From the NCBI GenBank assembly GCA_963828195.1, contig CAWHDT010000001.1:288001-352000 (forward strand): 64,000 nucleotides of DNA, in the 5' to 3' direction. Below the pieces are notes generated by a model. The model made no database searches, was not told where the DNA came from, and saw only the letters and a list, made by a program, of their open reading frames with translations. Source of the stretch: Candidatus Bathyarchaeota archaeon (lineage in GTDB: Archaea > Thermoproteota > Bathyarchaeia > Bathyarchaeales > Bathycorpusculaceae). Positions 1 to 64,000 of the stretch are shown piece by piece (the stretch's first letter is position 1; each line of letters begins with the position of its first letter). Both the position numbers and the translations under genes were made by a program.

Positions 1-18
1 TCACAGCTTTTAGCCGAC

Positions 19-1005
19 ATGAGCAAAACCGCTTACCAAGGGCGCAAGCTCGGCGAAGCCGTTGATGTTTGGGAAAACATGCTTAAAGAAAAAGACCTCA
101 CCATCGCCATGGGCTTTGCTGGCTCCATGAGCACGGCGGGGCAGTGGACAATAATCAACTGGCTTATGGAAAACCGCTTCATCGACGTGCTGGTCTCCAC
201 CGGCGCCAACGTCTCCGAAGACATCGTTGACGCCATGGGGTTAGGTTACTATCAAGGCAGCCACATGGTAAACGATGAGCAACTTCTCCACGACGACGTC
301 AACCGATACTACGACGTATACGGCAAAGAAACCGACTACCGAGAAATGGAAACCCTCGTAACAGACTTCGTCATGACCTGCAAAACCGACTACAACTACA
401 CCTCAGCCGAATTCCTCTATCTGCTAGGCAAATACTTGGAAAAGAAAAAAATCCCCGCCATCTCCGCAGTCGCAGCAGCCAACGGCGTCCCAATCTTCAG
501 CCCAGCTATGGTTGACAGCGCCTACGGCGAAACCTTCTTGATGGCGAAAAACCAAGGCCACAACGTCACAATTGACTCCGTTAAAGAGTTCGACCAGTTC
601 GTCAGCATAGGCACAAGAACCAAGGAGGTCGGCGTTGTCTATATCGGCGGCGGAGTCCCCAAAGACCTCACCCAGCTCATCGCCATCTCAGTCTCACCGC
701 TCACATGTGACCAAGGAGTAAAAGGCAGAAAAGGCGGCTTACGCAAAGGCTTACAGGAATACTACTACCCCCACAAATACGCCATACAAATAACCACAGA
801 CTCACCCCAATGGGGCGGCTTAAGCGGCTGCACACTGGAAGAAGCCATCAGCTGGGGCAAAATCAACAGCCAAGAAGGAACACGAGCAGTCTGCTACTGC
901 GACGCAACCATCGCGCTGCCGTTAATAGCCCACGCACTCTGCGAGCGGGTTCCAGAAAAACGCAAAGGACCAGACATGAGCTGGCTATTCAAAGGCGTCC
1001 AATAA
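19..1005 (+). CDS. Deoxyhypusine synthase-like protein (second paralog); frame is open to the window edge, so probably 5'-truncated
   Basis: DHS motifs STGAN, IGGGVPK, GGLSGCTLEEAISWGK (catalytic Lys retained) and CDATIALPL. Confidence 0.85.
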   Translation: MSKTAYQGRKLGEAVDVWENMLKEKDLTIAMGFAGSMSTAGQWTIINWLMENRFIDVLVSTGANVSEDIVDAMGLGYYQGSHMVNDEQLLHDDVNRYYDVYGKETDYREMETLVTDFVMTCKTDYNYTSAEFLYLLGKYLEKKKIPAISAVAAANGVPIFSPAMVDSAYGETFLMAKNQGHNVTIDSVKEFDQFVSIGTRTKEVGVVYIGGGVPKDLTQLIAISVSPLTCDQGVKGRKGGLRKGLQEYYYPHKYAIQITTDSPQWGGLSGCTLEEAISWGKINSQEGTRAVCYCDATIALPLIAHALCERVPEKRKGPDMSWLFKGVQ

Positions 1006-1138
1006 ACCACCAATTTTTAATTTTTATTACCTAAACTGATGGCTCAGGTATAGTGCAGAGGGTTAGGTTTACATTCACGTTTAAATTTCAGGCAACGAGC
1101 CGCGAGCAGTTTGTCATAATCGAAATTAATCAAAGGTA

Positions 1139-1933
1139 TCAGGAGATGCTCTTTGACTTACGTTTCCTGTTACGAATATACAAAACCGATGCGCCAGCTG
1201 CCACAACTGCTACCACGGCTGCAACGACAACGTAAATGGCAAGAGTTGTGGTTGAAAGAGTGGAAGATGGAGCAAGTGTGGCAATTGGCCCGATGGGACT
1301 TTCCTCCCACCATGCGACAGTCGAATTGACTGTTTCGACTGCCTGAGACATTTCTTGTTGAGTGAGTCCTCCAGAATCAGTAATTGTCTGGTTTGCCTGC
1401 AGCAAGACGGTGCTGTTACTTGCGACGTCTTGAACCTCAACCAAGCCCTCAATTACCATCACATTAGCGCTGCCATTCTCATATGCTGTCGCAGTAAATT
1501 CAGTTCCTCGAATCCCAACAACAGCGCTGTCACCAATATCAGCTTCCCAATTATCGGATCCACCGGTCGCGCTTTGGATGTTTGCCCATTGAGTACCAAG
1601 CCAGAGCAATAAGCGGTAATGGTGGTGAGGGTCTATATAAGTGACATTGGTATTCTGGCCTAATAGGATTTTACCGCCTGAGAATTGCACTAACAGTACA
1701 CTATTCGGTCCTGTCATTATCATGTCCCCTGTACTTATAGTGTCAGAGGGAACTAAAGGTGTCCATTGAATGCCTCCGTTGGTGCTTATCTCCACTGTCC
1801 CAGATATCCCTTGAATGGTAATAGGTTGCTCTGTGGACCCATTAACTGCGGGTACAAGTGCTGGAATTGATGTGAATGCTGCCGCTACTATGATAGCCGC
1901 CATGATTAATGCCATACTATAACTGTAGCCCAC
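1139..1933 (-). CDS. FecR-domain secreted protein with a C-terminal membrane anchor
   Basis: N-terminal hydrophobic signal; FecR-like GDxIxTG...GIRGTEF...VxVIEGxVEV pattern; C-terminal TM helix followed by a basic tail. Confidence 0.7.
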   Translation of the reverse strand: MGYSYSMALIMAAIIVAAAFTSIPALVPAVNGSTEQPITIQGISGTVEISTNGGIQWTPLVPSDTISTGDMIMTGPNSVLLVQFSGGKILLGQNTNVTYIDPHHHYRLLLWLGTQWANIQSATGGSDNWEADIGDSAVVGIRGTEFTATAYENGSANVMVIEGLVEVQDVASNSTVLLQANQTITDSGGLTQQEMSQAVETVNSTVAWWEESPIGPIATLAPSSTLSTTTLAIYVVVAAVVAVVAAGASVLYIRNRKRKSKSIS

Positions 1934-2226
1934 ACTTGCGCCCTCTGCAAAGTTCTTCCAAGTAAAAGCTTTCCATCTCTAATTTAAAACCTTTGCAAAT
2001 ATGCCTAAAGAGTCGGTTAGATACAAAGTTGCACAAATCAAGCAACTTAAGGTTAGATGAGGTGCATCCATCGTATTCGAAGCATGCCGTATCCCATTGA
2101 TCAGGCGCTTGTTAGAATAAGTACATGAACCCTTGAAATCATGTCTAAACTTAGCGCGCGATTCGCGAAAAGGCTTTACTTTCAAAATAGGTAGTATTGA
2201 GGCTTTATTTGGCAAAATGGGCAAAG

Positions 2227-2280
2227 TGCGGAGGGTGGGATTTGAACCCACGAACCCCTGCGGGATAGGCGTCTCAGTCT
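2227..2280 (-). tRNA. 3' half only of a tRNA-Leu (long variable arm), probably with the 3' end of an anticodon-loop intron; no 5' half adjacent
   Basis: Minus strand reads AGACTGAGA-C-GCCTA-TCCCGCAGGGG-TTC-GTGGG-TTCAAAT-CCCAC-CCTCCGC-A; no D-arm or 5' acceptor strand upstream. Confidence 0.75.
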
Positions 2281-2465
2281 AACGTTTTGGCTATGTTTAG
2301 CAGAACTCCCGATTGGTTGATAAGCCGATGCTGCTTTGCTGTTTTTTTGAGCTTGTCTCCACTTGTCTTTTCCACATAGATATGATAGGTTGCTGCGATT
2401 AGTAGAAGTATAATTGATGGGACAAACGTGATGACGGACGAATCTGAGAAGGCGTCAGTGGCCGT
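2274..2465 (-). pseudogene. Probable VapC (PIN) toxin remnant
   Basis: Overlaps the antitoxin stop; begins (ACG)ATDAFSDSSVI, resembling the PIN N-terminal xxxDxS motif, then degenerates. Confidence 0.45.
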
Positions 2466-2688
2466 GGTCTCTGTCTTCCCTGATAATGTCAGCGGACGAT
2501 GCAGTAACACCTGTCTTTTTTTCAAGCTCAATGCTGAACTTCTCAGTTTCTTTCAAGACGCGCTTTAGCTTCTCAACCTTAACTTTTCTTTCAAGGCATT
2601 CCCTGACATCATCTGCATAGTCTAAATTGAGCTCTTGAAGTTCATCCGTAAGTCTTTTCGGAACTCTGACCACAATTACATCGCTCAT
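2455..2688 (-). CDS. VapB-like antitoxin (RHH-type)
   Basis: MSDVIVVRVPKRL N-terminus and SSADIIREDRD C-terminus typical of archaeal VapB antitoxins. Confidence 0.75.
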   Translation of the reverse strand: MSDVIVVRVPKRLTDELQELNLDYADDVRECLERKVKVEKLKRVLKETEKFSIELEKKTGVTASSADIIREDRDHGH

Positions 2689-2778
2689 AATAACAGTTCT
2701 CTGTAAACTAGAATAAAAAAATAATTGTCAACAGAAAGTTAACACGAAAATTAAAAAACAGCTGTCATGCGTTATCTA

Positions 2779-3750
2779 TTAGACATTTTTCTTTTTGTTA
2801 AGTCTATCTATTAGCGACGCCGTCATTATTGGCATTATTACGGTTGCGTCGCCTTCAATCATTATGCGTCGTGCTTTTTCGTTGATTTTTCCCCATGAAA
2901 CCGCTTCGCGTGGGCGTGCACCGCTGAGGCTTCCGTCCCACTCGTCTGCCGTGGTTATGTAGACGACGTAGTCTAAGCCGTCTTTGAATTGGTTCCACCA
3001 GATCGTGTGGTGTTTGCTGATGCCTCCGCCGACGATGAGGGCGCCGCTTTTTTTTGCGTCAAAAACGATATTGTTGAGGTCGCCTTCGTCTTTTAGCAGG
3101 TTAATTCTGAAGTCATGGTGGTCTTGGCTGAAGAACCAGAGTTGGTAGCCTACTGACCCATCAGTTATGCCGGGCACGAAGACGGGGATGCCGTGTTTGG
3201 CTGCCCAATAAAGAATCGAGGTTTCATTGCAGCATCGCAAACCGATTTCGCGGCATAACTCTGTGGTCGAGAGTTCTTTCTTGCCTTCTTTGTACAGTTC
3301 TTCAAGCAGCCCGATAATTTTTTTCTCTATAATCATGCCGTAGCTGTCGTTTGGAACAAGCACGTTTCCCAGGCGGTTTAAGCCTTCACGGTGCAGTTTG
3401 GAGTCGTTCATTATGAAGCTGCCTTTGTAGTAGTCTTTCCAGCAGCGGGCAACATCGTGGTCTAATGTCCCGCAGGTTGTTATGATTACGTTGACGAGTC
3501 TGCGTTTAACCATCTCTTTGATGACGCCTCTGGTTCCCGTGGCTACTATGTCTGCTGGAAACGATAGGAATTTGACGCAGCCCTCCGTTTTAATCATGGA
3601 TTCCATGATGCTGACGCCTGTGGCAAGTTTGCCAGCGGTGAACCCCCATGCCTTATCCATCTGGTTAACAAGCTCGTCCACCGACATCTGCTCGGTAAAC
3701 TGGTAATCTTTCACTGGTTCTTTGTGCTGTTTATGCGCTGTTTTCGGCAT
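2779..3750 (-). CDS. dys: Deoxyhypusine synthase
   Basis: TTCGTLDHD, NRLGNVLVP, GGGISKHH, DGSLSGARPREAVSWGK. Confidence 0.95.
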   Translation of the reverse strand: MPKTAHKQHKEPVKDYQFTEQMSVDELVNQMDKAWGFTAGKLATGVSIMESMIKTEGCVKFLSFPADIVATGTRGVIKEMVKRRLVNVIITTCGTLDHDVARCWKDYYKGSFIMNDSKLHREGLNRLGNVLVPNDSYGMIIEKKIIGLLEELYKEGKKELSTTELCREIGLRCCNETSILYWAAKHGIPVFVPGITDGSVGYQLWFFSQDHHDFRINLLKDEGDLNNIVFDAKKSGALIVGGGISKHHTIWWNQFKDGLDYVVYITTADEWDGSLSGARPREAVSWGKINEKARRIMIEGDATVIMPIMTASLIDRLNKKKNV

Positions 3751-3815
3751 AACGAATAGCTCCTTGCACTGGATAAATCAATGTTACAATAAATAGGTGT
3801 CGAAACGTCTCTGAG

Positions 3816-4706
3816 CTATTCTGATAGGTAGCTGATGATTCGCTGGTAAATGTCGTGGTCCATTGAGTCTTCGTAGCCCGCGTAGATGCTTGGGTTATCG
3901 TTAACTTCGACCACAACGTAGTCGCCGTCTACTTCTTTGATGTCCACGCCGTAGAGCCCTTTACCAACTACACTGCAAGCCTTCAACGCTACTTCCCTAA
4001 GTCTCGTCGGCAGTTCTTGCTTATGCAAGCTAACAGTTCTGCCCCAAATAACGGTTGGTTTACCCCGCAGTTTGGCGCCGTGCTTCCATTTACCCTTCGG
4101 AATCATGTACTTGCACACGTAGAGTATATCGTTGTTTAGTACGCCGACTCTCCAGTCAAAAGCCGTGGGAGTAAACTTTTGAATCGCTAAAACATCCGAT
4201 TTCTTAAAGAACCGTTTTGCTACATCTCTAAAGTTGGTTTCGCAGGCGGCTTTCTCGACGTAGCGGGAGAAACTTGTGTAGGGCGCCTTGATGACTACGG
4301 GTTTTCCCAGTGCTTCGAATATGTCGCTGATTTTTTTGTGGTGCAGTTCATCTTTGCTCAAGAAGATGGTGGGTATGTAGGGTACATTGTACTTTTCGAA
4401 TAATGCGTACTGATGGATTTTGTTGCCGCAAATAGTTATGGATTCAGGGTCATCAATAACTCTCAAGCCCAGCTCCCACGCCGTTTTAGACACAACATAG
4501 GCTGTGTTCAACGGGTCAGTTGTTGCCCTAATGAAGACCGCGTCAAATTTAGCGACGTCGGAGATGTCTTCACGAAACAGAAAATGAAATTCGCTTCCCT
4601 GTTTCTCCGCGGCTAACCTGAAGTTTTGGAGTGCGCCTTCCTCTCGGGGGTCAGTAAAATTATATTTCTCAACAAAGCAGGCGATTTTAGACACCGAAGG
4701 GTTCAC
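3816..4706 (-). CDS. RimK-family ATP-grasp ligase
   Basis: VIDDPESI...NK, PVVIKAP, FDWRVGVL, GLYGVDIKE, VVEVNDNPSI. Confidence 0.9.
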   Translation of the reverse strand: MNPSVSKIACFVEKYNFTDPREEGALQNFRLAAEKQGSEFHFLFREDISDVAKFDAVFIRATTDPLNTAYVVSKTAWELGLRVIDDPESITICGNKIHQYALFEKYNVPYIPTIFLSKDELHHKKISDIFEALGKPVVIKAPYTSFSRYVEKAACETNFRDVAKRFFKKSDVLAIQKFTPTAFDWRVGVLNNDILYVCKYMIPKGKWKHGAKLRGKPTVIWGRTVSLHKQELPTRLREVALKACSVVGKGLYGVDIKEVDGDYVVVEVNDNPSIYAGYEDSMDHDIYQRIISYLSE

Positions 4707-5388
4707 CCTGCTCAGAAATGAGCGAGACCTCTTTTGAAATTATTCGCAAATCTTGTTCGGAAAGCTCCTCTCTACTTACGGGTTGCAGTCCACAAAGATA
4801 AGCTTTTTCAACTGTTTTTTGTATGTGCAGTTTGCAAAGTGGGATTTTGAAGGTTGCAAAAACTTTTTCCGCAATTTTCTGGGTCTGCGAATCTTGGCTG
4901 ACTGTTTTGCCGAAGAAAGATTTGACTGAGAACAATTCGCCTTTTAGGGGTTGGGCGCAGACGGCGAATTTGTAGTTCATACCTAAGCTTTTCATGGCGC
5001 GGTACAGGGAGCTTCGGTTGTTTGCGAGTTTGTAGCCGTCGTAAATGAAGGGATTTACAGCGAACAGGATGACTGGGAATCCAAGTTCGTTGGTTATTTT
5101 TTTGACGGAGTCTGTAACGAGGAAAGGCAGTGTTGGTACCCCGTTTTTGGCTGCTCTGAGAAGAAGAATTGGGGTTCTGCTTGAGTCAATGATGTTTTCG
5201 CAAGAAGGAATCACTTGGCTGCCGAGGATTTCAGCGTGCATAGAAACGTAGTAGCCTGTTTTGAGGTATCGGTATTCGTTGTTGATGTTGAGAGTGGCTT
5301 CTTTGATTGTGGAATCTAGAAACGTCGCGGGCTTCATTACATGCGAATTAGAGGTTAGGTTGATATTTGAGACGACCAACACGGTCAT
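4687..5388 (-). CDS. RimK-like ATP-grasp N-terminal (RLAN) domain protein
   Basis: NINNEYRYLKTGYYVSMHAEILG..VIPS RLAN signature; overlaps the RimK gene. Confidence 0.8.
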   Translation of the reverse strand: MTVLVVSNINLTSNSHVMKPATFLDSTIKEATLNINNEYRYLKTGYYVSMHAEILGSQVIPSCENIIDSSRTPILLLRAAKNGVPTLPFLVTDSVKKITNELGFPVILFAVNPFIYDGYKLANNRSSLYRAMKSLGMNYKFAVCAQPLKGELFSVKSFFGKTVSQDSQTQKIAEKVFATFKIPLCKLHIQKTVEKAYLCGLQPVSREELSEQDLRIISKEVSLISEQGEPFGV

Positions 5389-5512
5389 GAGACACCAGGT
5401 TACTTAGAAGGCGTTATTCGTGGAGTTATATTTAAGATTAACTATACGTATATTCGCATCTGCAATTACCGCTAAACAAAAAGAGGCATAGACAACGTAT
5501 AAACCGCTTGAA

Positions 5513-6682
5513 GTGCTTGGGCCCGAACATGAATTTTCACTTGTAAACCCCGAACTGAAAGTTTTGCCCATATCCGACAAAATCATAAAAGAGTACTCTG
5601 GAAAAATAATTAATTTCATTGAGTTGCCCTCTTTTACGTTTGGAAAAGAACTGCAGCTGCATGTGATGGAGATAAAAGCGAACGAGCCGTTCAAGTCACC
5701 GATAGAATTTGAGGAAAGAATGCAGAACGCAGTCTCAACCTTAAACCAAATAGTTCACAGGCACAAGGGCATGCTGCTTGGAACCGGTATGCATCCGCTG
5801 CTTAAACTTGACGAGACCGCGGTTTGGCCTCACTACCACAGGAAAATCTATCAGGAATACGGCAAAATCTTCAACCTGAACCAACACGGATGGCTAAACA
5901 TCCAAAGCTTTCACCTGAACCTTCCATTCCAAAGAGAAGCTGATGGAATCCAGATGCATAATTTGCTCGCTAACCTCTGCGCTTATCTTCCTGCAGTCGC
6001 TGCTTCCTCGCCGATTTACGAAGGCGCAGCTGGCCCCGACGTTGACAATCGACTGCAATTCTACGGGGTGAACCAAAGAGAAATCCCGTCGGTTGCGGGC
6101 GAGGTCATCCCTCAATATGCTGACTCGTTTAGCCAGTATAAGCGCGATGTTATTGGACGGTACTCCGAGGATTTAGCTAAAGCGGGTGCAAGCAAAGCCC
6201 TGCTCTCGCGCGAATGGGTTAATTCAAGAGGTGTAATTTTCCGTTTTGACCGCCGCGCCCTCGAAGTTCGGGTGATGGATGAGCAGGAATGCGTTAAATC
6301 CGATGTTGCTTTGAGCTGTTTCATCCGTGCCGCCCTAAGAGGTTTAGTTGCCACTAAGGCTGAGCTTTTGCCGCATGACTTGTTAGTTAAAGACTTCAAC
6401 GCGGTGGTTAAGGAGGGGTTAAACGCTCAAGTCTCAAATTCCCTTGGCAAAACGGCAAAGCAAGTGTGTCGTGGCTACTTGGATTTAGCCCTTGAATACG
6501 CGGATGAAGATGAGAAAAAGTACCTTTGGATCATTAAGAAGCGGCTGGACCAAGGCAGCTTATCTGACCTCATACGCGCCAGAGTCCTAAAGCGCGCCCA
6601 AAAAACTGATTTTCATCAAGCAGTCATAAACGTATATTCAACCCTTATTAAGTGCCTCTCCGATAATGAACCCTACTTCTAA
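5513..6682 (+). CDS. Glutamate-cysteine ligase family 2 (GCS2) carboxylate-amine ligase
   Basis: GPEHEF, ELQLHVMEIK, GTGMHP, QSFHLNLP, AASSP, NSRGVIFRFDRRALEVRVMDEQE. Confidence 0.88.
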   Translation: MLGPEHEFSLVNPELKVLPISDKIIKEYSGKIINFIELPSFTFGKELQLHVMEIKANEPFKSPIEFEERMQNAVSTLNQIVHRHKGMLLGTGMHPLLKLDETAVWPHYHRKIYQEYGKIFNLNQHGWLNIQSFHLNLPFQREADGIQMHNLLANLCAYLPAVAASSPIYEGAAGPDVDNRLQFYGVNQREIPSVAGEVIPQYADSFSQYKRDVIGRYSEDLAKAGASKALLSREWVNSRGVIFRFDRRALEVRVMDEQECVKSDVALSCFIRAALRGLVATKAELLPHDLLVKDFNAVVKEGLNAQVSNSLGKTAKQVCRGYLDLALEYADEDEKKYLWIIKKRLDQGSLSDLIRARVLKRAQKTDFHQAVINVYSTLIKCLSDNEPYF

Positions 6683-6687
6683 AAGCG

Positions 6688-7242
6688 GTGCCTCAAATGC
6701 CTGAAGACAACAAAGGAGTTACCTACTCGTTTGATGTTTGTAGCCGATGCAAAATTATCTGCTGCCAAGACGCTAAACCGCCGCTGAGCGAAAAAAGAAA
6801 AAAAATAATAAAAAAATACCTTGAAAAGCAAAAGCTAAACATTGAACAACCATTCGCCAAAGAACAATATTCTTACCCTGCAGTTGACGAACAGGTTTTC
6901 TGCGGGCTTTTCAACAAAGAAACAGGAAAATGCTCGGTTCACCCGGTTAAGCCTGAAACTTGCAGAGCTGGACCCGTAACGTTTGACATAAACTTTTCAA
7001 CCAAAAAAATTGAATGGTTCCTCAAAAAACCCGAAATCTGCGGTTACGCGGGCATTTTGTACAGCAACAAAACTGATTTCAAGGATCATTTTGAAGTAGC
7101 TAAAAAAGAACTAACCCAACTTATCAAAGAATTAGATCCGCAGGAGCTACGTGTAATCTTGAAGATTGCTGAGCCCCATACATTCAAAATCGGAGAGGAC
7201 GACTTGCCTTTAGAAGTTGTGAAAAAGCTTGGGCTGAATTAA
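6688..7242 (+). CDS. YkgJ-family (CxxCxxCC) Fe-S/Zn cluster protein
   Basis: CSRCKIICC...CGLF...CSVHPVKPETCRAGP. Confidence 0.85.
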   Translation: MPQMPEDNKGVTYSFDVCSRCKIICCQDAKPPLSEKRKKIIKKYLEKQKLNIEQPFAKEQYSYPAVDEQVFCGLFNKETGKCSVHPVKPETCRAGPVTFDINFSTKKIEWFLKKPEICGYAGILYSNKTDFKDHFEVAKKELTQLIKELDPQELRVILKIAEPHTFKIGEDDLPLEVVKKLGLN

Positions 7243-7243
7243 C

Positions 7244-7573
7244 TTAGAGGAAGCCTGCGTCCCTTAATTTTAAGGCCAAATTCAGGTTTCCCTCAAAATG
7301 AATTTTGCCACTGAAAAAAGCTGCTTCTACACCAAGTTTTCCGTTTACAACATCAATAAAATCTTTTTCGTTCATTTTCAGAGTTAAGGTGGGGGAAAGT
7401 GTGGTTCCTTCTTTAACCTGCAATTTTTGGTCTTTTATGGCGATTACCCAGTCGCCACCGTTTACGCCGGTTACGTTTATTTGGGCTACGATATCGATTT
7501 CTGCGGCTTTTTCAGGGTTAAATCTTGCCGGTAAAGCTTTTTCGAAGAAATCCTTAGGGTTTTTGGCTTCCAT
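7244..7573 (-). CDS. SCP2 sterol/lipid-binding domain protein
   Basis: GGDWVIAIKD...AFFSGKIHFEGNLNLALKL. Confidence 0.85.
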   Translation of the reverse strand: MEAKNPKDFFEKALPARFNPEKAAEIDIVAQINVTGVNGGDWVIAIKDQKLQVKEGTTLSPTLTLKMNEKDFIDVVNGKLGVEAAFFSGKIHFEGNLNLALKLRDAGFL

Positions 7574-7630
7574 ACTAGACAGCTCTTGATTGCTATAATT
7601 TATTCTGTTAGGTTATTGAATATAGTGGAT

Positions 7631-8389
7631 TTATCTGAAGAGGTCTTTTTCCTTTGATCGTATAAGGGGAACGGTATGTGCGTCTTCGGTTGTTTGGTAA
7701 CTGTACCCTCGGATAATCGCGGCTGGTATCCCTTCACTCGCTTGACCAATCACTAGTTCCGCTGCAGAAGACAATTCGTCGGCTATTGCAGTTTGCTTTA
7801 TTCTTAGAACATATCCAAAGAGGTCTTTCTCGCCTCGTCGGTCTCTTATAGGCTTGATTCCTGCGACGCCAACTGCCACATTTATTTCCCCCAAACGCAG
7901 CGGTCTTCCATGCGTATCAGAAACGATTACTGCAACATTAGCTCCGGTTAACCGTTTTATTTCTTGTCGTATGTTTTGTGCGGAGGCGTTTGGGTTTTTT
8001 GGCAGTGGAACGACGTTGCTGTCTCCTGAAACATTGGATCTGTCTACCCCGGCGTTGGCGCAAATTACTCCGCTTTTTGTTTCTGTTATAATGCTGTTTT
8101 GTCCGATTCGGACTATTTCTTTGGTTTCTCTAAGGATAACCTCAACTAAAGCCGGATCCTTGTTTGTTTGCTGTGCTATCTCCTTCGCTTTTTTTGAAGG
8201 TTCAACTTCGTTTAGGTTAACTATGTTCCCCTCAGCTTTTGACACAACTACGTGCGTGACTACCATTACATCGTTTTCTTCTATAGGTGTGCCTTGTTTT
8301 TCTGCTGCGTTGCAAAGGAGCTTTGCAAGGGCATCTCCTTTTTTTATCAGCGGCAGATTTTCAATGGCGATTATTTTTATGGCATCCAC
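7631..8389 (-). CDS. cofE: Coenzyme F420-0:L-glutamate ligase (start moved to GTG 8389; the listed ORF extension runs into the IS end)
   Basis: LPLIKKGD, VVSKAEG, CANAGVDRSN, SDTHGRPLRLG, ADELSSAAELVIG. Confidence 0.93.
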   Translation of the reverse strand: MDAIKIIAIENLPLIKKGDALAKLLCNAAEKQGTPIEENDVMVVTHVVVSKAEGNIVNLNEVEPSKKAKEIAQQTNKDPALVEVILRETKEIVRIGQNSIITETKSGVICANAGVDRSNVSGDSNVVPLPKNPNASAQNIRQEIKRLTGANVAVIVSDTHGRPLRLGEINVAVGVAGIKPIRDRRGEKDLFGYVLRIKQTAIADELSSAAELVIGQASEGIPAAIIRGYSYQTTEDAHTVPLIRSKEKDLFR

Positions 8390-8451
8390 TTCTATGTTCC
8401 CCCTGGATTGAGATGGCATACAGAAAATCACATTAAAGCTTATCTGTATTG

Positions 8452-8459
8452 CTCTCTCT
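8452..8459. repeat. Left target-site duplication CTCTCTCT
   Basis: Identical 8-mer at 10894-10901, immediately outside the other TIR. Confidence 0.85.
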
Positions 8460-8624
8460 GGAACTGTAAAGTCTGTTCTACATTTATCCCTGATGGTTTT
8501 CTCTGTAAAGTTTTGAGGCATAATTGTTTTTCTGCTTTTTTGGAAGGGGCTGTAACTAAAAAGAACGTCCCAATTTATCCTGTTTTGGCAAAGCCTAAAT
8601 ACGAAATTGGAACAATCAAGTTGC

Positions 8625-9422
8625 ATGCCTGCTCTCCAAGAAATCTGGGGTGTTCTGACCTATATTTTGACATTCATAGCTGGAGTCATATCACTAATGC
8701 TTGCTGATGCCCTGAGCAATTATTTGCACAAACCAAAAATTATCATTGAAACAGTTAGCAAAAAAATAGAAGACACAAATAATCGCCGCATAAGCGATTT
8801 AGGCTTCGTTGTTAGCGTTAAGAGAAAAATGGTGAAAGACGCAAGAGTTCGATGCAATGGTAAAGAATATTCTTGGGTAGGCGAGAAGGATGATACTGTT
8901 GAAAGAAAAGATTTGTATGTAGGTGATATTCCCAGCAAATTTTTCCCTTTTGAAGGCACTCTTGAGTATTTGGAAAATGTCACTGTTGAATACTTGAAAA
9001 ATACATCTAAACTTCCTTCTAATTATCATTGGGCTTTTTTTGCTGATAAGAAACACAAACCCCTTCTTGGTTTGTCGAATAAAGGCGTGTTAATGACACT
9101 TAGAGATAAGGTGACAAAGGAAACTATACTATCAAACGGAATTGTTCTACCGAGGTTTGAAGAACTGCCAAAAGATTTTCATGCTTGGGATGTGCAGGCA
9201 TCTTTAAACGTTAATAGACTTAAAACATTCGATGTTTCTATAAGGTTAATCGGTGAAGGCATCGAAGAAGAAAAGGACTATGTGATGAGCCTTTCTTTTT
9301 ATGCTCTTAATATGTCTGTAATTGAGGATAAATTAGCTTTAAATCAAATTAAAGTGAACTTAAATCTAAAAAGTAAAAAAAGATTTCATTTTAAAAATCA
9401 GGATTTTACGCTTGCGTTTTGA
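8625..9422 (+). CDS. Hypothetical IS passenger protein with an N-terminal TM anchor
   Basis: Long AT-rich ORF; hydrophobic segment WGVLTYILTFIAGVISLMLA; lies inside the TIRs. Confidence 0.7.
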   Translation: MPALQEIWGVLTYILTFIAGVISLMLADALSNYLHKPKIIIETVSKKIEDTNNRRISDLGFVVSVKRKMVKDARVRCNGKEYSWVGEKDDTVERKDLYVGDIPSKFFPFEGTLEYLENVTVEYLKNTSKLPSNYHWAFFADKKHKPLLGLSNKGVLMTLRDKVTKETILSNGIVLPRFEELPKDFHAWDVQASLNVNRLKTFDVSIRLIGEGIEEEKDYVMSLSFYALNMSVIEDKLALNQIKVNLNLKSKKRFHFKNQDFTLAF

Positions 9423-10516
9423 ATTAGGGTTTTCCATTTGTTTTCGCCTTCTATTGTTATTCCGCATGCTTCGCTCGGAGTTTTACCATCTAACGCTTCA
9501 TGCGGTCTGATATAGTTGTGGAATAACTGATAACCCGTAAGAATGGTTGTTGCATCCATCTTTAGTCCTCTCATGGTTTTTTCTCTGTCACGGATTTCAC
9601 CGTTCATTCTTTCCATCTTGTTATTGTTGTGGTCGCCTCTCAAAGTGATGTGTCTTACGTGTTGTGTTCTTGGATTCTTCAGTGTCCAAAATTCCTTTTT
9701 GTAAGCATCATGATAAGAGGCTAATCCATCAGTTATGAAAGTCATTGGTTTTTTACCCATCAATTCCTTAGACATCCTGAGAAGGTTTCTTGCATCATGT
9801 TTGTCTTTTGATTGTGCTACCTCTTGCGCTATCCAAAACCTTGTCTCATCATCCATCATTGAAAAGAGGTATTTCATGTTGCCTTTTACCTTGATGTAAA
9901 TTTCATCAGCTCTCCAAATGTCACCAACTTTGGGAACTATTTTTTCAGTGTAGTCTTTCATTAAGGCTATGTACTTTTTAATCCAATTATAGACCGTTTG
10001 ATGTGAAACTTCTACCCCTAAAAGTTGTAATGACTCCATTGTGTTTCTCAAGCTTTCTCCGCTAAAGTACAGTTGCATAGCAGAGGTTATTGCTTGAGGG
10101 TTATGTTTCATGCGTTCAAATCCAATGTTGAAAGTGAAGTCTTTTTGGCAGTTTTTACAGTGGAAAACCTGAATATTCCCAGCCTTGTTTTTCCTTATAC
10201 CGTGCTTCACAATGTTGGGAGAAGCACAATAGATACATTGGGTAAGGTTCTCTATTGGAGAGATTGTTCTAACTTTCACTTCTGCTCTCATTGATAATGA
10301 AAAGTTTACGGCGTGAATGTGTTTGCATTCTACATGTCGATAATTAAAATCGGCACAGTCGCATAACCATTCTCCGTCAACCTTGTTAATGGTGTATTCG
10401 CCATTGTTAGATTGAGATTTCACAACATAGAGATAATCGTCTATTCTGTTTACTTGTCCGTTGTGTTGGGCTATTGCTTGACCCCGCATTTCTCTTGTGG
10501 TTGTTAGTTGTGCCAT
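9398..10516 (-). CDS. IS6-family DDE transposase with N-terminal SWIM zinc finger and zinc ribbon
   Basis: CDC...CKHI (SWIM), CIYC...CKNC, VSHQTVYNW HTH, WRADEIYIKVKG, ITDG, NNKMER, HNYIRPH. Confidence 0.92.
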   Translation of the reverse strand: MAQLTTTREMRGQAIAQHNGQVNRIDDYLYVVKSQSNNGEYTINKVDGEWLCDCADFNYRHVECKHIHAVNFSLSMRAEVKVRTISPIENLTQCIYCASPNIVKHGIRKNKAGNIQVFHCKNCQKDFTFNIGFERMKHNPQAITSAMQLYFSGESLRNTMESLQLLGVEVSHQTVYNWIKKYIALMKDYTEKIVPKVGDIWRADEIYIKVKGNMKYLFSMMDDETRFWIAQEVAQSKDKHDARNLLRMSKELMGKKPMTFITDGLASYHDAYKKEFWTLKNPRTQHVRHITLRGDHNNNKMERMNGEIRDREKTMRGLKMDATTILTGYQLFHNYIRPHEALDGKTPSEACGITIEGENKWKTLIQNASVKS

Positions 10517-10530
10517 TTTGCTTACCCTTA

Positions 10531-10629
10531 AATTTACCTAATAGCACACCCACTTATTAATATTTAGGTGTATTGTTGGGCAAGGGTTTAGGTAAATTAA
10601 TATACTGCTTAACCCATAAATACACCTAA
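10531..10629. promoter_or_regulatory. Four copies of TTAGGT(A/G)(A/T)ATT in the divergent transposase/AbrB promoter region
   Basis: Copies at 10531-10541 (rev), 10564-10574 (fwd), 10588-10598 (fwd), 10619-10629 (rev). Confidence 0.55.
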
Positions 10630-10644
10630 CAAGAGGTAAAGAAA

Positions 10645-10830
10645 ATGGGCGAAATAACAAACCTGAACAAAGCAGCCTCAAAAACAGAATCCCTAAGAAC
10701 AACTGTTCCCTCAAGCATCATTCACCAATTCGGCTTAACCGAGTGGGATAAACTTGAGTGGATTCTGAAAGCTGAAGGTGGAGAGCTTATTATTCAAGTT
10801 AAGCCAATAAAGACGGGAAGAACCGAGTAG
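10645..10830 (+). CDS. AbrB/MazE/SpoVT-family DNA-binding protein (IS passenger)
   Basis: SLRTTVPSSIIHQFGLTEWDKLEW swapped-hairpin motif; GAGG RBS upstream. Confidence 0.8.
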   Translation: MGEITNLNKAASKTESLRTTVPSSIIHQFGLTEWDKLEWILKAEGGELIIQVKPIKTGRTE

Positions 10831-10893
10831 ATAATTTATGGCATGCCTCGAAAGTTTACATGGAGAATCAAGCCTTGAGAACTTTACAGAACC

Positions 10894-10901
10894 CTCTCTC
10901 T
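10894..10901. repeat. Right target-site duplication CTCTCTCT
   Basis: Matches 8452-8459. Confidence 0.85.
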
Positions 10902-10928
10902 TAGCAAACGTGCTAAATTCGGCGGAAA

Positions 10929-13664
10929 TTGATAAGTTTTAAAACAACTTGTTGCCTATACTTAAGTGGCTGGCTGTTTCTTAAGTGGTGGTTAAAACTG
11001 GGCATTGAAAAACTTAACAGCATATTTAATCCTAAACGGATAGCTGTAATTGGTGCCAGTGAAAGGGAAGGTTCCATAGGCGCCAAAATTTTAAGTAATT
11101 TAATAGGTGTAGGCTACAAAGGCGTAGTGTACCCCGTAAACGCGTTCAGGGAGACGGTGCAGGGAATAACTGCTTACCCAAGCGTCAGCAAAATTCCGCG
11201 GACACCCGACTTAGCCATTATTGCCACGCCAGCGCATACTGTGCCGCAGATCATTGAGGAGTGTGGTGAGGCCGGCGTCGGTGGAATTATAATATGTTCT
11301 GCCGGTTTTAGAGAGGTCGGTGAAGAGGGTGTACTTATTGAAAATCGAATCCTTGAATGCAAAAAGAAGTATGGTATGCGGATTGTTGGGCCCAATAGTT
11401 TCGGGGTAATTAGACCCAAAATAAATCTCTACGCTACATTTGCGGATGAGCGAGCTATTCCTGGAAAAATCGCGTTTATCTCCCAAAGTGCTGCTTTGTG
11501 TGCTTCCGCGCTGGATTGGGCGTCAGAGGCTCAGGTTGGATTCAGCGCCGTGGTATCCACGGGGTCGATGCTGGATGTGGACTTCGGCGATTTAATTGAT
11601 TATTTTGGTGCGGATGCTCAAACCAAAAGCATCGTTTTATACGTTGAGTCGATGAAAAACGCGAGGAAATTCATGAGTGCCGCCCGAGGCTTTGCAAGGA
11701 CTAAGCCTATAATAGTTGTCAAGGCAGGTCGCTTTCAGGAAAGTGTTATTCCGACTCTTTGCCACAGCGGTTCTTTAGGTGGGGAGGACGCGGTTTATGA
11801 TTCGGCGTTTAGGCGCGCTGGAGTAGTCCGGGTAGAAACCATGGTTGATTTGTTTAACTGCGCCGAAGCGTTAGCGATGCAGCCTAATCCTACTGGACCT
11901 GAATTGACGATCATCACTAACGCTGGCGGTCCAGGTATAATGGCTACAGACCAACTTATTGCGAAAGGCGGAAAACTCTCGCAGCTAAGTGATGAAACGA
12001 TGCAGGCTTTGAAGAGTGTTCTGCCGCATTACTGCAGCACTGTGAACCCGATTGACATTTTCGAGGAAGCTACACCTGCCCGGTTCAGGGATGTTATGGC
12101 GCTTTGCCTTAAGGATCCGAACAGCAATGGTTTTCTGTTGATTTATTCGCCTCAAGTGGCTTCTGATCCTTTCGTCATAGCAGAAGTAGTGACGGAACTA
12201 TCGGAGCAAACGAAAAAGCCCATCCTAACGTGTTTAATGGGCGAAGATTCCAGATGCCGAAAAGCTCGAAGGTTTCTAAGAAGTCACGGTATTCCAACTT
12301 TTCCATCGCCTGAACAAGCCGTTTCAACGTTTATGTACATGTATCGATACACGCAAGACTTGGAGCTTCTTTACCAAACACCCGAAGAACTGCAGGTGGA
12401 GCCAGCAAATTCAGCAGTTCTCAAATCTATCTTAAAGCAGGCTTACTGTCAAGAGCGGAGGGTCCTTGGTTTATCTGAGTCTCTTCGGTTTTTGGAAGCT
12501 TATAAAATCCCAACAGTCAAGACCGTGGTCGCTAGAACTGCAAGTGAAGCTGAAGATTTAGCTGCAAAAATAGGGTTCCCCGTGGCTATGAAAGCTCTGT
12601 CGCCTCAAGCTTCACATAAATCAAAAGTTGACGGGGTTATCCTTAACGTATGCTCAACTTTAGAAGCTCAAGCCTATTTCGGTGAATTACTTAAAAAAAT
12701 ACTGAAGCTAGGCGATAACGTCGAGTTCCAAGGCGTCGCGATTCAACCAATGATTCGCACAAAAAGCTACGAGCTGCTTGTCGGCTCAAAAAAAGATCCT
12801 CAGTTCGGATCCGTGATCATTTTTGGCAAGGGCGGAACTGACGCTGAAATAGTGAAGGATGTAAGCATAGGGTTCCCGCCGCTAAATCAGGTGCTTGCCA
12901 GAAGACTGATAGAGGGCACAGTTATCTATAAGCAAGCAGCGCTATCGGGAGTTCCTTTAAATGTTAAGCTTATCGAGGAAATACTGGTAAAGTTTTCTCA
13001 GCTCGTTATCGATTTTCCAGAGATCAACGAAATCGACATAAACCCCTTGATTGTGGACAAAACCAGCGCTGTCGCAGTTGATGCGCGTATAGTTGTAGAC
13101 ATTGACCATAAAACACGGCGAAACGGTTTTCATGAACACCTAGTTATCGCTCCTTACCCAAGCAAATACGTTTCAGATTGGAAAATGAGAAATGAAACCG
13201 TCGTGCATCTTCGACCCATAAAACCTGAAGATGAAGGCCGATTCAACGAACTTTTCAAGTCGCTTACTCCTGAAACGATGCGTTTCCGATTTTTCGAAAT
13301 CATAAAAGAGCTTTCGCATGAAACGTTAACTAGATACTGCAATTTGGATTATGACAGGGAAATTGCGGTAGTAGCGGAGCTTCCGGACTGCAAGCGAATA
13401 ATCGGTGTCGCAAGATTAATCATGGATCCGGATGGAAAAAGCGGTGAGTACGCAGTTTTGATTGGCGATCAATGGCAAGGATTTGGGTTAGGCCCGGTGT
13501 TCATGGCGTCTCTTATCGAGATTGCGAAGGATAAGCATTTAGAAAAAATATACGGTTACGTGATGGCTAACAACTACAAGATGCAGAGTCTTTGTAATAG
13601 ACTCGGATTCAAGGCTTGTGAGGTTGATGATGAAACAACCCTGAGGTTCCTCGACATAACCTAA
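10929..13664 (+). CDS. ADP-forming acyl-CoA synthetase (alpha+beta) fused to a C-terminal GNAT acetyltransferase; true start probably ~70 nt downstream
   Basis: FNPKRIAVIGAS CoA-binding, GPNSFG, HSGSL, TNAGGPG, DPQFGSVI, EIDINPL, then LRPIKPED...DYDREIA...WQGFGLG (GNAT). Confidence 0.9.
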   Translation: MISFKTTCCLYLSGWLFLKWWLKLGIEKLNSIFNPKRIAVIGASEREGSIGAKILSNLIGVGYKGVVYPVNAFRETVQGITAYPSVSKIPRTPDLAIIATPAHTVPQIIEECGEAGVGGIIICSAGFREVGEEGVLIENRILECKKKYGMRIVGPNSFGVIRPKINLYATFADERAIPGKIAFISQSAALCASALDWASEAQVGFSAVVSTGSMLDVDFGDLIDYFGADAQTKSIVLYVESMKNARKFMSAARGFARTKPIIVVKAGRFQESVIPTLCHSGSLGGEDAVYDSAFRRAGVVRVETMVDLFNCAEALAMQPNPTGPELTIITNAGGPGIMATDQLIAKGGKLSQLSDETMQALKSVLPHYCSTVNPIDIFEEATPARFRDVMALCLKDPNSNGFLLIYSPQVASDPFVIAEVVTELSEQTKKPILTCLMGEDSRCRKARRFLRSHGIPTFPSPEQAVSTFMYMYRYTQDLELLYQTPEELQVEPANSAVLKSILKQAYCQERRVLGLSESLRFLEAYKIPTVKTVVARTASEAEDLAAKIGFPVAMKALSPQASHKSKVDGVILNVCSTLEAQAYFGELLKKILKLGDNVEFQGVAIQPMIRTKSYELLVGSKKDPQFGSVIIFGKGGTDAEIVKDVSIGFPPLNQVLARRLIEGTVIYKQAALSGVPLNVKLIEEILVKFSQLVIDFPEINEIDINPLIVDKTSAVAVDARIVVDIDHKTRRNGFHEHLVIAPYPSKYVSDWKMRNETVVHLRPIKPEDEGRFNELFKSLTPETMRFRFFEIIKELSHETLTRYCNLDYDREIAVVAELPDCKRIIGVARLIMDPDGKSGEYAVLIGDQWQGFGLGPVFMASLIEIAKDKHLEKIYGYVMANNYKMQSLCNRLGFKACEVDDETTLRFLDIT

Positions 13665-13843
13665 AAAACTTGTTCAAAACTGCTTTTGGCAACTTCTAAT
13701 AACTAATTATTTTCGCTTGGCTTAAGAGAAAATGAAGCTATTACAACATTAAACGAAAAGTCCGCCTTATTAAAAAAAATTAAAAAATTAAAGGGAACCA
13801 AAAAGAAAAGAAAGTTAAGACTGCATTTGTAGCGTTGGCTGTT

Positions 13844-14569
13844 TTAGCTCCTGAATTTTTGGAGCTTTCCCAGCATCTCTTTGTCGCCTTCAGCGTCTCC
13901 TGCGCACGTTGCAATTATTCCGTCAACCAAGCCTACTAGCTTTGCCGCTTTCTCTTCCACTGTATCCATTGTTGCCGCCGTGGGCCACCCGATTCTCTTG
14001 ACTATCTCAGCGTTTTTCGATGTGCCGACCAGGAAGTACGCGTAAATCGGCTTGTTCATCTTCTTGCATTCAGCTGCTACTTGCTGGAGAATTGGGAAGG
14101 ATTTGTCTTCAAGCCTCATGAAGTATATGAAGTCCCATGGTTCTTTTGCGCGTTTTATGGCATCCTCTGCGGAGACCCTTGCCGTCAGTAGGCAGCCGAG
14201 TTTAAGGTTCTTTGTTTTAACTGTGTTGCGTATAAAGTCTCTTGCAGCCTCAGATGAAGGTAGCATCTTGATTGGCTCGCCGTATGCGGGTTTATCTCCC
14301 ATGGTGACTGCCAAGCCGTCTAAGCCTATGACGTCGGATGCTAACGCTAAGCCTCCAACTTCAACAGGTCCTTTATAGTGTAGAATGAATATTGGGCAGA
14401 CATATTTTTCTGGGTACTTATTCTTTAAGATGCAACTTACGACGACGCCGCTGGGCGCTGGAAAACCGGCGGCGCTGTCAGTAACGTTCCATCCGTCAAC
14501 TAAATCTTTAATTTCGTCTGCAAGCTTCAAAAATTTGCGTGTAGGGACAAACTCATTTAGTATTTTCAT
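13844..14569 (-). CDS. Divergent methylenetetrahydrofolate reductase (MetF)-like FAD oxidoreductase
   Basis: ILNEFVP...VDGWNVTDSAAG...LAVTMGDKP resembles the MetF TIM-barrel motifs. Confidence 0.6.
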   Translation of the reverse strand: MKILNEFVPTRKFLKLADEIKDLVDGWNVTDSAAGFPAPSGVVVSCILKNKYPEKYVCPIFILHYKGPVEVGGLALASDVIGLDGLAVTMGDKPAYGEPIKMLPSSEAARDFIRNTVKTKNLKLGCLLTARVSAEDAIKRAKEPWDFIYFMRLEDKSFPILQQVAAECKKMNKPIYAYFLVGTSKNAEIVKRIGWPTAATMDTVEEKAAKLVGLVDGIIATCAGDAEGDKEMLGKLQKFRS

Positions 14570-14788
14570 GGAGATTTCATCTCGGCTAAAGGCTAAACAG
14601 ATTTAGATTAAAAAATCTTTTGCATGCTGTGTTGGGTTTGCGTTATGTGTGGAAATGTATGCATATTATTCGCGCTGACAAAACGGTTAAGGCTGTGCGC
14701 CCATTAAAGAGTAAATATTTTTAGGCAACAAAGAGCATTTCAGAGGTACCAGCGCTGGTTTCCACAGCGACACAGCGTTTCTGGCGGC

Positions 14789-15466
14789 TTGGGCATGTTT
14801 GTCTATGCGATTGTACCTGTCAAAAGCTTAGGCGCCTCGAAGAAGCGTCTTTCCCCAGTTCTAAGTCTGCAAGAACGTGGACAACTAACGTTGGCTATGT
14901 TAGAGGACGTTTTAAACGCGTTGCAAGCATCTTCAGTTGACGAAACTGTTGTGGTCAGCTATGATTCAAGGGTACATGAGCTTGCAGGCAAATTCGGCGC
15001 AATGTACCTCTCCCAAAAAATTGGCGGGTTGAACTCTGCGATTAAAGAGGCAACCCAGTGGTGCATGCGGAAGGGCGCTGAAGCTGTTTTAGTAGTGCCC
15101 GCCGACGTCCCGCTTTTGTCCTCTGCGGACGTGGACAGGATTGTTAATCTGGGAAAGTGTAAAGACCAAACCGTGGTGTTGTCTCCTTCATATGATGGCG
15201 GTACAAACGCTCTTTTCCAGAATCCGCCAAACCTCATTCGGGCGTCTTTTGGACCAAGAAGCTTTGCCAAACACTTTAAAGCGGCACAAAGCAAAGGCTT
15301 CTGCGTGAGGCTTTATTACTCCTCGGGCGTGGGTAAGGATATTGATTCTGCCGAAGACCTGAACCAGCTACTGAAAACAGAAAACAGCACTGCGTGCCGT
15401 CGATTTTTGAGCAATTTTAACTTAAGTGGTAATGGGGCAGAGGTTTCGCAGTCAAAATCTCAGTAG
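14789..15466 (+). CDS. cofC: 2-phospho-L-lactate/PEP guanylyltransferase
   Basis: AIVPVK..SKKRLSPVL, GLNSAI, VPADVPLL, GGTNAL, FGPRSFAKH, DIDSAEDL. Confidence 0.93.
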   Translation: MGMFVYAIVPVKSLGASKKRLSPVLSLQERGQLTLAMLEDVLNALQASSVDETVVVSYDSRVHELAGKFGAMYLSQKIGGLNSAIKEATQWCMRKGAEAVLVVPADVPLLSSADVDRIVNLGKCKDQTVVLSPSYDGGTNALFQNPPNLIRASFGPRSFAKHFKAAQSKGFCVRLYYSSGVGKDIDSAEDLNQLLKTENSTACRRFLSNFNLSGNGAEVSQSKSQ

Positions 15467-15539
15467 ACTTCGTAAAATTTAAGGTACCTTATATTAGAAA
15501 ATTGACGTAGGCAGGCTACTTTTTTGGAATTGGAATAAT

Positions 15540-17972
15540 TCATTTCTGCCTGTTTGCGGTGAGGTATGGTAGGATGCGAATTTTAATCTGGTCATTTAAC
15601 AGTAAACCAAACGCGAAGAACCAGCCGAAGGCCAACGCTACATACAATGCGGGTATTGGTGCTAAACCGGGTATTCCAATAATTGAGATTGCCGATGAAA
15701 TGATGATGTCTGCGGTTATTGCAATTAGTAGGGGTTTGCTTGGTTTTGACTTCCAGAAATTGCTTCTTTCTCGAACTACAAATATGGTGAATAATCCGCC
15801 GAAGAGGAGCATGTCAAACGAGAAAGTGTTCAAGGCGGCAGTGTTGGATAGTGCCAGATAGTTCAGCCCAATGTAGAGTAGTCCCAACGACTCAATGACT
15901 GTTGCGACGCCCAGTATCGTGGCTGCCTTAACAAGGTACGTGATATTCCATGATTCAGGTTTCTCTGATGGCCTCACGTTGTCTGTTGAAAGTGAGATGG
16001 TTACGAAGTCCACTAAAAACAGCAATAATACAACTTGAAATGCACCTACAACGAACAATCCCGTAATCAGAAAAGCAACTATTACGAATAGGACGACTTG
16101 GAAGGTTTTGACGATTTTATTGAAGATCCACGTCAAGATTCGCTGGTAAATCATCCTGCCTGTTTGCACCAAATCCACGATGTTGGATAAGCCCTCTTCA
16201 GTCAAAACAGCGCTCGCTGAACCCTTTGCCACATCTGTGGCGTTGCTTACCGCTATCCCAACCTCCGCCTGCTTAAGCGCGGCAGCATCGTTTATGCCGT
16301 CACCAGTCATTCCGACAACGTGTCTTTCAGCCTGCAGACCTTTAACTATGCGGTATTTGCCCTCGGGGTAAATTTCTGCGAAGCCGTCGCTTTGGTCAAC
16401 AATTTCAGCCGCAACAATTGCGTCTTTGTTTGTGGTGCTCTCAACGTCTGCCATGCGGGTGATTTTATCGCCAAGGCCAACTTCTTGAGCGATTTGCTTT
16501 GCAATCGGCTGCGAATCTCCAGTCAGCATCTTGATGGATATTCCCATTGTTCGAAGTTTAGCTATCAGTTTTGAAGAGTCTTTTCTGGGTTTATCATAAA
16601 GCGCCACCAGCCCGACGAAATCCATCTGAGCAGCTTCTTTGCCCGCTGCGACGGCGATAACTCTGTAGCCTTTGTTAGCTAAAGCGTTCGTTATGGTGTC
16701 AATTTCTGTAAGCTCTTCTTTTTTGGGTTGACAAACTCCACACACAGCGGAAACCGCGCCTTTGGTTACCCTCAAAATTTGGCCTTGTTTTTCAACTATG
16801 GCTTCCGTTCTCCTTGTAGACGGGTCAAAAGGTATAAATTTCCTCTGTTTGTATTCGTCAAGACTTATTTTTCTGTCTTCGACAGTGACAAAGAACGCCA
16901 AGTCAATGGGATCCTGATTTGCCTTCTGCGACGCTAATGCACCAAAAATCAAAGCGTCATCTTTCAAGTAATTGCCCATTTCAGCAACCTCAGCTACCGA
17001 CAGCTTGTTTTCTGTAATCGTTCCCGTTTTGTCAACGCATAACACATCCATGAGGGCAGCGTCTTCAGAGGCGCTTAGCCTAGTGACCAGCACCCCTTTT
17101 CTTGAAAGCTCAAAAGAGCCAAGCGACATGGTAATCGTGAACATTGTGGGCAAAGCAACAGGTATTGCAGCTACAATCAGAACTAACGCCAAAGATAAAA
17201 CATCTAAAAGGTTTAGACCTCGCGCCCAAGATACCGCTGCGGCGACAAGAAGCAGAGAAACCACCAAAACAAGAAGCCACTTCATCAGGTTCGAGATAAC
17301 TTCTTCCATGTGCAGTTTTGGTTTGGCTAACTGAACAAGCTGGTTTGTCTTACCGAAATAGGTGTGTGCGCCAGTTGCGGTGATGACGCCTGTGACTTCC
17401 CCCTTTTTAACAAGCGAGCCAGAGTAAACAAGGTCGCCCGCTTTTTTCTCGACGGGTAAGGACTCACCCGTTATTGCTGATTGGTCAACTGTTGCTTCGG
17501 CGTCAACCACCTTAAAGTCCGCGGGAACAAAATCGCCCGACCTGACCCTAATAACATCGCCAGGCACAAGTTCAACCGCGTTTAAAGTTTGCCAGATGCT
17601 ATCTCTCATGACTTTAACCTGTAAATGGAGTTTCTGTTTTAGCGCTGTCACCGCTCTTGTTGCCTGCTGTTCTTGGATAAACCCTAAAACCGCGTTTACA
17701 AGCAGCAGAGCTGCAATTATGTAGACGTCTAAGTATTTGCCTAAAACAAAAGAAAGCACTATCGCAACTTCAAGCATCCAAGGTGCTAGACCCCAGAATT
17801 TCCTTGCAAAAGCCAAGATGGGGCTTGCTTTTTTCTCGGCTACTTCATTGGGTCCGTACTGCTGCCGTTTTTCTTCAACTTGGTTAGAACTCAAACCTTT
17901 TACGTTGTTCACGTCGAAGGAGTCGTCCGCAGGGACCTTTGAATTATCTTTATCGGATTTTTCTGAAGCCAA
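15540..17972 (-). CDS. Plasma-membrane H+-efflux P-type ATPase (P3A-like)
   Basis: TGESLPV, IPVALP, DKTGTIT, LTGD, TGDGINDA; conserved TM6 Asp in LVDFVTISLSTD. Confidence 0.9.
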   Translation of the reverse strand: MASEKSDKDNSKVPADDSFDVNNVKGLSSNQVEEKRQQYGPNEVAEKKASPILAFARKFWGLAPWMLEVAIVLSFVLGKYLDVYIIAALLLVNAVLGFIQEQQATRAVTALKQKLHLQVKVMRDSIWQTLNAVELVPGDVIRVRSGDFVPADFKVVDAEATVDQSAITGESLPVEKKAGDLVYSGSLVKKGEVTGVITATGAHTYFGKTNQLVQLAKPKLHMEEVISNLMKWLLVLVVSLLLVAAAVSWARGLNLLDVLSLALVLIVAAIPVALPTMFTITMSLGSFELSRKGVLVTRLSASEDAALMDVLCVDKTGTITENKLSVAEVAEMGNYLKDDALIFGALASQKANQDPIDLAFFVTVEDRKISLDEYKQRKFIPFDPSTRRTEAIVEKQGQILRVTKGAVSAVCGVCQPKKEELTEIDTITNALANKGYRVIAVAAGKEAAQMDFVGLVALYDKPRKDSSKLIAKLRTMGISIKMLTGDSQPIAKQIAQEVGLGDKITRMADVESTTNKDAIVAAEIVDQSDGFAEIYPEGKYRIVKGLQAERHVVGMTGDGINDAAALKQAEVGIAVSNATDVAKGSASAVLTEEGLSNIVDLVQTGRMIYQRILTWIFNKIVKTFQVVLFVIVAFLITGLFVVGAFQVVLLLFLVDFVTISLSTDNVRPSEKPESWNITYLVKAATILGVATVIESLGLLYIGLNYLALSNTAALNTFSFDMLLFGGLFTIFVVRERSNFWKSKPSKPLLIAITADIIISSAISIIGIPGLAPIPALYVALAFGWFFAFGLLLNDQIKIRILPYLTANRQK

Positions 17973-18099
17973 CTTCGCTAACCCTTACAAGAACCATGTT
18001 TTTTACGATTAGATAAAATATAAACACACTGGGCTAGCAAAGCATTATGCTTCTGTGATGCTCGCATTAAACACTAAAAAATGAAAAGCGGTAACTGCG

Positions 18100-19614
18100 C
18101 TAACTTTCGTTCTTCGATGGATTTGAACAGACGATTGTCTGAAGTTCTTCCGTGGTTTTCGTGTTGCGGTATTCGCTGAAGCTTAAGCTTGCATCATTTT
18201 TCAGATACGCATCAATGAGGTTGGCGAGCGCAAACTTGACGTGTTCTGCTCTGACTCCGCGTTGAATTAGCTTCCCCAACGAGGGCTCTCCAGTGTTCCC
18301 TCTAATGTGCAGGTTGTAGCCTGGAACGTTTTTGCCTTCAGAAATCAACGCCATCCCCTGCAATCCTACATCCGCGATCAGGTGGCGGGCGCAGCCGTTT
18401 GGGCAGCCGCTAAAACTGACCCGTACCTTTATGTTTCTCAAATTGTCTCCAAAGCGCGCCTCGAGGTAATCTATGGTTTCTTTTGCGTCGTTTTTCGGGT
18501 GCCCGATGGTTTTTCCACAGAAGTTGCCCGCACAAGCGATGGTTGTCCATTTCAAACATGAATTGTTCAGTGAGTACCCGTTTTCTTCAAGGTTTTTCAC
18601 AGCCAAGCTTGCAGATTTGTCTGGGATGTTGGCTAAGATTACGTTTTGGAATGGGGTTAGACGCAACTCTCCGTTGCCAAATTCCTCGGCGGCTTCTGCG
18701 ATCTTTAGCATTTTTTCGCTTGATAATATGCCGCTGACGATTGGTATGTTTATGTATGACTTGCCTTCTTGTTTTTGAGGTTGGACGCCAACGTGTTCTC
18801 CTCTGCAGGATGGCAAACGCTCCAAAACGTATGGTTCAAATGTTTTCCCCATTTTATCTTCCATAGTTTTCCTTAGTTTTTCGGTTCCCCAAGAGTCAAC
18901 TAACCATCTGAAACGTGCTTTCGCCTTGATTTCTCTGGCTCCGAAATCCCTAAAGATTTCAGCTGTGCATTTCGCCACATCCAGGATTTCTTCTGGTTTC
19001 ACTATCACATTTAATTGCCTGGCAAGCTGCGGTACAGCCGCGACAGTTCCTCCGACTAAAACTGCAAAACCTACCTCTCCTGAAGGCCGCCTAACTGCAA
19101 CAAACGCCAAATCCTGGACTTCTGGATTCCCGCAGTGTAAGCTGCATCCTGAAACAGCAATCTTCAATTTTCTAGGCAAGTCAAGAAAATCTTTGTTGCC
19201 GTTAAAGTAACTGTCAAGTTGCTTAACTATCGGCCAAGTGTCGATTAACTCATGTTTATCTATGCCGGCCGCTGGGCAACTTACTACGGCTCGAACGTCG
19301 CCGCAGTGAGCGGTAGGAATTCCTTGGCCTCCATGATCCGTGGAAAAACCGATCTCACCCAGTTTTGTAAAAATCTCTAACGCTTTTTCAGATTCAACCC
19401 AATGCAGCTGTATGTTTTGTCGATCAGTGATTTCAGCATACCCTCTGCCGTACGCCGCGGATAGGTCGGCTATGGCTTTGAGTTGTTCAGCGTTTAGCTT
19501 GCCGTTCGGAATTTTTATCCTCAAAAAATAGTTGGAGTCGTCACACTTGTCCTTGCCTAACACGTATCGGTCGCGGAGAGCGTCAAGGTCTTTAGATGAA
19601 GAGTTTGAACTCAA
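18100..19614 (-). CDS. Ferredoxin-dependent nitrite/sulfite reductase (siroheme family)
   Basis: RIKIPNG, ITDRQNIQLHW, LPRKLKIAVSGC, LRLTPFQN, ACAGNFC...SGCPNGCARH. Confidence 0.88.
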   Translation of the reverse strand: MSSNSSSKDLDALRDRYVLGKDKCDDSNYFLRIKIPNGKLNAEQLKAIADLSAAYGRGYAEITDRQNIQLHWVESEKALEIFTKLGEIGFSTDHGGQGIPTAHCGDVRAVVSCPAAGIDKHELIDTWPIVKQLDSYFNGNKDFLDLPRKLKIAVSGCSLHCGNPEVQDLAFVAVRRPSGEVGFAVLVGGTVAAVPQLARQLNVIVKPEEILDVAKCTAEIFRDFGAREIKAKARFRWLVDSWGTEKLRKTMEDKMGKTFEPYVLERLPSCRGEHVGVQPQKQEGKSYINIPIVSGILSSEKMLKIAEAAEEFGNGELRLTPFQNVILANIPDKSASLAVKNLEENGYSLNNSCLKWTTIACAGNFCGKTIGHPKNDAKETIDYLEARFGDNLRNIKVRVSFSGCPNGCARHLIADVGLQGMALISEGKNVPGYNLHIRGNTGEPSLGKLIQRGVRAEHVKFALANLIDAYLKNDASLSFSEYRNTKTTEELQTIVCSNPSKNES

Positions 19615-19753
19615 AATTGTAACACCTATTATTGTTCTGAAGAGTTTAACTAAAATCTCAGTGTTTTGGATGGTTAAATACTATTTGTCTTACAATATTC
19701 GCTTTTGCGCGGGAAAATGTAAATTAATGTTGGCTCAACATCTTTTCTAGTGT

Positions 19754-20551
19754 GTGAACATTATGAAAGTAGCAGTTTCCGGTAAAGGCGGAGTCGGCAA
19801 AACCCTCATTGCAGGCGGCTTAGCCAAAGGCTTTGCTGACCGCGGATTAAAAACCATAGCGATCGACGCAGATTCCTCTCCTAACCTCGGCTTAACTCTG
19901 GGGTTATCGACGGAGGAAACCCGCAAAATCGTTCCCATTTCAGAGAACAAAACGTTGGTTGAATCTAAAACAAGCACGGGTTACTCGGGCGTTTACCGCT
20001 TGCAGTTCACCGTTGACGACATAGTCCGAGATTACTCCGTAAGCACTCCGCTTGGCCCGAACTTGATTGTGATGGGTACCGTACAGTCAATGGACGCAGG
20101 ATGCATGTGCGCACCCAACGCCGTCATACGCGCTCTCCTAAGGCACCTTGTCGTTGAGCGCGACGAAGCGGTTGTTTTAGATTTAGAAGCTGGCGTCGAA
20201 CATATCGGCAGAGGCACAGCAAGGCAAGTTGACGCATTACTTATCGTTGCTGATTCAAATCTGAAATCCTTAGAGATCGCCAAGCACATTCATGATATGG
20301 CTAAAGCCGCTGGGATGCAGCAGCTCTACCTGGTAGGAAACAGAGTTATGAACCCGGCTCAGAAGGAAGCCATCAGCAGTTTCGCAGAAAAAAACGGTTT
20401 AACCCTACTTACCTATGTGCCGTTTGACCAAAAAATCACTGAAGCAGACATGCTGGGCGAAACTCCGCTTAAAAACAAAGAAATCCTAGCAGTTAAAACC
20501 ATAGATGATATATGCGAGCTTTTACTAAAGAAAACATCGGTAACCCTTTGA
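19754..20551 (+). CDS. cooC: CO dehydrogenase nickel-insertion ATPase
   Basis: GKGGVGKT, DADSSPNL, GCMC, DLEAGVEH. Confidence 0.9.
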   Translation: MNIMKVAVSGKGGVGKTLIAGGLAKGFADRGLKTIAIDADSSPNLGLTLGLSTEETRKIVPISENKTLVESKTSTGYSGVYRLQFTVDDIVRDYSVSTPLGPNLIVMGTVQSMDAGCMCAPNAVIRALLRHLVVERDEAVVLDLEAGVEHIGRGTARQVDALLIVADSNLKSLEIAKHIHDMAKAAGMQQLYLVGNRVMNPAQKEAISSFAEKNGLTLLTYVPFDQKITEADMLGETPLKNKEILAVKTIDDICELLLKKTSVTL

Positions 20552-20561
20552 GGTTTTTGAA

Positions 20562-21326
20562 ATGAAAACTCTTGTAACTATCGGTCGTGGAGGAACAGGA
20601 AAATCCAGTTTCACCGCCCTTATGGCTAAATCCCTTATCGAATCTGGGCAAGCGCCTCTGCTGCTTGTTGATGCTGACCCAGACCAAAACCTCGCCGAAA
20701 TGCTTGGAATAGACCTTAAAGAGGCAGGAAAATCAACCATAGCCGAACTTCTTGTCAGTACATTCATTGTGCAAGGCGGCACCACAGTGGGTGTTCCTCC
20801 AACTGAGCGAATTGAAAGCAGAATTTGGGAAAACGGCTTGTTCGAGAGCAAAAACTTTGATTTCCTTGCAGTCGGCACCAAATGGGTTGAAGGCTGCTAC
20901 TGCATGCCCAACTCCGCTTTGAAAGGTGCACTAGAATCGTTAACAAAAAACTACAAATACATCCTTGTCAACTCGCCAGCGGGACTTGAAAACCTAAACC
21001 GAAGAATCACCTCAAACGTTAATGACGTATTTGACATTCTTGACCACTCAAAAAAATCGTTGGATCACGTGAAACGCGCCTACAAAATAGCCCAGGAAGT
21101 TGATATGAAGTTTGATAACTTCTATCTGGTTGGCGGCTACCGTTTTCCCGCAGAACTCGGCAAGCAGGCTGAAGCTGATTTGAAGTTCAAGTTTTTAGGA
21201 AAAATCGCTCAGGATGAACAGTTAGATGATTACGTTCTTGACGGGAAGTCGCTGCTTGATTTGCCCTCTGACAACAAAGCGTATGCTTCAGTAAAAGCCA
21301 TCATGAAAACGTTAGGTTATCTATAG
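20562..21326 (+). CDS. Second CooC/AcsF-like ATPase with variant motifs
   Basis: GRGGTGKS, DADPDQNL, EGCYC, NSPAGLE. Confidence 0.8.
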   Translation: MKTLVTIGRGGTGKSSFTALMAKSLIESGQAPLLLVDADPDQNLAEMLGIDLKEAGKSTIAELLVSTFIVQGGTTVGVPPTERIESRIWENGLFESKNFDFLAVGTKWVEGCYCMPNSALKGALESLTKNYKYILVNSPAGLENLNRRITSNVNDVFDILDHSKKSLDHVKRAYKIAQEVDMKFDNFYLVGGYRFPAELGKQAEADLKFKFLGKIAQDEQLDDYVLDGKSLLDLPSDNKAYASVKAIMKTLGYL

Positions 21327-21476
21327 AAAACCTTTACACACCCCCTAAAATAATTTACACAATTTTTTTGAAACCTTACTTTTCTGCAGATTTATCGTAG
21401 CTTTTTCCCAATCTTCTGGAAAGGTTTAAAAAGATTGTAAGGAAGTTTATTCCTAAACCTTTACAGAGGTTTCAAT

Positions 21477-23825
21477 TTGACGACTAAAAACGTTAACATA
21501 AAAATTGATGAAATGAAGACTAACACTGGTTCCATAAAAAACCTTGAAGTGTCCATCGGCAAAGTTATCAACGACAACTATACTGAACCCATGGGGCCAA
21601 CCCCTATGCCCTCCATGACCACCCTGAGGGACTGGGACATGAAACTCCTCAACAAGTACAAGCCTTTCTATATGCCTGATTGTGATCTGTGCTGTCTATG
21701 CACTTTTGGAAAATGTGACCTGACGGCAGGAAAACGCGGTGCATGCGGTTTAGACATTGCAACCCAATCATCTCGTATCGTGATGTTAGCTTGTGCAATC
21801 GGCGCAGCATGCCACTCAGCACATTCACGTCACTTAGTTGAACACTTAATTGAAAAATACGGTCGCAGATACCCATTAGACATCGGTGGCTTAAACATTA
21901 AAGTTGAAGCTCCGGTTACACGCCTTGTAACAGGTATAAAGCCTGAAACTCTTGGTGACTTGGAGGAAGTATTATCTTATGTTGAAGAACAAATCACACA
22001 AGTTCTCGCAGTAGGACACACAGGCCAAGAAGGGCACAACTTAGATTTTGAATCCAAAGCTTTCCACGTCGGCATGATCGACCACGTTGGTATGGAAGTC
22101 GGTGACATTGCACAGATTTCCACCTTGGGTTACCCGAAAGCTGAAGCTGACACACCGCTTGTGAAACTTGGCATCGGCAGTGTTGATCGCGCAAAACCCG
22201 TTATCATGGTCATCGGACACAATGTTGTTCCATCAATTGGAATAATCGATTATGCGAAAGAAACCAAAGCCGATGAAAAAATAGAAATCGTCGGCTTATG
22301 TTGTACAGCACATGACATAACCAGGTACTACAATAAAGCTAGAATAGTAGGACCAATCAGTTGGGAGTTAAGATACATACGTGCAGGATTAGCGGACGTA
22401 GTCGTTCTTGACGAACAATGCATCCGAACAGATGTGTATGAAGAGGCAGCAAAAGTTCACGCTCCAGTAATCGCTGCATCAGAAAAGAATTGCATGGGCT
22501 TCAAAAACCGCACAAATGATCCGGCAGACGAAATTGTCTCTGACCTAGTAAGCGGCAAAGTCCAAGGCGTATTGATCCTTGACCCAGAAAAAGTTGGCGA
22601 AGTCGCGGTTCGTGTTGCCCAGAGCGTTGCTCCAATACGCAAACGAAAGAGCAGCCTCCCGACCTTAGAAGAAATAACACAAATTGCCAAGACCTGTACC
22701 CAATGCAAGAGTTGCCAACGCAACTGCCCACAAGATTACGCTATTCCAGCAGCTATCAAGGCGGCAGCCAAAGGCGATATAACCTTACTTACCGACCTAT
22801 ATGAGACCTGCATTGGCTGCGGAAGATGTGAAGAAGCTTGCCCGCAGAAAATCATGATCCACAGCCTTATCGTTAAAGCAGGCGAAAAAGCCATGTATGC
22901 AGAAAACAACCTTTGCCGTGTAGGTAGAGGTGCAGTTTCAGACGTTGAAATCCGCAATGTCGGCAGCCCCATCGTCCTAGGAGAAATCCCGGGTATCGTT
23001 GCAGTAGTGGGCTGCAGTAACTATCCAAAAGGCGGAAAAGACGTCTATGACATATGCAGAGAATTCGCGCTCAGACGATACATCGTTGTCTTATCAGGCT
23101 GCTCAGCCATGTCAGCAGGCAGCTACCGCAACAGCGAGGGCCAAACAATATACGAAGAATTCCCCGGCGGATTCGAAGCCGGCGGAGTACTCAATGTCGG
23201 CTCATGCGTTGCAAACAGCCACATCGCAGGCGCGGCCATTAAAGTAGCAAACATCTTTGCCAAACGCCCATTAAGAGGTAATTACGAAGAAATCGCAGAT
23301 TACATACATAACCGCTTAGGTGCAGTCGGTTTAGCTTGGGGTGCATATTCACAGAAGGCCGCAGCAATCGGCGCAGGATTCTGGCGGTTAGGCATACCCG
23401 TCCTCGTTGGTCCACACGGCGTAAAATACCGTCGTATGCTCCTTGGCAGAGAAGACCATCCGGAAGACTTCGAAGTTTACGATGCGCGTACAGGTGACAA
23501 AGTTCGAGTTGGACCAGCACCAGAGCACCTTTTCAATTCTGTCGAAACCAAAGAAGAGTGTATGGTTGCAATCGCAAAACTCTGCATTAGACCCAACGAC
23601 ACATGGAAAGGACGAAGCATAAAACTGAGCCACTACGTTGACTTAAGCAAGCGCTACATGGGCGTAATGCCAACCGATCTACATTTGTTCGTGAGAACAA
23701 TGGCTGATGTCCCAATGACCATGAAAGATGAATTCACAAAGATATTAGAAGAGCACGACTGGAAAGAAACAGTAATTCCAGATCCAACCTTGCTTCCAAG
23801 AATGGTTCGAAAAATGAAGGAGTAA
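21477..23825 (+). CDS. cdhA: ACDS complex alpha subunit (CO dehydrogenase)
   Basis: CDLCCLCTFGKC, IGHN, GLCCT, two 4Fe-4S motifs, VGCSNY, GSCVAN, WGAYSQKA. Confidence 0.97.
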   Translation: MTTKNVNIKIDEMKTNTGSIKNLEVSIGKVINDNYTEPMGPTPMPSMTTLRDWDMKLLNKYKPFYMPDCDLCCLCTFGKCDLTAGKRGACGLDIATQSSRIVMLACAIGAACHSAHSRHLVEHLIEKYGRRYPLDIGGLNIKVEAPVTRLVTGIKPETLGDLEEVLSYVEEQITQVLAVGHTGQEGHNLDFESKAFHVGMIDHVGMEVGDIAQISTLGYPKAEADTPLVKLGIGSVDRAKPVIMVIGHNVVPSIGIIDYAKETKADEKIEIVGLCCTAHDITRYYNKARIVGPISWELRYIRAGLADVVVLDEQCIRTDVYEEAAKVHAPVIAASEKNCMGFKNRTNDPADEIVSDLVSGKVQGVLILDPEKVGEVAVRVAQSVAPIRKRKSSLPTLEEITQIAKTCTQCKSCQRNCPQDYAIPAAIKAAAKGDITLLTDLYETCIGCGRCEEACPQKIMIHSLIVKAGEKAMYAENNLCRVGRGAVSDVEIRNVGSPIVLGEIPGIVAVVGCSNYPKGGKDVYDICREFALRRYIVVLSGCSAMSAGSYRNSEGQTIYEEFPGGFEAGGVLNVGSCVANSHIAGAAIKVANIFAKRPLRGNYEEIADYIHNRLGAVGLAWGAYSQKAAAIGAGFWRLGIPVLVGPHGVKYRRMLLGREDHPEDFEVYDARTGDKVRVGPAPEHLFNSVETKEECMVAIAKLCIRPNDTWKGRSIKLSHYVDLSKRYMGVMPTDLHLFVRTMADVPMTMKDEFTKILEEHDWKETVIPDPTLLPRMVRKMKE

Positions 23826-23840
23826 ATGGAGAGATAAAAC

Positions 23841-24383
23841 ATGTCCTGTGAACCCTGGCAATGTGCAGAAATCGCTTCAACTAAAAAAGCAAATCCGATT
23901 CAAAAACCCGAGATAGCAGTTGCAATGATCAAAAAAGCGCAACGCCCCATTCTTGTAGTGGGCAGTAACGCTACCGAAAGGTGCTTGGAAGGCAAACAAT
24001 TGATCGAGTACATAATAGATCTCGCTAACGCATCAAAAGTACCAGTAGTCGCAACAGCTCACATGGTCGGCGAATTTATAAAACGCGGATACCAACCGGC
24101 AGCATTTATGAATGCGATGGAAATCGGCAATCTAGTTGTTGATCCAACTTGGCAAGGTTTAGACGGCAAAGGTCACCCAGACCTAGTAATGTTTGTCGGG
24201 TTACCTTACTATGTTGAATCGTTAGTGCTCTGCGGACTCAAACATTTTGCACCCGACCTAAAAACCATGACCCTCGACAACCTGTTCCACGTTCACGCAA
24301 GCTGGTCTTTCCCAAACGCATCCCTTGAAGAATGGGCTGCAAACCTCAAAGTAATGACTTCAAAATTTAATGGAGGAAACTAA
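23841..24383 (+). CDS. cdhB: ACDS complex epsilon subunit
   Basis: IKKAQRPILVVG, WQGLDGKGHPDLV, LKHFAP; position in operon. Confidence 0.95.
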   Translation: MSCEPWQCAEIASTKKANPIQKPEIAVAMIKKAQRPILVVGSNATERCLEGKQLIEYIIDLANASKVPVVATAHMVGEFIKRGYQPAAFMNAMEIGNLVVDPTWQGLDGKGHPDLVMFVGLPYYVESLVLCGLKHFAPDLKTMTLDNLFHVHASWSFPNASLEEWAANLKVMTSKFNGGN

Positions 24384-24386
24384 AAA

Positions 24387-25799
24387 ATGTCTATGTTTAA
24401 AGATATACCCGTTGATGTTGGCGTAATCTACGAAGGAGAACGCATCAGAAGAAACGACATGCAAGTAGAACTCGGTGGACCCACAGTTAAACAAAAGTTT
24501 GAACTGGCAAAAGTAAAACCCATGGATGAGATCGACGATGGAAAAATCACCATCATAGGTCCAGACTTAAAAGATCTGAAGGAAGGCGGCGCATACCCAT
24601 TCGGCATTCTTGTTGAAGCTGCAGGCTCAAAGCTTGATGCAGGCCTTGAAGGTGTCATCGAGCGACGCATTCACGGCTACTTGAACTACATCGAAGGCTT
24701 CATGCACCTAAACCAGCGATATGACATCTGGATACGCATAGGCAAAAAATCATTCCAAAAAGGCTTAAACAGTTTTGAACCAATCGGCAAAGTCCTCTAC
24801 CGCCTATTCAAAAGCGAATTGCCAATCATCGAGAAAGTCCAAATTACCTTCATAACAGACCCAGCTAAACTTGACGAAATGACTCCTGAAGCAATCCAAG
24901 CATATGAATCGCGCGACGCCAAAGCAAGAGGCCTCAAAGACGAGGACGTAGACACATTCTACGGCTGCGCTCTATGCCAATCATTCGCGCCAAGCCACGT
25001 CTGCGTAATCACACCTCAAAGATACAGCAACTGCGGCGCCATCAGTTGGTTCGATGGCAAAGCCTCAGCAAGCATAGATCCGAAAGGTCCAGTCTTCGCA
25101 ATACCCAGAGGTCAAATGATCAACGCGGAGAAAGGCGAATTCTCAGGCGTCAACGAAGCAGCCAAGAAACGCAGCATGGGCGAAGTTAACCAAGTCTGGC
25201 TATACACAGCCTTTGATCACCCACACACTTCGTGTGGATGCTTCGAGGCAGTAACCTTCTACGTACCAGAGGTTGACGGATTAGCAGTAGTGCACAGAAG
25301 CTTCAAAGGCGCAACCGTAAACGGTTTACCATTCAGCACAATCGCAGACTCAGCAGCTGGCGGAAGACAAATCGACGGCTTCCACGGAATGTCTATCGAA
25401 TACATGAGAAGCAAGAAATTCTTCGCAGCAGACGGCGGATGGAACCGTGTAGTTTGGGTGCCTAAAGAAGTTAAAGAACGCGTTAAAGACTTCATTCCAA
25501 CAGAACTCGTTGATAAAATTGCAACTGAAGAAGACGCAAAGAATGTCGATGAACTCAAGGCTTTCCTGACGGCTAAGAATCACCCAGTTGTAGCAAGGTG
25601 GGCAGCCGAAGAAGCAGCAGCACCTGAAGCACAAGCAGTACAAGTTAACGAGGAAGCAGCGGGCACAATGATGCCAGTTGCAACCGCAGCATCACTACCC
25701 ATAATGGCCGGCGGATTCAAAATCATACTCAAAGACGCAAAAATCTACGCTAACAAAGTAATCATAACAACAGTCAAAGACGACAAAGACAAACGGTGA
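24387..25799 (+). CDS. cdhC: ACDS complex beta subunit (acetyl-CoA synthase)
   Basis: YEGERIR, FYGCALCQSFAPSHVC, NCGAISW, HTSCGCFE. Confidence 0.97.
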   Translation: MSMFKDIPVDVGVIYEGERIRRNDMQVELGGPTVKQKFELAKVKPMDEIDDGKITIIGPDLKDLKEGGAYPFGILVEAAGSKLDAGLEGVIERRIHGYLNYIEGFMHLNQRYDIWIRIGKKSFQKGLNSFEPIGKVLYRLFKSELPIIEKVQITFITDPAKLDEMTPEAIQAYESRDAKARGLKDEDVDTFYGCALCQSFAPSHVCVITPQRYSNCGAISWFDGKASASIDPKGPVFAIPRGQMINAEKGEFSGVNEAAKKRSMGEVNQVWLYTAFDHPHTSCGCFEAVTFYVPEVDGLAVVHRSFKGATVNGLPFSTIADSAAGGRQIDGFHGMSIEYMRSKKFFAADGGWNRVVWVPKEVKERVKDFIPTELVDKIATEEDAKNVDELKAFLTAKNHPVVARWAAEEAAAPEAQAVQVNEEAAGTMMPVATAASLPIMAGGFKIILKDAKIYANKVIITTVKDDKDKR

Positions 25800-27028
25800 T
25801 ATCTACGCCCCAAAACGACGCAGACAAAAAGACAGAAAGCGAAGGACTAAAACTCAGCGACGATCTGCTGAAAGCGCTTGCAAAATTCCAGCAAATTGAG
25901 CTGGAAGATTTCCAAATGGACGTCAAAGACCTAGAAATCGTCTTTGAACCCGGAATGGCTGGGCAAATAATGCCCAAACTTAAGCTTCCAGGCATAGCGG
26001 GCGGAAAACCAGTTTCAATGTTGCAGGCAGCTTTTCTGCCTCCAGTTGAGACCTACCCAAACAAGATCACTGAAGTAAAACTTGGGGCAACCAAAAGCGA
26101 AGGCGGGACACGCGGAAGATCATTCACCATAGGCGGAGAAGTTTCCCCTGCATTCTACAATTTTGAGCGACCAACCACTCATAAACCCGTAATTACCCTT
26201 GACGTTTTCGACATGGAAGTTCCGCTGAGCAAAGCTGTCAAAATGCACGTAAAAGACGTCGTCGGCGACCCAGCAGCATGGGCAAAACTTGCGGTAGACC
26301 AGTTCAAGGCGGATATGGTTACAATTCACTTAATCAGCATCGACCCTCTGCTCAAAGACGCTACGCCGAAAGACGCGGTGAAAACCGTTGAGAAGGTTCT
26401 GCAAGCCGTTGACGTTCCACTCGTTATCGGCGGATGCGGTGACCCAGTTAAAGACGCAGACGTTTTCCAAGCAATATGCGAAGCTTTCCCAGGTGAACGT
26501 TTCCTAATCAGCTCAATAACTCGGGATATGGATGTTGAGCGATGCGCAAAATACGTTAAAAAGAACGGACACGTAGCACTTTCATTCACTCCTATGGACT
26601 TGAATTTGGCACGTGAACTTAACAGGCGACTATACGATTTCTTGGCAAGAGAAGACATAGTCATGGACTTAACCACTGCAGCATTGGGCTACGGCTTAGA
26701 TTACGCGTTCACCAACATGGAGCGTGCAAGACTCGGCGGCTTAATGGGCGACTCTGAATTAGCTCACCCAATGTCCTCAGGAACAACCAACGCTTGGGCA
26801 GCAAGAGAAGCATGGCTAAAAATGTCAGCTGAATGGGAACCAAGAGAACTTCGAGGTCCACTCTGGGAAGTAACAACAGCCTTAACACTGTTGCTCGCTG
26901 GCGTTGACTTATTCATGATGATGCACCCTGCAGCCGTAAAAACACTAAAAGACGTAACAAACTACCTGACCAGCGGCAAAAAAGCAGATGCTTCCAAATT
27001 TGCCGATTGGGTAACATTAAAGGCTTAG
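25796..27028 (+). CDS. cdhD: ACDS delta subunit (corrinoid Fe-S protein small subunit)
   Basis: GATKSEGGTRG, TAALGYGLDY, NAWAAREAW, MMHP. Confidence 0.95.
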   Translation: MISTPQNDADKKTESEGLKLSDDLLKALAKFQQIELEDFQMDVKDLEIVFEPGMAGQIMPKLKLPGIAGGKPVSMLQAAFLPPVETYPNKITEVKLGATKSEGGTRGRSFTIGGEVSPAFYNFERPTTHKPVITLDVFDMEVPLSKAVKMHVKDVVGDPAAWAKLAVDQFKADMVTIHLISIDPLLKDATPKDAVKTVEKVLQAVDVPLVIGGCGDPVKDADVFQAICEAFPGERFLISSITRDMDVERCAKYVKKNGHVALSFTPMDLNLARELNRRLYDFLAREDIVMDLTTAALGYGLDYAFTNMERARLGGLMGDSELAHPMSSGTTNAWAAREAWLKMSAEWEPRELRGPLWEVTTALTLLLAGVDLFMMMHPAAVKTLKDVTNYLTSGKKADASKFADWVTLKA

Positions 27029-27032
27029 GAGT

Positions 27033-28466
27033 TTGATTGACATGACAGAAAAAAAGAAAGCTGGACTCAAAGAATTAAGCCCCATAGACGTTTACAAGCT
27101 TCTTCCAAAAATTAACTGCAAAGAATGCGGCGTCAACAACTGCATGGCTTTTGCGACAAAAATTGTTAACCGCGAAATGAACATTGAGCAGTGCCCACCG
27201 CTGAAAAAGAAGGAAAACGAGAAAGCATACAATCAACTAAAAGAACTGCTAAAACCCGCAGTCAAAGAAGTCATTGTCGGTGCAGGAGAAAATGCGCGCA
27301 AACTCGGCGGCAAACTAGTCATGTACCGCCACGAATTCACCTACGTAAACCCCACAGCCATCGCAATAGACGTCACTGACGAAATGGAGACGCAGGAAGT
27401 TGAAAGCCGAATAAAACGCACAGCAAACTACAGCTTCGAATACATCGGCTACACGCTAAAGCTGGATATGATTGCTGTCCGCTCAACATCAGGTGACGCT
27501 GAGAAATTCAAGGCAGTCGTGAAAAAAGTTGCTGAAACAACCAAGCTGCCAATGGTTCTATGCTCCTTGAACTCCACCGTTCTTGAAGCTGGACTGATGG
27601 CGGCTCCGAAAGCAAGACCTCTACTTTATGCAGCTACCAAAGAAAACTGGAAAGACATGGCGGAACTCGCCTTAATGTACAGTTGCCCACTTGTGGTTTC
27701 TGCGCCAAACGACCTAAACACGCTGGTTTCGCTAGTTAAAACCTTGACTGCTTACGGCGTAACTGACTTGGTTTTAGACCCAGGCACATTCCCAAACGAA
27801 GGCTTACCCGACACAATAAACAACTTTACGATGCTCCGAAGAGCAGCAACTAGAGGCGGCGAAGAACTCGCTGGATTCCCATTGATGGGTGTTCCTATGG
27901 CTGCTTGGGTAGGTAAAGGCGAAACAGCTGACGACCTCATCAAATGGCGTGAAGCATACTTAGCAGCCATGCTTGTTGTACGCTACGCAGACATACTTGT
28001 AATGCACGGAAATGACGGGTGGTCACTTTTGCCCATAACGGTGCTAAGACAAAACATTTACACCGACCCACGCAAACCAGTCGCGGTTGCTCCAGGACTC
28101 AAAGTGTTCGGAACGCCAGACGAAAACTCGCCAGTCATGTTCACCTCGAACTTCGCATTGACCTACTACACTGTCGCCTCAGACTTAGACAGCAACAAAC
28201 TCAACGCCTACCTCATCGTCGTCGAAACTGAAGGCTCAGCCATAGATAGCGGAGTCGCAGGACGCAAACTCACCGCCGAACGAGTCGCAGACGCAATTAA
28301 ATCCTCAGGCATAGAGAGCAAAGTCAAGCACAGAAAAATCATCATCCCAGGAAAAGCCTCACGCATAAGCGGCGAAATCGAAGAACTCAGCGGCTGGAAA
28401 GTCCAAGTTGGACCACGCGACAGCAGCGAAATACCCAAATACCTCATAGAAAAATGGCAACCCTAA
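27033..28466 (+). CDS. cdhE: ACDS gamma subunit (corrinoid Fe-S protein large subunit)
   Basis: LPKINCKECGVNNCMAFA, RQNIYTDPRKP, NFALTYY, VGPRDSSEIP. Confidence 0.97.
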   Translation: MIDMTEKKKAGLKELSPIDVYKLLPKINCKECGVNNCMAFATKIVNREMNIEQCPPLKKKENEKAYNQLKELLKPAVKEVIVGAGENARKLGGKLVMYRHEFTYVNPTAIAIDVTDEMETQEVESRIKRTANYSFEYIGYTLKLDMIAVRSTSGDAEKFKAVVKKVAETTKLPMVLCSLNSTVLEAGLMAAPKARPLLYAATKENWKDMAELALMYSCPLVVSAPNDLNTLVSLVKTLTAYGVTDLVLDPGTFPNEGLPDTINNFTMLRRAATRGGEELAGFPLMGVPMAAWVGKGETADDLIKWREAYLAAMLVVRYADILVMHGNDGWSLLPITVLRQNIYTDPRKPVAVAPGLKVFGTPDENSPVMFTSNFALTYYTVASDLDSNKLNAYLIVVETEGSAIDSGVAGRKLTAERVADAIKSSGIESKVKHRKIIIPGKASRISGEIEELSGWKVQVGPRDSSEIPKYLIEKWQP

Positions 28467-28535
28467 GCCACCCTTTTCTTTCTCCATTTTCAATTTGGTT
28501 TTTCTTAGGACTTTTTTTAAGGGCATAATGCTTTT

Positions 28536-28571
28536 TACTTACGGGACGTAAGTACTTACTGGACGTAAGTA
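28536..28571. repeat. Two tandem 19-bp palindromes TACTTAC(G/T)-NNN-CGTAAGTA directly before the ATPase ATG
   Basis: tacttacg-gga-cgtaagta (28536-28554) and tacttact-gga-cgtaagta (28553-28571). Confidence 0.85.
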
Positions 28572-28572
28572 A

Positions 28573-29658
28573 ATGTCGCTATTTAATTTAAACCCAAAAG
28601 ATTCGCCTAAACAGCTTTTTGGAAGAGAGAACGAACTTGATGATCTAGTTCGGATGCTTAAAGCAAGGCGATGGGTCGCCGTTTTAGGTCCAAGAATGGT
28701 CGGCAAAACAAGCCTGCTCAAAGCTGCTACTCCGATACTGACGAAAGAGAAAATAAAAGTGGTTTATGTTAATTTGTGGGGTGCAAAAGGAACTGATGAC
28801 TTCTTAAAGGCGTTAGCTCGAGCGCTCAATGAAGAGAAAAACACAATTAACAAAATCAAGGACATAAAAATCGAAGGTGCAAGCTTCGGATCAGGTGGCA
28901 TAAGTATAACTCTTTCAAAAAGACCGATGGCGACAATATGGGATTTGCTTGGTGCTTTAGGAAGGCAAAAAGAAGATTACGTTATTGAGCTTGACGAAGT
29001 TCAAGAATTAGTTGCTATTTCTGGTCGTTTGCTTAGGATTTTGGCAAATCTGTTTAATACGTATTCAAACCTGACATTTGTATTTACTGGTTCGATATTT
29101 GGTCTGATGAAGACACTTCTTGAGCCTCAGTCTACATCGCCGCTCTACGGGCGTTCACCTGCAAAGTTGCAGCTATTGCCTTTCAACTCCGAATCTTCTA
29201 AACAATTCTTAAGAAAAGGCTTTGAACAATGCAGTAAACCCGCGTTAGAAGATGAAATTACTAATGCTGTGGAACGATTAGACGGTATCCCCGGCTGGCT
29301 AACTCTTTACGGAAACAAAATGTGTGTGCAACGCCTGTCTCATGAAAAAGCGCTTGAAGAAACTGCAACAGAAGCCTTTAGGATAGTTAATGATGAATTG
29401 GAGCATTTCTTTCAAAATAGAGATCGCCAAGCGTACCTTGCCGCACTCAAAGCATCAGCTACTTTTTCTAGTTGGACAGCAATAAAGGGTTCCGTTTCCT
29501 TGGCTAAGGGGTCAGTTGTAAACGACGCCACGGTCTTCAGGATTATAGAGAATCTTAAGGCTGGCATGTTGATTCAGGAGGAAAAAGGCGGTTACCGAGT
29601 TGGGGATCCAATGCTTAGGTCGCTGCTTCTCTCTTCTGCTGTTGCGGATGGGCTGTAA
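28573..29658 (+). CDS. Archaeal AAA+/STAND-like ATPase (ATPase_2 type) with a C-terminal winged helix
   Basis: LFGRENEL, GPRMVGKTSL (Walker A), IELDEVQ (Walker B), FTGS, PLYGR, DGIPGWL. Confidence 0.88.
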   Translation: MSLFNLNPKDSPKQLFGRENELDDLVRMLKARRWVAVLGPRMVGKTSLLKAATPILTKEKIKVVYVNLWGAKGTDDFLKALARALNEEKNTINKIKDIKIEGASFGSGGISITLSKRPMATIWDLLGALGRQKEDYVIELDEVQELVAISGRLLRILANLFNTYSNLTFVFTGSIFGLMKTLLEPQSTSPLYGRSPAKLQLLPFNSESSKQFLRKGFEQCSKPALEDEITNAVERLDGIPGWLTLYGNKMCVQRLSHEKALEETATEAFRIVNDELEHFFQNRDRQAYLAALKASATFSSWTAIKGSVSLAKGSVVNDATVFRIIENLKAGMLIQEEKGGYRVGDPMLRSLLLSSAVADGL

Positions 29659-29659
29659 G

Positions 29660-29696
29660 TACTTACGTGACGTAAGTAACTTACGGGTCGTAAGTT
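29660..29696. repeat. Two more copies of the same palindrome directly after the ATPase stop
   Basis: tacttacg-tga-cgtaagta (29660-29678) and aacttacg-ggt-cgtaagtt (29678-29696). Confidence 0.85.
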
Positions 29697-29702
29697 CTAA
29701 GT

Positions 29703-29781
29703 AAAGCTCACGTATCGCGGCTGGAAAGTCCAAGTGGGACCACGCGACAGCGGCGAGATACCCCATACCCCATTGAAAAAT
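29703..29781 (+). repeat. Degenerate direct-repeat copy of the cdhE 3' end
   Basis: gcggctggaaagtccaagt.ggaccacgcgacagc.gcga.ataccc...gaaaaat matches 28390-28455. Confidence 0.88.
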
Positions 29782-29886
29782 CATAACTGCGCTGTTTCGT
29801 TCTATGTTGACGATGTTGAATCATGTTTACGTATATTGGGCTCATCTAGCAGACCGGTGTGTAGGTTGTAGCGTCCACACGAACCG

Positions 29887-30038
29887 CCTCCTATAGACCT
29901 ACCTGCTATTTGCGCCAAAATTCAACCACAAAAAGCAGCCTAAGAAGAAGAAGAAAAAAACTTTCACAGAGCTTCTTCTTCTTTTAAAAAATGTTGCCAA
30001 GAAGAACAACATTTGAATTATAGGTGTTGTTGTTCTTT
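29887..30038 (+). promoter_or_regulatory. Conserved two-hairpin element upstream of the purF operon (copy 1)
   Basis: Highly similar to the reverse complement of 40783-40943; stems AAGAAGAAG/CTTCTTCTT and AAGAACAACA/TGTTGTTCTT. Confidence 0.7.
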
Positions 30039-30238
30039 TAAAAATTAAAAATGATAACAAAACCAGCCACGAAAAGCGCTTCCCTCACCTGTTTATTTGG
30101 TATTTTTCCCAGCCTTATTCTTCATTTCATTAAGGCTTAAACATGTTAAAATCTCCATGCTTTTTAGCTAAATATGTACTAAAAGCTGATAAAGCAGTAT
30201 TTCACTTCATCCCCCTTTACTGCGAGGGGAAACCGAAA

Positions 30239-31720
30239 ATGGGGTGCGGTATCTTTGGCGTAATAAATTATGAAAATCAACCTGTTTTTCCGTATGTTTA
30301 CTGGGGTCTCCGAGCCCAAAACCATCGGGGTCACCAATCACACGGTTTTCTTACTTTTAGCGACAAGCAATTTTTTGTTTACAAGAACTTGGATTTGGTT
30401 CCTAAAATAAAAACTGATGCCCTGCATGACTGGTTCAGTCGGCTTCCAGGCTCAATCGGCATCGGCAACGTGCGGTACACCACGTCGGGCAAATGCGATG
30501 ATGCCTCGCTGATCAAGGGCACACAGCCAGTAACCGCCTCAGAAAAAGGAATAAACCTTGCGCTCTCATTTAACGGCAACATAGTCAACACGTCGCCGCT
30601 GAAGAAAGAGATGACTGAAAACTTCCAAAACTTCCAGTACGGTTGCGACTCAGACTTAGTAGCTCATAAACTGCTTCTTGGACTTAAGCAGGGCAAAGAC
30701 TTAGCATCCGCCGTCCGCGCCGTCATGGAAAGCTTAGATGGAGCATTCTCAGTCACAGGCATAACTGGAAACGGCGACTTTTTCGCCTTCAAAGACCCAC
30801 TTGGAATAAAACCGCTTTGTGCAGGACACGACCCTGCTGGGAAAACCTACGCTTTTTCCTCCGAAACCGTAAGCTTGGACATGAACAGCTTCGTAAGAGA
30901 CTTCGAATTGAAACCAGGCGAACTGGTCACGGTTTCAAAAGACGGCTTCAAACGCACCCAAATCATCCCGAACCCCCGCCAAGCCTTCTGCGCCTTCGAA
31001 TACGCTTATTTCGCTAGGCCCGATTCGAGGTTCAACGGTAAATACGTCTACGAAATACGCGAGGACTTCGGAAGAAACATCGTGAAGGAGTACCCTGAAA
31101 TTGTGAAGGGCAGTGACATAATTTTGTCGGTGCCTGAAACGGGCGATGACCCCGCTATGGGCGTGCATGCGGCATCAGGCTTACGTTGGGAACGGGCGTC
31201 AAGGCGGCACCGCTACGTTACCGAGCGAGCCTTTATACTTCTAAATGCAGAGCGTTTTTCAACAATCGATAAGAAAATTAACATTTTAGGGTCCAAAGTT
31301 GCTGGAAAACGCGTCATAATAACCGAAGACAGCATAGTTAGAGGCGACACAACCAAAGTAATCATAGATAAGCTGCGTAAATCAGGCGCCAAAAAAGTTT
31401 ATGTTTTCGTTACTTTTCCACGGATTATCGGTCCATGCTTCTACGGGATTGATATGTCAACTTACGGGCAGCTTATCGGCTCAAGACACAATGAAGAGGA
31501 AATAGCTAAAATCATAGGTGCAGACGGTGTATGCTACCAATCCATTGAGGCGCTGATTCAGGCTACGGGTCAAACGGAAGACCAGCTATGTCTAGCCTGC
31601 ATAACAGGCAAGTACCCTACTCCCTGCGCACAAAAAATGGCGGACGCAATGAAGAAGAAATTCCTTGAAGGCTACGAAGAAAAAACAAGAATCTACGAGT
31701 CAACCGAAATTCAGCCATAA
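30239..31720 (+). CDS. purF: Amidophosphoribosyltransferase
   Basis: MGCGIFG, QNHRG, GNVRYTTSG, NGNIVN, CAFEYAYFARPDS, EDSIVRGDT, CFYGIDM, CLAC. Confidence 0.95.
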   Translation: MGCGIFGVINYENQPVFPYVYWGLRAQNHRGHQSHGFLTFSDKQFFVYKNLDLVPKIKTDALHDWFSRLPGSIGIGNVRYTTSGKCDDASLIKGTQPVTASEKGINLALSFNGNIVNTSPLKKEMTENFQNFQYGCDSDLVAHKLLLGLKQGKDLASAVRAVMESLDGAFSVTGITGNGDFFAFKDPLGIKPLCAGHDPAGKTYAFSSETVSLDMNSFVRDFELKPGELVTVSKDGFKRTQIIPNPRQAFCAFEYAYFARPDSRFNGKYVYEIREDFGRNIVKEYPEIVKGSDIILSVPETGDDPAMGVHAASGLRWERASRRHRYVTERAFILLNAERFSTIDKKINILGSKVAGKRVIITEDSIVRGDTTKVIIDKLRKSGAKKVYVFVTFPRIIGPCFYGIDMSTYGQLIGSRHNEEEIAKIIGADGVCYQSIEALIQATGQTEDQLCLACITGKYPTPCAQKMADAMKKKFLEGYEEKTRIYESTEIQP

Positions 31721-31776
31721 GGATTGAGCAAAGCAAATTAAGGATTCCTGAACTCTCTTAGCGTAACGGTGTATCT

Positions 31777-33195
31777 TTGATGGAGAAAATAGGTGTACTT
31801 GTCGTTTCCTACGGCGCAAGAGAAGTCGCCATGGTTGACGCTCTTCTACAAAGCAAAAAATATCTAGTTGAGCTCTACATCGCCGACAAACAACGCAACC
31901 CTTTCAACGCTGAAAAAGCCACAAAACACGTCGTCATCCCAAATTTGGATGTTGAAGAAATCAGCAAGTTCGCCGAATCCAACAAGGATAAAATCGATTT
32001 TGCCTTGGTCGGATCCGAAAAACCCATAATCGAAGGCATCCGCGACATAGTGGAGAAACGTACAGGCATACCGGTTATTTGCCCGAAGCAACACTGCGCC
32101 ATTGAAGTCAGCAAAATTGAGCAGCGCCTGCTATTCCAAGAGATTGCCCCCGAAGCCAATCCACGTTTCAAAATCTTTGATCCAGCCGACTACAAAGGCG
32201 AAGCGGAGGTTAAAAGCGCCGTGTATCGTTGGCTAGATGAACTTGACAATCAAGCAGTTGTGAAGCCTGATAAGCCTGCTTTGGGAAAGGGCGTGGGCGT
32301 CTGGGGCGACCACTTCGCAACGCGTGAGCAGCTTTTTGAGAATTTCATGTCCAATTTCAAGTATGGCTCTGTTATTATTGAAGAAAAAATTGATGGGGAA
32401 GAATCAAGTTTCATGGCTTTCTGCGACGGCAAACACTTTATTCCTCTGCCAGATACACGCGATTACAAACGCGCTTTCGACGACGATAAAGGTCCAAACA
32501 CCGGCGGCATGGGCTCCTACAAAGACGCAGGTTACACTTTGCCCTTCTTGACAGCCTCCGAGCGTGAGCAGGAGCTTGCGTTAGCTAACAAGATTTTCAA
32601 GGGTTGGTGTTCCAAAATCAACGATGACACCGCCCTCAGAGGTGTGCCTCTGTATCTTGCTTTCATGCACACCGGCAAGGGCATTAAGGTTCTTGAGATC
32701 AACAGTCGCCCAGGAGACCCAGAAATAATAAATTTGTTAGCGCTAATTCAAGATGATTTTGTTGAGTTATGCTTAGAAATGGTTGAGGGCAGCCTAGCGA
32801 ACGTCAAATTAAAGAACGCTGCCTCCGTCTTAATTTACAAAGTTCCCTCGGACTATGGAGGCTACGCAGACAATTTCCCAGATAAGATTGATGAGCAATC
32901 AATTAACGGTCCAGTTGACCTTTCAAAAGCCCAAGCATTAATTACAAAATACGGCAACAACATCCGCGTTTACCCCGGCTCAATGGAAACAAGAGACGGC
33001 AAAAACTACGCTCTTAAATCACGAGCCGTCGGCGTCCTAGGCATCGGGGACAGCATTGAGGAGGCACGCCAAATCAGCCAAGAAGGCGCCAAAGCAATTA
33101 CCGGCGGAGCATTATGGAACCGAACCAACGTTGCCTCAGAGGAGCACATAGCAAAAAGCATCCGCCATATGGAGAGTTTGAGGGGCAACATGTGA
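31777..33195 (+). CDS. purD: Phosphoribosylamine-glycine ligase
   Basis: GARE, GKGV, GEESSF, DYKRAFDDDKGPNTGGMGSY, EINSRPGDPE. Confidence 0.95.
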   Translation: MMEKIGVLVVSYGAREVAMVDALLQSKKYLVELYIADKQRNPFNAEKATKHVVIPNLDVEEISKFAESNKDKIDFALVGSEKPIIEGIRDIVEKRTGIPVICPKQHCAIEVSKIEQRLLFQEIAPEANPRFKIFDPADYKGEAEVKSAVYRWLDELDNQAVVKPDKPALGKGVGVWGDHFATREQLFENFMSNFKYGSVIIEEKIDGEESSFMAFCDGKHFIPLPDTRDYKRAFDDDKGPNTGGMGSYKDAGYTLPFLTASEREQELALANKIFKGWCSKINDDTALRGVPLYLAFMHTGKGIKVLEINSRPGDPEIINLLALIQDDFVELCLEMVEGSLANVKLKNAASVLIYKVPSDYGGYADNFPDKIDEQSINGPVDLSKAQALITKYGNNIRVYPGSMETRDGKNYALKSRAVGVLGIGDSIEEARQISQEGAKAITGGALWNRTNVASEEHIAKSIRHMESLRGNM

Positions 33196-34274
33196 AGCGC
33201 ATCTTCATATCTGACTGCGAGGGACCAATCTCAAAAAATGACAACGCCTTCGAGTTAGCCACCAACTTTATTCCAAACGGCGACAGCCTTTTCGCTAACA
33301 TCAGCAAATACGATGATGTGCTGGCGGATGTGCTCCAAAAACCAGGCTACTCCGCCGGCAGCACGCTAAAATTAATTTTACCCTTCTTCAAAGCCTACGG
33401 CGTAACCGACAAGCAGATGGAAGATTTCTCAGCCAACAACATCGTATTAATCGCCAACAGCCAAACCACCCTGAACCACGTACAAGCCATAGCCCACGCG
33501 TTTATCGTCAGCACCAGCTACCAACACTATATCAAAGCCTTATGCAGAGCACTCAACTTCCCCTACAAAAACACGTACTGCACAAAAGTAACCCTTGACA
33601 AATGCGCCATCACCCCCCAAGAAAAAGACTGCCTGAAAAAAATAGCCCAAGAAATTACCCAAATGCACCTAATCGATATCCCTCAAGACGCAAAAACCCT
33701 TAAAGATTTTTCACATGGTGACCAAGCGGCTATTACGCGTTTAGATGAGATTTTCTGGAGTGAAATCCCAAAGATGTTCATTGGCAAATTCCTCGTGGAT
33801 GTGGTGACGGTCGGCGGGGAACAGAAAGCTGAGGCAATCCACGATGCCGCGAAGCGGTCGGGAGCAGACTTAGCGGATGTCATGTATGTGGGAGACAGTA
33901 TAACGGATGTGGAAGCCTTCAAGCTGGTTCGAGCAAACGGCGGCTTAACCGTATCTTTCAACGGCAACATTTATGCAGTTAAAAATGCTGAAGCAGCGGT
34001 TATGTCGGAAAACAGTCTTGTCACAGCTGTGATTGCTGACTTGTTCTGCAGATTCGGAAAAGAAAAAACAATAAGCGCCGTTGAGTCATGGAGTTACGAT
34101 ATTCTCAAAAAAAGCGGCGTAAACGATGTTTTGTTGAGACAGTTTTCAGGTTTGTATGCTGATGCTCTGCCCAAAGCCCAAATAGTAACTGCCCAAAACA
34201 TGGAATCGCTTATAAAAGAAAGCAGCGAATTCAGAAAAAAAGTTAGAGGCGTAGAAGTTGGGGGGCTCGGATAA
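33192..34274 (+). CDS. HAD-superfamily phosphohydrolase (EhaR-like), GTG start overlapping the purD stop
   Basis: Motif I variant ISDCEGP, motif II VSTS, motif III K (QKAEA), motif IV GDSITD. Confidence 0.8.
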   Translation: MKRIFISDCEGPISKNDNAFELATNFIPNGDSLFANISKYDDVLADVLQKPGYSAGSTLKLILPFFKAYGVTDKQMEDFSANNIVLIANSQTTLNHVQAIAHAFIVSTSYQHYIKALCRALNFPYKNTYCTKVTLDKCAITPQEKDCLKKIAQEITQMHLIDIPQDAKTLKDFSHGDQAAITRLDEIFWSEIPKMFIGKFLVDVVTVGGEQKAEAIHDAAKRSGADLADVMYVGDSITDVEAFKLVRANGGLTVSFNGNIYAVKNAEAAVMSENSLVTAVIADLFCRFGKEKTISAVESWSYDILKKSGVNDVLLRQFSGLYADALPKAQIVTAQNMESLIKESSEFRKKVRGVEVGGLG

Positions 34275-35185
34275 TGCCCGTTGAGGCGGAAATAGAAGAT
34301 ACCTTTGCTGAAGCGTTTAGAGGAATCTTTTGCAGAATCATCGTAACAGCAGACGACGTGGAAACTTTGCGTAAGGCCGCTGAAGACTCAACGGCAACTC
34401 CCTCCGTTGTGATCGGCAGGACGGAAGGAGGCGTCGAGAAATACCTCAGCAAAAAAGAAACCCCTGACCAGCGGATAGGCGCATTACTGCAGCTCTGGGG
34501 ACAAATAAACCCCAAAAAAAGTTTTGAGCAGTCTCTGAAAAAATTTGAAACCGAGCTTTCATACCGTATTCGCCAGGACATTTTGGTAAAGCCATTCACC
34601 GCCGTCTACGACGCTTTGCCTAAGGCTGAAGGCAAAATCGACCTGATGGAGACAGTTGGGCACTGCGGCGACGGGTACGAGTGGGTTGAAAAGCGGCATG
34701 GAAGAGAAGTCATCGTTGTCCCGCTGATGGTTCCAGACTTCATCATTGAACAGTGCATAGGTTACAGCTACGGCGTTATGGGCGGCAACTTTTGGGTAAT
34801 GTGCAAAACAAAACAAGCCTTACAGCAAGCAGCAGAGAAAGCTTTGGCAGCTGTCCACAAAATGCCTGGCATAGTTACGCCTTTTGATGTATGCTCAGCA
34901 GGCTCCAAGCCAGAAACGCATTTTCCAAAGATTGGACCAACCACAAACCATCAGTATTGCCCCTCTCTTAAGGCGCATTTAGGTAAAGAATCCCTTGTCC
35001 CAGAAGGTGTTGGTTATATAGCTGAGGTCGTTTTTGATGGTGTTTCTTTAGATGCTGTTAAAGAGGCGACAAAAGCAGGAGTCAAAGCAGTGTTAAGTAT
35101 TGATGGAGTTGTAAAGGTTTCCGCTGGCAACTACGGCGGCAAATTAGGAGACTACAAAATATTTTTGCGGGAGCTTTTTCCATGA
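34274..35185 (+). CDS. Formylmethanofuran:H4MPT formyltransferase (Ftr)-like protein
   Basis: IEDTFAEAF, ETPDQRIG, GDGYE, VPLMVPDF, GVMGGNF, PTTNHQYCPSL, VSAGNYGGKLG; the divergent segments PSVVIGR and RIRQDIL suggest a paralog rather than canonical Ftr. Confidence 0.88.
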   Translation: MPVEAEIEDTFAEAFRGIFCRIIVTADDVETLRKAAEDSTATPSVVIGRTEGGVEKYLSKKETPDQRIGALLQLWGQINPKKSFEQSLKKFETELSYRIRQDILVKPFTAVYDALPKAEGKIDLMETVGHCGDGYEWVEKRHGREVIVVPLMVPDFIIEQCIGYSYGVMGGNFWVMCKTKQALQQAAEKALAAVHKMPGIVTPFDVCSAGSKPETHFPKIGPTTNHQYCPSLKAHLGKESLVPEGVGYIAEVVFDGVSLDAVKEATKAGVKAVLSIDGVVKVSAGNYGGKLGDYKIFLRELFP

Positions 35186-36096
35186 TTAAATTTGACGTCG
35201 TCGGTTTCGGCGCGCTCAATGTTGACATGCTTTTCAAAGTTGACAAGCTTGCGGGAGCTGAAGAAGAACGCTTCATCGAAGACTACACTGAAGCTTGCGG
35301 CGGCTCAGCAGCGAACACAGTTGTTGGGTTGGCGAGGCTGGGCTGCAAAACAGGTTTCATAGGAAAAGTAGCTAATGATCGAGAAGGCAAAATGCAAATG
35401 GATTGTTTCAGCAACGAAGGCGTCAACACCAGCGGCATCATTGAGGCAAAACAGGGCAAGAGCGGTTCAGTGATGGGTTTCGTGGACAAGAAAGGTGCCC
35501 GGGCGTTGTACATTAACTCAGGCGTCAACGACACAATTGAGCCCCGCGAAATAAACTACAGTTACCTTTCGGAGACAAAATTCCTGCATCAATCCTCTTT
35601 TGTCGGAGAAAAAAGTTTTCGTGCACAAAAAAAGCTTTTGGCAGCTTTGCCCAGCGATGTTAAAATCAGTTTTGACCCTGGCTCAGTTTACGCTCAGAAG
35701 GGTTTTGCAGCCATAGAGCCGCTAATCAGAAGCTCTTATGCCTTGATGCCTAACGCTGTTGAACTTGAACTGTTAACGGGGGAAGCTGACTACCGCGACG
35801 GCGCAGATCTGATGATTGGGCTGGGCGTCAAAATTGTCGCCGTTAAACTTGGAAGCAACGGCTGTTATGTCACCGACGGCGAGCAAAAGCTAAGGATTGA
35901 ACCATTCAAAGTAAAGGTGGTTGACACGACCGGTGCCGGAGACGCTTTCTGCGCTGGTTTCCTCTACGGTTTAATCAACAGCAAAAGCCTCTATGAGTGT
36001 GGTCGACTGGGAAATTTTGTTGCATCCCGAAGCGTCACCGCGATGGGTGCCCGCGTTGGCCTGCCGTACGCGAAGGATTTAGCATTTCTTTATTAA
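35182..36096 (+). CDS. PfkB/ribokinase-family kinase
   Basis: GGSAANT..GLARLG, FDPG, PNAVE, DTTGAGDAFCAG. Confidence 0.92.
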   Translation: MIKFDVVGFGALNVDMLFKVDKLAGAEEERFIEDYTEACGGSAANTVVGLARLGCKTGFIGKVANDREGKMQMDCFSNEGVNTSGIIEAKQGKSGSVMGFVDKKGARALYINSGVNDTIEPREINYSYLSETKFLHQSSFVGEKSFRAQKKLLAALPSDVKISFDPGSVYAQKGFAAIEPLIRSSYALMPNAVELELLTGEADYRDGADLMIGLGVKIVAVKLGSNGCYVTDGEQKLRIEPFKVKVVDTTGAGDAFCAGFLYGLINSKSLYECGRLGNFVASRSVTAMGARVGLPYAKDLAFLY

Positions 36097-36900
36097 ATTG
36101 TCAATTATGCTTTGGAAAATCAGTTTTCCGTCGCCATACTGCAGCATTTGCTGTTGGCGTGTCCAGTCGGGTTGCTGCCACCAGTACATGGCTCTCTCGG
36201 GATGCGGCATTAAACCGAAGATGTTTCCTTCCCTGTTGCATATGCCTGCGATGTCGTGGAAGGCGCCGTTGGGGTTAGCTGGATATTTGCCGTCGGCGAC
36301 GTTGCCGTTTTTGTCGCAGTAGCGGAAAACAACCATGTCCTCATCTATCAGCCTTGCAAGTATTTCTTCTTCCTTATCTTTTGGAAACAGCAATCTGCCT
36401 TCTCCATGGGCAATCGGCATCTTGACCACTTTTCCAGCTGGAATTTTGCTTGAGAACATGCATTTGCCTTTATTTTCGTGTTTGAGGTAAATCCACTGGC
36501 ACTTGAATCCCGCTGGCTCGTTTGTCGTTAATGTCGCTTCTGGATACTTGCTCATTCCCTCAAGTCCTGGAAGCAAGCCGTATTCAACCAGAATCTGGAA
36601 GCCGTTGCATATGCCCAGAATCGGTCTTCCTTCATCAATAAAGGTTTCAATTTCCTTCCCTAACTTGGCGCTGAGCCACCTTGCAAAAATGACTCCTGAA
36701 CGCACATAATCGCCGAACGAGAAGCCGCCTGGAAAAACCATCACCTGATAATCCAGCAGGTTTTTGCGTTTTATCAATTCGTTAACATGCAAGGTTTCTG
36801 CTTGAACGCCCAGCTCCAAAAAAGCCCTGTGAGTTTCAGCGTCGCAGTTGGTTCCGCCGACACGCAAAACGCAGACCTTGATTTCTTCTTGTAACATCAA
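36079..36900 (-). CDS. purQ: FGAM synthase glutaminase subunit
   Basis: GTNCD, PGGFSFGD, LGICNGFQ, AHGEG, MPHPER. Confidence 0.96.
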   Translation of the reverse strand: MMLQEEIKVCVLRVGGTNCDAETHRAFLELGVQAETLHVNELIKRKNLLDYQVMVFPGGFSFGDYVRSGVIFARWLSAKLGKEIETFIDEGRPILGICNGFQILVEYGLLPGLEGMSKYPEATLTTNEPAGFKCQWIYLKHENKGKCMFSSKIPAGKVVKMPIAHGEGRLLFPKDKEEEILARLIDEDMVVFRYCDKNGNVADGKYPANPNGAFHDIAGICNREGNIFGLMPHPERAMYWWQQPDWTRQQQMLQYGDGKLIFQSIIDNLIKKC

Positions 36901-39278
36901 TATTCCCCGCTTAACGTTTTTTTCCAGCTATGCCTCAACTCAGCAAGTGAAGCGTCAACGACTGTTTTTTGGTTTAAACCGTGGATTAGCAGTTTTTGGT
37001 CTTTAGTTACTTTGCCGATTTGAGCACAATTTTTGCCCTTCATTAACGCTTCAAATTGGTGTTTGTCGGTTTCTGAGACTTCAATGAGGAAGCGGCTGTT
37101 AGATTCTGAAAACAGTACAAAGTCATTTCGCGCAAGCTCTCTGCCAAGCACTTTAGCTAAATCCAGCTCCAAGCCCAAGCCGCCTGCAAACGCCATTTCC
37201 GCCGCCGCCACCGCCAATCCGCCTTCAGACAGGTCGTGGCACGACTTGATTAAGCCCAAGTCAATGGCTTTTGTTACGGCTTTGAATGTGCGTTTGGCTT
37301 TCGCTCCCTTCACTTTGGGAACGCTTGCGCCTAAGCAGCCTCTGAGTTTGTAGTATTCTGAACCGCCCAGTTCATTGAATGTTTCTCCGATTAGGTAGAG
37401 CAGGTTGCCGTGTGCTTTCAAATCCATAGATGTAGTGACTTGAATATTGGGAATTATACCTACAGCGGTTATCAGAAGCGTCGGCGTGACGGGACCCATC
37501 GGGGACTCGTTGTAGAGGCTGTCTTTTCCCGAGATAAACGGCGTCCTAAAAGCTGTTGCGAAGTCATAGCAGGCTTCACAGGCTCTCACAAGCGAGCCTA
37601 ACCGCTCCGGTTTCTCTGGGTTGCCCCACGTGAAGTTATCCAGCAGCGAAATTCTTCTTCCGCCGACGGCAACGTTGTTTCTGACTGCCTCATCAATAGC
37701 TGAAGCAGCCATCCAGTAAGCATCAATCTTTCCATAATTCGGGTTCATCCCGCATGAAATAGCCAAGCCCTTCCATGAGTCATCGAGTGGTTTCAGAACC
37801 GCCGCGTCGTTTGGTCCCGCGTACTCACCCTGTAAGGGTTTTAGCGTTGTATTTCCTTTTACTTCATGGTCATATGTGCGAATCACACTTTCTTTGCTGG
37901 CGATGTTTGGTGCAGAAAGAAGCTGCAGCAGGGTTTCAGTTAGGTTTTCTGGCTGCGAAAACTCGGGCTCCAAGAGCTTGAAGGTTTCAATGATTGCTGT
38001 TTTCGTGCTGCTGCAGGGGTTAAACAGAAAAGTCATGTCTATATCGGCTACTTTCTGGCCGTTGAAATTAAGCTGTAGACGACGTTGGGTTGTTAGTTTG
38101 CCTATTGCTGTGGCTTGAACGTCTTCTTTCTCAAAAATTGCCATAACTCGCTCAAGGTTTTCGGGCGGAACTGTTATGAGCATTCTTTCTTGGGATTCTG
38201 ATATGTAAATTTCCCATGGAGCTAAACCCTGATACTTCAACGGCACCTTATCTAGTTCAACGATTGTTCCGCAGCCGAATTTTTCAGCTGTTTCGCCGAC
38301 TGCCGACGACAAGCCTCCTCCCCCGAGGTCAGTTGTTGAAGACGCTAATTGCACGTCACGGATTTCTATTATTGCCCGCTTAACTTTTTCTTCTTCAATC
38401 GGGTCAGCAATCTGCACGGCGGGGCGAGAGATTTCTTCTGATTTTTCGGTTAGTTCGGCTGAGGCGAAGGTTACGCCGTGTATGCCGTCGCGCCCTGTTT
38501 TTCCGCCTGCCAAAACGATTATGTGTTCGGGTTTGGCGTTTTTGACGAATTTGTTTAACGGTAAGAGTCCTATGCACCCGCAGTACACTGTGACGTTGCC
38601 TGTGTAGCTTTCGTCAAAGTAGATTGCCCCGTTGACAGTGGGGATGCCCATGTTGTTGCCATACGCGCTGATGCCTGCAGTGACGCCCATGTACACGTAT
38701 TTTGGGTGTTTTATACCGGCGGGCAACTTTTTGTAATCGTAATCTAGCGGTCCGAAGCCTAAAACGTCGGTGCAAGCGATTGGGTCAGCCCAGACGCCTA
38801 AGATGTCTCGAATTACGCCGCCGACACCTGTTGCTGCGCCGCCGAAGGGTTCAATTGCGGACGGGTGGTTGTGTGTTTCCACTTTTGCCGCTATTCCATA
38901 GCCCTTGTCGAAGCGAACGATACCGGCATTGTCTTCGAAGACGCTGAAGCACCATGGCGCCCTGATTTCTTTGGTGGCTTTTGCAATGTAGGTTTTGAAT
39001 AGGCTGTCGATTTCTCTGTCGCCGATTCGGATTTTTCCTTTGAAGGTTTTGTGGCAGCAGTGTTCTGACCATGTTTGGCTGATTGTCTGCAGTTCCACAT
39101 CGGTCGGGTTCCTGTCTTCCTTAATAAAATAAGCTTGTGTAGCCTTCATTTCGTCTAAGCTTAATCCTAAGGCGAGTTCGCTGCTGATTTCGACTAGTTG
39201 CTGGTCGCTGGCTTTTGCCAACGCAACCTGGAGGAGTGCGCTGCCGGCTTTGCTTTGGATGTAGAGGTTAGCGTTCAT
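36897..39278 (-). CDS. purL: FGAM synthase synthetase subunit
   Basis: WSEHCCHK, KVETHNHPSAIEP, GRDGIHG, SESQERM, SGKDSLYNE, HDLSEGG. Confidence 0.97.
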   Translation of the reverse strand: MNANLYIQSKAGSALLQVALAKASDQQLVEISSELALGLSLDEMKATQAYFIKEDRNPTDVELQTISQTWSEHCCHKTFKGKIRIGDREIDSLFKTYIAKATKEIRAPWCFSVFEDNAGIVRFDKGYGIAAKVETHNHPSAIEPFGGAATGVGGVIRDILGVWADPIACTDVLGFGPLDYDYKKLPAGIKHPKYVYMGVTAGISAYGNNMGIPTVNGAIYFDESYTGNVTVYCGCIGLLPLNKFVKNAKPEHIIVLAGGKTGRDGIHGVTFASAELTEKSEEISRPAVQIADPIEEEKVKRAIIEIRDVQLASSTTDLGGGGLSSAVGETAEKFGCGTIVELDKVPLKYQGLAPWEIYISESQERMLITVPPENLERVMAIFEKEDVQATAIGKLTTQRRLQLNFNGQKVADIDMTFLFNPCSSTKTAIIETFKLLEPEFSQPENLTETLLQLLSAPNIASKESVIRTYDHEVKGNTTLKPLQGEYAGPNDAAVLKPLDDSWKGLAISCGMNPNYGKIDAYWMAASAIDEAVRNNVAVGGRRISLLDNFTWGNPEKPERLGSLVRACEACYDFATAFRTPFISGKDSLYNESPMGPVTPTLLITAVGIIPNIQVTTSMDLKAHGNLLYLIGETFNELGGSEYYKLRGCLGASVPKVKGAKAKRTFKAVTKAIDLGLIKSCHDLSEGGLAVAAAEMAFAGGLGLELDLAKVLGRELARNDFVLFSESNSRFLIEVSETDKHQFEALMKGKNCAQIGKVTKDQKLLIHGLNQKTVVDASLAELRHSWKKTLSGEY

Positions 39279-39526
39279 TTCTGCTCCTCAACGGTTACTG
39301 TGTAGTTGTCTTTAGTTGGGTTTGCCAAAAGGCGCTTGCTCATTTCTTCAGCTTTTTCTTTAGCTTCTTGGAGTTTTGGCGCTTCCAAGGTGACTGTGTA
39401 AACTTTGCTAACATTTACCGCTTGCACTTTGTAGCCGAGTTCTTTCAGCAGGCGCGCGGTTGTTTCCCCTTCAGGATTGCTGTGACCGGGTTTAAGGCTA
39501 ACTTCAATTTTAACGCGGTATTTCAT
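39275..39526 (-). CDS. purS: FGAM synthase small subunit
   Basis: LKPG..NPEG, LLANP..DNY. Confidence 0.93.
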   Translation of the reverse strand: MKYRVKIEVSLKPGHSNPEGETTARLLKELGYKVQAVNVSKVYTVTLEAPKLQEAKEKAEEMSKRLLANPTKDNYTVTVEEQK

Positions 39527-39585
39527 AAAGCCCTTAAATTAAGCAAGAAGATTTAAACGCTTTTGTACTAAAAAAAGCAAAAAGT

Positions 39586-40665
39586 TTATGTCAGCAACAT
39601 CTTTTTGTCTTGATAGCGGATTTCCACGGTTTGTCGAGAAGTTACTTTCCCGATTATTTCAGGTTTAACGCCTTCTTGCTCAAGCGCACTCATGGCTTTG
39701 TCGATTTCTTTTTTATCCACAATTAACCCAAACCCCCAGCCCATGTTGAAGGTTTTGAACATTTCCTCGTCACTGATGCTGAAGCCCAGTTCAGACGCTG
39801 TCTTTTGAATCAACCCGAATATTGGTTGAGGATTGAAGTGGTTGAATTCAAAGCCTATGCCAGGCGAGGAACCTGCAAGATTATTGAATTTCGTGTAGGC
39901 GTCGCCCGTGATGTGTACGGCTGCTTTGACCTTAACTTCGTTTGCCAGCGCAAGGACGGGTTTGACGTAAATTTCTGTGGGTTCAAGAGCTTCAAGAACG
40001 ATTTCTCTGCCTAAGCCTTCTGGGACGTCATCCGGCTCGTATTTTCCGCCCCACTGCTTGAACAATATTTTTCTTGCCATCGTTATGCCGTTGCTGTGCA
40101 ATCCGCTGCTGGGTAAACCTATAATCGGGTCGTCAGGCTTGATGTTTTCGCCAGTTATGATTTCTTGCCTCGCAACTTCACCGACGGAAGCCACCACCAT
40201 GTCAAAACCTGCGTTTTCAGCTAAGCCCTTTATTATTTCAGCTACGTCGCCTGTTTCGCCGCCTGTAACTGGGCATTGGGCTTGAGCGGCGCCCTGCATG
40301 ATTCCTTTCAGCCACTCTTTCACCAGCCCTGGGTTGCTTTCCTGCGCATGAATGTTATCTGCTATCGCAAGCGGTTTAGCTCCTGAACGGATGACGTCGT
40401 TGACCGCCATGGCTACTGCGTCGACGCCGATTGTGTCATATTTCCCCGCCAGCTGGGCTAAAAGAACTTTGGTGCCGACGCCTTCGATGACCAAGTCGAG
40501 ATAGGTGTTTTCTGTAATTGGAAAAATGTTGCCGTATGGCAGATGCATGACGCCGCCGAATAGGCTGTATTTGTAGGTTTCTTTGAGGTTTTTGAGCGCT
40601 TTTTTGGATTCCACGCGTTGCTGGCGGTTTACGCCTGCATCTGTGTATGTGTAGTTTTTAGGCAA
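39586..40665 (-). CDS. purM: AIR synthetase
   Basis: YTDAGV, EGVGTK, GGET, SSGLHSNG, HITG, EMFKTFNMGWG. Confidence 0.95.
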   Translation of the reverse strand: MPKNYTYTDAGVNRQQRVESKKALKNLKETYKYSLFGGVMHLPYGNIFPITENTYLDLVIEGVGTKVLLAQLAGKYDTIGVDAVAMAVNDVIRSGAKPLAIADNIHAQESNPGLVKEWLKGIMQGAAQAQCPVTGGETGDVAEIIKGLAENAGFDMVVASVGEVARQEIITGENIKPDDPIIGLPSSGLHSNGITMARKILFKQWGGKYEPDDVPEGLGREIVLEALEPTEIYVKPVLALANEVKVKAAVHITGDAYTKFNNLAGSSPGIGFEFNHFNPQPIFGLIQKTASELGFSISDEEMFKTFNMGWGFGLIVDKKEIDKAMSALEQEGVKPEIIGKVTSRQTVEIRYQDKKMLLT

Positions 40666-40782
40666 CCTGTTTTTCTCCCCGCTAATGTTTCTCTAAGTTA
40701 AAGATAACACTTATGCTTGTTCAAATCCGAAAGAATAAAAACCATGTGGCTTAACTCCAAAACTATTTCTGAAAGTTTTTGA

Positions 40783-40943
40783 AAGAAGAACAACAACACC
40801 CGGGAAACAACTGTTGTTCTTCTCGGGCAATATTTTTTCAAAAGAAGAAGAAGCCTGTGAAAAGTTTTTTTCTTCTTCTTTTGCTGTCTGTTTCTTTTTG
40901 TGGTTGTTTTTTGGCGCAAATAGTAGGCAGGTCTATAGGTAGG
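40783..40943 (-). promoter_or_regulatory. Conserved two-hairpin element upstream of the purM-S-L-Q operon (copy 2)
   Basis: Reverse complement matches 29887-30038: cctatagacct.cct.ctatttgcgccaaaa..caaccacaaaaag plus both hairpins. Confidence 0.7.
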
Positions 40944-41178
40944 TCGGCGGCTTGGATTCAGGGTTTATTTTGAGCTGATTTTTTGGTTTAGAGCTTGTTT
41001 TGTTTTCAGGCTCAGGCTAGAAAAGACGCAAAAAGATACGGAAAGATTCAGGAAGATGGGAAAAAGATATAAAAAGGCAACTTTCAACACGCCTAAAGCT
41101 ATTATTCATCCGAGAACTAAGCGAACCAATATATTTACGCAAACCCAAAACAAACAGGTCCATAGTGCAGTAGCGTTT

Positions 41179-41282
41179 GCGGTCGTAGTCTAGCTTGGTA
41201 GGACATCAAAGTAACGCTATCATTAACGTTACCATGTAAGCTTCCCAAGCTGACGGCCCGGGTTCAAATCCCGGTGACCGCA
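41179..41282 (+). tRNA. tRNA-Gly(CCC) with a 31-nt non-canonical intron (41209-41239, between positions 29/30)
   Basis: GCGGTCG/TGACCGC acceptor stem; TCA|GC-TTCCCAA-GCTGA anticodon arm after splicing; BHB-like central helix ACAT/ATGT; GGTTCAAATCC T-arm. Confidence 0.92.
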
Positions 41283-41433
41283 CCTCAGCACGCCTCAACA
41301 GAAACCAGACAGCCCTCTTCCCGGACACGCTGGACGGGTTGAAAACTCGAACGAGAGTGCCACCACAAGATCAAAGTCATGTGGTTGAGGAAAAGGTAGA
41401 AGCGAAAAAAGGGAAAACTTGGCCAAATGATGC

Positions 41434-41844
41434 CTAAGGGTTTAATTGCTTAGTGTTCGTCGTTGGCTTGTGTTTTATCTTTGGGATCGTTATTTCAACG
41501 ACATTGTTGTTGTGGCACTGAGATACGATGAACAGCATGTTTTCCAGTTGCAGATCTTTTAGGTTTAACGGAATATTTCTGCTGCACACGTCACCGCAAA
41601 CAACTATTTCTGATTCTTTCTTGACATGGCACTGTTCCTTGCAAACTGTTATTCCATCATGATCCTTGTTCACATGAATACTAACTTGCTCTTCTTGACA
41701 TCTACATTGAACCAAAAGCCTAACAGTGTCTTCTTCGTCGATAACATCTATCAAAGGCTCCTCATATTGTTCAAAACTAGTGCTATCTAAGGTGGGTTTC
41801 TTAACAAGCACTTTACAGAGATTAACATCGAAACTATCTTCCAT
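41434..41844 (-). CDS. Hsp20/alpha-crystallin-like protein, Cys-rich variant
   Basis: EEPLIDVIDEEDTVRLLV and NNNVVEITIPK resemble sHsp strands. Confidence 0.55.
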   Translation of the reverse strand: MEDSFDVNLCKVLVKKPTLDSTSFEQYEEPLIDVIDEEDTVRLLVQCRCQEEQVSIHVNKDHDGITVCKEQCHVKKESEIVVCGDVCSRNIPLNLKDLQLENMLFIVSQCHNNNVVEITIPKIKHKPTTNTKQLNP

Positions 41845-42215
41845 GTTTTTCGCCTTCTAACAAAGAAGTGTCGCCAAAACGTGCTTTATTCGTGCAAACA
41901 TTGCTGCTCGTTGGCTATTCTCCTCACCACTAACATGATAGTTGGCTGGGTTAGAAACCTTTCGCAACCGGTCAGAGTCCTTGCCATCCTGTTCAGTGGC
42001 ATAAAACCAGAATTTGATTTTACAAAGGTGTGCGCACCTCAGCTGGCGGGCATGTTGCGCTCAACTTCAAAATTTGGGGTCCAAGTAAAATTCTGTGCAT
42101 TACAAATGCACAAGTTTGTATTTCAATAATGCACACTTTCTCCTGTGAGAACTCGGAAATTAATCTGCCAGTCAGGTTGCTCCAGTTGATATAAAAAATT
42201 TTATGAAAGACCCTT

Positions 42216-43166
42216 TTATAATTGTACCGTAACACCGGTGTGGACAAATTCTCCATAGACATCAATAAATAATGAATCTATGTTTTGTCTCGATTTTTTA
42301 TATGCCGATGCGCCTGCACAAAATGTCATTGCCACCATTACTACAATCATTGAAATGATCGCTACAGTGCTGAACTCAGGTACAGAAGTGCTTTGAGTAT
42401 TCACAGTTACTGAGCTGGCAGTCGAGTTCTCAGCTGCTCCAGTGGCATCAGTGACCTGAAGCATGACGGTCCAGTTGCCTGGTGCCATAGACTTTGAGGT
42501 TGTAAAGCTGTAGCAAGAGGAAGTTGCATTGCCAATAAGTGAATAAATGGACGTGCCTGGGGCCTCGCTGAACCATTGATACGTGTAAGGCGTAGCGCCC
42601 GTTGTGACAACGGAAGATAAATCCGAAGTCTGACCCTGAACCAAAGTGCTGGGAGAGGCTGATATGAAGGGCGCAGCCAAAGGATAGGCATCTGATACAA
42701 CCTTGACCGTGTCAGAAACGTAGCCGGTCCAAGAGTTGTCGAAGGAATTGGTCACGAAGATTTCGTTTTTGCCAGAATCATCTGTCACACCTCCTGGCGC
42801 ATCTCCTACAGGTACGGTAGCAACCACGGTATTGCTGCTGTCCGATATAACTGAAACAGTGTCATCACCGACATTGGTCACGAATATTTCGCTTTTGCTC
42901 GAATCGTAAGCTACACCAAAAGGGGAGTTTCCCGCGGGTATAGTAGCAACCACGGCATAAGTGCTATCCGATATAACCGAGACAGTGCCTGAGCCTGCAT
43001 TAGCCACGAATATTTCGGTCTTGTCCGAATCATAAGCCACTCCTTCAGGCATGTTTCCCACCGTTACCGTGGCTGTTACTCCAAGAGCATGAACAACTGC
43101 GCCTGACGAGGCAAGAACTATATTGAGCAAAATTAGAGTAGCTACGATTTTCTTCAAGTTTCCCAT
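42216..43166 (-). CDS. YVTN-repeat surface protein with a PEF-CTERM-like sorting signal
   Basis: Signal peptide; about 3 repeats of P.GVAYDS.K.EIFV.N....TVSVISD; Ig-like region; VPEF + TM + KK. Confidence 0.8.
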   Translation of the reverse strand: MGNLKKIVATLILLNIVLASSGAVVHALGVTATVTVGNMPEGVAYDSDKTEIFVANAGSGTVSVISDSTYAVVATIPAGNSPFGVAYDSSKSEIFVTNVGDDTVSVISDSSNTVVATVPVGDAPGGVTDDSGKNEIFVTNSFDNSWTGYVSDTVKVVSDAYPLAAPFISASPSTLVQGQTSDLSSVVTTGATPYTYQWFSEAPGTSIYSLIGNATSSCYSFTTSKSMAPGNWTVMLQVTDATGAAENSTASSVTVNTQSTSVPEFSTVAIISMIVVMVAMTFCAGASAYKKSRQNIDSLFIDVYGEFVHTGVTVQL

Positions 43167-43379
43167 ACTTAGTTGTTTGCTACGTTTTCCTTATACAACT
43201 TTCGCAATTATTCTTCTGGCCTAGTTGACAACTCGACAAGTTAGCGCTTACGGCATGAAAAAATTTTCATAAGCAGCAAATAAAATTAGAAAGAAAACTC
43301 TCTAAGTGTAATAGTCGCCCAATTTTTTTTCCAGCTTTTGCAGCTCAAAAATTACTTTTCAACCATCTTTCCGACAATG

Positions 43380-43632
43380 TCACGGCGGAACTATTTCGGC
43401 GTCTGCGCAGCCGCTGCCTATTTCTGTTATTTTGATTTTTAAGTGTTCTTTGGGTTTTGCGTTGCAGATGAAGATTGGGAATCCTTTGATTTTGGCGATG
43501 CCGTCTCCTCTCGGTGTCATATCTTCTATTTCTACTTCGTATTCATCGCCAATTTCGAATGGGTAATCTATGCCTTTTCCGCGTTTGTTTTTTGCGTTTC
43601 TTGGTGCTCGTTTTTTTGGGCTAAAAGTTCAT
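43380..43632 (-). pseudogene. TRAM-domain RNA-binding protein with an apparent 1-nt frameshift just after the ATG (not in ORF track)
   Basis: Translation ...PFEIGDEYEVEIEDMTPRGDGIAKIKGFPIFICNAKPKEHLKIKITEIGSGCADAEIVPP*; GAGG-preceded ATG at 43632 is out of frame by one T. Confidence 0.75.
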
Positions 43633-43774
43633 CTTCCTCGCTTTCACAATTTGTTAATAGTAAATGAGTGTTCAAGCGCATAAGGGTTTTGTTTCGGTGA
43701 CTTGGGCGCAAAAAAGAAAAAAGCAAGCTTTACCATATTTATGGTGGTGTTGAAAGATACTTTCGGCTTTTATC

Positions 43775-44035
43775 ATGGTTCCCGTTCCAAACTACTCGGG
43801 TTACACTCAATTTTTAAGGTGCCCAAACTGCGGGTCACAAGTGCCAGCGTACTCTAACTACTGCAACATCTGCGGCGTGGCGCTGCACCAACCGATTCTG
43901 CTTAAAATCTGCCCCCGATGCAAAACCAAGATCATCGCCTCAGCTAAATTTTGCCCTGAATGTGGAAAAAAACAAGAAGCTTTGATCCCTAAGCTAAGCG
44001 CGACGTCTACGGTGAAGGCGGCAAACCATGGCTAG
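43775..44035 (+). CDS. Double zinc-ribbon protein
   Basis: CPNCG...YCNICG...CPRCK...FCPECG. Confidence 0.85.
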   Translation: MVPVPNYSGYTQFLRCPNCGSQVPAYSNYCNICGVALHQPILLKICPRCKTKIIASAKFCPECGKKQEALIPKLSATSTVKAANHG

Positions 44036-44501
44036 CTTTCTCACGTAGCCTTTCAAGCCAGATTTGATGCTGCTGCTCCATTCGGTTTGGTCTGAGGGCT
44101 TTTCCAAGCCTTGCAATTCCGCCTCCCTGCGTCTCCTCTGAGAAGACGTTGCAGCCTTGATCAGTTTTCTGAATAAGCCAGGCATGGTAAGTGTTAAGCC
44201 CTGTGCCGTGAGCGTCCCAAGCAAGCCGTTCGTAGGGCACAAATTCAAGAACTGTAGATTCGATGGTTGCACCGAAGGTTTTCCAGCGGAACTTTGTGCC
44301 TAAAGCAAGGTCTGGGGGTTGACCGCTGAGGAACCTGATGTTTGCTGAGTTAGGGTACCATGTTGGCCAAAGTTGCGCGCGAATAAGCCATGCCCAAACC
44401 GTTTCTGGGGTGGAAGCTATCGCCAACTCATTTCGGGCGTGAACGGGACAATTTGCTGGATCATACTCGCTTGGCCAAACGACTTGATTTGTTTTAGCCA
44501 T
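44007..44501 (-). CDS. SRPBCC/START-like (polyketide cyclase) domain protein
   Basis: IASTPETVWAWL...WPTW, EFVPYERLAW, WLERLREKA. Confidence 0.85.
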   Translation of the reverse strand: MAKTNQVVWPSEYDPANCPVHARNELAIASTPETVWAWLIRAQLWPTWYPNSANIRFLSGQPPDLALGTKFRWKTFGATIESTVLEFVPYERLAWDAHGTGLNTYHAWLIQKTDQGCNVFSEETQGGGIARLGKALRPNRMEQQHQIWLERLREKASHGLPPSP

Positions 44502-44556
44502 TTACAAAACCTCCATAGTAATGAATTGTTTTCTTAGCTAAAAAACTTGCTAACGT

Positions 44557-46928
44557 CTAGTTAGGCTGAGTTGGTTGTGTTTGCGGCGATTGAATGCTAA
44601 ACTGTTGAAGGGGTTGGATTTTTTTCCATTCTACAACTACATTCTTTTTCAGCGACTTCTCAAACACATCTTTTTTCTTGTTTACCGCGTACTCTTCTAA
44701 AACTGGGTTCTCACGAACCGTCGCCAAAAGGGTCACGGTTTCAAGATTTACCCGGGTTTGCACTTCTTGAACTATAGATTGATGTGCAAAGTCCAAGGCG
44801 TCTGCTAAGCGCAAAATTCCAGCCAAAATCGTAACCTTACGCTTTAATTCACGGCTCAGCGACTTAAAGTTATAGTGCTTATACTGTGGAACGTTTTTGC
44901 GGTGATACCGAGCTACGTCCCCTATGACTCGTCTCTCGATAGAGGTGAATGGCAATCGGGTCTCGTTTAGAATTAAGTTTAACGATTTCTTATGGTGTTC
45001 TTTCCGTCCTTGTGACAACCCTATATCGTGGAGAATCGCTGCGCATTCGAGCCAGCAACGTTCCCTTTTGCCGAGTTTGTGTAGGTCCTGCAAGGCGTCA
45101 AAGAGTTCCAGAGCCAATTTTCCCACTTGCTCGGAATGCTGCGTGTCTGGCCAATATTTCTTTGCAACTCTTCGGGCGCTTCTACCCATCAAAGTGCATT
45201 TTCTTTCCATGTCGTTCTCTCGAGCTTTATCCTGCGCGACTATATCCTCAAGAGGTAGCCCGCGAAGCAGCATCTGGGCATAACTTTCGGGAGCTCCAAT
45301 CCTTCTAAGGTTGTCGGCTGCTGCCTCTACGTCATAGCTAACCCTTATCAGCTCTACAGAGAATGGGTTGGCAGTTATCATCGCATAGGCAGCTTGAGGT
45401 TTTCCGTCACCGGGCCTTCCCACGCTTCCTGGGTTAATTAATAAAGCCCCCTCCGCCTTTTTTGTGAATTGCTCACGTGACTGACCCAAAACAATTATGT
45501 CTGCCCCCGCGGTTTTGGCTAATTCTTGGAATTTCTCGTCTGGCGTATCATGGTCAAGCTGTTCGTTAACTGAGTCGAGGGTTTCGTGAATCATGACAAG
45601 TTTTTTGTGAGCGATTTCAAGCTCAAGCTTTGAACGCAAGGTTCGAAGATAAGTTTCATAAGCTTTTGACAAGGTCTCTCTCAAGTAGTGCAGAGCGAAT
45701 TTTTTTGGGTCTTTCCCACGGTTATTTCTGTCCAAGACTTCAAGGTCGAAATTTCCGACTATGCTAAGCGCGCTCTTCAGGTACAGCGTCTGTATGACTT
45801 CGTTAGGAAAGGCTCCGAACCCAATTATGTCGCCAGCGTTTAGAAAAACAGTTATTCCTCGGCGTTCCGCATCCTGCAGTACCGCTTCAAGAGCATTCAG
45901 GTTAGCCTGAATATCCGCCATTACCGCAATTTTCACGTAGGGATTCTCCAACTGTGCCTTCGCTCTATACGCCACGGCTGCAAACCCCGCGCTCGCATTT
46001 TTCCTCAATTCCTCAAAGACGTTTTCGCCCTTCCTTTTATCCCAAAATCTTACAAAGTTTTCGTAATGGTTTTTTCTTTTTTCCTTAATGTAGTTAAGGA
46101 ATTTAAGAAGATCCTGATTGCCCTCAGCAATCGCTTTTTCGTTATGTATTTCATTTATGAATTTTGGAATCTGCTCGATCCACACGTCGCAGTCGTGCAT
46201 TTCGCCAAGCGTGTCCTGAAAATTCTTCATCATTTTTATTTCTTCAGAGAGTTCGTCTTGGTAGAGTGGTGCAAAAGTTTCCATTGTGTATCGGAGCCAT
46301 TTGGCTCGAATGCGCATTGCATGATGTTTAAGAACTTCGTTTTCCTTGTGGACGTACTCTTCCATGGATATGAACTCGTCAAGTTTTGGGGATATCTGCC
46401 AGAAGGCTTTTTCGCGAACAGCGAACAAGTCAAACGAGGTGCTTGTGGTTTCTTTAACGATTTTTTCGCAGTAATAGGCTGTTTGCTGCAAAACCCTTGA
46501 CTCTTCAAGCTCCTGCAACCCGCCAATTATGTTTGATTGCATTTGAGCTCTTTGGTCGATGTACGACTCAAGAAGGGCATCCATCCCCGTTTTGGGCTCG
46601 ATAGGTGAAAGCCGTTCAATATAGTCTTTTATAACGGAGATTTGCACGTCCAAATCTCTTGCGCTGCCTAAGAACTGAGTAACTTTCTTGATTTCGCTTA
46701 GCCATTTTTTGTAGCTTTTTTTGGAAAGCATTCTTTGAAAAGAGGCATGGTGGCTCTTATTCTGCGGGAGGTGACCCGCATTTTATGGACGTATTCTATG
46801 TCTTCGCTTTTTTCAACCCCCGCGATTTGGGCTTCAATGGTTTGAAGAAGTTTCGCAAGGGCTTCAGCTCCGAAGCGGCAGTAGTTAGAATCAGTCGAGG
46901 TACCGTTAAGGTCGAGGCGAGTATTCAT
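44557..46928 (-). pseudogene. CHAD + degenerate metallophosphoesterase + HD fusion, split by a -1 frameshift at an A7 run (~46716-46722)
   Basis: ORF 46698-46928 (DIEYVHKMRVTSRR) and ORF 44557-46731 together align with the intact paralog at 50470-52809. Confidence 0.85.
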
Positions 46929-47139
46929 AACAAATTCATCGATATAGTAAGCTACTTATCAAGTTTCTTCTTTCTTTTTAATCCAGCATAACTCACACAA
47001 AACACTCAAAAAAGCAGCTTTCGTGAAAATAGCACTCGCTCGTTCGTTGGAATCTATAGACCATGCGCATTATGCTATATAGTTGCCGTCTCATCTACAT
47101 TGGAAATAGTTAAATCTCTCCTATGATTCCTAGTGAATT

Positions 47140-47739
47140 ATGAATTCTAAAACTTTAATCGAAACAGGTTTCTGCGAATGGGTCCCGCTGAAAACGTTAA
47201 CAGTGTCAAATTTGCCTTCAGATAAAGGTAGTGTCATCGTGATTGTGGATAAAGAGCTATCTGGAAAACCAGAATCAGATATTCTATACATAGGGCGAAC
47301 AAAAAAACCCGCTAAAAGAATTATGGGCGGGTATTTGGCAGGGTATGGTGGAAAAAACACCCAGAAAATCAACCAAATGCTTTTCGACGAAGGTTACATA
47401 GAAAAAGCCGCCATAAGCTGGATCGTAACCGACAAACCAAGAATCATGCAGGAAGAGCTGCTTGCCAAATTCAAAGAAGATCATGGTGGCTTTCCAATTT
47501 GGAACGCCAAAAAGAAACTCAACGTTAAGCCTGAAAAAGCTCCAGTTCTAAAGCCTAAAGCCGCTCCGAAAGCTAAAGCTGCTCCAGCAAAAGTCGTTCC
47601 AAAACCAAAGATTGCGTCAGCAAAGAAACCCGCGGCAAAAAAGGAAACCCCAACTAAAGCCGAGATGGATAGCAAAGGGGAAACTGTCCCAGAAACGCCC
47701 GAAAAGGCAAAAACTTCAGATACTCAAATGGCAACTTAA
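47140..47739 (+). CDS. GIY-YIG-like domain with a Lys/Ala/Pro-rich histone-H1-like tail
   Basis: ILYIGRT motif, E...PIWN ending, KPKAAPKAKAAPAK tail. Confidence 0.55.
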   Translation: MNSKTLIETGFCEWVPLKTLTVSNLPSDKGSVIVIVDKELSGKPESDILYIGRTKKPAKRIMGGYLAGYGGKNTQKINQMLFDEGYIEKAAISWIVTDKPRIMQEELLAKFKEDHGGFPIWNAKKKLNVKPEKAPVLKPKAAPKAKAAPAKVVPKPKIASAKKPAAKKETPTKAEMDSKGETVPETPEKAKTSDTQMAT

Positions 47740-47967
47740 AACCAAGGCTCTCCGCCAACTCTCTTTTTCCTCCCTTTTTCTTTGGGGAAAGTGAGCGTCC
47801 TACTCTTTCAAGAGCCGTTTTTTAAATATGACCATTATTTTTTTGCCGGTTAGAATAGAATACCCGTTTGGTCTGTTTTTAGTTTGTTGCTTAGTTGACT
47901 TACCGCACTCTTAGACACAGTAGCTATTATTAGGCGGCGCAGCTTATTTTCAGTGAGGCTGTTTTAA

Positions 47968-48870
47968 TTGTCGATGGATTCGGAAGATTTCAAGGTGCCG
48001 ACTGGAAAAAAGATTAGTTTAAAGGATTTTGATCCTGCTTGGATTCCGAAATGGGCTGAGAAAAAGGAAGCTGAAGAGGGCAAAAAAGCAACAAAAGATC
48101 AGGGGTCAGCTATTCTTGAGGCGAACAGGCAGAAACTCGTTGAGATGCAGGCGCTGTTTTGGGCAAGTCACACCTATGCTATACTGATTATTCTGCAGGG
48201 GATGGATGCAGCGGGAAAAGACGGTACGATAAGTCATGTGCTGTCCGGAGTTAACCCTCAGGGCTGCCAAGTTACGGCTTTTAAACAGCCGTCTGAGGAA
48301 GAACTGAACCATGATTTCTTATGGCGCAACGCTAAAGCTCTTCCAGAAAGGGGGATCATCGGAATTTTTAACCGATCGTATTATGAAGATGTGTTGATTG
48401 TTAAGGTGCGCCCGGAGGTTTTGGGACGAGAAAAGCTGCCGTTTGAAGCCGAAGGAACGGCGTTTTGGGATCAGCGGTACGAGGATATTAACATGTTTGA
48501 GCGGCACCTAATTCGAAGCGGCACAGTGGTCTTGAAGTTTTTCTTGAATGTTTCAAAAGACGAGCAAAAGCAGCGTTTCCTCAAACGGCTGGAAGATCCC
48601 ACAAAAAACTGGAAGTTTTCGCCAACTGACCTGTCCGAACGCTCTAAATGGGCTGATTACATGGATGCGTACGAAGACATGGTTAATGAAACCAACACAA
48701 AATGGGCACCGTGGTACATTATTCCCGCGGACAAAAAATGGGTTACCCATGCCTCGGTGTCTGAGGTTATAGTTTCGCAAATCGCTAAGCTGGATTTGAA
48801 ATATCCCGCATTGAGCAAAGAGCAGAAGGAAGCTTTGGAAAAGGCTAAGGCTGAACTGGAAAAAGAATAA
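47968..48870 (+). CDS. ppk2: Polyphosphate kinase 2 (class III-like)
   Basis: QGMDAAGKDG, FKQPS.EE..HDFLWR, FNRSYYEDVL, KNWKFS, APWYIIPADKK. Confidence 0.93.
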   Translation: MSMDSEDFKVPTGKKISLKDFDPAWIPKWAEKKEAEEGKKATKDQGSAILEANRQKLVEMQALFWASHTYAILIILQGMDAAGKDGTISHVLSGVNPQGCQVTAFKQPSEEELNHDFLWRNAKALPERGIIGIFNRSYYEDVLIVKVRPEVLGREKLPFEAEGTAFWDQRYEDINMFERHLIRSGTVVLKFFLNVSKDEQKQRFLKRLEDPTKNWKFSPTDLSERSKWADYMDAYEDMVNETNTKWAPWYIIPADKKWVTHASVSEVIVSQIAKLDLKYPALSKEQKEALEKAKAELEKE

Positions 48871-48901
48871 AACAAAAACAGTGCATTTGGAGGCTGCCTA
48901 T

Positions 48902-50485
48902 TTACTGGGCACTCTGCGTAACCGTGCATTTAGCCTCTAGCTGCTTCTCGAAGGCTTCATAGAAAGCCTGCCGATTCTGTATGATGCTCCACTCTTCAAG
49001 GCTGCAGTCAGAGTCTGAGCAAAACGAAAGCAGTATCTGGTCTTTGTTGACTTTGACGAATTCTACGTTCTTTACTAGTCCGCTGTGGCTTCGATCAAGC
49101 TTTTCTGCGAATCGGAGAAACGTTGAAAGAATGGCGATAGTCTCGTTGGTTTTTTCGTCTAGTCCTGTGATTTTCAACGCTTTTTTGGAAGGTAACTTTT
49201 TCCTGTGGAAACGTGCTATGTTAGCTATTATCTGGATTTCTTTTGGGTCAAAACCAAGAAGCTCAGCGTGGCAAATGATATAGTGGGAATGAAGCTGATG
49301 ATCGTTAAAAGATAGAAAATCGCCGACATCATGCAATGTTGCAGCATGCTTCAAGAGCTCTTTCTCCGTCTCACCCAGATTGTGTAGCCCAATTTTTTTT
49401 GCGCTATCAAAAAGCTGCAGCGCCAAAGAAGCCACAGTTTCCGAGTGTTTCTCATCAAAGTTGCATGATCTGCCTAAATGCAAAACGCTTCTGTTCCTCA
49501 TAGGCGCCTTTTGTAGCTGTCGGAAGCCCTTAAACTTCGATAAATATTCAACAAGCAGACCATCCCGCAGTTCTCTGTGAGTGATGCAGATTTCTTCCAA
49601 ACCGAACTCTTCCATGATCGCCTCAATTATGGCTGCTCCGGCAATTAAGATGTCAGCTCGATAAGGGTTAATTGCAGGTAGTTTTTTTCTTTCTTCAAGA
49701 GGAAGCGAGTAGAGAATCGGCGCTAACTTTTTGAGGTTCTTCCTTGATAGAGTGAGAACGCCTCCGTTGCCGTTTTTCTTGAAAAGTTTGTTGGCGATTT
49801 CCGCGAGGTTTATGACTGTGCCTGAGGAACCCCACGCCCGCCTGACGCCGTACTTGAGGACTCTTGCTTTAACCGCATGGACCTTTTGGCTAGAGTAATT
49901 TTTTATTTCCTCGTACACGCCGCTTTCTATGGGTCCAGTCCAGCCTTCGCCGATGAATTGAGATGTCAGCCTAATTGCCCCCAACTTAAGACTGTTCACG
50001 TAAAAGCATTCATGCTGATTTCCAATGGCAATTTCGGTGCTGCCGCCGCCTAAATCTATGAAAATAGCTTTTTCTTCGCCTATGTCTATTCCGCTTGAAA
50101 CGCCCAGCCAAATCAAGCGGGCTTCTTCTTGTCCCGAAATCACATCTACTTTGAGTCCTGTTTCCTTGAAAAGTTTCTGAAGAAACTCCGATCGGTTTAG
50201 CGCTTCCCGAATGGCTGAGGTTCCCACGGCTATTATTTCAGTGGCGCCATAAGTTTTGGCTAAGTCAGCGAATTTTCCACAGACAAAAATGGCGCGTTCC
50301 ATGGCTTCTGGTCTTAGTATGCTGTCTTTGAATTCTTGTTCGCCGAGTCTGATAACTTCTTTTTCTTGGCTGATGATAGTGTAAGAGAAATTAGGGTTTA
50401 TCCTCACTACTAAAAGGCGCACTGCGTTTGTTCCAATGTCGACGAACCCGACTACGTTTCCAACAGTTTTCACCGTTGCTTCCAT
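48902..50485 (-). CDS. ppx: Exopolyphosphatase Ppx/GppA with a C-terminal HD domain
   Basis: DIGTNAVRL, TSAIREALN, ISGQEEARL, DLGGGSTE, RADIL, LRDG, LHDVG. Confidence 0.93.
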   Translation of the reverse strand: MEATVKTVGNVVGFVDIGTNAVRLLVVRINPNFSYTIISQEKEVIRLGEQEFKDSILRPEAMERAIFVCGKFADLAKTYGATEIIAVGTSAIREALNRSEFLQKLFKETGLKVDVISGQEEARLIWLGVSSGIDIGEEKAIFIDLGGGSTEIAIGNQHECFYVNSLKLGAIRLTSQFIGEGWTGPIESGVYEEIKNYSSQKVHAVKARVLKYGVRRAWGSSGTVINLAEIANKLFKKNGNGGVLTLSRKNLKKLAPILYSLPLEERKKLPAINPYRADILIAGAAIIEAIMEEFGLEEICITHRELRDGLLVEYLSKFKGFRQLQKAPMRNRSVLHLGRSCNFDEKHSETVASLALQLFDSAKKIGLHNLGETEKELLKHAATLHDVGDFLSFNDHQLHSHYIICHAELLGFDPKEIQIIANIARFHRKKLPSKKALKITGLDEKTNETIAILSTFLRFAEKLDRSHSGLVKNVEFVKVNKDQILLSFCSDSDCSLEEWSIIQNRQAFYEAFEKQLEAKCTVTQSAQ

Positions 50486-52809
50486 GATAGCACCATTTTT
50501 CTATTGAAGACCGTTTCAAACAAATCCTTCTTTGTATTAAAAGTCTGCTCTTCCAAAATCGATTCAGTTTCCGATGTGCACTCCACAAGCACTTTTTTGG
50601 CATCCGTCTTGATGTTTAAACTTTTCACGTTTGACTGGTGCGTGCAGTCTAAGCCGTCTGCAACACGGAGAAGACTAGCCAAAATCTTTACTTTATGGAT
50701 GTTTGCGCGGTCCAATGTTGCAAGGTTGTAATGTTTCAATTTGGGTAAACCTTTGCGGTGGTATCGCGCTATGCTCGCCACAACACGTCTTTCCTGAGAT
50801 GTGAATGGCAACCGCGTATCATTGAGAATAAGCTTGGCTGACACCTTATGGTGCCCCCCTCTAGCTTTAGATAAGCCTACATCATGCAGAATTGCGGCGC
50901 ATTCCAGCCAGCACCGTTCCCGCTCGCCCAACTGATGAAGGCTAATTAAACCGTCAAAGAACTCTAAAGCAAGCCGCGTAACCTGCATGTAGTGGTCAGT
51001 ATCTTGCCAGTAGCTTTTCGAAATCTTCTCAGAAGCTTCTGCATTTTCTTTGCAGTTTTGAACCATGGCATTCCTTTTGAGGCCGTCTTCCTCCAAAATA
51101 GTATCGAGGGATACGCCGCGCAGCAGCATCTGGGAGAAGCTTTCAGGCAACCCTTTTCTTCTAAGCGCATCAGCGGCAGACTCGACATCGTAGTTTAACC
51201 GAATCAACTCTACATTCAGGGGGTTAAAGCTCAAGATCGCATAAGCCGTCTGAGGATTTCCGTCTCCGGGTCTTCCCACACTTCCAGGATTGACGAAATA
51301 AACTTCGTCTGCCGCCCTCATAAATTGATCATGCGAATGCCCAATGATTATCACATCAGCTTTAGCGGAGTCTGCTAGAACTTTCAGCTGCTCAACCGGC
51401 GTATCATGGTAAATATGCTCTTCAATCGACCGTGGACTCCCATGTGTCACAAACAGTTTTTTACCTGCTACCTTAAGCCTAAGTTCATGAGGAAGAGACC
51501 GCAAATAGCCTTCACATGACTTTGCCAACTCTTTTCTGGCAAATTCCAAAGCTATTTGTTTTTCGCCTTTAGCTTTGGTTTTTCCCCCAATAACTTCTAA
51601 ATCGTAGTTACCAACGATGCTCAACACATTTTTCTCGCATAACAGCTCTATGACTTCATTTGGGTAAGGACCGAACCCTACCGAGTCACCCGCATTCAGA
51701 AAAATTTTTACTCCTCTTACCTCAGCATCTTCAAATACTTTTTCCAAGGCTTGCAGGTTAGCATGAGCATCTGACAAAACTGCGATTTTAACGTCGGGAT
51801 CTGCCAATAACTGTTTTGTCTTTGCCTTAGTCATGGTTAATCCAGCGTCGGTTGTTTTTCTAAGATTAACAAAAAAGTTGCTGTTCATATTTCTATTCCA
51901 AAGACGAACGAATTGGTTGTAGTGTTTTCTTCTCTGTTCTTTTATATAGGATAAAAATTTTAAAAGAGCCTTCTCAAATTTTGACGCTTCTTCTTTTTTG
52001 TTTCCACTGGATTTTATTTTGGCTTTTGCCTTGTCAATGAATTTAGGTATATAATCTGCCCAGACGTCGCAGTCATGCATTTCTCCCAGAACATCTTGAA
52101 AAGCGGTTATTGTTTCTAACTCTTTTGCGAGTTCGTTTTTGTATAATGGCGCGAACGCCTCCATAGTGTAACGGAGTTTCTTGGCGTATATTCTCATTTC
52201 ATGGTGCTTTAGCTTTTTATTTTCCAAGTGCACGTATTTTTCCATCGATAAAAAATCGTCCAGCCTGAAAGATATGTACCAATGAGCCCTTTCCAGCACC
52301 TGATCAGAATCAAAAATAGCGTTTGATTGTTCTGTAATAGTTTCTTCACATAACCTGCGAATTTTCTGCAAGATGTTTGATTCTTCCAGGTTCCCTAAAC
52401 CATCGACAACTGCTGATTGAATGGTTTTTCTGTGGTCTTGACGCTCATTTAACAGTATTTCCAAGCATTCTTTTTCATCTGTAGACTTCAGTTTTTCAAT
52501 GTACTGCTCCATAAAAGCTATTTGAACATCAAAGTCTCTAGCGTCCGCAAGTAGACGCGTGACTTTTTTTAGTTGGTTTGTCCACTTTTTGAATTCTTCG
52601 TCGGAAAAGCAGAATCTGAAAAGCGGAAGCGCAGCCCGAAGCCTGCGTGAAGTGACTCGCATTTTATGGACATATTCAATGTCGTCGCTTCCTTTCACAC
52701 CCTCAATTTGGTCTTCAAAAACTGGGAGAAGTTTTAGGAGCGTTTCAGAGCCGAATTTACAGTAACTTGTGTCGTTTGGGCATGTTCGCGTCTTAACTGG
52801 ATCGTTCAT
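50470..52809 (-). CDS. CHAD + YfcE-like metallophosphoesterase + HD tri-domain protein (intact)
   Basis: VHKMRVTSRRLR, HEMRIYAKKLRY, QDVLGEMHD; SDAHAN, GDSVG, GNYD, THGS, GHSH, NPGSVG; LHDVG, ARYHRK. Confidence 0.88.
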   Translation of the reverse strand: MNDPVKTRTCPNDTSYCKFGSETLLKLLPVFEDQIEGVKGSDDIEYVHKMRVTSRRLRAALPLFRFCFSDEEFKKWTNQLKKVTRLLADARDFDVQIAFMEQYIEKLKSTDEKECLEILLNERQDHRKTIQSAVVDGLGNLEESNILQKIRRLCEETITEQSNAIFDSDQVLERAHWYISFRLDDFLSMEKYVHLENKKLKHHEMRIYAKKLRYTMEAFAPLYKNELAKELETITAFQDVLGEMHDCDVWADYIPKFIDKAKAKIKSSGNKKEEASKFEKALLKFLSYIKEQRRKHYNQFVRLWNRNMNSNFFVNLRKTTDAGLTMTKAKTKQLLADPDVKIAVLSDAHANLQALEKVFEDAEVRGVKIFLNAGDSVGFGPYPNEVIELLCEKNVLSIVGNYDLEVIGGKTKAKGEKQIALEFARKELAKSCEGYLRSLPHELRLKVAGKKLFVTHGSPRSIEEHIYHDTPVEQLKVLADSAKADVIIIGHSHDQFMRAADEVYFVNPGSVGRPGDGNPQTAYAILSFNPLNVELIRLNYDVESAADALRRKGLPESFSQMLLRGVSLDTILEEDGLKRNAMVQNCKENAEASEKISKSYWQDTDHYMQVTRLALEFFDGLISLHQLGERERCWLECAAILHDVGLSKARGGHHKVSAKLILNDTRLPFTSQERRVVASIARYHRKGLPKLKHYNLATLDRANIHKVKILASLLRVADGLDCTHQSNVKSLNIKTDAKKVLVECTSETESILEEQTFNTKKDLFETVFNRKMVLSWKQR

Positions 52810-54913
52810 TCCAGATGCCTCTGTGCTGAATGAGCCACGCTTGAGAGTTGATGATTTTTTCGCCGTCTTTAGGAGTAACTCTCTCGTATGTTCCGTCGGG
52901 CAGTAATCGTCTTGCTTTTACGTTGTCGTGAAGGTGGATTTTAAGCATGTATTCAAGGATAGCGCGGCGCAGCTGAGGGTCAGGCACTGACATGAGAACC
53001 TCGATTCTTTCGTTAAGATTTCTAAACATCATGTCTGAGCTGCCGATAAGAACTTCCTCTTCAGCATCATCATGGAAGTAGTAGATTCGGGCGTGTTCAA
53101 GGAACCTTCCCACAATGGATATCACTGAAATGTTATCGCTTATTCCTTTTACACCAGGTCTTAAGCAGCATAAGCCTCTGACGTTGAGATCAATCTTGAT
53201 TCCCGCCATCGACGCCCTATACAAGGCTTGAATAACTTCCGTTTCTTCCAAGTTGTTAAGTTTAAAAGCTAAGTAGCCCTTGCCTGTTTTCTGGTGAAAA
53301 CTTATTTCCCTGTCAATTCGGCGGAGAATTTCGCTCTTCAACGTTTTAGGCGCCACAAGAAGATGGTTGAATTCTTTTTCCTGAAGCCCATTTATAATTA
53401 TGTTGAAGAGATCTTCAAGTTCAGCTCCCACTTCGGGGTTAGCGGTTAAATAGCCTATGTCCCCGTAGATTTTCGCTGTAACTGCATTATAGTTCCCCGA
53501 CCCTATGTGCGCATATCTTACCAGTTTATCTTTTTCTTTTCTGACGATTAAGCAGAGTTTTGCATGAACCTTAAAATTGGGGAAATTATAAACGGTGTTT
53601 ACCCCGCCCTGCCTTAATTTTGAAACAAGAAGGATATTGTTTTCTTCATCAAATTTAGCTTTCAACTCAACTATTGCAGTTACTTTTTTGCCTTTCTCGG
53701 CAGCCTCTATCAATGCGCCAACAACAGGCGAGTTGTGATCCATCCGATACATTGTTATGCAGATTTCCAAAACATCGCTGTCCCGAGCAGCCTCTTTAAG
53801 CAGATCAACAATTACTTCAAACCCGTCGTAGGGGTGGTATAAGACGAAGTCTTGTTTGTCGATTGTTGCAAACATATCTTTCTCAGGGGTCAGAAGTGGC
53901 GAAATGCAAGGGAGAAAACTTTTGTCTTTAAGGTCGGGGCGATTTATTTTCAGCATTTGCCAGAGATCCACCAACCCGAGGGGTCCATCAAACTCGTAAA
54001 TTAAGTACTCTGGCAAGCCTAATGATGTAGCTATTTCTTCTTTAATTTCTGCAGGCACTTTTCTTTCAAATTCTAGCCTGCTTGGGAGCCCGGCCTTTCT
54101 TGTTGACAGACTCTTCTTAACTGAATTGAGGAAGTCTGCTGACTCATCCATGAGGATGTTTATTTCTCCATTTCGTGTGAGTCTAAACTGGTACGCCGTC
54201 AGGTTTTTTTCGTTAGGAAAAACCAAGTCTAAATTGTTTACCATTAAATCTTCAACGAAGACAAAGTTATACTCTATTTCCTGGCTGTACACGCTCTTCG
54301 GGATTCTTATAAGCCTTCCAAAATCTTCGGTTGGGACATCAACTAAGCAGCAAAAATCTTGTTTAGCAAAACCTGAAACATAGAGCGTTACGTGAAGATT
54401 CTCCACTGCTCCATCCTCGAGACCTTTCCTGTTTGTTCTGACAAGCGGAAGAATGGAGTGCTGAAAGAAGTCGCGAAGGTTTTTTTTGTCTTTTTCTCCT
54501 AACTGATTAAATTTCCAAATGTAGATTTTTTCTTTCGCCAATGCAGGAAGAAGTTCGTTTCTCCAGCAGTCGGCATGCCCTTCAATTAAGGGCAATATTT
54601 CTTTTCTTGTAGCTTCAATCTGCTCGACGGATGTCCTTCCATCCATGGATTTTTCTTCGGATCCTGCCCTAACTTTTTTCATAAGCCTTGGAATTCGCGT
54701 CATGAAGAATTCATCAAGGTTGCTGCCGCAGATGGCGATGAATTTTACCCTCTCAAGAAGAGGATGCCACAGGTCTTGTGCTTCCTCAAGGACGCGTTTG
54801 TTAAATCTTATCCAGCTTAGTTCTCTGTTAATGTAGTAGCTTGGGTTGTCAAGTATTTTTTTTGGATTTAAAGAATTGTTTTCTTCTGAAGCAAGAGTGT
54901 TTGGAGCCGACAA
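52793..54913 (-). CDS. ppk1: Polyphosphate kinase 1
   Basis: NRELSW..FN.RVL, SNLDEFFM.R, HPY, ELKAKFDEENN, KVHAK, GNYN, RGLCCLRPG, SIVGRFLEHAR. Confidence 0.96.
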   Translation of the reverse strand: MSAPNTLASEENNSLNPKKILDNPSYYINRELSWIRFNKRVLEEAQDLWHPLLERVKFIAICGSNLDEFFMTRIPRLMKKVRAGSEEKSMDGRTSVEQIEATRKEILPLIEGHADCWRNELLPALAKEKIYIWKFNQLGEKDKKNLRDFFQHSILPLVRTNRKGLEDGAVENLHVTLYVSGFAKQDFCCLVDVPTEDFGRLIRIPKSVYSQEIEYNFVFVEDLMVNNLDLVFPNEKNLTAYQFRLTRNGEINILMDESADFLNSVKKSLSTRKAGLPSRLEFERKVPAEIKEEIATSLGLPEYLIYEFDGPLGLVDLWQMLKINRPDLKDKSFLPCISPLLTPEKDMFATIDKQDFVLYHPYDGFEVIVDLLKEAARDSDVLEICITMYRMDHNSPVVGALIEAAEKGKKVTAIVELKAKFDEENNILLVSKLRQGGVNTVYNFPNFKVHAKLCLIVRKEKDKLVRYAHIGSGNYNAVTAKIYGDIGYLTANPEVGAELEDLFNIIINGLQEKEFNHLLVAPKTLKSEILRRIDREISFHQKTGKGYLAFKLNNLEETEVIQALYRASMAGIKIDLNVRGLCCLRPGVKGISDNISVISIVGRFLEHARIYYFHDDAEEEVLIGSSDMMFRNLNERIEVLMSVPDPQLRRAILEYMLKIHLHDNVKARRLLPDGTYERVTPKDGEKIINSQAWLIQHRGIWNERSS

Positions 54914-55279
54914 GAACTTCTACCTTAATATTTTCGTTAAGAACAAGTATATATGTTTTAAAAATAGGATTCGTGACTTGTCAAATGATCTTTGTAAAAA
55001 ACAATGCTTTGCTTGACCCGAATTATTTGCTTTCAGCGGTCGTGCTTCCTTGGTAAATCAGATGATTCAACGCATTTTGTTTTGCGAACTGCAAATGTTT
55101 CATATTCGAAGAGGGGAATTTTTTTGTGCATGTTGCGTTACCAATATTTAATTTGAATGGATGTTGTCATTAAGGACTCCGAAAATAGAATATATAGTTA
55201 TAAATAGGGTACATAGTTAGGGGGATAAACAACTCCGCTGAACGCGGCTCATTTATCAACAAACAGCCACGTCCTGCTC

Positions 55280-55840
55280 TTAGATTGACGAATTTGCGCA
55301 TATTTTAGTTTTTTTCTTTTTAAAGGAATAATGGCTGATTAATTCATCAGTAGACCATGGCAGGCAGTCTTTGGCTTGAAACCCTAAAACCGCAGCGTAT
55401 TTGTGGATTAAATCGATGTTTTCGGATTCAATTTCCAGAAGTTCAGGGATGTATCCATAGTTGCCTTTGTAGCAGTCAATATCGAAACGGGTGTGGTCGA
55501 TTATGTAGCTGACTCTGTGTTTCTCCATACTTTCAGTTACCGATAAGCCTATATTTTCCAAGATTTTCTTCATCGTTTCCAGATTTGAAACGTCAACAGA
55601 ATACTCTTCAGCCAGTTTGGCTGTTTCTGTAATATGGACTTTTTTGTATGTTAATTCGATCTTGTCTTGTTCTTTCCTTAAGCGTAACACGTTTTTTGCT
55701 TTATTTATTGTGGCACCTTTGAAGTCAAAAAATAATGTTAGGATATCGTCGTCGAAAATTTTTTTGGCGCCTGAGCTGGCAAGGGTTTCTTCGATTTTTT
55801 TTCTGTTGACTTCTAAAATTTTGACTTCCAGTTCTTTCAT
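55280..55840 (-). CDS. CYTH/TTM-domain protein (CyaB-like)
   Basis: ELEVK (ExExK), LRLRK, LTYK, EKHR, LEIE. Confidence 0.88.
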   Translation of the reverse strand: MKELEVKILEVNRKKIEETLASSGAKKIFDDDILTLFFDFKGATINKAKNVLRLRKEQDKIELTYKKVHITETAKLAEEYSVDVSNLETMKKILENIGLSVTESMEKHRVSYIIDHTRFDIDCYKGNYGYIPELLEIESENIDLIHKYAAVLGFQAKDCLPWSTDELISHYSFKKKKTKICANSSI

Positions 55841-56098
55841 AAACTTTAAGAAAGCTTTTGAGGGTTAAAAGTTTGTGTTTTTGTAAAGCCTCTTCTGATT
55901 TTTGAGGGTGGTTGTCTATTCTTAAAAAACTGAGAATTTGATGTTTTGGCGGCTTAGGCGAATTGCATTGATTTTATAGTAACGCGGGTTGGTTGTTTGA
56001 TGACTTGGTGATCTAGTCCGCAGACTGGGCAGAAAACTATTTCGTAGTTGGAGAAGTTTTCTGGGTATACATCGAATTTTTTTTCGCACCCAACGCAT

Positions 56099-56356
56099 TT
56101 AACTTTCAACTATTGTCACCTCACTTAGTTCGAGCGGATGGGCTCTTTCAATTTGATTAAATTCAAAATATTCGAGCAGAAGCGCCTGGCCTTTTCTGAA
56201 AGTCATGAAGTTGACACCGCATATTGGACATGACACCAACTGGTATTCGTCAACAGGGTCAAACTCGAAAGTTTCTTTGCAGCCTGGGCATGTGAAAGTT
56301 ATCGACGTATTCAATTTTTGCATTTGCTTACGCTCTCTCAGTAAATACTTTAACAT
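56099..56356 (-). CDS. Small zinc-ribbon protein (LysW-like fold without the EDWGE tail)
   Basis: CPGC...VSCPICG. Confidence 0.6.
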   Translation of the reverse strand: MLKYLLRERKQMQKLNTSITFTCPGCKETFEFDPVDEYQLVSCPICGVNFMTFRKGQALLLEYFEFNQIERAHPLELSEVTIVES

Positions 56357-56527
56357 GGAACCAATTAAGAAATGCCTTAGTAGTTTTTGTTAACTATATA
56401 GATTCTTCCCTGTTTCTATACTGTTTAATTGCTTTCCGAAAGTAACTTTGCCTTTTCCTCGTAAATTAATAAGGAATCTGTGAAAAAATCTTAACTTCAG
56501 TCTTGCACTTGAAAAAAAATCTACTTT

Positions 56528-56644
56528 TTAATTTGCTTTATCCTGTTGGCCACAATTAATGCACTTACGTGTACCGTCCACTTCTATCCTAAACCATCTG
56601 CTGCCACACTTGCATGGAGCGTCACGCATTGTACAGGTACTCAT
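56528..56644 (-). CDS. Putative 38-aa zinc-finger microprotein (not in ORF track)
   Basis: MSTCTMRDAPCKCGSRWFRIEVDGTRKCINCGQQDKAN*. Confidence 0.5.
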   Translation of the reverse strand: MSTCTMRDAPCKCGSRWFRIEVDGTRKCINCGQQDKAN

Positions 56645-57246
56645 GTCCTGCACTTGATTAACTCGAAACACATAAAGTCTCTTAACATAAACTAACAAAA
56701 AAATTAGTGACTATATAGAAAACGTCGGAAGTTTGCGCATATTTTTAGGCTTTTCATAAAAGCGAACTTATTTGTTGCATTTATAAACGAAGCTTTAAGT
56801 AAATTTTTCAAATCAAAATGAAGCTTAAATCCCTTTGGTCTGAAATTTTGCCTAATTGGAGAAAGATTATTTTTGCCCTTCGCACACTAAATAGATTTTG
56901 CAGAAACTATTGCAGCAACGTTTTCTATATCGGCAAGTGTCAAATACGGATTGCCTTATAGAATAGACTTGGAGAAAAAGGAGAAGGCTGAGTGAGCAAG
57001 AGTTCCATTACCTTTACGCCATTTTTAATTTTGGTAATGGCAACTTTTCCTCACTTTTAGGGGAACGTCCAATCATTTTTTGGTAAGATGAAAGCGGCGG
57101 TTTTTCCTTTTTTTGTACGGACTAATAAGACTTGAATGATGCGTTTTCAACCGTGTTTGAATTGAATTCTAAATAGTTTTCAAAAAATCTTGTAGCCGCA
57201 TGTTTTCTATGGCGAAAGGTGTTTTATACTTCCTCCATAGCCCAGC

Positions 57247-58746
57247 ATGACTAGGAGAAAGGCGAAAATGGGAAAAATAGGAAAAGGAACAATCATTATA
57301 GTAGTAATGTTAATCGCGTTTTTTAGTGCGTCATTCATTGCTACCGTACATGCACAGACACAAAACGTAACAATAAACAACACTGTGCAAGTAGAAGATG
57401 GCTCAGGCGCGAATCTTCCAATGAACTTCGAAGTCAACGGAGTACAAACTGACATCACATCGTTCAACTGGGAGATTGGAAGCATTTATACCATAACTCA
57501 GCTTGTAACAACATTTAATGACCAGTATCAATTGGTCCCAGATGGCTTTCAATATGGCGATAACATCACACCCGGCGATACACTTTCATACACAGTTACT
57601 TCAGACCCAGATCAGACAATCACGTTTACTCCAGACCTCTATGTAGGCGTCTATGTACTTACAAACGGAGTAGGTTCAGTCAGTCCCGACGGTTTTCAGT
57701 GGATATACTCGCCTGCATATGCAGACGGTGGCAATCAGCTGCAAATTACCGCAACTCCAACAAATCCAAATCAAGTCTTCGAAGGCTGGACAATAACCGA
57801 TCCTAATGGAGCCGGAAACAGTATAGATGACTCAAGCGCAACAAGTACCATTGCAGAAATCTGGGATTACGGCACTATTACAGCTGACTTCTATCAACCT
57901 CCGCAAGTAAATGTTGGAATAACCAGCGTCTCGTTAACACCAGTCACGGCGCCAGTCGGAGATTCCTCGCTACAAAACGTTGGTGTAACTGTTGATTTGC
58001 AAAATGATAATCCTTATGTAGAGCTGCTAAACATCACTCTGACCACTGGTTCAACTTGGCTGGCTTGGATGAGCACAAGCATAGGTGCCTCTGCTTCTGC
58101 CACAAGTAGCTTCAGCGGCTTGGATTTCTCTAGTTTTCCAGCTGGAACATATACAATCACTGCATATGTCACCACAGTTGGATTAAATCTGTCACCAGCC
58201 ACGATGACTACAACTCAAACAGTCACTATAACTCAACCTCAACCGTCAACTCCAGTCCAAATTGACAGCGTGCAAGTTCCATCTATAGCAACTCAAACGG
58301 GTTTCACGATGCCGATAAATGTTACTTTAACCAACCCGGACACAGTTCAGGAAACAGCAGATATCCAAGTGACAATGAATGCAACCTCAGTCTTTAACAC
58401 AACAGTCACTCTGAATGCATTACAAACTGAAGCAGTTCCCTGCTACTTTAACACCAGTACATTAGCCATCGGTAACTACACTTACACTGTAACAGTGACA
58501 ACTACAATCCTAACGGGCTCTCCCGTAATCACAGCCACTGGAACAACAGGAGTAACTTACTTAGGCGACCTTAATGGAGACTTCAAAGTAAACTTCTCAG
58601 ACTTAATGCTATTCGTTCAGGACTACATCGCTTTTAACACTAATGGCATCTATAATTCCGCGGCAGACTACAACAATGACGGCAGAATCAACTTCCAAGA
58701 CATACAACTGTTCGTTAGCGCATACATCGAGTTTTCAGCTTCGTAA
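57247..58746 (+). CDS. Secreted Ig-like/CARDB-like multidomain protein with a C-terminal dockerin-like domain
   Basis: Signal peptide; Thr-rich beta domains; GDLNGDFKVNFSDL...ADYNNDGRINFQDI duplicated Ca-binding loops. Confidence 0.8.
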   Translation: MTRRKAKMGKIGKGTIIIVVMLIAFFSASFIATVHAQTQNVTINNTVQVEDGSGANLPMNFEVNGVQTDITSFNWEIGSIYTITQLVTTFNDQYQLVPDGFQYGDNITPGDTLSYTVTSDPDQTITFTPDLYVGVYVLTNGVGSVSPDGFQWIYSPAYADGGNQLQITATPTNPNQVFEGWTITDPNGAGNSIDDSSATSTIAEIWDYGTITADFYQPPQVNVGITSVSLTPVTAPVGDSSLQNVGVTVDLQNDNPYVELLNITLTTGSTWLAWMSTSIGASASATSSFSGLDFSSFPAGTYTITAYVTTVGLNLSPATMTTTQTVTITQPQPSTPVQIDSVQVPSIATQTGFTMPINVTLTNPDTVQETADIQVTMNATSVFNTTVTLNALQTEAVPCYFNTSTLAIGNYTYTVTVTTTILTGSPVITATGTTGVTYLGDLNGDFKVNFSDLMLFVQDYIAFNTNGIYNSAADYNNDGRINFQDIQLFVSAYIEFSAS

Positions 58747-58901
58747 AACCAAAATAACCCCAAAATATCTCTTTTTTCTTTTTTGTATTAAAAAACTCTA
58801 TTCTTACGGAAAATGACAAAATATCCGTGAATAAAAGTTAAAAAAGTTTCTAAGCAGTCTTAATTATCACAGCGATGCACTTTTATGTATATTATTATCT
58901 T

Positions 58902-59390
58902 TCAGGTGAATTGCTCTGATGTTATTTGCCCTTGCTGTCTGTTTTTTCTCCTTTTAACTAAAATTACCACTATTGTTGAAGTTATTATTACCGTAGAGAT
59001 CGTGGCTAAAGCTTCTTCTATGAAAGTTTGTTGGGAGACAAATGTTTGCTCTTTTTCAGACGCATTGTCAAGTAAGTTAGAAGCGTTCTGTAAATCTGTT
59101 GTTGCCGCTTGCCATTGACTCTGGTTAGCTAACGAAGTTGCCTGGTTATACTCTTCCGTGGCGTTTTGAAGGAGTGATTTTGCGTCGGCGTTTTGATAAT
59201 TGGCTTTTTGGGCTTCAGCTATTTTGTTTGTAACTTGGGGTAGCAGCTGAACATATGTTGCCTCAGCTTCAGTATACACCTGTATTGTTGATGGTTGGGA
59301 ATTCCATGTAACGTTTTGAGGCGTTTGTTCCTCTTCTACCCCCTCGACGTGGACATAGTATGTATGTGGACCAACGGTTTCTTGAGGGGG
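58902..59390 (-). pseudogene. Probable 5'-truncated membrane-anchored protein (helical region plus C-terminal TM and basic tail)
   Basis: No signal peptide; 5' part of the listed ORF overlaps a credible plus-strand gene; ends IIT..IVVILVKRRKNR. Confidence 0.45.
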
Positions 59391-59396
59391 AACATA

Positions 59397-59567
59397 GTGA
59401 GAAATTATATCCTGACCGGCAGCGAAAGACACATAGTCAAAAGGTATCTTAAAAAAGGCGAAAAGCTCGATGGTTACAGAACGCTTTTGGCACGTTGCCG
59501 ACATGTGGACACTATCCAAGAAGACATCGCGTTAATCAGCAAACTTCTCGAAAGAGCAAACCAATAG
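59397..59567 (+). CDS. Small hypothetical protein (56 aa)
   Basis: GAGGGG RBS then GTG; MRNYILTGSERHIVKRYLKKGEKLDGYRTLLAR... Confidence 0.55.
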   Translation: MRNYILTGSERHIVKRYLKKGEKLDGYRTLLARCRHVDTIQEDIALISKLLERANQ

Positions 59568-59772
59568 CTGAAAAAAAATCGCTCCAATCCCGACACCCTA
59601 AGTTGTAGATGTGCCGCGGTTTGTCATAAATCAAGGAATTAGGAAGATATTTTCGGTTGAATCTTACTATTTTTTTTCTCTGGGTGCTCGTAGAACTATG
59701 GATGCGACAGAGTCGTATATAATATATGAAGAAACAATCTTTAAGGTAAGCCATCTAATATAAATAAAAATT

Positions 59773-61431
59773 ATGGCTCACTTAACCTCAAAGAAGATCA
59801 CAACATTTCTCTTGATCATTGTCACTTTATCTTTATGCATATACACTCCCTCTTCACTTGTAAGAGCAGATTCATCCCCGCTTAGGATTGTTAACGTTCA
59901 AACGGTGTGCGGCAATGGTCAAAGCTGTTTCTATTTTCGCAGAGGATTCGATGTCGTCGGATTTAACGTTACGGTTGCAAACGATGGGTCATCAGTTGCT
60001 TTGGGTCAAATAACTCTAAGCATGGTTGACAATTGCAGCGTGCCGATTGGAGATTTGACCTCGACAATTTTTTCTGTTAATCCGGGCCAAAACAATAGAA
60101 TTCAAGTAATCAGCAATGTAATACCGAGTTATGCTTTTGTCGGGACAGCGACTGCCACTGTAGTTCTTGAGGATCCATCGACGGGGCCCATAGATTTTCA
60201 GATGGTGAATTTTTACATCCATTCATTTTCAAGCATAACTGTAACTCCGTCCATTAACTCAGTGACAGCTGGAAACCTTGTAAGTTACACTGCAAATTCT
60301 ACGGATGCAAGCGGAAACAACGTAGATATCACTTCTTGGGTAAACTGGAGCATAAGCAGCGGTGCCGGCGGCGCTTGGTCAGGAAACATGTACTCTTCTG
60401 CGAAAGCGGGCAGTTGGACTGTTACTGCTTCACTGGGAAGCTTGTCAGCTGCAAGTCAGTTGAATGTAGATCACGCTTCAATTGCCACGATTGCTCTATC
60501 ACCGCAAAACGCCGAAATTCTTGCTGGACAAACCCAAGCCTTCACCACCTCTGCATATGACGTTTACGGTAACGCTTGGGATGTCAGCGCTTCAACCGCT
60601 TTAAGCATTGGTTCCGGTGCAGGTGGTTCTTGGAATAACAACTCCTATACCGCTTTTAAAACAGGACTTTGGAACGTGACAGGAGTGCTAGGAAGTTTAA
60701 CGAACTCCACGTTACTGACCGTTAATCACAATTCAGCCGTTAGCATGACGATTTCTCCAAAAATCTCCTCTTTAACAGCCGGTTCAAGTCAATCTTATAA
60801 CGTTTCAGCGTCGGACCTTTATGGTAATGTCTGGGATGCCACTAACTCAACAGTTTACACCATTGATGCTGGTGCGGGCGGCTCTTGGCTGGACAGTGTC
60901 TATACTTCTGCACTAGCGGGAACCTGGCATGTAAAAGCTACCGTTGACGGCGTTTCAGACTATGCATCCTTATCCGTTACACACGGGCCTATCAACAGCC
61001 TAACTGTTCTCCCTGAATCTACAAATTTGACATCTGGTTGCTCACAAGTCTTTAATGCCACCGCTTTTGATTCTTACGGAAACAGTTGGGACACAACAAA
61101 TTCCGCAGTTTTCAGCATTGATCCTGCCGCTGCAGGCTCTTGGTCAGCCAACAATTATTATACTTCAGCAAACCTAGGAACATGGACGGTTACGGCTGCT
61201 TATTCTGGCCTGCAGGGGATAGCTCAACTATCGGTGTTTTACCCGTTAGACTTTTACTTCAATGGCAGAGTGAACTTTCACGACCTTGCATACTTCGTAG
61301 TTGCCTACATAAACTTTAACCAAAATGGAGTTTTAAATCCAGCTTGCGACTTAAATCACGATGGACGAATTAACTTTCTTGACTTGCAACTCTTCGTGAC
61401 ATATTACGTCGCATTTGGAAGTACAATGTAA
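59773..61431 (+). CDS. Secreted protein with four tandem Ig-like repeats and a C-terminal dockerin-like domain
   Basis: Repeats of ...AG..Q.F.A.A.D.YGN.WD......I..GAGGSW....Y.S...G.W.V; DFYFNGRVNFHDL...CDLNHDGRINFLDL. Confidence 0.82.
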   Translation: MAHLTSKKITTFLLIIVTLSLCIYTPSSLVRADSSPLRIVNVQTVCGNGQSCFYFRRGFDVVGFNVTVANDGSSVALGQITLSMVDNCSVPIGDLTSTIFSVNPGQNNRIQVISNVIPSYAFVGTATATVVLEDPSTGPIDFQMVNFYIHSFSSITVTPSINSVTAGNLVSYTANSTDASGNNVDITSWVNWSISSGAGGAWSGNMYSSAKAGSWTVTASLGSLSAASQLNVDHASIATIALSPQNAEILAGQTQAFTTSAYDVYGNAWDVSASTALSIGSGAGGSWNNNSYTAFKTGLWNVTGVLGSLTNSTLLTVNHNSAVSMTISPKISSLTAGSSQSYNVSASDLYGNVWDATNSTVYTIDAGAGGSWLDSVYTSALAGTWHVKATVDGVSDYASLSVTHGPINSLTVLPESTNLTSGCSQVFNATAFDSYGNSWDTTNSAVFSIDPAAAGSWSANNYYTSANLGTWTVTAAYSGLQGIAQLSVFYPLDFYFNGRVNFHDLAYFVVAYINFNQNGVLNPACDLNHDGRINFLDLQLFVTYYVAFGSTM

Positions 61432-61487
61432 CTCAAAAATTGGGCATATTTGATAAAAAGATTCATGTTGATGCCATAGCGTAGTAC

Positions 61488-61567
61488 TTGAACCATGATG
61501 GAAAACTCTAATCTCACATCTCAAGCTTTTCGTAAGCGATTACAAGGTGTTCGGCTCCGGCAGATAG
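61488..61567 (+). pseudogene. Degenerate dockerin-coding remnant
   Basis: LNHDGKL / LKLFVSDYKVFGSGR* across a stop and frameshift; parallels DLNHDGRINFLDLQLFVTYYVAFGSTM*. Confidence 0.6.
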
Positions 61568-61678
61568 TGCAAAGCCTTTTGCCTCAGAGAATCTGCTTTT
61601 AAATGCAATCATCTTCATCACTATTGTCAATCGCATAATCGCTTTTTTGCTACTCAAAAAGAAGTCAAAGAGGTGATC

Positions 61679-61847
61679 CATCTAAATAGAGTCTGTAGTT
61701 GCCAATTGCTTAACCGATTTCTATTACGGGAGGTGTTAAATACATCTTAGTTGCAACGTTCTCTTGTGCTTAAAGAAGGCCGAGCGGATGAATAAATCGC
61801 GTTTAGGTATATTTTTGATCGTCGTAATGGTTAGTTCGATAGTTCTA
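61679..61847 (+). repeat. Duplicated promoter + signal-peptide module (second copy 63623-~63795)
   Basis: catctaaatagag..tgtagttgcc..ttg.tt.accg...tttcta...taaatac.tctt...ttgtgctt; peptides MNKSRLGIFLI vs MNKTTLGIFLI. Confidence 0.8.
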
Positions 61848-63569
61848 TTTAGCATTGCTAATTTATCCACCGCTCAATTTGAAAGCGGTACAAACGTTAA
61901 TGGCGTAATCACTTCAGACACCATGTGGACGCAAGAAAACAGTCCATACAACTTGACTGGCAATCTGCTTGTAAACAATAATGTGACTTTAACTATTCAG
62001 CCAGGAACTACTGTAAACATTAATAACTTTTACATAGAGATTAATGGGACGCTGCAAGCAATCGGTAATAGCAGCAACCAAATTTATTTCAACGGCGGAA
62101 GCATCAGTTTTGCCCCGACAAGTAACGGTTGGGATGAATCCACTGACACTGGATGCATTATTGATTACTCAGTTTTGGATTCATATTTAGATGTTAACTG
62201 TTCAGCAGAAATAATCAATAATGAAATAAACTCTGGAGTGCAGGCAAATGCTGAAACAACAATTTCCAACAATACAATCACCGATGGAGTATCCGCATTT
62301 GGAGACGCAATAATTACTGGTAACACAATTTCGGGGCAAGGAATTGAGTTATATGCAAACGCAACCGTCGTTTACAATGCTATAGAGGGGTGCAGTACAG
62401 GAGTTGAAGCATTTACGCAGTTTTGGGATCCCTCTAACCCAAATGCGTGGCTCAACACAACCTCGCTTATAGAAAACAACTTGATAATTAACAACGGTAA
62501 TGGTATTGAAATTTTGGCTTGGCAAGGGTCATATCCTGGCAACCCAATAATTCAAAACAACACCATAACAGGAAACACAGATGGAATTTATGTGGCAGAG
62601 GATTTAGGAGCACCCTCTCCAACCGTTATTTACAATAACATATACGGAAACAATTATAATGTTAAATTAGCGGTTTCAAACAACGTAAATGCCACATACA
62701 ACTGGTGGGGAACAACTGACGCATCAGCAATAAACCAGGCAATTTATGATTACAAAGATGATTTTAACTTAGGAACAGTTACATTTGCTCCTTTCTTAAC
62801 TGCATCAAATCCTGAGGCACCAGCATATAATCAAACCCCGCAACCGACCCCCAGCCCATCACAAACCTCAACTCCTTCGCCTTCCCCAAGTCCAACCCCC
62901 GCTCCCACTTCAAATCAAAGTCCAATCGACTTTTACCACGACGGCGCAGTAAACTTTAGGGACATTATCTACTTTGTTTGTGCTTACATTCAGTACAATC
63001 AGTATGGCACACTTAACCCAGCTTGCGACCTAAATCATGACGGCAAAATAGACTTCACAGACATCCAACTTTTCGTCGAAGATTACACGACTTATTACAG
63101 CGAAGCACTCATTAGCGTTGACTCTGCTACCCAGCAGTTTTCTTCAGCTCATGTCGGGAACACTATTCAAATCAACATTACAGTTAGTAATGTGCAGGAT
63201 CTCTGGTCATGGGACATCGCTAACCTTACATTTAATCCAGCGATGCTGAATTTGACGCAGGTGACTGAAGGCCCATTTCTCCAGCAAGCAGGACAAACAA
63301 TCTTCATATGGACTTCTGGTTCGACTCAAGCATTTAGCAAAGGTTACATTCCTGACATGTCCGATACTTTACTTTCCATAAACAGTGTCAACGGCAGCGG
63401 AGTCATTGCCACTTTAACTTTTACTGTTCTATCTCTTGGCACTTCCCAAATCACATTCAACCAAACAACCCTATTAAACTCGCAACCCTCCCAAAATTTG
63501 CCACCACCACAAATTGGCAATCCAATCGGCAGCACCGCCATCAACGCAAACATAACAGTAGGGCAATAA
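61788..63569 (+). CDS. Secreted beta-helix + PST linker + dockerin-like + C-terminal cohesin-like protein
   Basis: WTQENSPY..., IxNNxI repeats, NATYNWWG; PTPSPS linker; DFYHDGAVNFRD...CDLNHDGKIDFTD; INITVSNVQDL...TFNPAML..VTEGPFL...GSGVIATLTF. Confidence 0.82.
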   Translation: MNKSRLGIFLIVVMVSSIVLFSIANLSTAQFESGTNVNGVITSDTMWTQENSPYNLTGNLLVNNNVTLTIQPGTTVNINNFYIEINGTLQAIGNSSNQIYFNGGSISFAPTSNGWDESTDTGCIIDYSVLDSYLDVNCSAEIINNEINSGVQANAETTISNNTITDGVSAFGDAIITGNTISGQGIELYANATVVYNAIEGCSTGVEAFTQFWDPSNPNAWLNTTSLIENNLIINNGNGIEILAWQGSYPGNPIIQNNTITGNTDGIYVAEDLGAPSPTVIYNNIYGNNYNVKLAVSNNVNATYNWWGTTDASAINQAIYDYKDDFNLGTVTFAPFLTASNPEAPAYNQTPQPTPSPSQTSTPSPSPSPTPAPTSNQSPIDFYHDGAVNFRDIIYFVCAYIQYNQYGTLNPACDLNHDGKIDFTDIQLFVEDYTTYYSEALISVDSATQQFSSAHVGNTIQINITVSNVQDLWSWDIANLTFNPAMLNLTQVTEGPFLQQAGQTIFIWTSGSTQAFSKGYIPDMSDTLLSINSVNGSGVIATLTFTVLSLGTSQITFNQTTLLNSQPSQNLPPPQIGNPIGSTAINANITVGQ

Positions 63570-63732
63570 TACTTCGCTACTATTCACAAAAAACCGTTAA
63601 GCGTGGAAACAATGCTCTCAAGCATCTAAATAGAGCTTGTAGTTGCCGCTTGTTTCACCGTTTCTATAGCGAAAGATGCTAAATACGTCTTTCTTCAATG
63701 TTTTTTGTGCTTGATCGAAAGGAGAAAGTTAA

Positions 63733-64000
63733 TTGAACAAAACAACTTTAGGCATTTTCTTGATAGCGCTAATAGTTAGTTCCACAATTGTACTTACAAC
63801 AGTTCATTTCGGCAAGGCTCAAGGTGAAACTCAAGTAGCGCTCGTACAGGGTCCATTCCGTGGTACTTCAACTCTAAATCGTCTTTATGTAACTTTAGAT
63901 TCCTCTCCTCAATCTGGAGACATATTAATTGCGTCAATAGGCGCAAGAAACTCGGTAAATGCACCTTCAGTCGCTTATATAACAGAAGATGGCGTAAATT
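63733..64000 (+). CDS. Secreted protein, truncated by the window end
   Basis: TTG start after GGAG; signal peptide MNKTTLGIFLIALIVSSTIVL; frame open to 64000. Confidence 0.7.
   Translation, partial: MNKTTLGIFLIALIVSSTIVLTTVHFGKAQGETQVALVQGPFRGTSTLNRLYVTLDSSPQSGDILIASIGARNSVNAPSVAYITEDGVN

Follow-up and report, generated by a model that had tools for sequence, protein, structure and literature searches.

A HAD–Ftr2–PfkB gene trio as a candidate for the missing third step of purine synthesis in archaea

The window analyzed here, a stretch of 64,000 nucleotides from a Candidatus Bathyarchaeota archaeon, carries a purine biosynthesis locus. Its open reading frames and family matches place purF, purD and the genes for a HAD phosphatase-like protein, an Ftr paralog (Ftr2) and a PfkB kinase on the plus strand, facing purQ, purL, purS and purM on the minus strand (Table 1). 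The genes from purD to PfkB overlap by 1–4 bases, with the GTG start of HAD running into the TGA stop of purD (GTGA, 33192–33195), a TAATG junction between HAD and Ftr2 (34272–34276), and an ATGA junction between Ftr2 and PfkB (35182–35185). The trio that the original prediction described after purD, with overlapping stop and start codons, was thus found as claimed in frames, families and overlaps. PurF has its catalytic cysteine within CGIFG, and its true start likely lies near 30239 (MGCGIFG). CODH/ACS genes are located 3.7 kb upstream of purF. The trio is flanked by purD and purQ, and does not sit at the end of an eha operon.

Table 1. Genes of the purine locus, with positions in the window
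Gene	Position	Strand	Product and evidence
purF	30143..31720	+	amidophosphoribosyltransferase, step 1; TIGR01134 313 bits, cut-off 350; GATase_7 domain
purD	31777..33195	+	GAR synthetase, step 2; GARS_N, GARS_A, GARS_C; TIGR00877 240.9 bits, below cut-off 288
HAD	33192..34274	+	EhaR-type HAD-IB phosphatase-like, 360 aa; AF1437 homologue; HAD Pfam matches
Ftr2	34274..35185	+	EhaS-type; candidate step-3 formyltransferase; PF01913 and PF02741
PfkB	35182..36096	+	EhaT-type, ribokinase-like kinase; PF00294
purQ	36079..36900	-	FGAM synthase glutaminase subunit, step 4; NF002252 322 bits, above cut-off
purL	36897..39278	-	FGAM synthase II, step 4; TIGR01736 693.6 bits, above cut-off
purS	39275..39526	-	step 4; TIGR00302 74.1 bits, above cut-off
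purM	39586..40665	-	AIR synthetase, step 5; TIGR00878 256.3 bits, above cut-off

With translation beginning at the GTG of 33192, HAD motif I (DCEGP) lies 8 residues in from the N-terminus and the protein is 360 aa long, the length of 100 among the best 120 relatives listed. All four HAD motifs (D8-x-E10-G-P, S107-T108, K212, and G234-DSITD239) are invariant in 14 sequences and fit the protein's place in the HAD superfamily (EhaR/AF1437 subfamily); motif I has a Glu in place of the second Asp typical of most phosphatases. The solved member of this family is AF1437 of Archaeoglobus fulgidus (PDB 1Y8A, "hypothetical protein"), which scores 255.8 bits to the EhaR-type HAD family profile. An AF2 model of the window protein (pLDDT 95.6) gave TM scores of 0.80/0.91 to 1Y8A, and the next-nearest structures were phosphoserine phosphatases with TM ≤0.47. 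The AF1437 homologue in an Archaeoglobaceae genome differs from the window gene in that it does not adjoin Ftr2. PfkB matched PF00294 with 178.9 bits over residues 5–295 and has the GAGD anion-hole motif (DTTGAGDAF), with G251-A-G-D254 invariant in 9 sequences. Its best equivalog, ribokinase TIGR02152, reached 166.4 bits against a cut-off of 299.65, placing it outside the ribokinase group. A profile built from trio-linked PfkBs set apart an orthologue class at ≥229 bits, which tracks Ftr2 and HAD.

Ftr2 is a full-length Ftr family member with both lobes (PF01913, 148.8 bits; PF02741, 179.9 bits). It exceeded the cut-off of the Ftr subfamily model NF002554 (333 bits against 297) and fell below that of the equivalog TIGR03119 (236 bits against 292). 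The genome also carries a separate, canonical Ftr gene (Ftr1), and a tree of 25 Ftr2 and 13 Ftr1 rows split the two clades with 100/100 support. The Ftr paralog therefore lies outside the canonical Ftr1 orthologue group and is not the sole copy, which agrees with the prediction. Compared with the known Ftr/FhcD enzymes (PDB 1FTR, 2FHJ, 1M5H, 1M5S, 6S6Y), it shows 36–40% identity with cluster representatives of the Ftr1 clade and 184 bits with 1M5H, and its chemistry would likewise move a formyl group to or from the nitrogen of an aminomethyl group. We take the catalytic glutamate of Methanopyrus kandleri Ftr to be Glu245. In the window protein the corresponding residue, E251, aligns with the 1M5H glutamate, does not vary among 12 Ftr2 sequences, and is ≥90% conserved in each clade across the same 25 and 13 rows; the catalytic glutamate of FhcD is given as Glu252 in excerpts of PMC6926001. 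While 50 positions are conserved (≥90%) in both clades, 22 are clade-specific, and one of these directly precedes the catalytic Glu (P250 in Ftr2, Tyr in Ftr1). Further differences from Ftr/FhcD are that Ftr2 invariably accompanies Ftr1 as a second copy in relatives of the source genome, that it is encoded within pur clusters together with phosphatase and kinase genes, and that it occurs where PurN and PurT are absent.

The source genome is 96.14% complete, on 9 contigs. PurF, D, L, Q, S, and M are present, together with PurC (188.7 bits), PurE (130.4 bits), and PurB (534 bits), and two tandem purP genes adjoin purC. The cluster was predicted to lack PurN and PurT, and this absence extends to the whole genome: a profile search returned no match to PF00551 (the PurN fold), and the best match to the PurT model TIGR01142 reached 46.6 bits, where the cut-off is 502. 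Two of the four weak TIGR01142 matches are MfnD-like and MptN-like ATP-grasp proteins, and the other two we take to be CarB, judged by a 1102-aa frame. Neither PurH nor FolD was found in this 96%-complete genome. Gaps at step 3 have been reported in several archaeal groups since 2011, and the trio is a candidate to fill them. The statement that several H4MPT-using archaea have no identified GAR transformylase is confirmed by excerpts of Brown 2011 (PMC3261824) and Chadwick 2022 (PMC9012536), which describe Archaeoglobi, Methanobacteriales, M. kandleri, and ANME-1 as having no identifiable GAR formyltransferase. These lineages are also those reported to carry "Ftr2".

We then examined 67 loci of Ftr2 type retrieved from genomes other than this one. 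HAD lies directly upstream and PfkB directly downstream of Ftr2 in 42, and in 36 of these purD comes directly before HAD, matching the pur synteny that had been anticipated. Because so many loci share this order, we do not regard the arrangement as chance. In the Asgard Borrarchaeum (L076), purF-purD-HAD-Ftr2-PfkB-purL-purQ-purM follow one another on a single strand; the locus L048 reads purL-Q-M-D-HAD-Ftr2-PfkB, and two Methanobrevibacter loci (L053, L055) have HAD-Ftr2-PfkB in the order of the window. Weighing against a module are the 25 of 67 loci where Ftr2 is without HAD and PfkB flanks, and the ANME-1-type loci, where its neighbors are gluconeogenic genes. In the slot after purD, other Bathyarchaeia have PurT (G016), a PurN-like gene (G047), or a PurN-like gene together with PurN and FolD (G097, G121). 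In G034 and G028, purD is followed by a divergent PurN-like gene and then by HAD and PfkB; in G124, of the same type, the contig ends within HAD. The G-x-G-[ST]-N loop of PurN binds the GAR phosphate. The HAD-linked PurN-like protein is without this loop and reads SSGRDAAARAL there. In these genomes the divergent PurN-like gene has taken the place of Ftr2, and HAD and PfkB have stayed.

Co-occurrence was examined in 151 Bathyarchaeia genomes, of which 126 are PurD-positive. Among the latter, 54 have Ftr2 only, 67 a PurN-family or PurT-like gene only, one both, and four neither, counts in which 43 of the 59 "PurN-family" calls fall below the curated cut-off with GAR activity assumed. The genome with both (G130) has a PurN-family gene scoring below cut-off, and one of the four with neither (G058) reads purF-purD-HAD before its contig ends. 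In a second phylum (101 genomes), the corresponding counts are 43, 52, 4, and 2; that is, 43/47 Ftr2-positive genomes have neither enzyme and 52/54 Ftr2-negative genomes have one. Since relatives are not independent, the counts in both phyla exaggerate how many evolutionary events took place. Mutual exclusion of Ftr2 with purN/purT had been predicted, and the anti-correlation is strong in both phyla. Exceptions are four of the 47 Ftr2-positive genomes of the second phylum with PurN over cut-off (G162, G173, G184, G227) and, in excerpts of Chadwick 2022 (PMC9012536), ANME-2a/2b, with Ftr2 alongside PurN. Ftr2 is missing from all 8 Bathyarchaeia genomes with Ftr1 and PurT-like genes (three further PurT-like genomes have no Ftr match) and from all 10 genomes of the second phylum with Ftr1 and PurT. 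A split between folate users and H4MPT users therefore does not by itself account for the pattern. HAD is present in 58/58 Ftr2-positive Bathyarchaeia genomes and in 0/87 of those with neither Ftr2 nor the divergent PurN-like gene, with the contig-cut G058 set aside. Across the 47 Ftr2-positive genomes of the second phylum, HAD occurs in 43 and the trio-type PfkB in 46, the two being adjacent in at least 15.

By genome comparison, the trio is the best candidate for the missing archaeal step-3 enzyme, and HAD, Ftr2, and PfkB probably form a conserved module supplying this step, the formylation of the glycinamide nitrogen that turns GAR into FGAR, in archaea without PurN and PurT. The proposal that the Ftr paralog acts as the GAR transformylase is supported, at the level of sequence, by the gap, the clade split, and the anti-correlation in two phyla. 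Because of its family membership and the lack of folate enzymes, we lean toward Ftr2 being a formyltransferase that would use the retained Ftr catalytic glutamate and draw formyl from the Wood-Ljungdahl H4MPT or methanofuran pool; judged by family membership, the donor itself would be formyl-H4MPT or formyl-methanofuran. For the phosphatase and the kinase, our tentative suggestion is that they work as an obligate pair at the acceptor's ribose phosphate. Such a partnership fits the idea of a riboside intermediate, in which HAD would remove the 5′-phosphate from GAR, the riboside would be formylated, and PfkB would restore the phosphate. Alternatively, an extra phosphate might be put on and later removed; either route would cost one ATP, like PurT. 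HAD and PfkB also accompany the PurN-like enzyme in genomes that have no PurP, which means that a weak formyl donor alone cannot account for the pair. The module would share its reaction with PurN (10-formyl-tetrahydrofolate) and PurT (formate/ATP), and it shares with them the slot after purD. It differs in its unrelated folds, its presumed H4MPT- or methanofuran-bound donor, and its need for two extra enzymes. Counting against the proposal is the labelling work in Methanobacteriales on where purine C8 comes from, described as inconsistent in excerpts of Brown 2011 (PMC3261824). Our literature search found no report tying the module to purine step 3, and turned up neither enzyme assays nor mutants nor labelling results for any Ftr2, EhaR-type HAD, or EhaT-type kinase.

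It is unlikely, though conceivable, that the trio formylates and processes a different metabolite that contains ribose (AICAR, the precursor of a cofactor, or an intermediate of salvage) while another enzyme performs step 3 and the pur link reflects shared regulation or precursor supply. PfkB is a generic, ribokinase-like enzyme, HAD-IB relatives act on varied phosphoesters, the ANME-1-type HAD and Ftr2 flank FBP aldolase/phosphatase and a PfkA-type kinase, and PurN does co-occur in the four exceptional genomes. This would, however, leave unexplained both the absence of Ftr2 and HAD where PurN or PurT is present and the alternation of PurT, PurN, and the module in one slot, and PurP already covers step 9. 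PurP itself raises a further alternative, that a formate- and ATP-dependent paralogue formylates GAR and the trio does something else. The source genome has its tandem pair, and PurP cluster II is of unknown function in excerpts of Brown 2011 (PMC3261824). Yet tandem pairs also occur in genomes with PurT (G005, G016, G068, G103) or PurN (G060, G097), 12 Ftr2-positive genomes have a single divergent PurP-like gene, and the same excerpts describe Methanobacteriales with a single PurP and without PurN and PurT; we consider this explanation very improbable.

The score above the NF002554 cut-off is compatible with ordinary Ftr activity, and the shared catalytic Glu and 50 common positions, like the nearby CODH/ACS genes, could suit a second formylmethanofuran:H4MPT formyltransferase isoenzyme of the Wood-Ljungdahl pathway or methanogenesis, with HAD and PfkB as unrelated sugar-metabolism neighbors. 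We think this improbable given the deep clade separation and the 22 clade-specific positions. Ftr1 stands alone in 71 of the 129 Bathyarchaeia genomes with an Ftr match, the presence of Ftr2 tracks the absence of PurN/PurT and not the presence of the C1 pathway, and HAD and PfkB co-occur with Ftr2 across phyla. The EhaR/S/T annotation named in the original prediction also proved correct: JGI names HAD relatives "energy-converting hydrogenase A subunit R", and EhaR, EhaS, and EhaT, whose genes close the ehaA-T operon of Methanothermobacter, belong to the identical three families. Taking these names at face value, with the trio co-transcribed with ehaA-R in Methanothermobacter (Kaster 2011), would make the three proteins subunits of the Eha energy-converting hydrogenase or accessories to it, which we find scarcely credible. 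The window trio has no hydrogenase context, following purD and facing purQLSM; this trio, those of 36 other loci, and that of an Asgard genome lie inside pur clusters with no adjoining hydrogenase gene, and all three proteins belong to soluble enzyme families with intact catalytic motifs.

Open reading frame and protein family searches of the window confirmed the gene order of the original prediction, purF-purD-HAD-Ftr-PfkB, and the overlaps it had described were read off the sequence (GTGA at 33192-33195, TAATG at 34272-34276, and ATGA at 35182-35185). Genes for CODH/ACS lie 3.7 kb upstream of purF, which places the purine cluster close to the core of the Wood-Ljungdahl pathway. The P-loop ATPase encoded between the two clusters had no NCBIfam matches.

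Features of the purine cluster and its upstream neighbors in the window
Feature	Position (nt)	Strand	Remark
cdhB, cdhC, cdhD, and CODH/ACS gamma subunit	23841-28466	+	archaeal CODH/ACS genes
361-aa ATPase_2 / STAND-like P-loop ATPase	28573-29658	+	between cdh and pur clusters
purF	30143-31720	+	catalytic Cys retained
purD	31777-33195	+	family search
HAD-family gene	33192-34274	+	family search
Ftr-family gene	34274-35185	+	family search
PfkB-family gene	35182-36096	+	family search
purQ, purL, purS, purM	36079-40665	-	family search

The host assembly comprises 2.83 Mb in 9 contigs and is 96.14% complete. The sequencing runs listed for it are all DNA metagenomes, with shares of 0.35 at most, and none is RNA. 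The absence of PurN and PurT described for the cluster was borne out across this genome, as PF00551 had no match anywhere, and the best match to PurT, at 46.6 bits, fell far short of the cut-off of 502. Two weak PurT matches were examined and rejected as MfnD-like and MptN-like ATP-grasp proteins. Neither PurH nor FolD was found in the genome. PurC (188.7 bits), PurE (130.4 bits), and PurB (534 bits) were all detected, and step 3, the conversion of GAR to FGAR, was the only step lacking a candidate among the purine steps searched. Elsewhere in the genome, we observed a tandem purP-purP-purC cluster (G000:C5:339359-341939). A similar gap is described in passages of Brown 2011 (PMC3261824) and Chadwick 2022 (PMC9012536), in which no GAR-formylating enzyme is assigned for Archaeoglobi, Methanobacteriales, Methanopyrus, and ANME-1. 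Some of these archaea, Methanothermobacter for one, are purine prototrophs.

The host genome encodes two Ftr proteins. In a quick tree of 50%-identity cluster representatives, the window protein fell among 12 "Ftr2" rows and the other host copy among 38 canonical rows. A second and more careful tree, built from 38 named sequences, separated 25 Ftr2 rows from 13 canonical (Ftr1) rows with support of 100/100, placing the window protein in a clade apart from canonical Ftr. Members of this clade come from Bathyarchaeia, Asgard archaea (Borrarchaeum and Promethearchaeota), Methanobrevibacter, Archaeoglobaceae, Methanophagales/Alkanophaga, and Hydrothermarchaeota. Ftr2 and Ftr1 share 50 alignment positions conserved at ≥90%, and 22 positions are specific to Ftr2, including C131, R100, and P250. 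The last adjoins the catalytic Glu, which is retained in Ftr2 as E251 and is given as Glu252 for FhcD in PMC6926001. An "Ftr2" clade is also described in ANME-1, ANME-2a/2b, Archaeoglobales, M. kandleri, and M. marburgensis in passages of Chadwick 2022 (PMC9012536), which draw no link to purines.

We examined the distribution of Ftr2 across 151 Bathyarchaeia genomes of ≥80% completeness, where Ftr2 profile scores were bimodal (≥339 bits versus ≤275 bits). Ftr2 was present in 58 genomes, a PurN-family match in 59 (16 exceeding the cut-off), and a PurT-like match of ≥225 bits in 11; a twelfth PurT-like match proved to be PurK. Among the 126 genomes with a detected PurD, 54 had only Ftr2, 67 had only a PurN-family or PurT-like protein, one (G130) had both, and four (G041, G050, G058, and G095) had neither, in keeping with the mutual exclusion that had been proposed. 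In G058, purF-purD-HAD is followed by the contig end. All 11 genomes with a PurT-like match lacked Ftr2, and eight of them had Ftr1. The HAD gene was found in every one of the 58 Ftr2-positive genomes, in G058, and in five genomes with a divergent PurN-like protein, and was absent from all other 87 genomes of the sample. It was also found in 5/5 Ftr2 genomes tested from other lineages. Four genomes of genus g69 (G112, G136, G139, and G142) had two Ftr1-type matches each (about 240 bits or less) and no PurD, PurN, PurT, or HAD match; a fifth, G118, had a single Ftr1-type match, with the same four proteins likewise absent.

The same analysis covered 101 genomes from a second phylum, that of an Archaeoglobaceae genome. 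Ftr2 was present in 47 (≥383 bits, the remainder ≤286 bits), of which 43 were missing both PurN and PurT and four (G162, G173, G184, and G227) had PurN alongside Ftr2. PurN or PurT was found in 52 of the 54 Ftr2-negative genomes. The other two, G226 and G234, both have HAD and a trio-type PfkB, and G234 additionally carries, at a contig edge, an Ftr fragment whose score density resembles that of Ftr2. HAD was detected in 43/47 Ftr2-positive genomes and in six others, namely G226, G234, and four genomes with an altered-loop PurN. Using a profile built from trio-linked PfkBs, we found the high-scoring class (≥229 bits) in 46 of the 47 Ftr2-positive genomes, the 47th having a fragment that adjoins its HAD, and in seven of the 54 other genomes, six of which also have HAD. 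HAD adjoins PfkB in at least 15 genomes of this phylum, and HAD-PfkB-Ftr2 is contiguous in two. Because related genomes are not independent, the counts in both phyla describe the pattern and do not test it, and Fisher tests computed on both tables were set aside. For Methanobacteriota, the distribution was taken from literature passages.

A contig search across genomes gave 80 loci that were kept, 68 of them Ftr2-type and 67 of those with an Ftr2 ORF call. At 42 of the 67, HAD lies immediately upstream and PfkB immediately downstream of Ftr2; purD directly precedes the trio at 36 of these 42, and at 28 the flank holds purL, purQ, or purM as well. The trio arrangement is absent at the other 25 loci, which are mostly from outside Bathyarchaeia, several on short contigs. 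Borrarchaeum locus L076 reads purF-purD-HAD-Ftr2-PfkB-purL-purQ-purM on a single strand, with the trio between the step-2 and step-4 genes. Methanobrevibacter loci carry HAD-Ftr2-PfkB, which is the EhaR/S/T arrangement. At the ANME-1-type loci L054, L064, L051, and L068, several genes stand between the EhaR-type HAD and Ftr2; read by eye from the sequence, these encode a TPR protein, an FBP aldolase/phosphatase, a PfkA-type kinase, and an aldolase-like protein.

We also compared the regions around purD in Bathyarchaeia genomes that do not have Ftr2. The gene next after purD is PurT in G016, and in G047 it is a 279-aa PurN-like gene followed by purE, purB, and purM. G097 and G121 have a PurN-like gene, a canonical PurN, and FolD downstream of purD. 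In G034 (locus L089) and G028 (L093), a divergent PurN-like gene of 281 aa stands between purD and the same HAD and PfkB genes; G124 (L092) is of this divergent type, its contig stopping inside HAD. In these three genomes, a PurN-fold enzyme has displaced Ftr2 within the module, and both module types occur in family f21. The divergent protein scores 74.5 bits to TIGR00639 and keeps the N-x-H-P and D motifs, and is missing the G-x-G-[ST]-N loop, which in PurN binds the GAR phosphate. In the second phylum, the PurN that accompanies HAD and PfkB in G172, G194, G203, and G211 has SASSWGGNL as its loop sequence.

The HAD protein retains all four HAD motifs, with motif I as D-x-E-G-P. Its predicted model had a pLDDT of 95.6, and its solved homologue is AF1437 (1Y8A), annotated as a hypothetical protein. 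Prediction of a HAD-PfkB complex gave no answer (score 0.00).

The simplest account of these data is that the HAD-Ftr2-PfkB module supplies purine step 3. Ftr2 would act as the formyltransferase, with the divergent PurN-like protein in that role wherever it has replaced Ftr2, and HAD and PfkB would form an obligate phosphatase-kinase pair. This pair occurs with two unrelated formyltransferase folds and is absent with canonical PurN or PurT; from this we infer that the target of the pair is the acceptor rather than the donor. The acceptor would be GAR in a dephosphorylated or additionally phosphorylated form, and the step would cost a net one ATP. The formyl donor would be the N5-formyl-H4MPT or formyl-methanofuran pool. 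A weak formyl donor as the reason for the ATP cost is a partial idea at most, as the pair also occurs with a PurN-like enzyme in genomes without PurP. Step 3 by a PurP paralogue is unlikely, as PurP copy number does not track the absence of PurN and PurT, and reading Ftr2 as an ordinary Ftr isoenzyme leaves both its distribution and its partners unexplained. The module may instead act on a different ribose-containing substrate. The genomes with both systems, the lone Ftr2 loci, and the gluconeogenic neighbors at ANME-1-type loci show that the picture of a step-3 module is incomplete.

On a tentative reading, less likely than not, the module could be a third, non-homologous route for step 3, an ATP-driven "riboside shunt" of phosphatase, formyltransferase, and kinase. 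The EhaR-type phosphatase would take the 5′-phosphate off GAR; Ftr2, or in some lineages the PurN-like enzyme without the G-x-G-[ST]-N loop, would formylate the riboside, in the case of Ftr2 with a formyl group drawn straight from the N5-formyl-H4MPT or formyl-methanofuran of Wood-Ljungdahl metabolism or methanogenesis; and the EhaT-type PfkB kinase would trap the product as FGAR. Such a shunt, if true, would also account for Methanobacteriales retaining the trio as the terminal genes of their eha operon; the Eha hydrogenase replenishes C1 intermediates drawn off for biosynthesis. EhaS and EhaT were treated as Eha hydrogenase subunits in Kaster 2011. Among PMC Creative-Commons papers and bioRxiv, we found no publication linking Ftr or H4MPT to GAR formylation. 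If the module fills the gap, it would close a hole in archaeal metabolic reconstructions, Bathyarchaeia and Asgard genomes included, and link purine C8 directly to the H4MPT or methanofuran C1 pool in place of folate or free formate. It would also assign roles to EhaR, EhaS, and EhaT, long unexplained, and to the structural-genomics protein AF1437, and represent a new way to drive formyl transfer, via a phosphatase-kinase pair.

Several further features were observed. EhaR-type HADs end in a conserved R-G-x(4-5)-L-G tail (window 34239-34271) in 13 of 14 sequences, that of Borrarchaeum excepted. In the Bathyarchaeia sample, PurD scored below the TIGR00877 cut-off in all HAD-module genomes (222-271 bits, with a few contig-cut fragments lower) and at 300-505 bits in 57 genomes without HAD. 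Because PurD also scored 243-253 bits in family f15, where HAD is absent, its divergence was dropped as a module marker. In three Bathyarchaeota MAG loci (L029, L050, and L075), the pur and trio genes are split into many short ORFs, which looks like assembly frameshift error and not gene decay. Finally, locus L055 is labeled as from a Bacteroidaceae bacterium, yet it carries HAD-Ftr2-PfkB and neighbors resembling Methanobrevibacter locus L053, and is probably a mis-binned archaeal contig.
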